This document shows, one piece after another, positions 1-64,000 of a DNA stretch of 64,000 nucleotides. The stretch lies in the NCBI RefSeq assembly GCF_009914755.1, contig NC_060946.1; one strand, written 5' to 3'. Position 1 is the stretch's first letter; every line of letters begins with the position of its first letter. The stretch is from the human T2T-CHM13v2.0 reference genome, Homo sapiens. The notes beneath the pieces were generated by a model. The model had not been told where the DNA came from and did not search any database. It was given only the letters and a program-made list of their open reading frames with translations. Made by a program: the position numbers and the translations under genes.

Positions 1-1112
<1,112 letters not shown>

Positions 1113-1729
1113 CGGTGAACCCAGGGACAGCCTGCACCACCCCGGAAGGGTCCCAGGGCGTCGAGGCCTGCGGCCAGGGGGGTGGTGGGGTGGGGGAGAG
1201 GGCCTGGTTACGGCAGTGGTGGGGCTGGAGACACGAAGAGGAAGGGGGCAAGGGGGAAGGGGTGAGGGGGTGGCGTTTTGGGGGCTGGCTCTCCGGACCT
1301 CTCAAGGAATCCCGCGGGAACTGGAAGCCGCTCTCTGGGCTCCCACTAGTCTTCAGCAGGAAGAAACCGGCCTGGGAGGGTGGAGGGGAGTTTGGAAATG
1401 AACCTCCGTGGGAGTCTTGAGTGTTTCAGGCCCTCTCTCGGTGAAGGAGGCAGTGCCTGTGGGTGTCACCATTGCCGGGACAGTCTCACACAGGCAGGCG
1501 TGTGGCTCTCGTTCATTTCCACTTAGGAGACCAGAGCGAGACCCTAGAGAGAAGAAGCCTCCCCGGCGTGATGGCCTGACGATGGATTCACGTGTGCGGC
1601 ATCATGGGGATTCCGCAGTGTGGCCTGTTTGGAAACTGGCAAGGACAGCGAAGGCACCATGCCGGTCTTCCACACTTCCCTGCATGTTTCCGGGTGTCTG
1701 CAGAGCTCCGGGAGCAAACAGTCAGCATG

Positions 1730-4700
1730 ACACATCTCTGAACTGATCAACAGTGTGATGTTACTCTTGTCTAGGCTCTGCCTACAGGGGCTTTGTGACA
1801 TGTCTCTACACTGATCACCCAGGTGATGGGACTTTTGTCTAGGCTCTGCCTATGGGTGCATTGTGACATATCTCTGCACTGATCACCCAGGTGATTTAAC
1901 TCTTGTGTTGGATCTGCCTATTGGGGCATTGTGAAATATTTCTGCACTGATCACCCAGGTGATGGGACTCTTGTCTAGGCTCTGTGTATGTGGGGTTTGT
2001 GACATATCTCTGCACTGATCACCCAGGTGATGTAACGCTTGACTAGGCTCTGCCTACGGAGCATAGAGACATATCACTGCATTGATCACTGAGGTGATGT
2101 AACTCTTGTCCAGGCTCTGCCTATAGGGGGCCTTGTGACATATCTCTGCACTGATCATCTAGGTGATATAACACTTGCTTATGCTCTGCCTGCAGGGGCA
2201 TTGTGAAATATCTCTGCACTGATCACCCAGGTGATGGGACTCTTCTCTAGGCTCTGCCTACTGGTGGCATTGTCACATATTTCTGCACTGATCACCCAGG
2301 TGACGGATTGTTGTCTTGGATTTGCCTATGGGGGCATTGTGACATATCTCTGCACTGATCACCCAGGTGATGTAACTCTTGTCTAAGCTCTGCCTAAAAG
2401 GGCATTGTGATAGATATCTGCACTGATCACTCAGGTGATGTAACTATTGTCTAGGCTCTGCTTTAAGGGGCCTTGTCACATATCACTTCACTGATCACCC
2501 AGGTGATGTAACTCTTCTCTAGGCTCTGCTTACACGGGTATTGTGAGATATCTCTGCACTGATCACCCAGGGGATGTAGCTCTTGTCTAGCCTCTGCCTA
2601 CAGGGGCATTTTAACATATCTCTGCACTGATCACCGAGATGATGTAACTCTTGTATAGGCTTTGCCGACAGTGGGCATTGAGACATATCTCTGCACTGAT
2701 CACCGAGGTGATGCAACTCTTGTCTGGGATCTGCTTACAGGGGGCATTGTGACATATCTCTGCCCTGATCACCCAGGTGATGTTACTCTTGTCTAGGCTC
2801 TGCCTACTGGAGACATTGTGACATATATCTGCACTGATCACCTAGGTGATGTCACTTTTGTCAAGGATATGGCTACAGGGACATTGTGACATGTCACTGC
2901 ACTGATCACACAGCTGATGTAACTCTTGTCTAGGCTCTAGCTACAGAGGGCTTGTGACACATCTCTGCACTGATCACCCAGGTGATGTAACCCTTATATA
3001 GGCTCTGCCAAAAGGGGGCATTGTGGCATAACTCTGCACTGATCACCCTGGAGATGGGACTCTTGTCTAGGCTCTGCCTACAGGGGCATTGTGACATATC
3101 TCTGCAGTGATCACGCAGGTGATGTAACTCTTGTCTATATCTGCCTACTGGTGGCATTTTGGCATATTTCTGCACTGATCACCCAGGTGATGGACTCTTT
3201 CTTGGATCTGCCTATGGGGGCATAGTGACATATCTCTGCACTGATCACTCATGTGATGTAACGCTTGTCTAAGCTGCGCCTAAATGGGAATTGTGACAGA
3301 TATCTCCACTGATCACCCAGGTGATGTAACAGTTTTCTGGGATTTGTCTACAGGGGGCTTTGTGACATATATTTGCACTGATGAACCAGGAGATTTAACT
3401 CTTGTCTAGGCTTGGCCTACAGGGGCTTTGTGACGTATTTCTGCACTGATCACCCAGGAGATGTAACTCTTGTCTAGGCTCCACCTACAGGGGGTATTGT
3501 GAGATATCTCTGCACTGATCACTCAGGTGATGTAACATTTATCTAGGCTCTGCCTACTGGAGCGTTTTGACATAGCTCTGCACAGATCACCAAGGTTATG
3601 TAACTCTTGTCCACTCTCTGCCTACAGGGGGCATTGTGAAATATCTCTGCACTGATCACCTAGGTGATGGGTCTCTTCTCTATACTCTGCCTAGAGTGGG
3701 ATTTGTGACATATGTCTGCACTGATCACCCAGGTGATGGAAGTCTTCTCTAGGCTCTGTCTATGGGGGCATTGTGTCAAATATCTGCACTGATCACCCAG
3801 GTGATGTAACTCTTTTCTAGGCTCTGTCTACCGGGATTTTTGTGACATATCACTGCACTGATCACCTGGGTGATGTAAGCCTTGTATGGGCTTTGCCTAC
3901 AGAAGGCTTTGTGACATATCTCTGCACTGATCTCTGAGGTGATGCAACTCTTGTCTAGGCACTGCCTACAGGGGGCATTGGTACATATCTCTGCACTGAT
4001 CACGCAGGTGATGTAACTCTTGTCTTATATCTGCCTACTTGGCATTGTGACACATCTCTGAACTGATCAAACAAGTGATGAAACTCGTGTCTAGTCTCTG
4101 CCTACATGGGCTTTGTGACACATCTCTTCACTGATCACCCTGGGGAGGGAACTCTTGTCTACGCTCTGCCTACAGGAGGCTTTATGACTTATACCTGGAC
4201 TGATAACCTAGCTGATATAACACTTGTCTAGGCTCTGCCTACATGGGAATTTTCACATATCTCTCCACTGATCACCCAGGTGATGTAACTCCTGTCTAGA
4301 TTCAGCCTACGGGAGCGTTTTGACATATCTCTGCACTGATCACCCAGGTGATGTAACCCTTGTCTAAGCTCTGCCTACAGGGGCATTGTGACAAATCTCT
4401 CCACTGCTCACCCAGGTGATGTAACAATTGTCTGGGCTTTGCCTACTGGGGGCTTTTTGATACACATTTCCACTGATCAAACAGGTGATGTAACCCTTGT
4501 CAAGGTTCTGCTTACACGGGCTTTGTGACATATCTCTGCACTGATTACTCCAGGGAGGAAACACTTGTCTACACTCTGCCTACAAGAGCCTTTACAACTT
4601 ACCCCTGCACTGATCACTAGGTGATGTAACACTTGTGTAGGCTCTGTCTACACGGGAATTTTCACATATCTCTACACTGATCACCTAAGTGATGTAACAC

Positions 4701-4919
4701 TTGTCTAGGTTCAGCCTACTGGGGATTTCTGACATACCTATGCACTGATCACCCAGGTGATGTAAATCGTTTCCAGGCTTTTTTTACAGGGTACATTTTG
4801 ATATATCTCTGCAGTGATCACCCAAATGATGCAAATCTTCTCTAGGCTCCACAGGGAGGGGGCATTGTGACATATTTCTGAACTGATCATCCAGGAGATG
4901 TAACTATTCTCCAGTCTTT
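1730..4919 (-). repeat. Beta satellite (68-bp Sau3A) array 1
   Basis: ~68-bp monomers, reverse complement of GATCAGTGCAGAGATATGTCACAATGCCCCTGTAGGCAGAGCCTAGACAAGAGTTACATCACCTGGGT. Confidence 0.96.
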
Positions 4920-7699
<2,780 letters not shown>

Positions 7700-10600
7700 A
7701 CACATCTCTCAACTGATCAACAAAGTGTCGTAACACTTGACTAGGCTCTGCCTAAAGGGGCTTTGTGGCATATCTCTGCACTGATCACCCAGGCGATGGG
7801 ACTTTTGTCTAGGCTCTGCCTCTGGGGGCATTGTGACATATCTCTACACTGATCACCCAGGAAATTTAACTCTTGTGTTGGATCTGCCTATGGGGGCATT
7901 GTGACATATTTCTGCACTGATCACCCAGGTGAACGGACTCTTGTCTAGGCTCTGTGTATGGGGTCTTTGGGACATATCTCTGCACTGATCACCCAGGTGA
8001 TGTAACGCTTGACTAGTCTCTGCCTACGGGGCATAGTGACCTATCACTGCATAGATCACCGAGGTGATGTAACTCTTGTCCAGGCTCTGCCTATAGGGGG
8101 CCTTGTGACATATCTCTGCACTGATCATCTAGGTTATGGACCTCTTCCTTACGCTTTGCCTGCACCGCAGGGATATTGTGAAATATCTCTGCACTGATCA
8201 CCCAGGTGATGGGACTGTTTTCTAGGCTCTGCCTACTGGGGGCATTGTCACATATTTCTGCCCTGATCACTGAGGTGACGGACTCTTGTCTTGGATTTGC
8301 CTATGGGGGCATTGTGACATATCTCTGCACTGATCACCCAGGTGATGAAACTCTGGTCTAAGCTCTGCCTAAAGTGGCATTGTGACAGATCTCTGCACTG
8401 ATCACTCAGGTGATGTAACTATTGTCTAGGCTCTGCTTAAAGAGACCTTGTCACATATCTCTGTACTGATCAACCAAGTGATGCAACTATTTTCTAGGCT
8501 CTGCTTACAGGGTGTATTGTGGCTTATCTCTGCAATGATCACCTAAGTGATGTAACACTTGTGTAGGCTCTGCCTACATGGGCATTTTGACATATTTCTG
8601 CACTGTTAACCGATGTGATGTAACTCTTGTCTAGGCTGTGCCCACAGAGTGATTGAGACATATCTCTGCACTGATCCCGAGGTGATCCAACTCTTGTCTG
8701 GTCTCTGCCTACTGGGGACATTATGACATATCTCTGCCCTGATCTCCCAGGTGCTGTTACTTTAGTGTAGGCTCTGGCTACACGGCATTGTGACATATCA
8801 CTGCACTGATCACCCATGTGATATAATTATTGTCTAGGCTCTGCCTACAGGGGGCTTGTGACATATCTCTGCGCTGATCACCCAGGTGATATAACTCTTC
8901 TCTAGGATCTGCCTACAGGGTGCTTTGTGACATATCCCTGCAATGATCACCCAGGTGCTATACCACTTGTCAAGGCTCTGCCTACAGGGGGCTTTTGACT
9001 TATCTCTGCACTGATCAACCAGGTGATATAACTCTTCTCTAGGATCTGCCTACAGGGTGCTTTGTGACATATCACTCCAATGATCACCCAGGTGATGTAC
9101 CACTTGTCAAGGCTCTGCCTACAGGGACATTGGGATGTATCTCTGCACTGATCACCTAGGTCATGTAACACTTGTTCAGGCTCTGCCTACAGTGGCATTG
9201 TGACATATCTCTGCACTGATCATCCAAGTGATGTAACCCTTGTCTAGGATATGCCTAAAGGGACTTTGTGACATAACTGCACTGATCATCCAGGTGATGG
9301 GGATTTTGTCTTGGCTCTGCCTAAGGGGGCATTGTGACATATTTCTGCACTGACCACTCAGGTGACGGACTCTTGTGTTGGATCTGCCTGTGGGGGCATT
9401 TTGACATGTCTCTCCACTGACCACCCAGGTGATGTAACTGTTGTATAACCTCTGCCAACAGGGTAATTGTGAGAGATCTCTCCACTGATCACCCAAGTGA
9501 TGTAACTATTGTCTAGGCTTTGCCTACGGGGTCTTTGTGACATAACTTTGCACTGATCACCCAGGTGATGTAACTTATCTAATTTCTGCCTACAGAAGCT
9601 TTGTGACATATTTCTGCACTGATCACTTAGGTGATGTAACTCTTTTATAAGCACTGCCTACAGGGAATTTTAACAAATCTCTGCACTGATCACCTAGGTA
9701 ATGTAAATCTTGTCTACCCTCTGCTCAAAGGGGGCATTGTGAAATATCTCTGCACTGATCACCCAGGTGATTCAACTCTTGTCTAGGATGTGCCTACAGG
9801 GGTATTGTGAAATATCTATGTACTGATCAACTGGGTGATGTAACTGTTGTCAAGGCTATGCCTACAAGGGGGTTTTCACATATACCTAAACTGGTGACAA
9901 AGGTGATGTAACTCTTGCCTAGGCTTTGCCTACAGAGGACACTGTGACATATCTCTGCACTGATACCCAGGTGATGCATCTCTTCTCTATGCTCTGCCTA
10001 CAGGGGGCATTGTGACATATCTCTGCACTGATCACCCAGGTGATGTAACTCTTTTCTAGGCTCTGCCTAGAGGGAATCTTGACAAATCTCTGCACTGATC
10101 ACCTAGGTGATGTAAATATTGTCTACCCTCAGCCCAAAGGGGGTATTGTGAAATATCTATGCACTGATCACCCAGGTGATTCAACTCTTGACTTGCATCT
10201 GCTTACAGGGGTATTGTGAAATATCTCTGCACTGATCACCTGAGTGATGTAACACTTGTGTAGGCTCTGCCTACAGGGGCATCTTGATATACCTCTGCAC
10301 TGTCAACCGAGGTAATGTAACTCTTTTCTAGGCTGTGCACCCAGGGGGATTGAGACATATCTATACACTGATCACCCAGGTGATGCTTCTCTTCCCTATG
10401 CTCTGCGTACAGGGGACATTGTGACATATCTCTGCACTGATCACCCAGGTGATGGACTCTTGTCTTGGATCTGCCTATGGGGGCATAGTGACATATCTCT
10501 GCACTGATCACTCATGTGATGTAACGCTTGTCTAAGCTGCGCCTAAAGGGGAATTGTGACAGATATCTCCACTGATCACCCAGGTGATGTAACAATATTC

Positions 10601-12179
10601 TGGGATTTGTCTACAGGGGGCTTTCTGACATATATTTGCACTGATCACCCAGGAGATTTAACACTTGTCTAGGCTCGGCCTACAGGGGCTTTGTGACATA
10701 TTTCTGCACTGATCACCCAGGTGATGTAACACTTGTCTAGGCTCCGCCTACAGGGGGTTGGTGACATATCTCTGCACTTATCACCCAGGTGATGTAACTC
10801 TTGTCTAGGCTCCACCTACAGGGGGTATTGTGACGTATCTCTGCACTGATCATCCAGGTGTTGTATCATTTATCTAGGCTCAGCCTACAGGGGCGTTTTG
10901 ACATAGCTCTGCACAGATCACCTAGGTTATGTAACTCTTGTCCACTCTCTGCCTACAGGGGGAATTGTGAAATATCTCTGCACTGATCACCCAGATGATG
11001 GGACTTTTCTCTCTACTCTGCCTAGAGGGGGATTTGTGACATACCTCTGCAGTGATCACCCAGGTGATGGAAGTCTTGTCTAGGCTCTGTCTTCAGGGAT
11101 TTTTGTGACATATCACTGCACTGGTCACCTAGGTGATGTAAGCCTTGTATGGGCTTTGCCTACAGAAGGCTTTGTGACATATATAAGCAGTGATCTCTGA
11201 GGTGATGCAACTCTTGTCTAGGCACTGCCTACAGGGGACATTTGTACATATCTCTGCACTGATCACCCAGGTGTGGACTCTTGTCTTAGATCTGTCTACA
11301 TGGACATTGTGACACATCTCTGAACTGATCAACCAAGTGATGAATCTCTTGTCTAGGCTCTGCCTACAGGGGCTTTGTGAAACATCTCTGCACTGATCAC
11401 CCTCAGGATGGAACTCTTGTCTTCGCTCTGCCTAGAGGAGGCTTTATGACTTATACCTGCCCTGAAAACCTAGTTGATGTAACACTTGTCTAGGATCTGC
11501 CTACACGGGAATTCTCACATATCTCTTCACTGATCACCCGGGTCATGTAACTCCTGTCTAGGTTCAGCGTACAGGAGCGTTTTGACATATCTCTGCACTG
11601 ATCACCCAAGTGATGTAACCCTTTTCTAAGCTCTGCCTACAGGGGCATTGTGACAGATCTCTCCACTGCTCACCCAGGTGATGTAACAATTGTCTGGGCT
11701 TTGCCTACAGGGGGCTTTGTGATATACATTTCCACTGATCAAACAGGTGATGTAACACTTGTCAAGGTTCTGCTTGCAGGGGTTTGTGACATATCTGTGC
11801 ACAGATCACCCCAGGGAGGAAACACTTGTCTACACTCTGCCTACAGGAGGCTTTACGACTTATCCCTGCACTGATCACTAGGTGATGTAACACTTGTCTA
11901 GGCTCTGTCTACATGGGAATTTTCACATATCTCTACACTGATCACCTAAGTGATGTAACACTTGTCTAGGTTCAGCCTACTGGGGATTTCTGACATACCT
12001 ATGCACTGATCACCGTGGTGATGTATATCATTTCCAGGCTTTTTGTACTGGGGACATTGTGATATATCTCTGAACTGATCACCCAAATGTTGCAAATCTT
12101 CTCTAGGCTCTGCAGGGAGGGGGCATTGTGACATATTTCTGAACTGATCATCCAGGAGATGTAACTATTCTGCAGGATT
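7700..12179 (-). repeat. Beta satellite array 2
   Basis: 68-bp monomers with the CTGCACTGATCACCCAGGTGATGTAAC core. Confidence 0.96.
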
Positions 12180-12877
12180 TGACTAAAGAGCGTCGGAAGG
12201 TGTTGGGAGAGCCTCACCCGGAATTTCCCGGACGGACAAGGGCACATAGAGGCCAGCTGGCTCCCTTGCACGTCAGCCGGGGTGCACAATGAGGGCAGGT
12301 CTAGCCAGCAGGCTGACAAAGAGAGCTAGAGGTCTGCGTTCCGCCGCCAGACGCTCCATGGTGGTAGCTGGGAGGCGGCAGGGGCTCAGGCGGGCCGGCG
12401 ATGGTGGCACAGAGATGCGCCGCCGGAGGGGTGTCAGGCCTGGACACTGCACGGGCCCGGTGTTTCTCGGGACAAGGGTCTCCACCCATCCCAGGGGAGG
12501 ACGCATTTTCCGGGGGGGAGGTGGGGGTGGGTAGGGGGTGGTCAGGCGGGGGTCGGGTGGTGGAAAGGCATGAGAGCTCTGCCCGGGCTGCTCCCACAGC
12601 CCAGGCGGCTGCCCGCAAACCCTCGCGTGCGCAGTAGGCGGCCCACCTGCTGGGACCTTGGCTGGTTCTGGGATCCCCGGGATGCCCCGGAAAGAATGGC
12701 AGTTCTCCGCTGTGTGGAGTCTCTCACCGGGCCAAGACCTAGAAGGCAGGAATCCCGGACCCATCAGCCGGTGGAGGGGGCGGGGGGAAGACACGCCCCT
12801 CCATAGCCATCCAGGTCTTCCCCGCGAAAGAGAGGTAACCGCCCTGCCCCGACCCAACGCCGTCCCAACCCCGCGCC

Positions 12878-14156
<1,279 letters not shown>

Positions 14157-15249
14157 TCAGCCGGCCTGTGCACTGCAGCGGGTGCAGCCACGAGGTCTGC
14201 CCGGACAGCCAGCCAGCTGTTCTTATAAAGGCCCGCAGGCAGGCAGGCTCCACAACTTCATGAATGGGGGTGAGCCCTGGGACAGCCCGCCCCACCCCAG
14301 AAGGGTCCCAGGGCGTTGAGGCCTGCGGTCGTGTTGTGGTGGTTTGGTGGGGAGGGCTTGGTGTCGGCGGTGGTGGGACCGGAGAAACGAAGAGGAAGGG
14401 TGTGAGGGGGAAGGGGTGAGGTGGGCACGTTTTGGAGGCTGTCTCTCCGGACCTCTCCAGGAATCCCCCGGGACCTGGAAACCGCTCTATTGTCTCCCAC
14501 GTTCTTCAGCAGGGAGAAACCGGCCTGGGAGGGTGGATGGGGAGTGTGGAACTGAAATTCCGTGGGAGTCTTGAGTGTTCCAGGCCCTCTCTCGGTGAAG
14601 GAGGCAGTGCCTGTGGGTGACGCCGTGGCCTGGACAGACTCACACACGCAGGCGTGTGGCTCTTGTTCATTTCCACGTAGGAGACCAGAGCAAGACCCCA
14701 GAGAGAAGATGCCTCCGCGGCGTGATGGCCTGACGATGAAGTCCCGTGTGCGGCAACATGGGGAGTCTGCAGTGTGGCCGGTTTGGAAACTGGAAGGAGA
14801 GCGAAGGCACCATGCCGGTCTTCCCCCCTTCTGGGTGCCCGCAGAGCTCCGGGAGCAAACAGTCAGCATGGCCAGCCTTTCGGGGCCCGGAGAGACGTGA
14901 GCAACAGTCCGCCTTGCAGAGGGGAATCCCACGCGGAAACCAAAATCACGCCTCCGTCGTTCCGAGTGTGGCTCCTCCATGGTCGGGGTTTTTGGCTTCA
15001 CACTCCATTGTGGGGCTCAGCCTGGGTATGTGCAGTCTGTGAATCATGCGGGTGAAAACCCGACGGCAACCCGAGTCCCGGTCTTTTGTCTCTGAGGAAA
15101 CCGCACATTCCCTGGACCACGGAATCGTGACGAATGTGTGCTCGCCGGCGGAGGAGGCGGATGTGGGCCAAGCCCTCAGCCCGCGCCGGACTCTTACCGT
15201 TTTCCCGGAGGGCGGGGGTCCCGTTCCTCCCGCAGGCCGAAGACCGATT

Positions 15250-15445
15250 TTCCTCTCTGCCTTCCTCCCTCTGTCCCCGGCTCCCTCCTGCCCACCCCCA
15301 GTCCCTGCTTAACTCTGTCTTTCCCTCCGTTCCTCCCCGCCTACCTCCCTCCCTCCCTCCCTGCCTGTTAATGTCCCTCCACCCATACTTCCTCCCCTCT
15401 AGGTCTCCCGTTCCTCTCTCCATCTCTGCCTGCCTTCCCTCCTGC
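15250..15445. repeat. Polypyrimidine/polypurine low-complexity tract (CCTC/CCTT-rich) in the D4Z4 inter-unit linker
   Basis: cttcctccct...cctccctccctccctccctgcc...ttcctctctccatctctgcc. Confidence 0.75.
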
Positions 15446-16042
15446 CTGGAACGCTCAAAGTCCCCGGTGTGCGCCGGGCCTGGGGTCTGCGTTCCGCCGC
15501 CAGGCGCTCCATGGTGGCAGCTGGGAGGATGCAGGGGTATGGGCGGGTGGGCGACGGTGGCAGGGAGGCACAGAGCAGGCGAGCCGCTGGAGGGTTGTCA
15601 GGCCTGTACGCTGTGCGGACCGTGTTTCGCGGAAAGGGGGTCTCCACCCAGCCGAGGGGAGGACGGATTTTCTGTGGGTGGTGGGCGAGTGTGGGGTGGG
15701 GGTGGTCAGGCGGTGGTGAGGTGGTGGAAAGGCATGAGAGCTCTGCCCGAGCTGCTCCCACAGCCCAGGCGGCTGCCCGCAAACCCGCACGGGCGCAGTA
15801 GGCGGCCCACCTGCTGGTACCTGGTCTGGCCATTTGATCCCTGGGATGCCCAGGAAAGAATGGCAGTTCTCCGCTGTGTAGATCCTCTCACCGGGCCTAG
15901 ACCTAGAAGGCAGGAATCCCAGGCTGGTCAGCCCGGTGGAGTGGCCAGTGGGAAAACACGCCCCTCCATAGCCAGCCATGTGTTCCCCGCGAAAGAGAGG
16001 CCACCGCCCTGCCCCGACCCAACCCCGTCCCAACCCTGCGTC

Positions 16043-17480
<1,438 letters not shown>

Positions 17481-18106
17481 TCATGAATGGCGGTGAGCCC
17501 TGGGACAGCCCGCCCCACCCCGGAAGGGTCCAAAGACATCGAGGCCTGCGGCCAAGGGGTGGTGGGTTGGGGGGGAGGGTGTGGTGATGGTGGTGGTGGG
17601 GCTGGAGAGACGAAGAGGAAGGGGGCGAGGAGGAAGGGGTGAGGGAGGCATGTTTCTGGGGCTGGCTCTCCAGACCTCTCCAGGAATCCCGCGGGAACTG
17701 GTAGCTGCTCTCTGGGCTCCCACGCGTCTTCAGCAGGGAGAGACCGGCATGGGGGGGTGGAGGGGAGTGTGGAACTGAACCTCCGTGGGAGTCTTGAGTG
17801 TTCCAGGCCCTCTCTCCGTGAAGGAGGCAGTGCCTGTGGGTGTCGCCGTTGCCGGAACAGTCGGACACATGCAGGCATGTGGCTCTCGTTCATTTCCACG
17901 TAGGCGACCAGAGCAAGACCCCAGAGAGAAGATGCCTCCCCTGCGTGATGGCCTGACGATGGATTCCCATGTGCAGCAACATGGGGAGTCTGCAGTGTGG
18001 CCGGTTTGGAAACTGGCCAGGAGAGTGAAGGCACCATGACGGTTTTCCACCCTTCCCTGCATGTTTCCGGGTGCCTGCAGATCTCCAGGAGTAAACAGTC
18101 AGCATG

Positions 18107-21100
18107 ACACATCTCTGAACGGATCCACAAAGTGATGTAACTCTTGTCTAGGCTCCGCCTACAGTGGCTTTGTGACATATCTCTGCACTGCTCACCCAGG
18201 TGATGGGACTTCTGTCTAGGCTCTGCCTACAGGGACATTGTGACATATATCTACACTGATCACAAAGTTGATGTAACCCTTGTGTTGGATCTGCCTATGG
18301 GGGCATTTTGACATATCTCTGCACTGATCACCCAGGTGATGGGACTTTAGTCTAGGCAATGCCTATGGGACATTGTGACATACCTCTACAATGATCACCC
18401 AGGTGATGTAACTCTCATGTTGGATCTGCCTATGGGGACGTTGTGACATATATCCGCACTGATCTCCCAGGTAATGGTACTCTTGTCTAGGTTCTATGTA
18501 TGGGGGCTTTGTGACATATCTCTTCAGTAATCACCCAGGTGATGGGACTTTTCTCTAGGCTCTGCCTCCTGGGGGCATTGTCACATATTTCTGCACTGAT
18601 CACCCAGGTGGTGGACTCTTGTCTTGGATTTCCCTATGGGGGCATTGTGACATATCTCTGCACTGATCACCCAGGTGATGTATCTCTGCTCTAAGCTCTG
18701 CCTAAAGGGGCATTGTGACAGATCTCTGCACTGATCACTCAGGTGATGTCACTACTTTCTCGGCTCTGCTTAAAGGGGCCTTGTCACATATATCTGCACT
18801 GATCACCCAGGTGATGTAACTCTTGTCTAGGCTCTGAATACAGGGGATATTGTGACATATATCTGCACTGATCACCTAAGTGATATAACACTTGTGTAGG
18901 CTCTGCCTACAGTGGCATTTTGACATATCACTGCACTGTTAACCGAGGTGATGTAACTCTTGTCTAGGCTGTGCCCACAGAGGGATTGAGACATATCTCT
19001 GCACTGATCCCGAGGTGATCCAACTCTTGCCTGGTCTCTGCCTACTGGGGACATTGTGACATATATCTGCACTGATCTCCCAGGTGCTGTAACTTCTGTC
19101 TAGGCTCTGGCTACACGGCATTGTGACATATCACTGCACTGATCACCCAGTTGATATAACTCTTTTCTAGGCTCTGCCTACAGAGGGCTTGTGACATATC
19201 ACTGCACTGATCACCCAGGTGATATAACTCTTCCCTAGGATCTGCCTACAGGGTGCTTTGTGACATATCCCTGCAATGATCACCCAGGTGATGTACCACT
19301 TGTCAAGGCTCTGCCTACTGGGATATTGCGAAGTATCTCTGCATTGATCACCTAGGTCATGTAACTCTTGTCTAGGCTCTGCCTACAGTGGCGTTGTGAC
19401 ATATCTCTGCACTGATCATCCAAGTGATGTAACTCTTGTCTAGGATCTGCCTAAAGGGACTTTGTGACATAACTCTGCACTGATCATCCAGGTGATGGGG
19501 CTTTTGTCTAGGATCTGCCTAAGGGGGCATTGTGACATATTTCCGCACTGATCACCCAGGTGAGGGACTCTTGTCTTGGATCTGCCTATGGGGGCACTGT
19601 GACATATCTCTGCACTGATCACCCAGGTGATGTAAGTGTTGTATAAGCTCTGCCTACAGGGGAATTGTGAGAGATCTCGCCACTGATCACCCAAGTGATG
19701 TAACGATAGTCTAGGCTTTGCCTACAGGGGGCTTTGAGGCATTCTTTTGCACTGATCACCCTGGTGATGTAACTCATCTAAGTTCTGCCTACAGGAGCTT
19801 TGTGACATATCTCTGCAGTGATCACTTAGGTGATGTAACACTTTTATAAGCAGTGCCTACAGGGAATTTTGACAAATCTCTGCACTGATCACCTAGGTGA
19901 CGTAAGTCTTGTCTAACCTCTGCCCAAAGGGGGCATTGTGAAATATCTCTGCACTGATCACCCAGGTGATTCAACTCTTGTCTAGGATCTGCCTACAGGG
20001 GGTATTGTGAAATATCTCTGCACTGATCAACTTGGTGATGTAACCCTTGTCTAGACTGTGCCTAGAGGGGCGTTTTCACATATCCCTGAACTGATGACAA
20101 AGGTGATGTAACTCTTGCCTAGGCTTTACCTACAGGGCACATTGTGACATATCTCTGCACTGATCACCCAGGTGATGCAACTCTTCTCTATGCTCGGCCT
20201 ACAGGGGACATTGGGACATATCTCTGCACTGAACATGCAGGTGATGCAACTCTTCTCTATGCTCTGCCTACAGGGGTCATTGTGACATATCTCTGCACTG
20301 ATCACCCAGGTGGTGTAACACTTTCCTAGTCTCTAACTAAGGAGGGCGTTGTGACATCACACTGCACGGATCACCCGGGTTATGTAACTCTTGTCTAGGC
20401 TCTGCCTATGGGGGCATTGTGACTTAGCTCTGCACTGATCACCCAGGAGATGGGACTCTAGTCTAAGCTCTGCCTAGAGGGACATTGGGACACATCTCTG
20501 CACTGATCGCTGAGGTGATTGAAAACATATCTAGGCTTTGCCTATAGTGGGATTTATGACATATCTCTGCACTGATCACCCAGGTGATGTAACTCTTGTC
20601 TAGGCTCTGCTTACAGGGGATGTTGTGAGATATCTCTGCACTGATCACCCAGGTGATGTAACTCTTGTCGAGGCTCTGCCTACAGGAGCATTTTAACATA
20701 TCACTGTACTGATCACCGAGATGATGTAATTCTTGCATAGGCTTCGCTGACAGGGGACATTGAGACATATCTCTGCACTGATCACCAAGGTGATGCAACT
20801 CTTCTCTGGGATCTGCTTACAGGGGACATTGTGACATATCTCTGCCCTGATCACCCAGGTGATGTAACTCTTTTCTAGGCTCTGCTTACTGGAGGCATTG
20901 TGACATATCTCTGCACTAATCACCCAAGTGATGTCACTTTTTTCAAGGATATGGCTGCAGGGACATTGTGACATGTCACTGCCCTGATCACACAGCTGAT
21001 GTAACACTTGTCTAGGCTCTGGCTACAGGGGACTTGTGACACATCTCTGCACTGATCACCCAGGTGATGTAACCCTTGTCTAGGCTCTGCCAAAAGGGGG

Positions 21101-24100
21101 CATTGTGACATAACTCTGTGCTGATCACCCAGGTGATGGGAATCTTGTCTAGGCTCTGCCTACAGGGGCATTGTGACATATCTCTGCAGTGATAACGCAG
21201 GTGATGTAACTCTTGTCTATATCTGCCTACTGGCGGCATTGTGGCATATTTCTGCACTGATCACCCAGGTGATGGATTCTTGTCTTGGATCTGCCTGTGG
21301 GGCCATAGTGACTTATCTCAGCACTGATTACTCATGTGATATAACGCTCGTCTAAGTGGCGCCGAAAGGGGAATTGTGACAGATATCACCACTGATCACC
21401 CAGGAGATGTAACAAATTTCTGGGATTTGTCTACAGGGGACTTTGTGACATATCGTTGCACTGATCACCCAGGATATGTAAGTCTTGTCTAGGCTCAGCC
21501 TACGGGGGCTTTGTGACATATTTCTGCACTGATCACCGAGGAGATGTAACTCTTGTTTAGGCTCTGCCTACAGGGGCTTTGTGACATATTTCTGTACTGA
21601 TCACCCAGGTGATGTAACTCTTGTCTAGTTTCCACCTACTGGAGGTATTGTGACCTATCTCTGCACTGATCACCCAGGCGATGTAACTCTTATCTAGACT
21701 CCATCTACTGGGTTTATTGTGACGTATCTCTGCACTGATCACCCAGGTGATGTAACATTTATCTAGGCTCTGCCTACTGGGGCGTTTTGACATACCTCTG
21801 CACAGATCATCAAGTTATGTAACTCTTATCCACTCTCTGCCTACAGGGGGCATTGTGAAATATCTCTGCACTGATCATCTAGGTGATGTAACTCTTGTCT
21901 AGGCTCTGCCTACAGGGGCGTTTTCACATATCCCTGAACTGACGACAAAGGTGATGTAACTCTTGCCTAGGCTTTGCCTACAGGGGACATTGTGACATAT
22001 CTCTGCACTGACCACCCAAGAGATGCAACTCTTCTCTATACTCTGCCTACAGGGGGCATGGTGACATATCTCTGCACTGATCACCCAGGTGATGTAACTC
22101 TTTTCTTGTCTCTGCCTACAACGTGCGTTGTGACATCACTCTGCACGGATGACCCGGGTTATGTAACTCTTGTCTAGTATCTGCCTATGGGGGCATTGTG
22201 ACTTATCTCTACACTGATCACCCAGGAGATGTGACTCTTGTCTAAGCTCTGCCTAGAGGGACATTGGAACATATCTCTGCACTGATCGCTGAAGTGATGT
22301 AAAACTTGTCTAAGCTTTGCCTACATTGGGATTTATGACATATCTCTGCACTGATCACCCAGGAGATGTAACTCTTGTCTAGGCTCTGCTTACAGGGGTA
22401 TTGTGAGATATTTCTGCACTGATCACCCAGGTGATGTAACTCTTTTCTAGGCTCTGCCTACAAGGGCATTTTAACAATTTTAACATATCACTGCACTGAT
22501 CACCGAGATGATGTAACTCTAGTGTAGGCTTCGCCAACAGGGGACATTGAGACATATCTCTGCACTGATCACAGAGGTGATGCAACTCTTGTCTGGGATC
22601 TGCTTACAGGGGGCAATGTGACATATCTCTGCCCTGATCAACCAGGTGATGTAACTTTGGTCTAGGCTCTGCCTACTGGAGACATTGAGACATACCTATG
22701 CACTGATCACCCAGGTGATGTCACTTTTGTCAAGGTTATGGCTACAGGGACATTTGACATGTCACTGCACTGATCATACAGCTGATGTAACTCTTGTCTG
22801 GGCTCTGGCTACAGGGGGCTTGTGACATCTCTGCAGTGATCACGCAGGTGATGTAACTCTTGTGTATATCTGCCTACTGGTGGCATTGTGGCATATTTCT
22901 GCAGTGATCACCCTGGTGATGGACTCTTGTCTTGGATCTGCCTATGGGGCCATAGTGACATATGTCTGCACTGATCATTCATGTGATGTAACGCTTTTCT
23001 AAGCTGCGCCTAAAGGGGAATTGTGACAGATATCTCCACTGATCACCCAGGTGATGTAACAATTTTCTCGGATTTGCCTACAGGGGACTTTGTGACATAT
23101 CTTTGCACTGATCCCCCAGGAGATGTAACTCTTTTCTAGGCTCTGCCTGCAGGGGATTTGTGACATATTTCTGCACTGATCACCCAGGTGATATAACTCT
23201 TTTTTAGGCTCTGCCTACAGGGGCTTTGTGACATATTTCTGTACTGATCACCCAGGTGATGTAACTATTGTCTAGGCTCCACCTACTGGGGGTATTGTGA
23301 CGTATCTCTGCACTGATCACCCAGGTGATTTAACATTTATTTAGGCTCTGCCTACAGGAGTGTTTTGACATAGCTCTGCGCAAATCAACTAGGTTATGTA
23401 ACTCTTGTCCATTCTCTGCCTACAGGGGGCATTGTGAAATATCCCCTCACTGATCACCCAGGTGATGGGACCCTTCTCTATAGTCTACCTAGAGGGGGAT
23501 TTGTGACATATCTCTGCAATGATCACCCAGGTGATGGAAGTCTTCTCTAGGATCTGTCTATGGGGGCATTGTGTCAAATATCTGCACTGATCACCCAGAT
23601 GATGTAATTCTCTTCTAGGCTCTGTCTACAGGGATTTTTTTGACATATCACTGCACTGATCACCTAGGTGATGTAATCCTTGTATGGGCTTTGCGTACAG
23701 TAGGCTTTGTGACGTATCTATGCACTGATCTCTTAGGTGATGCAACCCTTGTCTAGGCAGTGCCTACAGGGGACATTGGTACATATCTCTGCACTGATCA
23801 CCCAGGTGATGGACCCTTGTCTTAGGTGTGCCTACATAGACATTGTGACACCTCTCTGAACTGATCAAAAAAGTGATGAAACTCTTGTCTAGGCTCTGCC
23901 TACAGGGGCTTTGTGACACATCTCTGCACTGATCACCCTGGGGAGGGAACTCTCGTGTACGCTCTGCCTACAGGAGGCTTTATGACTTATACCTGCACTG
24001 ATAACCTAGGTGATGTAATACTTGTCTAAGCTCTGCCTACAAGGGAATTCTCACATATCTCTCTACTGATCACCCAGGTGATGTATCTCCTGTCTAGGTT

Positions 24101-25126
24101 CAGCCTACAGGAGCGTTTTGAAATATCTCTGCACTGATCACCCAGGTGGTGTAACCGTTTTCTAAGCTCTGCCTACAGGGGCATTGTGACAGATCTCTCC
24201 ACTGCTTGCCCAGGTGATGTAACAATTGTCTGTGCTTTGCCTACAGGTGGCTTTGTGATATACATTTCCACTGATTAAACAGGTGATGTAACCCTTGTCA
24301 AGGTTCTGCTTACAGGGGCTTTGTGACACATCTCTGCACTGATCACCCTGGGGAGGGAACTCTTGTGTACGCTCTGCCTACAGGAGGCTTTATGACTTAT
24401 ACCTGCACTGATAACCTAGGTGATGTAATACTTGTCTAAGCTCTGCCTACAAGGGAATTCTCACATATCTCTCTACTGATCACCCAGGTGATGTATCTCC
24501 TGTCTAGGTTCAGCCTACAGGAGCGTTTTGAAATATCTCTGCACTGATCACCCAGGTGGTGTAACCCTTTTCTAAGCTCTGCCTACAGGGGCATTGTGAC
24601 AGATCTCTCCACTGCTCGCCCAGGTGATGTAACAATTGTCTGTGCTTTGCCTACAGGTGGCTTTGTGATATACATTTCCACTGATTAAACAGGTGATGTA
24701 ACCCTTGTCAAGGTTCTGCTTACAGGGGCTTTGTGACATGTCTCTGCACTGATCACCCCAGGGAGGAAACACTTGACTACACTCTGCCTACAGGAGTCTT
24801 TATGACTTATCCCTGCACTGATCACTAAGTGATGTAACACTTGTCTAGGCTCTGTCTACACGGGAATTTTCACATATCTATACACTGATCACCTAAGTGA
24901 TGAAACCATTGTCTAGGTTCAGCCTACTGGGGATTTCTGACATAACTATTCACTGATCACTGAGGTGATGTAAATCATTTCCAGGCTTTATGTACAGGGG
25001 ACATTGTGATATATCTCTGCACTGATCACCCTAATGATGCAAAACTTCTCTAGACTCTGCAGGGAGGGGTCATTGTGACATATTTCTGAACTGATCATCC
25101 AGGAGATGTAACTATTCTCCAGGGTT
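18107..25126 (-). repeat. Beta satellite array 3 (contains a young 410-bp tandem duplication)
   Basis: 68-bp monomers. Confidence 0.96.
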
Positions 25127-27905
<2,779 letters not shown>

Positions 27906-30900
27906 ACACATCTCTGAACTGATCAACAAAGTGATGTAACACTTGTCTAGGATCTGCCTACAGGGGTTTTGTGACATATCTCTGCACTGATCACCCAGGT
28001 GATGGGACATTTGTATAGGCTCTGCCTATGGGGGCATTGTGACATATCTCTACACTGATCACCCAGGTGATGTAACTCTTGTGTTGGATCTGCCTATGGG
28101 GGCATTGTGACATATTTGTTCACTGATAACCCAGGTGATGGGACTATCGTCTAGGCTCTGTATGAGGGCTTTGGGTAACGCTTGACTAAGCTCTGCCTTC
28201 GGGGCATAGTGACATATCACTGCATTGCTCACCGAGGTGATGTAACTCTTTTCCAGGCTCTGCCTATAGGGGGCCTTGTGACATATCTCTGCACTGATCA
28301 TCTAGGTGATGTAACACTTGCATACGCTCTTCCTGCAGGGGCATTGTGAATTATTTCTGCACTGATCACCCAGGTGATGTGACTCTTCTCTAGGCTCTGC
28401 CTACTGGGGGCATTGTCACATATTTCTGCCCTGATCACTGAGGTGACGGACTCTTGTCTTGGATTTGCCTATGGGGGCATTGTGACATATCTCTGCACTG
28501 ATCATCCAGGTGATGTAACTCTGGTCTAAGCTCTGCCTAAAGGGGCATTGTGACTGATCTCTGCACTGATCACTCAGGTGATGTAACTATTGTCTAGGCT
28601 CTGCTTAAAGAGACCTTGTCACATATCTCTGCACTGATCACCCAGGTGATGTAACTCTTGTCTAGGCTCTGCATACAGGTGGTATTGTGACATATCACTG
28701 CACTGATCACCTAAATGATGTAACACTTGTGTAGGCTCTGCCTACAGGGGCATTTTGACATATCTCTGCACTGTTAACCCAGGTGATGTAACTCTTGTCT
28801 AGGCTGTAACCACAGTGGGATTGAGACATCTCTGCACTGATCCCGAGGTGATCCAACTATTGCTTGTCTCTGCCTACTAGGGACATTGTGACATATCTCT
28901 GCACTAATCTCCCAGGTGCTGTAACTTTAGTCTAGGCTCTGGCTACACGGCATTGTGAGATATCACTGCACTGATCACCCAGGTGCTGTAACAGTTTTCT
29001 AGGCTCTGCCTACAGGGGTCTTGTGACATATCTCTGCACTGATCACCCTGGTGATATAACTCTTCTCTAGGATCTACCTACAGGGTGCTTTGTGACATAT
29101 CCCTGCAATAATCACCCAGGTCATATACAACTTGTCAAGGCTCTGCCTACAGGGGCATTGCGATGTATCTCTGCACTGATCACCTAGGTTATGTAACACT
29201 TGTGTAGGCTCTGCTACAGTGGCGTTTTCACATATCAATGAACTGATGACAAAGGTGATGGAACTCTTGCCTAGGCTTTGTCTACAGGGGACATTGTGAC
29301 ATATCTCTGCACTGATCACCCAGGTGACGCAACTCTTCTCTATTCTCTGCCTACAGGGGACATTGTGACATATCTCTGCACTGATCACCCAGGTGATGCA
29401 ACTCTTCTCTATGCTCTGCCTAAAGGGGGCATTGTGACATATCTCTGCACTGATCACCCAGGTGATGGGACTCTTCTCTATATTCTGCATAGAGGGGGAT
29501 TTGTGACATATCTGTGCACTGATCACCGAGGTGATGGAAGACTTTTCTAGGCTTTGTCTATGGGGGCATTGTGTCAAACATCTGCACTGATCACCCAGGT
29601 GATGTAACTCTTCTCTATGCTCTGCCTACAGGGGACATTGTGACATATCTCTGCACTGATCACCCAGGTGATGCAACTCTTCTCTATGCTCTGCCTACAG
29701 GGGGCATTGTGACATATCTCTGCACTGATCATCCAGGTGATGTAACTCTTTTCTAGGCTCTGCCTACAGAGGGCGTTGTGACATCACTCTGCACAGATCA
29801 CCTGGGTTATGCAACTCTTGTCTAGGCTCTGCCTACGGGGGCATTGTGACTTAGCTCAGCACTGATTACCCAGGAGATGTGTCTCTTTTCTGAGCTCTGC
29901 CTAGAGGGACATTGGGACATATCTCTGCACTGATTGCTGAGGTGATGTAAAACTTGTCTAGGCTTTTCCTGCAGTGGGATTTATGACATATCTCTGCACT
30001 GATCACCGAGGTGATGCATCTCTTGTCTGGGATCTGCTTACAGGGGGCATTGTGACGTATCTCTGCCCTGATCACTCAGGTGATCTAACTCTTGTCTAGG
30101 CTCTGCCTACTGGAAACATTGTGACATATCTCCGCACTGATCACCGAGGTGATGTCAATTTTCTCAAGGATATGGCTACAGGGATATTGTGACATGTCAC
30201 TGCACTGATCACACAGCTGATGTAACTCTTGTCTAGGCTCTGGCTACAGGGGGCTTGTGACACATCTCTGCACTGATCACCCAGGTGATGTAATCCTTGT
30301 CTAGACTCTGCCAAAATTGGGCAGTGTAACATAACTCTGCACTGATCACCCAGGTGATGGGACTCTTGTCTAGGCTCTGCCTACAGTGGGTACTTTGACG
30401 TATCTCTGCACTGATCACCCAGGTGATGTAACATTTATCTAGGCTCTGCCTACAGGGGCATTTTAACATATCTCTGCACTGATCACCGAGATGATGTAAC
30501 TCTTGTATAGACTTCGCCCTCAGTGGACATTGAGACATACCTCTGCACTGATCACCTAGGTGATGTAACTATTGTCTAGGCTCTGCCTACTAGAGACATT
30601 TTGACATATCTCCCCACTCATCACCCAGGTGATGTCACTTTTGTCAAGCATATGGTTACAGGGGCATTGTGACATGTAAGTGCACTGATCTCACAGCTGA
30701 TGTAACACTTGTCTAGGCTATGGGTACACGGGGTTTGTGACACATCTCTGCACTGATCACCCAGGTGATGTATCAATTCTCTAGTCTCTGCCAAAAGGGG
30801 GCATTGTGACATAAATCTACACTGATCACCCAGGTGATGGGACTCTTGTCTAGGCTCTGCCTATAGGGGTATTGTGACATATCTCTGAAGAGATCACGCA

Positions 30901-32770
30901 GGTGAAGTAACTATTGTCTATACCTGCCTACTGGTGGCTTTGTCACATATTTCTGCACTGATCACCCAGGTGATGGACTCTTGTTTTGGATCTGCCTATG
31001 GGGGCATAGTGACGTATGTCTGCACTGATCACTCATGTGATGTAACCCTTGTCTAAGCTGCGCCTAAAGGAGAATTGTGACAGATCTCTCCACTGATCAC
31101 CCAGGTGATGTAACAATTTTCTGGGATTTGTCTACAGGGGGCTTTGTGACATATCTTTGCACTGATCACCCAGGAGATATAACACTTGTCTAGGCTCTGC
31201 CTACAGGGACATTGTGACATATTTCTGCACTGATCACCCAGGTGACGTAACTCTTGTTTAGGTTCTGCCTTCAGGGGCTTTGTGACATATCTCTCCACAG
31301 ATCACCCATTTGATGTAACTCTTGTCTAGGCTCCACCTATAGGGGGTATTGTGACGTATCTCTGTACTGATCACCCAGGTGATGTAATATTTATCTAGGC
31401 TCTGCCTACTGGGTCGTTTTGACATAGCTCTGCACAGATCACCTAGGTTATGTAACTCTTGTCCACTCTCTCCCTACAGGTGTCATTGTGAAATATCTCT
31501 GCACTGATCACCCAGGTGATGGGACTCTTCTCTATACTCTGACTAGAGGGGGTTTTGTGACATATCTCTGCACTGATCACGCAGGTGATGTAAGTCTTGT
31601 CTAGGCTCTGTCTATGTGGGCATTGTGTTAAATATGTGCACTGATCACCCAGGTGATGTAACTCTTTTCTAGGCTCTGTCTACAGGAATTCTTGTGACAT
31701 AACACTGCACTGATCACCTAGGTGATGTAAGCCTTCTATGGGCTTTGTATACAGAAGGCTTTGTGACATATCTATGCACTGGTATCTGAGGTGATGCAAC
31801 TCTTTTCTAAGCACTGCCTACAAGGGACATTGGTACATATCTGTGCCCTGATCACCCAGCTGATGGACTCTTGTCTTAGATCTGCCTACATGGACATTGT
31901 GACACATCTCTGAACTGATCAACCAAGTGATGAAACTCTTGTCTAGGCTCTGTCTACAGGGGCTTTGTGACACATCCCTGCACTAATCACGGTGGGGAGG
32001 GAACCCTTGTCTAGGCTCTGCCTACAGGTGGCTTTATGACTTATACCTGCACTGATAACCTAGGTGATGTAACACTTGTCTATACTCTGCCTACACAGGA
32101 ATTCTCACATATCTCTTCACTGATCATCCAGGTGATGGAACTCCTGTCTAGGTTCATCCTACAGGAGTGTTTTGACATATCTCTGCACTGATCACCCAGG
32201 TGATGTAACTGTTGTATAAGCTCTGCCTGCAGGGGCATTGTGACAGATCTCTCCACTGCTCACCCAGGTGATTTAACAATTGTCTTGGCTTTGCCTACAG
32301 GGGGCTTTGTGATATACATTTCCCCTGATCAAATAGGTGATGTAACCCTTGTCAGGGTTCTGCTTTCAGGGGCTTTGTGACATATCTCTGCACTGATTAC
32401 CCCAGGGAGGAAATAGTTGTCTACACTCTGCATACAGGAGTCTTTACGACATATCCCTGCACTGATCACTAGGTGATGTAACACTTGTCTATGCTCTGTC
32501 TACACGGGAATTTTCACATATCTCTACACTGATCACCTAAGTGATGTAACGCTTGTCTATTTTCAGCCTACTGGGGATTTCTGACAGAACTATGCATTGA
32601 TCACCGAGGTGATGTAGATCATTTCCAGGCTTTTTGTACAGGGGCCATTGTGATATATCTCTGCACTGATCACCCTAATGATGCAAATCTTCTCTAGGCT
32701 CTGCAGGGATTGCACATTGTGACATATTTCTGAACCGATCATCCAGGATTTGTAACTATTCTCCAGGCTT
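27906..32770 (-). repeat. Beta satellite array 4
   Basis: 68-bp monomers. Confidence 0.96.
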
Positions 32771-35542
<2,772 letters not shown>

Positions 35543-38500
35543 ACACATCTCTGAACTGATCAACAAAGTGATGTAACTCTTGTCTAGGCTCTGCCTACAG
35601 GAGCTTCATGACATATCTCTGCACTGATCAAACAGGTGATGGGACTTTTGCCTAGGCTCTGCCTATGGGGGCATTGTGACATATCTCTACACTGATCACC
35701 CAGGTGATGTCACACTTGTGTTGGATCTGCTTATGGGGGCATTTTGACATATTTCTGCACTGATCACCCAGGTGATGGGACACTTGTCTAGGCTCTGTGT
35801 ATGGGGGCTTTGTGACATATCTCTGCACTGATCACCCAGGTGATGTGACGCTTGACTAGGCTCTGCCTACGGGGCATAGTGACATATCACTGCATTGATC
35901 ACTGAGGTGATGTAATTCTTGTCCAGTCTCTGCCTATAGGGGACCTTGTGACATATCTCTGCACTGATCATCTAGGTGATGTAACTCTTGCTTATGCTCT
36001 GCCTGCAGGGGCATTGTGAAATATCTCTGCACTGATCACCCAGGTGATGGGACCCTTCTCTAGGCTCTGCTAACTGGGGGCATTGTCACACATGTCTGCA
36101 CTGATCACCCAGGTGACGGAATCTTGTCATGGATTTGCCTATGGGGGCATTGTGACAGATCTCTGGACTGATCACCCAGGTGATGTAACTCTTGTATAGG
36201 CTCTATTTACAGGGGGTATCGTGACATATCTCTGTACTGATCACCTAAGTGATGTAACACTTGTTTAGGCTCTGCTACAGGGGCAATTTGACATATATCT
36301 GCACTGTTAACCGAGGTGATGTAACTCTTGTCTAGGCTGTGCCCACAGGGGAATTGAAACATATCTCTGCACTGATCTCGTGGTGATCCAACCCTTGCCT
36401 GGTCTCTGCCTACTGGGGACATTGTGACATATCTCTGCACTGATCTCCCAGGTGCTGTACCTTTAGTCTAGGCTCTGGCTACACGGCATTTTGGCATATC
36501 ACTCCACTGATCTCCCAGATGGTATAACTCTTCTGTAGGTTCTGCCTACATGGTGCTTTGTGACATATCCCTACAATGATCAACCAGGTGACATACCACT
36601 TGTCAAGGCTCTGCTTACAGGGTCATTGTGATGTATCTCTGCACTGATAACCTAGGTCATGTAACTCTTTTCTAGGCTCTGCCTACAGTGGCATTTTGAC
36701 ATATCTCTGCACTGATCACCCAGGTGATGTAACTCTTTTCTAGGATCTGCCTACAGGGTGCTTTGTGACACATCCCTGCAATGATCACCCAGGTGATGTA
36801 CCACTTGTCAAGGCTCGGCCTACAAGGACATTGCGATGTATCTCTGCACTGATCACCTAGGTCATGTAAACCTTGTCTAAGCTCTGCCTACAATGGCATT
36901 GTGACATATTTCTGCACTAATCACCCAAGTGATGTAACTCTTGTCTAGGATCTGCCTAAAGGGACTTTGTGACATAACTCTGCACTGATCATCCAGGTGA
37001 TGGAGTTTTGTCTAGGCTCTGCCTAAGGGGGCATTGTGACATATTTCTGCACTGATCACCCAGGTGACGAACTCTTGTCTTGGATCTGCCTATGGGGGCA
37101 TTGAGACATATCTCTGCACTGATCACCCAGGTGATGTAACTGTTGTATAAGCTCTGCCTACAGGTGAATTGTGAGAGATCTCGCCACTGATCATCCAAGT
37201 GATGTAACGATTGTCTAGGCTTTGCCTACAGGGGGCTTTGTGACATAACTTTGCACTGATCACCTAGGTGATGTAGCACATCTAAGTTCTGCCTGTAGGA
37301 GCTTTGTGACATATCTCTGCATTGATCACTTAGGTGATGTAACACTTTTATAAGCACTGCCTACAGGGAATTTTGACAAATCTCTGCACTGATCACCTAG
37401 GTGATGTAACTCTTGTCTACTCTCTGCCCAAGGGGGCATTGTGAAATATCTCTGCACTGATCAACTAGGTGATGTAACTCTTTTCTAGGCTCTGCCTACA
37501 GGGGCGTTTTCACATATCAGTGAACTGATGACAAAGGTGATGTAACTCTTGCCTACGCTTTGTCTACAGAGGACATTCTGACATATCTCTGCACTGATCA
37601 CCCAGGTGTTGCAACTCTTCTCTATGGTCTGCTTAAAGGAGACGTTGTGACTTTTCTCTGCACTGATCACCCAGGTGATGCAACTCTTCTCTGTGCTCGG
37701 CCTACAGGGGGCATTGTGACATATCTCTGCACTGATCACGCAGGTGATGTAACAATTTTCTAGTCTCTGCCTACAGAGGGCGTTGTGACATCACTCTGCA
37801 CGGATCACCCTGGTTACATAACACTTGTCTAGGATCTGCCAATGGGAGCTTTGTGACATATCTCTACAGTTATCACCCAGGTGATGGGACTCTTGTCTAG
37901 GCTCGGCCTACAGGAGCATTGTGACATATCTCTGCAGTGATCACGCAGGTGAGGTAACTCTTGTCTATATCTGCCTACTGGTGGCATTGTGGCATATTTC
38001 TGCACTGATCTCTCAGGTGATGGACTCTTGTCTTTGATCTGCCTATGGGGGCATAGTGACATATCTCTGCTCTGATCACTCATGTGATGTAATGCTTGTC
38101 TAAGCTGTGCCTAAAGGGGAATTGTGAGAGATATCTCCACTGATCACCCAAGTGATGTAACAATTTTCTGGGATTTGTCTACAGGGGCTTTGTGACATAT
38201 CTTTGCGCTGATCACCCAGGAGATGTAACTCTTTTATAGGCTCGGCTTACAGGGCCTTTGTGACATATTTCTCTACTGATCACCCAGGTGATGTCACTCT
38301 TGTCTATGCTCCACCTACAGGGGGTATTGTGACGTATCTCTACACTGATCACCCAGGTGATGTAACTCTTGTCTAGGCTCCAACTACAGGGGGTATTGTG
38401 ACGTATCTTTGCATTGATCACCCAGGTGGTGTAATATTTATCTATGCTCTGCCTACAGCGCGTTTTGATATAGGTCTGCACAGATCCCCTAGGTTATGTA

Positions 38501-41500
38501 ACACTTGTCCACTCTCTGCCTACAGGGGCACGGTGAAATATCTCTGCACTGATCACCCAGGTGATGTAAGTCTTGCTTACGCTCTGCCTGCAGGGGCACT
38601 GTGAAATATCACTGCACTGATCACCCAGGTGACGGGACTGTTCTCTAGGCTCTGCCTACTGGGGGCATTGTCTCATATTTCTGCAATGATCACCCAGGTG
38701 ATGGACTCTTCTCTTGGACTTGCCTATGGGGGCATTGTGACATATCTCTGCACTAATCACACAGGTGATGTAACTCTGGTCTAACCTCTGCCTAAAGGGG
38801 CATTGTGAGAGATCTCTGCACAGATTACTCAGGTGATGTAACTATTGTCTTGGCTCTGCTTAAAGGGGCCTTGTCACATATCTCTGCACTGATCACTCAG
38901 GTGATGTAACTCCTGTCTAGGCTCTGCTTACAGGGGGTATTGTGACAACGCTCTGCACTGATCACCTAAGTGATGTAACACTTGTGTAGGCTCTGCCTAC
39001 TGGGGCATTTTGACATATCTCTGCACTGTTAACCGAGGTGATATAATTCTTTTCCAGGCTGTGCCCACAGAGGGATTGAGACATATCTCTGCACTGATCC
39101 CGAGATGACCCAACTCTTGCCTAGTCTCTGCCTACTGGGGACATTGTGACATATCTCTGCACTGTTCTCCCAGGTGCTGTAACTTCAGTCTAGGCTCTAG
39201 CTACACGGTATTGTGACATATCACTGCACTGATCAACCGGGTGATATAACTCTTGTCTAGGCTATGCCTACAGGGGGTTTGTGACATATCTCTGCACTGA
39301 TCACCCAGGTGATATAACACTTCTCTAGGATCTGCCCACAGGGTTCTTTGTGACATATCCCTGCAATGATCACCCAGGTGATATACCACTTATAAAGGCT
39401 CTGCCTACAAGAACATTGCAATGTATCTCTGCACTGATCACCTAGGTCATGTAACTCTTGTCTAGGCTCTTCTTATGGTGGCATTGTGACATATCTCTGC
39501 ACTGATCATCCAAGTTATGTAACACTTGTCTAGGATCTGCCTAAAGGGACTTTGTGACATAACTCTGCACTGATCATCCAGGTGATGGGGCATTTGTCTA
39601 GGCTCTGCCTAAGGGGGCATTGTGACATATTTCTGCACTGATCACCCAGATGACGGACTCTTGTCTGGGATCTGCCAATGGGGCATTGTGACATATCTCT
39701 GCACTGATCACCCAGGTGATGTAACCGTTGTATAACCTCTGCCTACAGGGGAATTGTGAGAGATCTCGCCACTGATCACCCAAGTGATGTAACTATTTTC
39801 TAGGCTTTGCCTACAGGGGGCTTTGTGACATACCTTTTCACTTATCACCCAGATGATGTAACTCATCTAAGTTCTGCCTAGAGGAAATTTGTGGTATATC
39901 TCTACACTGATCTCTTAGGTGTTGTAACACTTTTATAAGCACTGCCTACAGGGTATTTTGACAAATATCTGCCCTGATCACCTAGGTAATGTAACTCTTT
40001 TCTAGGATCTGCCTCAGGGTGCTTTGTGACATATCCCTGCAATGATCACCCAGGTGATGTAGCACTTGTCAAGGCTCTGCCTAAAGGGACATTGCGATGT
40101 ATCTCTGCACTGATCACCTAGGTCATGTAACACTTGTCTAGGCTCTGCCTACAGTGGCATTGTGACATAATTCTGCACTGATCATCCAAGTGATGTAACT
40201 ATTGTCTAGGATTTGCCTAAAGGGACTATGTGACATTACTCTGAGCTGATCATCCAGGTGATGGGTCTTTTGTCTATACTCTTCCTAGAGAGAGAATTTG
40301 TGACATATCTCTGCACTAATCACCCAGGTGATGGAAGTCCTGTCTAGGCTCTGTCTATGGGGGCATTGTGTCAAATATCTGCACTGATCACCCAGGTGAT
40401 GTAACTATTTTCTAGGCTCTGTCTAAAGCGATTTTTGTGACATATCACATCACTGATCACCTAGGTGATGTAAGCCTTGTATGGGCTTTGCCTACAGAAG
40501 GCTTTGTGACATATCTCTGCACTGATCTCTGAGGTGATGCAAATCTTGTCTAGGCACTGCCTACAGGGGACATTGGTACATATCTCTGCACTGATCACCC
40601 AGGTGATGGACTCTTGTCTTAAATCTGCCTAGATGGACATTGTGACACATCTCTGAACTGACCAACCAAGTGATGAAACTCTTGTCTAGGCTCTGCCTAC
40701 AGGGGCTTTGTGATATATCTCTGCACTGATCACCCTGGGGAGGGAACATTTGTCTACGCTCTGCCTACAGGAGGCTTTATGACTTATACCTGCACTGATA
40801 ACCTAGGTGATGTAACACTTGTCTAGGCTCTGCCTACACGGGAATTCTCACATATCTCTGCACTGATCACCCAGGGGACGGACTCTTGTCTTGGATCTGC
40901 CTGTGGGGGCATTGTGACATATCTCTGCACTGATCACCCAGGTGATGTAACTGTTGTATAAGCTCTGCCTACAGGGGTATTGTGAGAGATCTCGCCACTG
41001 ATCACCCAAGTGATGTAACTATTGTCTAGGCTTTCCCAAAAGGGGGCTTTGTGACATACCTTTGCACTGATCACCAAGGTGATGTATCTTATCTAATTTC
41101 TGCCTACAGGAGCTTTGTGACATATCTCTGCACTGATCACTTAGGTGATGTAACACTTTTATAACCACTGACTACAGGGAATTTTGACAAACCTCTGCGC
41201 TGACCACCTAGGTGTTGTAACTCTTCTCTACCCTCTGTTCAAAGGGGGCATTGTGAAATATCTCTGCACTGATCACCCAGGTGATTCAACTCTTGTCTAG
41301 GATCTGCCTACAGGGGATTTTGTGAAATATCTCTGCACTGATCAAATAGGTGATGTAACTAGTGTCTATACTCTGCCTACAGGTGCGTTTTCACATGTCC
41401 CTGGACTGATGACAAAGGTGATGTAACTGTTGCCTATGCTTTGCCTACAGGGGACATTGTGACATATCTCTGCACTGATCACCCAGGTGATGCAACTCTT

Positions 41501-43429
41501 CTCTATGCTCTGCCTACAGGGGACATTGTGACATATCTCTGCACTGATCAGCCATGTGATGCAACTCTTCTCTATGCCCTGCCTACTGGGGGCATTGTGA
41601 CATATCTCTGCAAGGATCACGCAGGTGATGTAACTCTTTTCTAGTCTCTGCCTACAGAGGGCGTTGTGACATCACTCTGCACGGATCACCCGGGTTATGT
41701 AACTCTTATCTATGCTCTACCTATGGGGGCATTGTGACTTATCTCTGCACTGATCACCCAGGAAATGTGACTCTTGTCTAAGCTCTGCCTAGAAGGACAC
41801 TGGGACATATCTCTGCACTGATCACTGAGGTGATTTAAAACTTCTCTCGGCTTTGCCTACAGTGGGATTTATGACATATCTCTGCACTGATCACCCAGGT
41901 GATGTAACTCTTATCTACGCTCTGCTTACAGGGGATATTGTGAGATATCTCTGCACTGATCACCCAGGTGATGTAACTCTTGTCTAGGCTCTGCCTACAG
42001 GGTCATTTTAACATATCACTGCACTGATCACCGAGATGATGTAACTCTTGTATAGGCTTCGCCGACAGGGGACGTTCAGATATATGTCTGCACTGATCAC
42101 CGAGGTGATGCATCTCTTGTCTGGGATCTGCTTAAATGGGGCACTGGGACATATCTCTGCCCTGATCACCCAGGTGATGTAACTCTTGTCTGGGCTCTGC
42201 CTACTGGAGACATTGTGACATATCTCCACACTGATCACCCAGGTGAGGTCACTTTTGTCAAGGATATGGCTACAGGGACATTGTGATATATCACTGCACT
42301 GATCCCACAGCTGATTTAACCCTTGTCTAGGCTCTAGCTACAGGGGGTTTGTGACACATCTCTGCACTGATCACCCAGGTGATGTAACCCTTGTCTAGGC
42401 TCTGCCAAAATGGGCCATTGTGACGTAACTCTGCACTGATCACCCAGGTGATGGGACACTTGTCTAGGCTCTGCCTACAGGATCATTGTGACATATCTCT
42501 GCACTCATCACCCAGGTGATGGACTCTTCTCTTAGATCTGCCTACATGGTCATTGTGACACATCTCTAAACTGATCAACCAAGTGATGAAACTCTTGTCT
42601 AGGCTCTGCCTACAGGGGCTTTGTGACACATCTCTGCACTGATCACCCTGGGGAGGGAACTCTTGTCTACACTCTGCCTACAGGAGTCTTTATGACTTAT
42701 ACCTGCACTGATAACCTAGGTGATGTAACACTTGTCTAGGCTCTGCCTACACAGGAATTCTCACGTATCTCTGCACTGATCACCTGGGTGATGTAACTCC
42801 TGTCTAGGATCAGCCTACAGGAGCGTTTTGACATGTCTCTGCACTGATGACCCAGGTGATGTAACACTTGTCTAAGCTGTTCCTATAGAGGCATTGTGAC
42901 AGATCTCTCCACTGCTCACCCAGGTGATGTAACAATTTTCTGGGCTTTGCCTACAGGGGGCTTTGTGATATATACATTTCCACTGATCAAACAGGTGATG
43001 TAACCCTTGTCAAGGTTCTGCTTACAGGGGCTTTGTGACATTTCTCTGCACTGATCACCCCAGGTAGGAAACACTTGTCTACACTCTGCCTACAGGAGGC
43101 TTTACAACTTATCCCTGCACTGATCACTTGGTGATGTAACACTTGTCTGGGATCTGTCTACATGGGAATTTTCACAGATCTCTGCACTGATCACCTAAGT
43201 TATGTAACCCTTGTCTAGGTTCAGCCTACTGGGGATTTCTGACATACCTATGCACTGATCACCGAGGTGATGTAAATCATTTCCAGGCTTTTTGTACAGC
43301 GGACATTGTGATATATATCTTCACTGATCACCCAAATGATGCAAATCTTCTCTACGCTCCGCAGGGAGGGGGCATTGTGACATATTTCTGAACTGATCGT
43401 CAAGGAGATGTAAGTATTCTCCAGGCTTT
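35543..43429 (-). repeat. Beta satellite array 5 (longest, ~7.9 kb)
   Basis: 68-bp monomers. Confidence 0.96.
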
Positions 43430-43899
43430 GACTAAAGAGCTTCGCAAGGTGTTGGGAGAGCCTCAGCTAGAATTTCATGGATGGACAAGGGCACAGAGAG
43501 GCCAGTAGGCTCCCTTGCACGACAGCCGGGGTGCGCAATGCACGCAGATCTAGCCAGGAGGCCGGCAAAGAGAGCTAGAGGTCTGTGTTCCGCCGCCAGG
43601 CGCTCCATGGTGGCAGCTGGGAGGCTGCAGGGGCACCGGCGGGCCGTCGATGGTGGCACAGAGGCGCAGAGGAGGCGAGCCGCCAGAGGGTGGTCAGGCC
43701 TGGACGCTGTGCAGGCCCAGTGTTTTGCGGGATGGGGGTCTCCACCCAGCCCAGGGGAGGATGCATTTTCTGGTGGTTGGAGGTGGGGGTGGCGTGGGGG
43801 TGGTCAGGCGGGGGTGGGGTTGTGGAAAGACATGAGAGCTCTGCCCGGGCTACTCCCACAGCCCAGGCGGCTGACCGCAAACCCGCGGGTGTGCAGTAG
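43430..43899 (-). repeat. Truncated cassette: pLAM-like segment plus intron-2-like D4Z4 sequence, cut at the inversion junction
   Basis: Matches 4920-5390 of cassette B, then switches to plus-strand beta satellite. Confidence 0.9.
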
Positions 43900-45267
43900 C
43901 GAGATCTCTCACAATTCCCCTTTAGGCAGAGCTTATACAACAGTTACATCACCTGGGTGATCAGTGCAGAGATATGTCACAGTGCCCCCATAGACAGATC
44001 CAAGATAAGAGTCCGTCACCTGGGTGATCAGTGCAGAAATAGATCACAATGCCCCCTTAGGCAGAGCCTAGACAAAATCCCCATCACGTGGATGATCAGT
44101 GCAAAGTTATGTCACAAAGACCCTTTAGGCAGATCCTAGACAAGATTTATATCACTTGGATGATCAGTGCAGAGATATGTCACAATGTCACTGTAGGCAG
44201 AGCCTAGACAAGAGTTACATGACCTAGGTGATCAGTGCAGAGATACATCAAAATGTCCCTGGAGCAAGAGCCTTGACAAGTGGTACATCACCTGGGTGAT
44301 CATTGCAGGGATATGTCACAAAGCACCCTATAGGCAGATCCTAGAGAAGAGTTATATCACCTGGGTGATCAGTGCAGAGATATGTCACAAGAACCCTGTA
44401 GGTAGAGCCTAGACAAGAGTTATATCACCTGGGTGATCAGTGCAGTGATATGTCACAATGCCGTGTAGCCAGAGCGTAGACTAAATTTACAGCACATGGG
44501 AGATCAGTGCAGAGATATGTCACAATGTCCCCAGTAGGCAGAGACCACGCAAGAGTTGAATCACCTCCGGATCAGTGCAGAGATACTTCTCAATGCCCCT
44601 GTGGGCACCCCCAAGACAAGAGTTACATCACATCAGTTAACAGTGCAGAGATATGTCACAATGGCCCCATAGGCAAATGCAAGAGGAGAGTCCGTCACCT
44701 GGGTGATCAGTGCAGAAATATGTGACAATAACCCAAGTAGACGGAGCCTAGAGAAGAGTCCCATCACCTGGGTGATCCGTGCAGAGATATTTCACAATGC
44801 CCCTGCAGGCAGAGGGTATGCAAGAGTTACATCACCTAGATGATCAGTGCAGAGATATGTCACAAGGCCGCTATATGCAGAGCCTGGACAAGAGTTACAT
44901 CACCTCGGTGATCAATGCAGTGATATGTCACTATGCCCCGTAGGCAGAGCCTAGTCACGCGTTACATCACCTGGGTTAGCAGTGCAGAGATATGTCACAA
45001 AGCCCCCATACACAGAGCCTAGACAAGAGTCCCATCACCTGGGTGATCAGTGCAGAAATATGTCACAATGTCCCCATAGGCAGATCCAACACAAGTGTTA
45101 CATCACCTGGGTGATCAGTATAGAGATATGTCACAATGCCCCCATAGGCAGAGCCTAGACAAAAGTCCCATCACCTGGGTGGTCAGTGCAGAGATATGTC
45201 ACAAAGCCACTGTAGGCAGAGCTTAGACAAGTGTTACATCACTTTTTTGATTAGTTTAGAGATGTGT
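43900..45267 (+). repeat. Beta satellite array 6 (inverted relative to arrays 1-5)
   Basis: GTTACATCACCTGGGTGATCAGTGCAGAGATATGTCAC monomers on +. Confidence 0.96.
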
Positions 45268-45885
45268 CCTGCTGACTGTTTGCTCCCAGAGCTCTGTGGG
45301 CAGCCGGAAACATGCAGGGAATGGTGGAAGACCAGCATGGTGCCTTCGCTCTCCTTCCCAGTTTCCAAACCGGCCACACTGCAGACTCCCCATCTTGCCG
45401 CACACGGGAATCCATCATCAGGCCATCAGGCCAGGGAGACATCTTCTCTCTGGGGTATTGCTCTGGTATCCTACATGGAAATGAAGGAGAGCCACACGCC
45501 TGCGTGTGTGAGACTGTCCAGGCAATGGCGACACCCACAGTCACTGCCTCCTTCACGGAGAGAGGGCCTGGAACACTCCAGACTCCCACGGAGGTTCAGT
45601 TCCACACTCCCCTGCACCCTCCCAGGCCGGTTTCTCCCTGCTGAAGACGCGTGGGAGCCCAGAGAGCCTCTTCCCGTTCCCACGGTATGCCTGGAGAGGT
45701 CCGGAGAGCCAGCCCCGAAACGCGCCCACCTCACCCCTTCCCCCTCGTCCACTTCCTCTTCGTCTCTCCGGCCCCACCAGCACTATCACCACGTCCTCCC
45801 CCCCGACACCAACACCCCCCCCGGCCGCAGGCCTCGACGCCCTGGGATGCTTCCAGGGTGGGGCGGGCTGTCCCAGGGCTCACCA

Positions 45886-47332
<1,447 letters not shown>

Positions 47333-47340
47333 GACACTAG

Positions 47341-48075
47341 GTTGGGACGGGGTCGGGTCGGGGCAGGGCGGTGTCCTCTCTTTCGTGGGTAACACCTGAA
47401 TGGCTATGGAGGGGCTTGTCTTCCCCCAGCCCCCTCCACTGGGCTGACCAGCCTAGGATTCCTGCCTTCTAGGTCTAGGCCCGGTGAGAGGCTCCACACA
47501 GCAGAGAACAGTCATTCTTTCCTGGGCATCCCGGGGATCCCAGATCTGGCCCAGGTACCAGCAGGTGGGCCACCTACTGCCCACGCGCGGGTTTGCGGGA
47601 AGCCCCCTGGGCTGTGGGAGCAGCCAGGGTAGAGCTCTCATGCCTCTCCACTACCCCACCCCCACCTGACCACCCCTCCCCAACCCCACGCCCCCCAACC
47701 GGAGAAAGCATCCTCCCCTGGGCTGGGTGGAGACCCCCATCCCACGAAACACCAGGCCTGCATAGCATCCAGTCCTGACACCACTCTGGTGACTCGCCTC
47801 CTCTGCGCCTCTGCGCCACCATCGCCGGCCCGCCCGTGCCCCTGCAGCCTCTCAGCTGCAACCATGGAGGGCCTGGTGGTGGAACGCAGACCTCTAGCTC
47901 TCTTTGCCGGCCTCCTGGCTAGAACTACGCTCATTGCACACCCCGGCTGACGTGCAAGGGAGCCTGCTGGCCTCTCTGTTTCCTTGTCCCTCCGTGAAAT
48001 TCCGGCTGAGGCTCTCCCAACACCTTCCTACACTCTTTAGACAAAGCCTGGAGAATAGTTACATTTCCTGGATGA
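47341..48075 (+). other. DUX4-like 3' UTR splice architecture: intron 1 47341-47472, exon 2 47473-47564, intron 2 47565-47922, exon 3 (pLAM-like) from 47923
   Basis: GT at 47341, CTTCTAG ending 47472, CAG|GTGGG at 47565, CCTGGCTAG ending 47922; boundaries inferred from recalled DUX4 gene structure. Confidence 0.6.
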
Positions 48076-48077
48076 AA

Positions 48078-48109
48078 TGTATAAATAAAGCAATAGCACC
48101 TGGAATAAA
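48078..48109 (+). terminator. Candidate polyadenylation signal: TGTA plus two AATAAA
   Basis: TGTA 48078-48081; AATAAA 48084-48089 and 48104-48109, sense to copy G; function untested. Confidence 0.5.
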
Positions 48110-48123
48110 GCGATAGCACCTGG

Positions 48124-49370
48124 GAGATCAGTGCAGAGATATGTCACAATGTCCCCAGTGGGCAGAGACCAGGCAAGAGTTGGATCACCTCGGGATCAGT
48201 GCAGAGATATGCCTCAATCCCCCTGTGGGCACAGCCTAGACAAGAGTTACATCACCTCGGTTAACAGTGCAGATATATGTCAAAATGCCCCTGTAGGCAG
48301 AGCCTACAAAAGTGTTACATCACTTAAGTGATCAGTGTATAGATATGTCACAATACCCCCTGTGACCAGAGCCTAGACAAGAGTTACATCACGTAGGTGA
48401 TCAGTGCAGAGATATGTGACAAGGCCCCTTTAAGCAGAGCCTAGAAAATAGTTACATCACCTGAGTGATGAATGCAGAAATCTGTCACAATGCCCCTTTA
48501 GGCAGAGCTTAGACCAGAGTTGCAACACCTGGGTGACCATTGCAGAGAGATGTCACAATGCCCCCACAGGCAAATCCAAGACAAGAGTCCGTCTGCTGGG
48601 TGATCAGTTCAGAAATTTGTGAGAATGCCCCCAGTATTCAGAGCCTAGAGAAGAGTCCCTTCACCTGGGTCATCAGTGCAGAGATATTTCACGATGTCCC
48701 TGCAGGCAGAGTGTAAGCAAGAGTTACATCACCTAGATGATCAGTGCAGAGATATGTCACAAGGACCCCTATAGTCAGAGCCTGGACAAGAGTTACACCA
48801 CCTGGGTGATCAGTGCAGAGATATGTCACAATGCCACCATAGGCAGAGCCTAGACAATAGTTACATGACCTAGGTGATCAGTGCAGAGATACATCGCAAT
48901 GCCCCTGTAGGCAGAGCCTTGACAATTGGTATATCACCTGGGTGATCATTGCAGGGATATGTCACAAAGCACCCTGTAGTCAGATTCTAGAGAAGAGTTA
49001 TATCACCTCGGTGATCAATGCAGTGATATGTCACTATGCCCCGTAGGCAGAGCCTAGTCAAGCATTACATCACCTGGGTGATCAGTGCAGAGATATGTCA
49101 CAATGCCCCCATACACAGAGCCTAGACAACAGTCCCATCACCTGGGTGATCAGTGAAGAAATATGTCACAATGCCCCCATAGGCAGATCCAACACAAGAA
49201 TTACATCACCTGGGTGATCAGTGTAGAGATATGTCACAATGCCCTCATAGGCAGAGCCTAGAAAAAATTCCCACCACCTGGGTGATCAGTGCAGAGATAT
49301 GTCACAAAGCCCCTGTAGGCAGAGCCTAGACAAGAGTTACATCACTTTGTTGATCAGTTCAGAGATGTGT
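48124..49370 (+). repeat. Beta satellite array 7 (short, proximal part deleted)
   Basis: 68-bp monomers; lacks the pLAM-adjacent monomer series found in other arrays. Confidence 0.95.
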
Positions 49371-52145
<2,775 letters not shown>

Positions 52146-54100
52146 CAAAGCCTGGGGAATAGTTACATCTCCTGGATGATCAGTTTAGAAGTATGTCACA
52201 ATGCCCCCACCCTGCGGAGCCTAGAGAAGATTTGCATCATTTGGGTGATCAGTGCAGAGATACATCACAGGGTCCCCTGTACAAAAAGCCTGGAAATGAT
52301 TTACATCACCTCGGTGATCAGTGCATAGGTATGTCAGAAATCCCCAGTAGGCTGAAACTAGACAAGGGTTACATCATTTAGGTGATCAGTGTAGAGATAT
52401 GTGAAAATTCCAGTGTAGACGGTGCCTAGACAAGCATTACATCACCTAGTGATCAGTGCAGGGATAAGTCGTAAAGCCTCCCTTAGGCAGAGTGTAGACA
52501 AGTGTTTCCTACCTGGGGTGATCAGTGCAGAGTTATGTCACAAAGCCCCTGTAAGCAGAACCTTGACAAGGGTTACATCACCTGTTTGATCAGTGGAAAT
52601 CTATATCACAAAGCCTCCTGTAGCAAAGCCCAGAATATTGTTACATCACCTGTTTGATCAGTGGAATTGTATATCACAAAGCCCCTTGTAGGCAAAGCCC
52701 AGACAATTGTTACATTACCTGGGTGAGCAGTGGAGAGATCTGTCACAATGCCCCTGTAGGCAGAGCTTAGACAAGGTTTTCATCACCTGGGTGATCAGTG
52801 CAGTGATATGTCAAAATGCTCCTGTAGGCTGAACCTAGAAAGGAGTTACATCACCCGGGTGATCAGTGCAGAGATATGTGGGAATTCCCGTATAGGCAGA
52901 GCCTGGACAAGTGTTACATCACCTAGGTTATCAGTGCAGATATAAGTCATAAAGCCTCATGTAGGCAGAGCGTAGACAAGAGTTCCCTCCCCAGGGTGAT
53001 CAGTGCAGAGATGTGTCACAAAGCCCCTGTAGGCAGAGCCTAGACAAGAGTTTCTTCACTTGGATGATCAGTTCAGAGATGTGTCACAACATCCATGTAG
53101 GCAGATCTAAGACAAGGGTCCATCACCTGGGTGATCAGTGCAGAGACATGTACCAATGTCCCCTGTATGCGGTGCCTAGATAAGAGTTGCATCACCTCAG
53201 AGATCAGTGCATAGATATCTCACAAACCCTTCTGTAGGCAAAGCCTGTACAAGGCTTACATCACCTAGGTGATCAGTGCAGTGATATGTCACACAAAACC
53301 CTGTAGACAGAGCCTAGAGAAGAGTTACATCACCTGGGTGTTCAGTGCAGATATTTGACACAATGCCCCCATAGACAGAGCCTAGAGAAGACTTCCATCT
53401 CCTCGGTGATCAGTGCAGAGATATTTCACAAATCCCTCCCTAGGCAGAGTATAGAGAAGAGTCCCATCACCTGGGTGATCAGTGCAGAGATGATTCACAA
53501 TGCCCCCTGTAGGTAGAGAGTGGACAAGAGTTACATAACCTAGGTGATCTGTGCAGAGTTGTGTCAAAACGCCCCTGTAGGCAGAGCCTTGATAAATGTT
53601 ACATCACCTGGGTGATCAGTGAAGAGATACGTCACAATAACCCCTGTAGATGCAGCCTAGACAAGAGTTACATCACCTGGGTGATCAATGCAGAGATATG
53701 TCACAAAGCACCTGTAGGCAGAGTCTAAACAAGTGTTACATCACCTGGTTGATCAGTGCAGAAATATGTCACAATGCTCCTGTAGGCCGAGCCTAGACAA
53801 GAGTTACGTCTCCTGGTTGATCAGTGCAAAGATATGTCACAAAGCACACTGTAGACAAATTCCAGAAAATTGTTACATCACCTGGGTGATCAGTGGAGAT
53901 ATCTGTCACAATTCCCCTTTAGGTGCAGCTTAGACAAGCGTTACATCACATAAGTGATCAGTGCAGAGATATGTCACTATGCCCCCATAGGCAGATCCAA
54001 GACAAGAGTCCATCACCTGGGTGATCAGTGCAGAAATATGCCACAATGCCACAAGTAGGCAGATATAGACAACAGTTACATCACCTGCGTGATCACTGCA
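52146..54100 (+). repeat. Beta satellite array 8
   Basis: 68-bp monomers. Confidence 0.96.
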
Positions 54101-54130
54101 AGATGCACTGCAGGATTACTGCAGGATGCA

Positions 54131-54292
54131 CTGCTGCTGGATGAGCTCCTGGCGAGCCTGGTGTTTCTGCATCAGGTGCAACCTTTCCTAGAAATGGAGG
54201 ACCCAGGGGAGCTAGAGTCCTTGGAAGAGGCCGCCTCGCTGGAAGAACCCCTCAGTGAGGAAGAATACCGGGATCTGCTGGAGGAGCTTTAG
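54131..54292 (+). pseudogene. DUX4L: DUX4-like fragment I: C-terminal activation domain only
   Basis: [53 protein letters not shown]; upstream sequence is beta satellite plus filler. Confidence 0.9.
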
Positions 54293-54995
54293 GACGCGGG
54301 GTTGTGACGGTTTCAGGTCGGTGCAGGGCGGTGGCCTCTCTTTCGCGGGGAACACCTAGCTGTCTATGGTGGAGCGTGTCTACCCCCGCCCCCTCCACTG
54401 CGATGACCGGCCTGGGATTCCTGCCTTCTAGTTCTAGGCGCGGTGAGAGACTCCACACAGCGGTGAACTGCCATTCTTTCCTGTGCATCCCGGGGATCCC
54501 AGAGCTGGCCCAGGTACCAGCAGGTGGGCTGACTACTGCGCACGTGCGGGTTTGCGGGCAGCCGCCTGGGCTGTGGGAGCAGCCCGGGTAGAGCTCTCCT
54601 GCCTTTCCTCCACCCCACCACCGACTGAGCACACCATCCCCACCCTCACAGCCCCACCCCCGGAAAATACGTCCTTCCCTGGGCTGGGTGGAGAACCCCA
54701 TCCTGCGAAACACGGGGCCAGCGCAGCATCCAGGCCTGACACCCCTCCGGTGGCTCACCTCCTCTGCCCCTCTGTGCCACCGTCGCCAGTGCCCCTGCAG
54801 CTTCCCAGCTGCCACCATGGAGCGCCTGGCGGCGGAACGCAGACCTCTAGCTCTCTTTGCCAGCCTCCTGGCTAGAACTGCGCACATTGCGCACCCCGGC
54901 TGATGTGCAAGGGAGCCCGTTGGCCTCTCTGTGCCCTTGACCATCCCGGAAATTCCAGCTGAGGCTCTCCCAACAACTTCCAACGCTCTTTAGTC
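54131..54995 (+). repeat. 5'-truncated D4Z4-like cassette I with pLAM-like end
   Basis: KpnI site near 54513; pLAM-like segment ~54850-54995. Confidence 0.9.
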
Positions 54996-57900
54996 AAAGC
55001 CTGGAGAATAGTTACATCTCCTGGATGATCAGTTCAGAAATATGTCACAATGCCCCCACCCTGCGGAGCCTAGAGAAGATTTGCATCATTTGGGTGATCA
55101 GTGTAGAGATATACCACAATGTCCCCTGTACAAAAAGCCTGGAAATGATTTACATCACCTCGGTGATCAGTGTGTAGGTATGTCAGAAATCCCAAGTAGG
55201 CTGAACCTAGACAAGAGTTGAATCACTTAGGTGATCAGTGTAGAGATTTGTGAAAATTCCAGTGTAGACAGAGCCTAGACAGGTGTTACAACACCTAGTG
55301 ATCAGTGCAGGGATAAGTCGTAAAGCCTCCTGTAGGCAGAGTGTAGACCATTGTTTCCTTGCTAGTGTGATCAGTGCAGAGATATGTCACATAGACCCTG
55401 TAAGCAGAACCTTGACAAGGGTTACATCACCTGTTTGATCAGTGGAAATGTATATCACAAAGCCCCCTGTAGCAAAGCCCGTACAATTGTTACATCACCT
55501 GTGTGAGCAGAGGAGAGATCTGTCACAATGCCCCTGTAGGCAGAGCTTAGACAAGGGTTACATCACTTGGGTGATCAGTGCAGAGATATGTCAAAAGGCC
55601 CCTGTAGGCTGATCCTAGAGAGGAGTTACATCACCGGGGTGATCAGTGCAGAGATATGTGAGAATTCCCTTCTAGGCAGAGCCTAGACAAGTGTTACATC
55701 ACCTAGGTTATCAGTGAAGGTATAAGTCGTAAAGCCTCCTGTAGGCAGAGCGTAGACAAGAGTTCCCTCCCCAGGGTGATCAGTGCAGAGATGTGTCACA
55801 AAGCCCCAGTAGGCAGAGCCTGGACAAGAGTTTCATCACTTGGTTGATGAGCTCAGAGATGTGTTACAATATCCATGTAGGCAGATCTAAGACAAGAGTC
55901 CATCACCTGGGTGATCAGTGCAGAGATATGTACCGAAGTCCCCTGTAGGCAGTGCCTAGACAAGAGTTGCATCACCTCAGAGATCACTGCATAGATATGT
56001 CACAAAGCCTTCTGTAGGCAAAGCCCATAAAATGCTTACATCACCTAGCTGATCAGTGCAGTAATTTGTCACAAAAATCCCTGTAGACAGAGCCTAGAAA
56101 AGAGTTACATCTCCTGGGTGATCAGTGCAGATATTTGACACAATGCCCCCATAGACAGAGCATAGACAAAACTTCCATCACCTGGGTGATCAGTGCAGAG
56201 ATATGTCAGAAATCCCCCTCTAGGCAGAGTATAGAGAAGAGTCACATCACCTTGGTGATCAGGGCAGTGATATTTCACAATGCCCCTGTAGGCAGAGAGT
56301 GGACAAGAGTTACATAATCAGGTGATCTGTGCAGAGTTATGTCAAAACGCCCCTGTAAGCAGAGCCTAGATAAATGTTACATCACCTGGGTGATCAGTGC
56401 AGTGATACGTCACAATAACCCCTGTAGGCGGAGCCTAGACAAGAGTTACATCACCTGGGTGATCAATGCAGAGATATGTCACAAAGCCCCTGCAGGCAGA
56501 GCCTAGACAAGAGTTACATCACCTGGGTGATCAATGCAGAAATATGTCACAAAGCCCCTGTAGGCCGAGTCTAGAAAATAGTTACATCTCCTGGGTGATC
56601 AGTGCAAAGATATGTCACAAAGCCCCCTGTAGACAAACACCAGAAAATTGTTACATCACCTGGGTGATCAGTGGAGACAACTGTCACATTTCCCCTTTAG
56701 GTGCAGCTTAGACAAGGGTTACATCACATGAGTGATCAGTGCAGAGATATGTCACTATGCCCCCATAGGCAGATCCAAGACAAGAGTCCATCACCTGAGT
56801 GATCAATGGAGAAATATGCCACCATGCCGCCAGTAGGCAGATATAGAGAAGAGTTACATCACCTGCGTGAACACTGCAGAAGTATGTCACAATGCCCCTG
56901 CAGGCAGAGCCTAGACAACAGTCCCATCACCTGGGTGATCAGTGCAGAATTATGTCACAATGCCCCCTTTTGGCAGAGCCTAGACAAGGGTTACATCACA
57001 TGGGTGATCTGTGCAGAGATGTGTCACAAGCCCCCTGTAGCCAGAGCCTAGACAAGAGTTACATCAGGTGTGTGATCAGTGCAGTGACATGTCACAATGC
57101 CCCTGTAGACATATCCTTGACAAAAGTGACATCACCTGGGTGATCAGTGTGGAGATATGTCACAATGTCTCCAGTAGGCAGAGCCTAGAAAAGAGTTACA
57201 TCACCTGGTTGATCAGGGCAGAGACATGTCACAATGCCCCCCATAAGCAGATCCCAGAAAGAGTTGCATCACCGCGGTGATCAGTGCAGAGATATGTCTC
57301 AATGCCCCCTGTCGGCGAAGCCTATACAACAGTTACATCATTTCAGTGATCAGTGCAGTGATATGTGAAAATGCCCCTGTAGGCAGAGCCTAGACAAGAG
57401 TTACATCACCTGGGTGATCAGTGCAGAGATATCTCACAATACGCCCTGTAAGCAGAGCCCAGACAAGAGTAACATCACCTGGGTGATCAGTGCAGAGATA
57501 TATAATAAATCCCACTGTAGGCAAAGCCTAGACAAGTTTTACATCACCTCAGAGATCAGTGCAGAGATATGTCCCAATATCCCTCTAGGCAGAGCTTAGA
57601 CAAGAGTCACATCTCCTGGGTGATCAGTGCGGAAATAAGTCACAATGTCCCCGTAGGCAGAGCCTAGACAAGAGTTACATAACCCAGGTGATCTATGCAG
57701 AGTGATGCCACAACGCCCTCTGTAGGCAGAGACTAGAAAAGAGTTACATCACCTGGGTGATCAGTGAAGAGATATGTCACAATGCCCCCTGTAGGCAGAG
57801 CATAGAGAAGAGATGCATCACCTGGGTGATCAATGCAGAGATATGTCACAATGTCCCCTGAAGGCAGAGCATAGAGAAGAGTTGCATCACCTCGGTGATC

Positions 57901-60227
57901 AGTGCAGAGATATGTCACAATGTCCCCTGCAGGCAAAGACTAGGCAAGAGTTACATCACCTTTGTCATCAGTTCAGGGATGTGTGAAAACGCCCCTGTAG
58001 GCAGAGTCTAGACAAGAGTTACATCACGTAGTTGATCAGTGCAGAGGTATTTCACAATAACCCCTGTAGGCAGATCCTCGAGAAGAGTTGAATCACCTGG
58101 GTGATCAGAGCAGAGATATTTCACAATGCCCCCTTTGGGCAGAAGGTAGACAAGAGTTACATCACCTAGGTGATCAGTGCAGAGATTTGTCAAAATTTCC
58201 TGTAGGCAGTGCTTATAAAAGTGTTACATCACCTAAGTGATCAGTGCAGAGATATGTCACAAAGCTCCTGTAGGCTTAAATTAGATGAGTTACATCACCT
58301 GGGTGATGATTGCAATGGTATGTCACAAAGCTCCCCGTAGGCAAAGCCTAGATAATAGTTATGTCACTTGGGGGATCAGTGGCGAGATCTCTCACAATTC
58401 CCCTGTAGGCAGAGCTTATACAACAGTTACATCACCTGGGTGATCAGTGCAGAGATATGTCACATTGCCCCCATAGGCAGACCCAAGACAAGTGTCCGTC
58501 ACCTGGGTGATCAGTGCAGAAATATGTCACAATGCCCCCTTAGGCAGAGCCTAGACAAAAGCACCATCACCTGGATGATCAGTGCAGAGTTATGTCAGAA
58601 AGTCCCTTTAGGCAGATCCTAGACAAGTGTTACATCACTTGGATGATCAGTGCAGAGATATGTCACAATGCCACTGTAGGCAGAGCCTAGACAACAGTTA
58701 CATGACCTAGGTGATCAGTGCAGAGATACATCGCAATGTCCCTGTAGGCAGAGCCTTGACAAGTGGTACATCACCTGGGTGATCATTGCAGGGATATGTC
58801 ACAAAGCACCCTGTAGTCAGATCCTAGAAAATAGTTACATCACCTGGGTGATCAGTGCAGATATATGTCACAAGGCCACTGTAGGCAGAGGCTAAACAAG
58901 AGTCACATGACCTAGGTGATCAGAGTAGAGATACATCACAATGCCCATGTAGGCAGAGCCTTGACAAGTGGTATATCACCTGGGTGATCATTGCAGGGAT
59001 ATGTCACAAAGTACCACGTAGGCAGATCCTAGAGAAGAGTTACATCACCTGGGTGATCAGTGCAGATATGTCAAAAGCCCCCTGTAGGCAGAGACTAGAC
59101 AAGAGCTATATCACCTGGGTGATCAGTGCAGTGATATGTCACAATGCCATGTAGCCAGAGCCTAGACTAAAGTTACTGTACCTGGGAGATCATTGCAGAG
59201 ATATGTCACAATGTCCCCAGTAGGCAGAGACAAGGCAAGAGTTGGATCACCTTGGGATCAGTGCAGAGATATGTCTCAATCCCATAGTGGGCACAGCCTA
59301 GACTAGAGTTACATCACCTCGGTTAACAGTGGAGAGATATGTCAAGATGCCCCTGTAGGCAGAGCCTACACAAGTGTTACATCACTCAGGTGATCAGTGC
59401 AGAAATATGTCACAATATCCCCTGTAAGCAGAGCCTAGACAAGAGTTACAACTCCTGGGTGATCAGTGCAGAGATATGTGACAAGGCCCCTTTAAGCAGA
59501 GCCTAGACAGTAGTTACATCACCTGAGTGATCAGTGCAGAGATCTGTCACAATGCCCCTTTAGGCAGAGCTTAGAGCAGAGTTACATCACCTGTGTGATC
59601 AGTGCAGAGATATCTCACAATGCCTCTATAGGCATATCAAATAAAAGATACCTTCACCTGGTTGATCAGTGCAGAATTATGTGACAATGCCCCCAGTAGG
59701 CAGAGCCTAGAGAAGAGACACATCACCTGGGCGATCAGTGCAGAGATATTTCACACTGCCCCTGCAGGCAGAGCATAAGCAAGAGTTACATCACCTAGAA
59801 GATCAGTGCAGAGATATGTCACAAGGCCCCCTATAGGCAGAGCCTGGACAAGAGTTACATCACCTCCGTGATCAATACAGTGATATGTCACTATGCCCCA
59901 TATGTAGAGCCTAGTCAAGCGTTACATCACCTGGGTGATCAGTGCAGCGATATGTCACAAAGCCCCCATACACAGAGCCTAGACAAAAGTCCCATCACCT
60001 GGATGATCAGTGCAGAAATATGTCACAATGCCCCCATAGGCAGATCCAACACAAGAGTTACATCACCTGGGTAGTCATTGTAGAGATATATCACAATGCC
60101 CCCGTAGTCATATCCTAGACAAAAGTCCGATCACCTGGGTGATCAGTGCAGAGATATGTCACAAAGCCCCTGTAGGCAGAGCATAGACAAGCGTTACATG
60201 ACTTTGTTGATCCGTTCAGAGATGTTT
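54996..60227 (+). repeat. Beta satellite array 9
   Basis: 68-bp monomers. Confidence 0.96.
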
Positions 60228-62998
<2,771 letters not shown>

Positions 62999-64000
62999 AA
63001 ACCTGGAGAATAGTTACATCTCCTGGATGATCACTTCAGAAATATGTCACAATGCCCCCTCCTTGCGGAGCCTAGAGAAGATTTGCATCATTAGGGTGAT
63101 CAGTGCAGAGATATATCACAATGTCCCCTGTACAAAAAGCCTGGAAATGATTTACATCACCTCGGTGATCAGTGCATAGGTATGTCAGAAATCCCCAGTA
63201 GGCTGACCCTAGACAAGGGTTACATCACTTAGGGGATCAGTGTAGAGATATGTGAAAATTCCCGTGTAGACAGAGCCTAGACAAGAGTTCCATCACCTAG
63301 TGATCAGTGCAGGGATAAGTTGTAAAGCTTCCTGTAGGCAGAGAGTAGACAAGAGTTTCCTCCCTGGGGTGATCAGAGTAGAGATATGTCACAAAGCCCC
63401 AGTAAGGAGAATCTTGACAAGGGTTACATCACCTGTTCGATCAGTGGAAATGTATATCACAAAGCCCCCTGTAGGCAAATCCCAGAAAATTGTTACATCA
63501 CCTGGGTGAGCAGTGGAGAGATCTGTCACAATGCCCCTGTAGGCAGAGCTTAGACAAGGGTTACATCACCTGGGTGATCAGTGCAGAGACATGTCAAAAC
63601 GCTCCTGTAGGCTGAACCTAGACAGAATTTACATCACCTGGGTGATCAGTGCAGAGATATGTGAGAATTCCAGTGTAGGCAGAGTCTAGACAAGTGTTAC
63701 ATCACCTAGGTTATCAGAGCAGGTATAAGTAATAAAGCCTCCTTTAGGAAGAGCGTAGACAAGAGTTCCCTCACCAGGGTGATCAATGCAGAGCTGTGTC
63801 ACAAAGCCCCCGTAGGCAGAGCCTAGACAAGAGTTTCATCACTTGGTTGATCAGTTCAGAGATGTGTCACAACGTCCATGTAGGCAGATCTAAGATAAGA
63901 TTCCATCACTTGGGCGATCAGCCCAGAGATATGTACCAATGTCCCCTGTAGGCAGTGCCTAGACAAGAGTTGCATCACCTCAGAGATCAGTGCATAGATA
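62999..64000 (+). repeat. Beta satellite array 10 (runs off the window)
   Basis: 68-bp monomers. Confidence 0.96.

What the first reader, a model, noticed from the sequence alone, without database searches (positions are those of the whole stretch)
48071..48123. New double AATAAA at the pLAM/exon-3 poly(A) position of one DUX4L cassette
Seen: the other cassettes continue ...CCTGGATGATC(A/G)(G/C)TT(C/T)AGAA(A/G)TATGTCACAATG. This one reads CCTGGATGA-AATGTATA-[AATAAAGCAATAGCACCTGG][AATAAAGCGATAGCACCTGG]-GAGATCAG, a 20-bp tandem duplication (one mismatch) giving two canonical hexamers preceded by TGTA. It then resumes in a beta-satellite monomer that normally lies far from pLAM (compare ~44491-44550), so the junction is a deletion with filler. 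Known: the 4qA ATTAAA in pLAM stabilises DUX4 mRNA in FSHD, and UGUA binds CFIm. Inference: an independent gain of a poly(A) signal within ~10 nt of the 4qA-equivalent site. Caveat: the deletion removed the U-rich monomer that normally follows, so a downstream element may be weak.
Basis: partly seen in the sequence, partly recalled or inferred. Interest (0 to 1): 0.9.

Follow-up and report, generated by a model that had tools for sequence, protein, structure and literature searches.

The report
Borrowed AATAAA pair in DUX4 pseudogene
One decayed DUX4-like repeat on the short arm of chromosome 22 has two textbook poly(A) hexamers where the disease-permissive 4qA copy has its weak one, but they are ordinary beta-satellite sequence moved there by a deletion, and the gene beside them is broken and probably silent.

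Summary
Window 48084-48103 and 48104-48123 are a 20-bp tandem duplication with one mismatch, each copy starting with AATAAA. They lie 8 nt after the conserved exon-3/pLAM motif of one 5'-truncated D4Z4-pLAM cassette.

In CHM13 the junction is unique. Of 206 exact pLAM anchors, only 2 have AATAAA or ATTAAA within 60 nt: 4qA and this copy.

The "filler" reading is mostly wrong. The 20-mer is native beta-satellite: the same AATAAAGCAATAG|CACCTGG closes ordinary 68-bp monomers on chr1, 13, 14, 15, 21 and elsewhere on chr22. A deletion of about 1-4 kb placed it beside exon 3, and only 8 nt (AATGTATA) are unexplained.

Function is unproven and unlikely:
- The ORF has a stop at codon 145.
- The downstream U/GU content is low.
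- The 4qA-type downstream satellite is gone.
- CpGs are depleted.
- This class of repeat is reported as 81-94% methylated, even in FSHD2 (PMC10620044).

The cassette is already catalogued, and poly(A)-bearing chr22 D4Z4-like loci are in print (PMC12963445). Modest interest.

The parts
45265..48075 (+). 5'-truncated divergent D4Z4-pLAM cassette (a DUX4L pseudogene copy of the LSAU-BSAT composite)
   Evidence: It is 85.6% identical over 3194 alignment columns to the last 4q35 D4Z4 unit plus pLAM (L002 2744-5931). It is listed as Chr22 6059265-6062305 (+) TRUNCATED_5' in Supplemental Table S4 of PMC10620044. Its length there is 3040 bp against about 2990 bp for its neighbours.
46064..47332 (+). 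DUX4-like ORF, colinear with the 424-aa DUX4 in one frame but with a single in-frame stop (TGA at 46496-46498, codon 145; chr4 has CGA there)
   Evidence: tblastn aligns DUX4 residues 1-424 in one frame at 81.6%. Translation shows one internal stop and one search shows the codon. The 144-aa product has two Pfam Homeodomain stretches, the second covering profile positions 1-50 of 57. The other three colinear copies in the window have 2, 2 (plus a frame-shifted stretch) and 7 internal stops.
47341..47472 (+). Homologue of DUX4 intron 1, GT...AG kept
   Evidence: Alignment A2 with chr4 and coordinates. The exon/intron boundaries of DUX4 are recalled and were not verified by any search.
47473..47564 (+). 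Homologue of DUX4 exon 2, containing the KpnI site GGTACC
   Evidence: Boundaries are recalled.
47565..47922 (+). Homologue of DUX4 intron 2, GT...AG kept
   Evidence: Boundaries are recalled.
47923..48075 (+). Homologue of DUX4 exon 3 (pLAM) up to the breakpoint after CCTGGATGA
   Evidence: It is colinear with chr4 and with the other cassettes up to 48075 and then diverges.
48076..48083 (+). 8-nt insertion AATGTATA of unknown origin, containing the only nearby UGUA (48078-48081)
   Evidence: It is absent from all paralogues of either flank. A 21-mer containing it gave 52 genome matches at up to 2 mismatches, against 190 for the reversed control, which is chance level.
48084..48103 (+). Copy 1 of the 20-bp tandem duplication (AATAAA at 48084-48089). 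It is identical to the satellite variant found at other loci.
48104..48123 (+). Copy 2 of the duplication (AATAAA at 48104-48109), contiguous with the satellite array. It differs from the family by A>G at 48112.
   Evidence: All 6 related satellite loci read A at that position.
48117..49372 (+). Beta-satellite array (68-bp monomers) of the 'distal' type that normally lies 1-6 kb from pLAM
   Evidence: Tandem Repeats Finder gives period 68 and 18.4 copies. It is 93.0% identical over 1305 bp to chr13/14/15 paralogues and 88-90.5% identical to six in-window paralogues.

Best explanation
This is a private structural variant inside one decayed D4Z4-pLAM (DUX4L) pseudogene copy of the chr22p LSAU-beta-satellite composite.

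How it arose. Steps 1-3 are shown by comparison with paralogues; the repair mechanism is inferred.
1. A subfamily of beta-satellite monomers ends in AATAAAGCAATAG before the next monomer's CACCTGGGAG. This is a variant of the common ACTAAAGTTACAG.
2. Such a monomer lay about 1.1 kb (chr13/14/15 arrangement) to a few kb downstream of this cassette.
3. A deletion joined exon 3, right after CCTGGATGA, to that monomer end, leaving 8 inserted bases.
4. The 20 bp spanning the monomer boundary were duplicated in tandem, by slippage or templated end-joining. One copy later changed A>G.

What results. The sequence has the core parts of a poly(A) site: two AAUAAA hexamers 20 nt apart, one UGUA upstream, and CA dinucleotides 20-26 nt downstream. 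It lacks a U/GU-rich downstream element and the 4qA-type downstream satellite.

Likely significance (inferred). The gene in front has a premature stop after codon 144, and the repeat class is CpG-depleted and reported as heavily methylated. The site is therefore most likely a neutral, unused by-product of satellite turnover. If it were ever transcribed, it would at most end an mRNA for a truncated, DUX4-s-like protein with two homeodomains.
For: Origin from satellite DNA:
- The 20-mer occurs exactly at chr1:128480611, chr13:9744143, chr14:3219174, chr15:5099577, chr21:6122306 and chr22:6122154 (14 hits at up to 1 mismatch, including our 2 and one unrelated chr9 hit).
- In all 6 satellite loci it closes a full-length 68-bp monomer.
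- The monomer-boundary pattern has 1715 genome hits, mostly ACTAAAGTTACAG (only the first 100 were listed).

Deletion:
- The distal flank is 93.0% identical to chr13/14/15 loci, where a normal pLAM end lies 1137 bp upstream of the AATAAA monomer end.
- The first 272 nt after the junction are 72-78% identical to pLAM-proximal satellite and 91-94.5% identical to distal satellite.

Uniqueness:
- The 42-mer has 1 hit in the genome and the 28-mer has 1 hit at up to 3 mismatches.
- 2 of 206 anchors have AWTAAA within 60 nt.

Against function:
- One stop at codon 145.
- T fraction at +10..+50 is 0.15-0.22 here against 0.39 in 4qA, and GU/U trinucleotide counts are 1-3 against 11.
- CpG observed/expected is 0.49 against 0.73 for the chr4 unit.
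- PMC10620044 section 8 reports divergent D4Z4 copies at median 81-94% methylation in FSHD1, FSHD2 and control blood, with no read below 50%.
- RefSeq annotates no gene in the window (hub note in the finding).
Against: - Canonical AAUAAA is the strongest single determinant of poly(A) site use, and here there are two, with a UGUA suitably placed for the second. A weak downstream element does not exclude use. No reporter or RNA data were available, so 'unused' is an inference.
- The cassette has the best-preserved ORF of the 4 colinear copies in the window, with conserved GT/AG at both 3'UTR introns.
- The methylation data are from blood and for the repeat class, not for this copy or for germline or embryo.
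- My downstream-element measure is crude.
- The 8-nt insertion and the order of deletion and duplication are not explained.
Confidence: 0.7

Rival explanations
1. This is a working poly(A) site. When the chr22p array is transcribed (early embryo, testis, tumours, demethylated or SMCHD1/DNMT3B-deficient cells), transcripts from this cassette are spliced like DUX4, cleaved 10-30 nt after one of the two AAUAAA hexamers and stabilised. They would give a DUX4-s-like protein of 144 aa, or 153 aa from the in-frame ATG at 46037, or a stable non-coding RNA.
For: - Two canonical hexamers, a UGUA at 48078, and CA at +20/21 and +25/26 after hexamer 2.
- GT/AG kept at both introns.
- The promoter region is about 86% identical to chr4 and reads TATAA in place of TACAA.
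- It is the only non-4q copy of 206 anchors with such a hexamer.
- PMC12963445 argues that poly(A)-competent architectures exist outside 4q and describes a chr22 locus with a DUX4-s-like ORF and a poly(A) signal.
- PMC7564753 (passage) notes that testis DUX4 transcripts use alternative poly(A) sites.
Against: - No transcript evidence was seen.
- Low U/GU content downstream.
- The 4qA downstream satellite, reported as critical, is deleted.
- An 8-bp gap removes the GC-rich stretch next to the TATAA, and TATAA is family-wide (6 of 7 in the window).
- The class is hypermethylated even in FSHD2.
- A stop codon far upstream of two introns would, by established knowledge of nonsense-mediated decay, make the mRNA unstable.
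- PMC12963445 Focus Box 1 says that no non-4q/10q locus has been shown to give stable polyadenylated DUX4-FL.
Confidence: 0.15
2. This is an assembly artefact, or a mutation private to the CHM13 cell line, and not a germline human allele.
For: - The junction occurs once in the assembly.
- It lies in an acrocentric satellite region that is hard to assemble.
- No reads or other human assemblies could be searched with these tools.
Against: - Both flanks are 7-15% diverged from every paralogue examined, so reads should place uniquely.
- The two 20-mers differ at one base, and the structure (deletion, 8-nt insertion, duplication) is not the usual kind of consensus error.
- An independent LASTZ survey of the same assembly gives this copy an extra ~50 bp, but that is the same assembly and so is not independent support.
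Confidence: 0.05
3. One reading: the hexamers were created de novo by untemplated filler at a deletion junction, as an independent gain of a signal.
For: The first 8 nt (AATGTATA) have no identified template.
Against: The hexamer-bearing 13-mer plus the next 7 nt are found exactly at 6 other beta-satellite loci, in the same monomer register. The loci closest to the distal flank (93%) carry it.
Confidence: 0.03

Closest known systems
4qA pLAM poly(A) signal of DUX4 (ATTAAA), the FSHD-permissive haplotype
   Same: Both lie in the same exon-3 context after the same CCTGGATGA motif. The hexamer sits 8 and 28 nt after it here, against 15 nt in 4qA. These are the only two AWTAAA hexamers within 60 nt of 206 exact anchors in CHM13.
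   Different: - Here the hexamer is canonical AATAAA, present twice, and it comes from a relocated satellite monomer, not from a base change in pLAM.
- The downstream 4qA satellite, with its U/GU-rich stretch, is absent.
- The ORF in front is broken.
- The chromatin class is reported as hypermethylated.
- The role of ATTAAA in FSHD is taken from passages of PMC12963445; the original paper is recalled.
5'-truncated divergent D4Z4-pLAM repeats of the LSAU-BSAT composite (319 copies in CHM13; PMC10620044; LSAU-BETA composite of 10.1101/2021.07.12.451456)
   Same: This cassette is one of them by coordinates. It starts at the same truncation point (query 955, equal to L002 ~2740), is about 86% identical to 4q, and is flanked by beta-satellite.
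   Different: About 50 bp longer than its neighbours because of the junction described here. The text and tables I could read do not mention the hexamers.
Non-4q D4Z4-like loci carrying a poly(A) signal (PMC12963445, Table 1 and 'Chromosome 22 locus 1')
   Same: The paper reports chr22 p11/p13 units with a PolyA signal. One chr22 locus encodes a truncated protein with two homeodomains, DUX4-s-like, 85.3% identical to DUX4. Our product is 144 aa with 122 identities (84.7% of 144; 85.3% of 143).
   Different: No coordinates or sequences are in the readable text or the xlsx, and Supplementary Fig. 1 is a PDF that could not be read. Identity of the loci is therefore possible but unproven. The paper scored the AUUAAA signal and does not describe a double AATAAA in what I read.
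DUX4-s (short DUX4 isoform lacking the C-terminal activation domain)
   Same: The predicted product keeps homeodomain 1 and most of homeodomain 2 and lacks the whole C-terminal part.
   Different: It is made by a nonsense codon, not by splicing. It ends inside helix 3 of homeodomain 2 (Pfam profile 1-50 of 57) and is 15% diverged. What is known of DUX4-s itself is recalled.
Deletion junctions with short insertions and local duplications (templated end-joining or replication slippage)
   Same: Breakpoint with 8 inserted bases and a 20-bp tandem copy of the adjoining flank.
   Different: The mechanism is an inference from the shape of the junction. Nothing here tests which pathway acted.

Membership tests
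Mammalian canonical poly(A) site | AAUAAA or AUUAAA hexamer | tested here: met
   AATAAA at 48084-48089 and 48104-48109.
Mammalian canonical poly(A) site | Upstream UGUA (CFIm) or U-rich element | tested here: inconclusive
   There is a single UGUA at 48078-48081, 2 nt before hexamer 1 and 22 nt before hexamer 2. The expected spacing is recalled knowledge.
Mammalian canonical poly(A) site | U- or GU-rich downstream element within about 40 nt of the cleavage site | tested here: not met
   T fraction at +10..+50 is 0.15 (hexamer 1) and 0.22 (hexamer 2) against 0.39 for 4qA. GU/U trinucleotide counts are 1 and 3 against 11. This is a crude composition measure, not a trained predictor.
Mammalian canonical poly(A) site | Observed cleavage and untemplated A tail | not testable with these tools
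   No RNA data are available here, and RefSeq annotates no gene in the window (hub note).
FSHD-permissive 4qA-type DUX4 terminal unit | Intact full-length DUX4 ORF | tested here: not met
   TGA at codon 145.
FSHD-permissive 4qA-type DUX4 terminal unit | pLAM with exons 2 and 3 and a poly(A) hexamer after exon 3 | tested here: met
   It is colinear with chr4 through exon 3 with GT/AG kept (boundaries recalled). The hexamers follow.
FSHD-permissive 4qA-type DUX4 terminal unit | 4qA-type beta-satellite directly downstream (reported auxiliary element) | tested here: not met
   72.3% identity to the 4qA downstream 272 nt, which is background monomer similarity. The requirement is quoted in PMC5983732.
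FSHD-permissive 4qA-type DUX4 terminal unit | Relaxed, hypomethylated chromatin in the relevant state | not testable with these tools
   Literature exists for the class only: 81-94% methylated. CpG observed/expected is 0.49 here against 0.73 on chr4.
5'-truncated divergent D4Z4-pLAM repeat of the LSAU-BSAT composite | About 3.1 kb, lacking the first ~0.9 kb from the KpnI site, ending in pLAM, ~90% identical to 4q, embedded in beta-satellite | tested here: met
   It is listed by coordinates in Table S4 of PMC10620044.
Beta-satellite (68-bp Sau3A family) monomer variant ending in AATAAAGCAATAG | The same 13-mer in the same register before CACCTGGGAG in full-length monomers elsewhere | tested here: met
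   6 satellite loci. In this window the rest of that monomer is deleted.

The most novel reading that the evidence does not exclude
This chr22p cassette is the one non-4q DUX4-like copy in the reference genome that can make a stable, spliced, polyadenylated mRNA. In globally demethylated states (cleavage embryo, germline, tumours, DNMT3B/SMCHD1 deficiency) it would yield a two-homeodomain protein without an activation domain. That product would compete with DUX4 at its sites, or at least contaminate poly(A)+ 'DUX4' signals. The allele may also be polymorphic among people, since acrocentric short arms exchange sequence.
Probability: 0.07. Interest if true: 0.6.

Novelty: new member of a known kind. 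Interest (0 to 1): 0.3.

Why it matters
FSHD genetics turns on one weak poly(A) hexamer behind the last D4Z4 unit. It is therefore worth knowing that exactly one other of 206 exact-anchor copies in a complete genome has a stronger-looking hexamer in the same place.

The practical value is modest:
- The junction gives a unique k-mer for locus-resolved mapping.
- It is a possible source of off-target poly(A)+ or 3'-RACE signal.
- It is a natural construct for asking how much the hexamer matters against the downstream satellite.

It also shows how beta-satellite variants one base away from AATAAA can supply ready-made signals through deletion. The gene is truncated and the repeat class is reported as silent, so a role in disease or development is unlikely.

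Tried and rejected
- Donor for the 'filler': the 21-mer gave 52 genome hits at up to 2 mismatches against 190 for the reversed control, none in satellite. No donor was found for the first 8 nt.
- A short-anchor census (TCCTGGATGA + N{0,60} + AWTAAA) gave 907 hits against 401 for the control and was uninformative. It was replaced by a 19-nt anchor.
- I tried to decide whether 'Chromosome 22 locus 1' of PMC12963445 is this cassette. The xlsx holds primers only, Supplementary Fig. 1 is a PDF that cannot be read, and the text has no coordinates.
- The exact 20-mer as a text string occurs in 0 papers of the searchable library. This does not cover figures, PDFs or subscription journals.
- I first guessed that the G/A difference between the copies was CpG decay of an original G. 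I rejected this because all 6 related loci read A.
- I first mis-added the frames and thought the ORF was frame-shifted. tblastn and translation show one frame with one stop.
- The TATAA in the promoter is not special to this copy: 6 of 7 in the window have it.
- No poly(A)-site predictor, RNA data, reads, methylation tracks or other human or primate assemblies were available.
- No structure or complex prediction was run, because none bears on the question.

Full report
**What is there**

The window (chr22:6,014,001-6,078,000 of T2T-CHM13) is an LSAU/beta-satellite composite. GC-rich D4Z4-like blocks of about 2.7-2.8 kb alternate with 68-bp beta-satellite arrays. Blocks below about 35 kb lie on the minus strand and those above about 45 kb on the plus strand.

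After CCTGGATGA come 8 bases (AATGTATA) and then two 20-bp units, AATAAAGCAATAGCACCTGG and AATAAAGCGATAGCACCTGG. These are unique in the window (2 matches, 0 expected) and are called as a period-20 tandem repeat. Of the 8 pLAM-type junctions in the window, only this one has the insertion.

**The cassette**

I fetched the 4q35 end of the same genome (L002). It carries the 4qA ATTAAA at L002:5620 and a 424-aa DUX4 ORF.

- Window 45270-48385 aligns to the last D4Z4 unit plus pLAM at 85.6%.
- The alignment is colinear through the ORF end, both 3'UTR introns (GT/AG kept), exon 2 and exon 3 up to CCTGGATGA. The exon boundaries are recalled and were not verified by a call.
- The other cassettes then continue colinear with 4qA pLAM and its first satellite monomers, reading GTCACA where 4qA has ATTAAA.
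- This copy diverges at that point.

The ORF (46064-47332) is in one frame with a single stop, TGA for CGA at codon 145. The 144-aa product has two Pfam homeodomain matches, the second cut at profile position 50 of 57. The other three colinear ORFs in the window have 2, 2 and 7 stops, and the remaining copies are frame-shifted or partial.

**Where the hexamers came from**

The sequence after the junction is not the pLAM-proximal satellite.

- The first 272 nt are 72-78% identical to pLAM-proximal satellite in 4 other cassettes and 4qA. They are 91-94.5% identical to satellite that elsewhere lies further out.
- Aligning those distal paralogues shows that they read ...GACTAAAGTTACAG|CACCTGGGAGATCAG. 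The 13 bases before CACCTGG in our unit therefore line up with the end of the preceding monomer.
- A genome-wide pattern for that monomer boundary found 1715 places. The first 100 listed were mostly ACTAAAGTTACAG, with some AATAAAGTTACAG and ATTAAAGTTACAG, and one on chr1 reading AATAAAGCAATAG, exactly our 13-mer.
- The exact 20-mer then turned up at chr1, chr13, chr14, chr15, chr21 and a second chr22 site, plus one unrelated chr9 match and 5 one-mismatch relatives.
- In all 6 satellite loci it closes an ordinary full-length monomer.
- The chr13/14/15 loci are the closest relatives of our distal flank, at 93.0% over 1305 bp. In them a normal pLAM end lies 1137 bp upstream of the AATAAA monomer end.

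So the hexamer is inherited satellite sequence. A deletion of roughly 1.1 kb, or 2-6 kb by the in-window arrangements, brought it next to exon 3, and the 20 bp were then duplicated. All 6 relatives read A where copy 2 reads G, so the G is the later change. Only AATGTATA is unexplained.

**How unusual it is**

- The 42-mer across the junction occurs once in CHM13. The 28-mer occurs once even with 3 mismatches allowed.
- With the 19-nt anchor AGTTACATNTCCTGGATGA there are 206 copies in the genome.
- Only 2 of them have AATAAA or ATTAAA within 60 nt: 4qA and this one.
- A looser census of the 4qA-type context found 348 junctions at up to 1 mismatch. Of the 100 listed, only chr4 has ATTAAA. A search for AWTAAA at the 4qA position found chr4 alone.
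- These counts miss copies whose anchor is mutated, and the tool warns that repeat counts are lower bounds.

**Does it work as a poly(A) site?**

This was not testable here.

For:
- Two canonical hexamers 20 nt apart.
- One UGUA just upstream.
- CA dinucleotides 20-26 nt after the second hexamer.

Against:
- Downstream T content is 0.15-0.22, against 0.39 behind the 4qA signal, and there are few GU/U triplets.
- The 4qA-type downstream satellite is deleted here. [quoted passage not shown]
- The ORF is truncated far upstream of two introns, so by established knowledge of nonsense-mediated decay a spliced mRNA should be unstable.
- CpG observed/expected is 0.49, against 0.73 for the 4q unit. That is the mark of long-term germline methylation.
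- PMC10620044 (section 8 read in full) reports that full and 5'-truncated divergent D4Z4 repeats are uniformly methylated. Medians were 81-94% in one FSHD1, two FSHD2 and one control blood sample, and no read was below 50%.
- The promoter region is about 86% identical to chr4, with TATAA for TACAA and an 8-bp gap beside it. The TATAA is family-wide, in 6 of 7 copies in the window.

**What is already in print**

- The cassette is listed by coordinates as a TRUNCATED_5' D4Z4-pLAM copy, and its ORF appears as a DUX4 paralogue with 1155 of 1277 matches, in the supplement of PMC10620044.
- PMC12963445 (section 9 and Table 1 read) surveys D4Z4-like loci in T2T-CHM13. It counts poly(A) signals in chr22 arrays: 1/23, 2/28 and 1/41.
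- That paper describes a chr22 locus encoding a DUX4-s-like protein with two homeodomains, carrying a poly(A) signal, 85.3% identical to DUX4. Our product has 122 identities in 144 residues, which would be 85.3% of 143. The locus may be the same, but the figure that would show it is an unreadable PDF and the xlsx holds only primers.
- The same paper states that no non-4q/10q locus has been shown to make stable polyadenylated DUX4-FL.
- The 20-mer as a text string is in none of the searchable papers.
- The LSAU-BETA composite is described in 10.1101/2021.07.12.451456 (one passage).

**Verdict**

The mechanism is a deletion that relocated a pre-existing satellite AATAAA, followed by a 20-bp duplication; it is not a de novo signal made from filler. 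The most likely status is a neutral, unused feature of a methylated pseudogene copy (confidence about 0.7). A minority possibility is that it can end transcripts when the array is derepressed. It is a new, and possibly already noted, member of a known class. Interest is modest.

Noticed in passing
window 43216-45265: The orientation of the D4Z4-like cassettes flips here: minus-strand copies below ~35 kb and plus-strand copies from 45.3 kb. A GC-rich fragment at ~43.5-44.0 kb corresponds to the minus-strand 'TRUNCATED_5'_fragment' Chr22 6057216-6057899 of PMC10620044 Table S4. An inversion breakpoint of the composite array therefore lies just upstream of the cassette studied.
   Followed up: partly
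L006, L007, L008 (chr13:9740143-9745662, chr14:3215174-3220693, chr15:5095577-5101096): Three 5.5-kb stretches on different acrocentric chromosomes give nearly the same alignment scores to the window and read identically over the 240 nt printed. This fits recent exchange between acrocentric short arms.
   Followed up: partly
genome-wide beta-satellite monomer boundary: The common monomer end ACTAAAGTTACAG is one substitution from AATAAA or ATTAAA. Among the first 100 of 1715 listed places, 2 read AATAAAGTTACAG and 6 read ATTAAAGTTACAG. The satellite is thus a standing reservoir of poly(A)-like hexamers in the sense orientation of neighbouring DUX4-like cassettes.
   Followed up: partly
window 45959-45969: The motif TTCCTGGATGA that marks the pLAM breakpoint also occurs about 100 bp upstream of the ORF start of the same cassette. 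This reflects the known internal similarity between the D4Z4 promoter-proximal region and pLAM.
   Followed up: no
window 45916-45931 and six other sites: 6 of 7 promoter-proximal motifs in the window read TATAA where the chr4 unit has TACAA. In the one copy aligned against chr4 (45916-45931), an 8-bp gap lies beside the motif.
   Followed up: partly
G000 chr9:86207645-86207664 (L010): An exact copy of the 20-mer sits in unrelated, AT-rich unique sequence. This is a chance match and a reminder that 20-mers of this composition are not proof of homology.
   Followed up: yes
window 48084-48098: From recall only, the roughly 15 nt starting at the first hexamer resemble part of a viral late poly(A) region widely used in vectors. 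Because the same 20-mer sits in ordinary satellite monomers at 6 other loci, contamination is not a concern. The resemblance was not tested by any search.
   Followed up: no

What the first reader, a model, noticed from the sequence alone, without database searches (positions are those of the whole stretch)
48071..48123. New double AATAAA at the pLAM/exon-3 poly(A) position of one DUX4L cassette
Seen: the other cassettes continue ...CCTGGATGATC(A/G)(G/C)TT(C/T)AGAA(A/G)TATGTCACAATG. This one reads CCTGGATGA-AATGTATA-[AATAAAGCAATAGCACCTGG][AATAAAGCGATAGCACCTGG]-GAGATCAG, a 20-bp tandem duplication (one mismatch) giving two canonical hexamers preceded by TGTA. It then resumes in a beta-satellite monomer that normally lies far from pLAM (compare ~44491-44550), so the junction is a deletion with filler. 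Known: the 4qA ATTAAA in pLAM stabilises DUX4 mRNA in FSHD, and UGUA binds CFIm. Inference: an independent gain of a poly(A) signal within ~10 nt of the 4qA-equivalent site. Caveat: the deletion removed the U-rich monomer that normally follows, so a downstream element may be weak.
Basis: partly seen in the sequence, partly recalled or inferred. Interest (0 to 1): 0.9.

Follow-up and report, generated by a model that had tools for sequence, protein, structure and literature searches.

The report
Doubled AATAAA after DUX4-like pseudogene
One decayed chromosome-22 copy of the muscular-dystrophy gene DUX4 has gained two textbook end-of-message signals where the disease-causing copy has its own, but an early stop codon cuts its coding sequence short, so it is a curiosity to check against published transcripts, not a new disease gene.

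Summary
At window 48084-48123 there is a 20-bp tandem duplication (19/20 identical) carrying two AATAAA. It lies 8 nt after the CCTGGATGA that ends the exon-3-like part of a D4Z4/DUX4-like cassette. The junction is unique in CHM13. Of 206 copies of the pLAM-type end motif, only 4qA and this copy have A[AT]TAAA within 45 nt.

The AATAAA 20-mer is not new filler. It is an old beta-satellite variant found, as a single copy, before the same monomer on chr1, 13, 14, 15, 21 and elsewhere on chr22. In this unit a ~3.8-kb internal deletion brought it next to exon 3, and a 20-bp duplication doubled it.

The DUX4-like ORF upstream has no frameshift but has a stop at codon 145, inside homeodomain 2. It shows CpG decay and near-neutral dN/dS. 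The U-rich downstream region used at 4qA was deleted.

The window has no annotated gene, and use of the site could not be tested here. A 2026 survey of CHM13 already reports poly(A) signals at non-4q D4Z4-like loci, including chr22 p11. A 2023 study found DUX4-like mRNAs from pericentromeric chr22 arrays by 3'RACE. Interest is modest.

The parts
45270..48075 (+). D4Z4-like (LSAU) cassette of one LSAU-beta-satellite composite unit. It is colinear with chr4 L033 244-3104 at about 85% identity.
45926..45930 (+). TATAA where the 4q DUX4 promoter has TACAA. 8 of the 9 window cassettes share it, so it is not special to this copy.
46064..46498 (+). Open part of the DUX4-like ORF: ATG at 46064, 144 codons, in-frame stop at 46496-46498. 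It encodes homeodomain 1 and homeodomain 2 cut at Pfam profile position 50 of 57.
46499..47332 (+). Remainder of the DUX4-homologous reading frame (codons 146-424 equivalent). It has no frameshift and ends at the parental stop position 47330-47332. dN/dS against chr4 is 0.93.
47473..47554 (+). Exon-2-like segment (82 nt, the same length as L033 2499-2580), with the acceptor AG and the donor GT kept. The exon borders are recalled from the published DUX4 gene structure and come from no call.
48041..48075 (+). Exon-3-like start after the retained acceptor (TTTAG at 48036-48040), up to the CCTGGATGA (48067-48075) where homology to pLAM stops.
48076..48083 (+). Junction bases AATGTATA, containing TGTA at 48078-48081. 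GTATA may still be homologous to the GCATAG that precedes the 20-mer in paralogues, which would leave about 3 nt unexplained.
48084..48103 (+). First copy of the 20-bp unit, with AATAAA at 48084-48089. It is identical to the single-copy 20-mer of the paralogues.
48104..48123 (+). Second copy of the 20-bp unit, with AATAAA at 48104-48109. It has one difference (G at 48112). It is the copy that is in place relative to the following monomer.
48124..49372 (+). Remaining beta-satellite of the unit. It corresponds to L033 about 6923-8000 and is 92.4% identical and colinear with the chr13/14/15 paralogues. The next D4Z4-like cassette follows.

Best explanation
This is a rearranged unit of the LSAU-beta-satellite composite repeat on the chr22 short arm, proximal to the rDNA.

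The normal unit (~7.75 kb) is a 2.86-kb D4Z4-like cassette, a pLAM-like end, and ~4.9 kb of beta-satellite colinear with the 4qA distal satellite. In this unit a ~3.8-kb non-homologous deletion runs from just after CCTGGATGA in the first pLAM monomer to a point ~1.3 kb before the next cassette. At that point an old monomer-boundary variant already read AATAAAGCAATAGCACCTGG. A later or simultaneous 20-bp tandem duplication doubled it.

Shown: this places two canonical AAUAAA hexamers 43 and 63 nt into an exon-3-like segment whose splice signals are kept.

Inferred: if the cassette is transcribed, these would be the first hexamers met on the + strand, and cleavage would be expected roughly 10-30 nt after 48109. 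Efficiency would be limited by a U-poor downstream region.

Shown: the upstream gene is a pseudogene with a stop at codon 145.

Inferred: the most it can yield is a 144-residue fragment (homeodomain 1 plus a cut homeodomain 2) from an mRNA with two downstream introns, which should be a target of nonsense-mediated decay.

Most likely the hexamers are a by-product of satellite rearrangement in methylated heterochromatin, with little or no consequence.
For: Structure:
- The tile map shows the window's units colinear with chr4 L033 242->3104->~8000, and the focal unit jumping from 3104 to 6923 (alignments).
- The 20-mer pre-exists. There are 7 exact places in D4Z4/beta-satellite regions (the focal pair counted once) plus one on 9q with unrelated flanks, and 5 further matches with one mismatch. 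In the 5 of these paralogous places whose flanks were read (chr1, 13, 14, 15, 21), it is single-copy and followed by the same monomer.
- The post-junction block is 92.4% identical to the chr13/14/15 copies, but 82-85% to the other units in the window and 83.6% to the chr22:6122154 copy. The variant therefore spans diverged subfamilies.
- The duplication is confirmed by TRF.

Pseudogene status:
- There is one in-frame stop at codon 145. The parent has an Arg codon containing a CpG.
- dN/dS is 0.75 overall and 0.93 after the stop.
- 47 of 116 ORF differences are of the CpG-transition type.
- CpG observed/expected is 0.49 against 0.73 for chr4, the lowest of the 7 cassettes measured.
- Homeodomain 2 is cut at Pfam profile position 50 of 57.

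Context and hexamers:
- No gene is annotated between chr22 5.86 and 6.25 Mb.
- The downstream region is U-poor.
- Hexamers turn up sporadically in plain beta-satellite monomers, for example at chr21:6330047 and at window 57504, 59640 and 63731.

Literature (passages read):
- DUX4-like genes outside the 4q/10q arrays carry disruptive changes (PMC13199055).
Against: - AAUAAA is the strongest single determinant of a mammalian poly(A) site (general knowledge). It is stronger than the AUUAAA of 4qA, and here there are two copies with an upstream UGUA and several CA dinucleotides 8-38 nt downstream.
- The promoter region, the ATG and the exon-2/3 splice signals are kept.
- The ORF has no frameshift, and this copy has the fewest stops of the window's cassettes.
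- 3'RACE has found DUX4-like mRNAs from D4Z4-like arrays in pericentromeric chr22 in cancer cell lines (PMC10578318, section 8). Acrocentric 3.3-kb repeats have long been reported as transcribed (PMC12376486 passages). Silence therefore cannot be assumed.
- Methylation, transcription and read support at this locus were not testable here.
Confidence: 0.7

Rival explanations
1. The pair of AAUAAA hexamers is a working poly(A) site. When the chr22 array is derepressed (germline, cleavage embryo, SMCHD1/DNMT3B deficiency, some cancers), this copy gives a spliced, stable, polyadenylated DUX4-like mRNA. That mRNA would encode a 144-residue double-homeodomain fragment, or act as a non-coding RNA.
For: - This is the only one of 205 non-4q motif-bearing copies with a hexamer at exon 3.
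- No earlier AATAAA or ATTAAA lies on the + strand between the promoter and 48084.
- The splice signals and promoter are kept.
- There is a UGUA upstream and CA sites downstream.
- 3'RACE-positive DUX4-like mRNAs from pericentromeric chr22 arrays have been reported (PMC10578318, section 8).
Against: - The downstream region is U-poor, and the beta-satellite stretch that follows pLAM is deleted. PMC5983732 passages place elements critical for DUX4 3' processing in the beta-satellite downstream of the 4qA signal; their exact position was not seen.
- An early stop with two downstream introns predicts nonsense-mediated decay (inference).
- CpG decay points to long-term methylation.
- No transcript is annotated here.
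- In the 2023 study an N-terminal DUX4 antibody gave no robust signal in the lines expressing the chr22-type RNAs.
Confidence: 0.22
2. The hexamers were created de novo at the junction as filler during repair of the deletion.
For: - The junction is unique.
- Compared with the chr4 monomer or the other window monomers, the 20-mer differs at about 6 of 22 positions. Taken alone, that looks like non-homologous filler.
Against: Exact copies of the 20-mer sit at the homologous monomer boundary on chr1, 13, 14, 15, 21 and 22. They fall in two subfamilies that are only about 84% alike.
Confidence: 0.05
3. The junction and the duplication are a local assembly error in a difficult acrocentric repeat.
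For: - The junction occurs once in the assembly.
- Reads could not be consulted.
Against: - The two 20-mers differ at one base.
- Both flanks are well-behaved, diverged, locus-specific sequence: 85-92% identical to their nearest paralogues. A collapse between near-identical repeats is therefore unlikely (inference).
Confidence: 0.03

Closest known systems
4qA pLAM poly(A) signal of DUX4 (ATTAAA in exon 3)
   Same: - Same place in the homologous cassette: the hexamers start 9 and 29 nt after CCTGGATGA, against 16 nt at 4qA.
- The exon-2 and exon-3 splice signals upstream are kept.
- Beta-satellite follows.
   Different: - The hexamer is the canonical AATAAA, present twice, and comes from a different monomer.
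- At 4qA, ATTAAA replaces the GTCACA of the first monomer.
- The U/GU-rich stretch and ~3.8 kb of following satellite are deleted.
- The ORF is truncated at codon 145.
- The location is an internal unit on the chr22 short arm, not the end of a subtelomeric array.
LSAU-BETA composite repeat of T2T-CHM13 (bioRxiv 10.1101/2021.07.12.451456, passage read)
   Same: - D4Z4/LSAU plus beta-satellite units arrayed on acrocentric arms.
- Identity within the array here is 82-85%. This fits the 80-95% reported for arrays in centromere transition regions.
   Different: This unit is 4.1 kb instead of ~7.75 kb because of the internal deletion.
Non-4q D4Z4-like loci with poly(A) signals in T2T-CHM13 (PMC12963445; Table 1 and results section 9 read)
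   Same: - That survey reports putative poly(A) signals at chr14 and chr22 loci, including 2 of 28 units in a chr22 p11 beta-satellite array.
- It also reports a chr22 locus encoding a truncated protein with both homeodomains, resembling DUX4-s, at 85.3% identity. The focal 144-residue fragment is 122/144 identical, or 84.7%.
   Different: I cannot tell whether this copy is one of theirs.
- The text I read mentions neither the deletion origin nor the doubled AATAAA.
DUX4-s, and DUX1-type short double-homeodomain products of dispersed 3.3-kb repeats (PMC12376486 passages)
   Same: An N-terminal product with the homeodomains but no C-terminal activation domain.
   Different: - Here homeodomain 2 is itself cut at Pfam profile position 50 of 57.
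- No RNA or protein evidence is available for this copy.
DUX4-like mRNAs from pericentromeric chr22 D4Z4-like arrays found by 3'RACE in cancer cell lines (PMC10578318, section 8 read whole)
   Same: - Same chromosome region class.
- Transcripts that do not encode full-length DUX4 because of stops or frameshifts.
   Different: The mapped loci and 3' ends are given only in a supplementary table that I could not see. No link to this copy is shown.

Membership tests
Mammalian cleavage/polyadenylation site | A[A/U]UAAA hexamer | tested here: met
   AATAAA at 48084 and 48104.
Mammalian cleavage/polyadenylation site | U- or GU-rich downstream element after the cleavage site | tested here: inconclusive
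   From +11 to +60 after the second hexamer: T 18%, longest T run 1, 9 GT/TG dinucleotides. The 4qA values are 34%, 4 and 12. This is a crude composition measure, not a trained predictor.
Mammalian cleavage/polyadenylation site | Upstream UGUA (CFIm) and a CA cleavage dinucleotide 10-30 nt downstream | tested here: met
   One TGTA lies 6 nt before hexamer 1 and 26 nt before hexamer 2. CA dinucleotides lie at +8, +20 and +25 after hexamer 2.
Mammalian cleavage/polyadenylation site | Observed RNA 3' ends with untemplated poly(A) | not testable with these tools
   Reads and expression data are off. The window has no annotated transcript (finding header).
Permissive 4qA-type DUX4 unit | Intact full-length DUX4 ORF (two homeodomains plus the C-terminal activation domain) | tested here: not met
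   In-frame stop at codon 145. Homeodomain 2 is cut.
Permissive 4qA-type DUX4 unit | pLAM with exon 2, intron 2, the exon-3 acceptor and a poly(A) hexamer in exon 3 | tested here: met
   Alignment to chr4. The hexamers lie 43 and 63 nt into the exon-3-like segment. The exon borders themselves are recalled, not taken from a call.
Permissive 4qA-type DUX4 unit | Beta-satellite sequence directly downstream that supports 3' processing (distal auxiliary element) | tested here: not met
   The ~3.8 kb that follows pLAM in the 4qA-type unit is deleted. The requirement itself is taken from PMC5983732 passages.
LSAU-BETA composite (D4Z4-like plus beta-satellite) | D4Z4-like cassette joined to 68-bp beta-satellite, in arrayed units | tested here: met
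   TRF 68-bp arrays, DUX4 homology and colinearity with the chr4 template.

The most novel reading that the evidence does not exclude
In CHM13 this is the only non-4q copy with the pLAM-type end motif that has canonical poly(A) hexamers in its exon-3-like segment. It could therefore be the main source of the stable, polyadenylated DUX4-like mRNAs reported from pericentromeric chr22 arrays. It would then give a short homeodomain protein or RNA that competes with DUX4 or is mistaken for it in assays. It would also be a natural example of a satellite rearrangement making a silent retrogene copy 'permissive'.
Probability: 0.08. Interest if true: 0.55.

Novelty: new member of a known kind. Interest (0 to 1): 0.3.

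Why it matters
FSHD genetics rests on the idea that a poly(A) signal after the last D4Z4 unit decides whether DUX4 mRNA survives. A second copy with an even better hexamer at the same place is a natural test of how much the hexamer alone achieves, because it lacks the following satellite and sits in acrocentric heterochromatin.

In practice it is also a candidate source of off-target 'DUX4' signals in oligo-dT-primed assays. Because the ORF is cut at codon 145, it cannot make full-length DUX4 protein, so it has no obvious disease role.

The origin of the signal is a small but clear example of how satellite rearrangement can place processing signals: an old satellite variant was moved by a deletion and then duplicated.

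Tried and rejected
- **Filler origin.** I first read the 20-mer as repair filler or a strongly mutated monomer. A genome-wide search rejected this by finding exact paralogous copies.
- **Looser 4qA-type search.** A search for the 4qA-type ATTAAA context at up to 2 mismatches gave 808 matches against 320 for the reversed control. It was mostly noise and only the first 100 places are listed. It did show ATTAAA in an ordinary beta-satellite monomer on chr21 but could not list the chr22 two-mismatch places.
- **Array survey.** I wanted to survey the whole chr22 array around the window, count its units and see which ones the 2026 survey may have flagged.
- **Link to the 2026 survey.** I could not decide whether the focal copy is that survey's 'chromosome 22 locus 1'. 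The identities are 84.7% here and 85.3% there, and the coordinates are in closed supplements.
- **Bacterial-type scan.** The promoter/terminator scan does not apply to human DNA and is ignored.
- **TATAA box.** The TATAA in place of the 4q TACAA looked interesting but is shared by 8 of 9 window cassettes.
- **Selection.** dN/dS below 1 for codons 1-144 (0.5) is not evidence of selection on this copy, because the comparison includes the constrained chr4 lineage.
- **Print search.** The 20-mer was not found in the paper library (0 papers). A four-term search returned 5 papers, 4 listed. Of those 4, I read passages of PMC12963445, PMC12776069 and PMC10578318; the fourth (PMC13558733) I saw only as a search listing.

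Full report
**What is there**

The window lies on the chr22 short arm, about 0.3 Mb to the centromere side of the last rDNA unit. No gene is annotated between 5.86 and 6.25 Mb.

It consists of 68-bp beta-satellite arrays interrupted by about nine D4Z4-like cassettes with DUX4 homology. Those before ~43.4 kb are on the - strand and those after are on the + strand.

Tiling the + strand half against the chr4 4qA end of the same assembly (L033) shows a composite repeat. A 2.86-kb D4Z4-like part (L033 242-3104) runs into a pLAM-like end and then ~4.9 kb of beta-satellite. That satellite is colinear, monomer by monomer, with the 4qA distal satellite (L033 3104 to ~8000). Then the next D4Z4-like part begins. 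This is the LSAU-BETA composite described for T2T-CHM13 (bioRxiv 10.1101/2021.07.12.451456, passage read).

**The observation**

- TRF calls 48084-48123 a 20-bp repeat with 2.0 copies and 95% matches.
- The junction 42-mer and a 29-mer are unique in CHM13 at up to 3 mismatches (closed regions are not shown).
- I aligned 39 pLAM-type ends: 9 in the window, 29 loci on chr1, 13, 14, 15, 21 and 22, and chr4. HSPs that did not reach the query end were dropped. Only chr4 4qA and the focal copy have A[AT]TAAA within 90 nt after CCTGGATGA. The other 37 read ...ATATGTCACAATG... at the 4qA position.
- Genome-wide, 206 exact copies of AGTTACATNTCCTGGATGA exist, and only those same 2 are followed within 45 nt by AWTAAA.
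- The 4qA ATTAAA starts 16 nt after CCTGGATGA. The focal hexamers start 9 and 29 nt after it.
- AATAAA is rare in the window: 5 on the + strand, two of them this pair, and 2 on the - strand.

**Where the hexamers came from**

After the junction the sequence matches L033 6901-7301 at 94%. About 3.8 kb of the unit's satellite is therefore missing.

Against chr4 and the other window units, the 20-mer looks diverged, differing at about 6 of 22 positions. A genome-wide search then found the exact 20-mer AATAAAGCAATAGCACCTGG at chr1:128480611, chr13:9744143, chr14:3219174, chr15:5099577, chr21:6122306 and chr22:6122154. It also found five one-mismatch versions in the same kinds of region, and one hit on 9q whose flanks are unrelated.

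In each of the five D4Z4/beta-satellite copies whose flanks were read (chr1, 13, 14, 15, 21) it is single-copy. It sits at the same monomer boundary and is followed by the same GAGATCAG... monomer.

The focal block 48104-49600, including the start of the next cassette, compares as follows:
- 92.4% identical and colinear with the chr13/14/15 copies;
- 82-85% identical to the other window units;
- 83.6% identical to the chr22:6122154 copy.

The AATAAA variant is therefore old and shared by diverged subfamilies. What is specific to this unit is three things:
- the deletion that put the variant next to the exon-3-like segment;
- 3-8 nt at the joint (AAT, possibly up to AATGTATA);
- the 20-bp duplication, whose second copy carries one difference.

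**The gene upstream**

The cassette is about 85% identical to 4q D4Z4.
- The DUX4-homologous frame (46064-47329) aligns over all 424 codons without a frameshift at 82% amino-acid identity. It has an in-frame stop at codon 145.
- The parent has an arginine codon containing a CpG at that position. One other window cassette has the same stop.
- The open 144 residues contain homeodomain 1 and homeodomain 2 cut at Pfam profile position 50 of 57.
- dN/dS against chr4 is 0.75 overall, 0.93 after the stop and 0.5 before it. The comparison includes the constrained chr4 lineage.
- 47 of 116 ORF differences are of the CpG-transition type.
- CpG observed/expected is 0.49 against 0.73 for chr4, the lowest of the 7 cassettes measured.

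These are the marks of a long-methylated pseudogene.

The processing signals, however, are kept. The exon-2 acceptor and donor and the exon-3 acceptor align with those of chr4, whereas two neighbouring cassettes have lost one or two of them. The exon borders themselves are recalled from the published DUX4 gene structure and come from no call. The promoter region is alignable. It carries TATAA where 4q has TACAA, a state shared by 8 of 9 window cassettes.

**Would the site work?**

For:
- Two canonical hexamers, with a UGUA 6 and 26 nt upstream and CA dinucleotides 8-25 nt after the second hexamer.
- No earlier AATAAA or ATTAAA on the + strand of the cassette.

Against:
- The U-rich stretch that follows the 4qA signal is gone. 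From +11 to +60, T is 18% and the longest T run is 1, against 34% and 4 at 4qA.
- So is the satellite that follows pLAM. [quoted passage not shown]
- An mRNA with a stop at codon 145 and two downstream introns should be a target of nonsense-mediated decay (inference from general knowledge).

**What is already known**

- A 2026 survey of T2T-CHM13 (PMC12963445; abstract, methods passage, Table 1 and results section 9 read) lists putative poly(A) signals at D4Z4-like loci on chr14 and chr22, including 2 of 28 units of a chr22 p11 array. It describes a chr22 locus encoding a truncated protein that resembles DUX4-s, at 85.3% identity. The focal fragment is 122/144 identical, or 84.7%. The survey also states that no non-4q/10q locus has been shown to give stable polyadenylated full-length DUX4 mRNA.
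- A 2023 study found, by 3'RACE, DUX4-like mRNAs mapping to D4Z4-like arrays in pericentromeric chr22 in cancer cell lines. None encoded full-length DUX4 (PMC10578318, section 8 read whole). The mapped places are in a supplementary table I could not see.
- Another 2026 paper reports that DUX4-like genes outside the 4q/10q arrays carry disruptive changes (PMC13199055, passage).
- A review recalls that acrocentric 3.3-kb repeats are transcribed and that DUX1 is a short double-homeodomain product (PMC12376486, passages).
- The 20-mer itself was not found in the paper library.

**Verdict**

The hexamers are real, unique in their position and plausibly usable. They are, however, an inherited satellite variant moved by a deletion and then duplicated. 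They follow a truncated pseudogene and have lost the downstream context.

My best reading, at 0.7, is a by-product of satellite rearrangement with little or no consequence. A working site in derepressed cells remains possible (about 0.2) and could be checked against existing 3'RACE and long-read data.

This is a new member of a known kind. Interest is 0.3.

Noticed in passing
window 43397-43900: The orientation of the array switches here. A - strand pLAM-type end lies at 43397, with ~0.4 kb of - strand D4Z4-like sequence. From ~43837 onward there is + strand beta-satellite matching L033 6108 onward. This looks like an inversion breakpoint inside the array.
   Followed up: partly
window 54037-55028: A truncated unit. 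The beta-satellite (up to L033 ~4961) jumps back to the last ~0.9 kb of a D4Z4-like cassette (L033 2193-3104) with its own pLAM-type end, and then a full satellite block follows.
   Followed up: partly
window 12167-18104: A double-length cassette (5.9 kb) with two DUX4-homologous stretches on the - strand and no beta-satellite between them.
   Followed up: no
window 45926-45930 and the other cassettes: 8 of 9 window cassettes read TATAA where the 4q DUX4 promoter has TACAA. Several also lack 8 bp just after it.
   Followed up: partly
window 61398-61517: A second cassette has the same stop at the codon-145 position (a CpG site in the parent). A third, at 13599-13718, has a glutamine codon there. 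This is recurrent or shared decay at one CpG.
   Followed up: no
window 63731 (also 57504, 59640): Other + strand AATAAA hexamers lie inside ordinary beta-satellite. The one at 63731 is only ~0.7 kb downstream of the pLAM-type end at 63030 of the last + strand cassette.
   Followed up: no
window 52161-60223 compared with L033 3104-8000: The satellite part of the composite is closer to 4qA (mostly 88-96% per 204-bp tile) than the GC-rich D4Z4-like part (mostly 78-92%). This fits faster CpG decay in the GC-rich part.
   Followed up: partly
L050, L051, L052 (chr13:9742643-9745662, chr14:3217674-3220693, chr15:5098077-5101096): These three loci on different acrocentric chromosomes score nearly the same against the focal block (92.3-92.4%) and read alike in the 320 bases shown. 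This suggests recent exchange between short arms.
   Followed up: no
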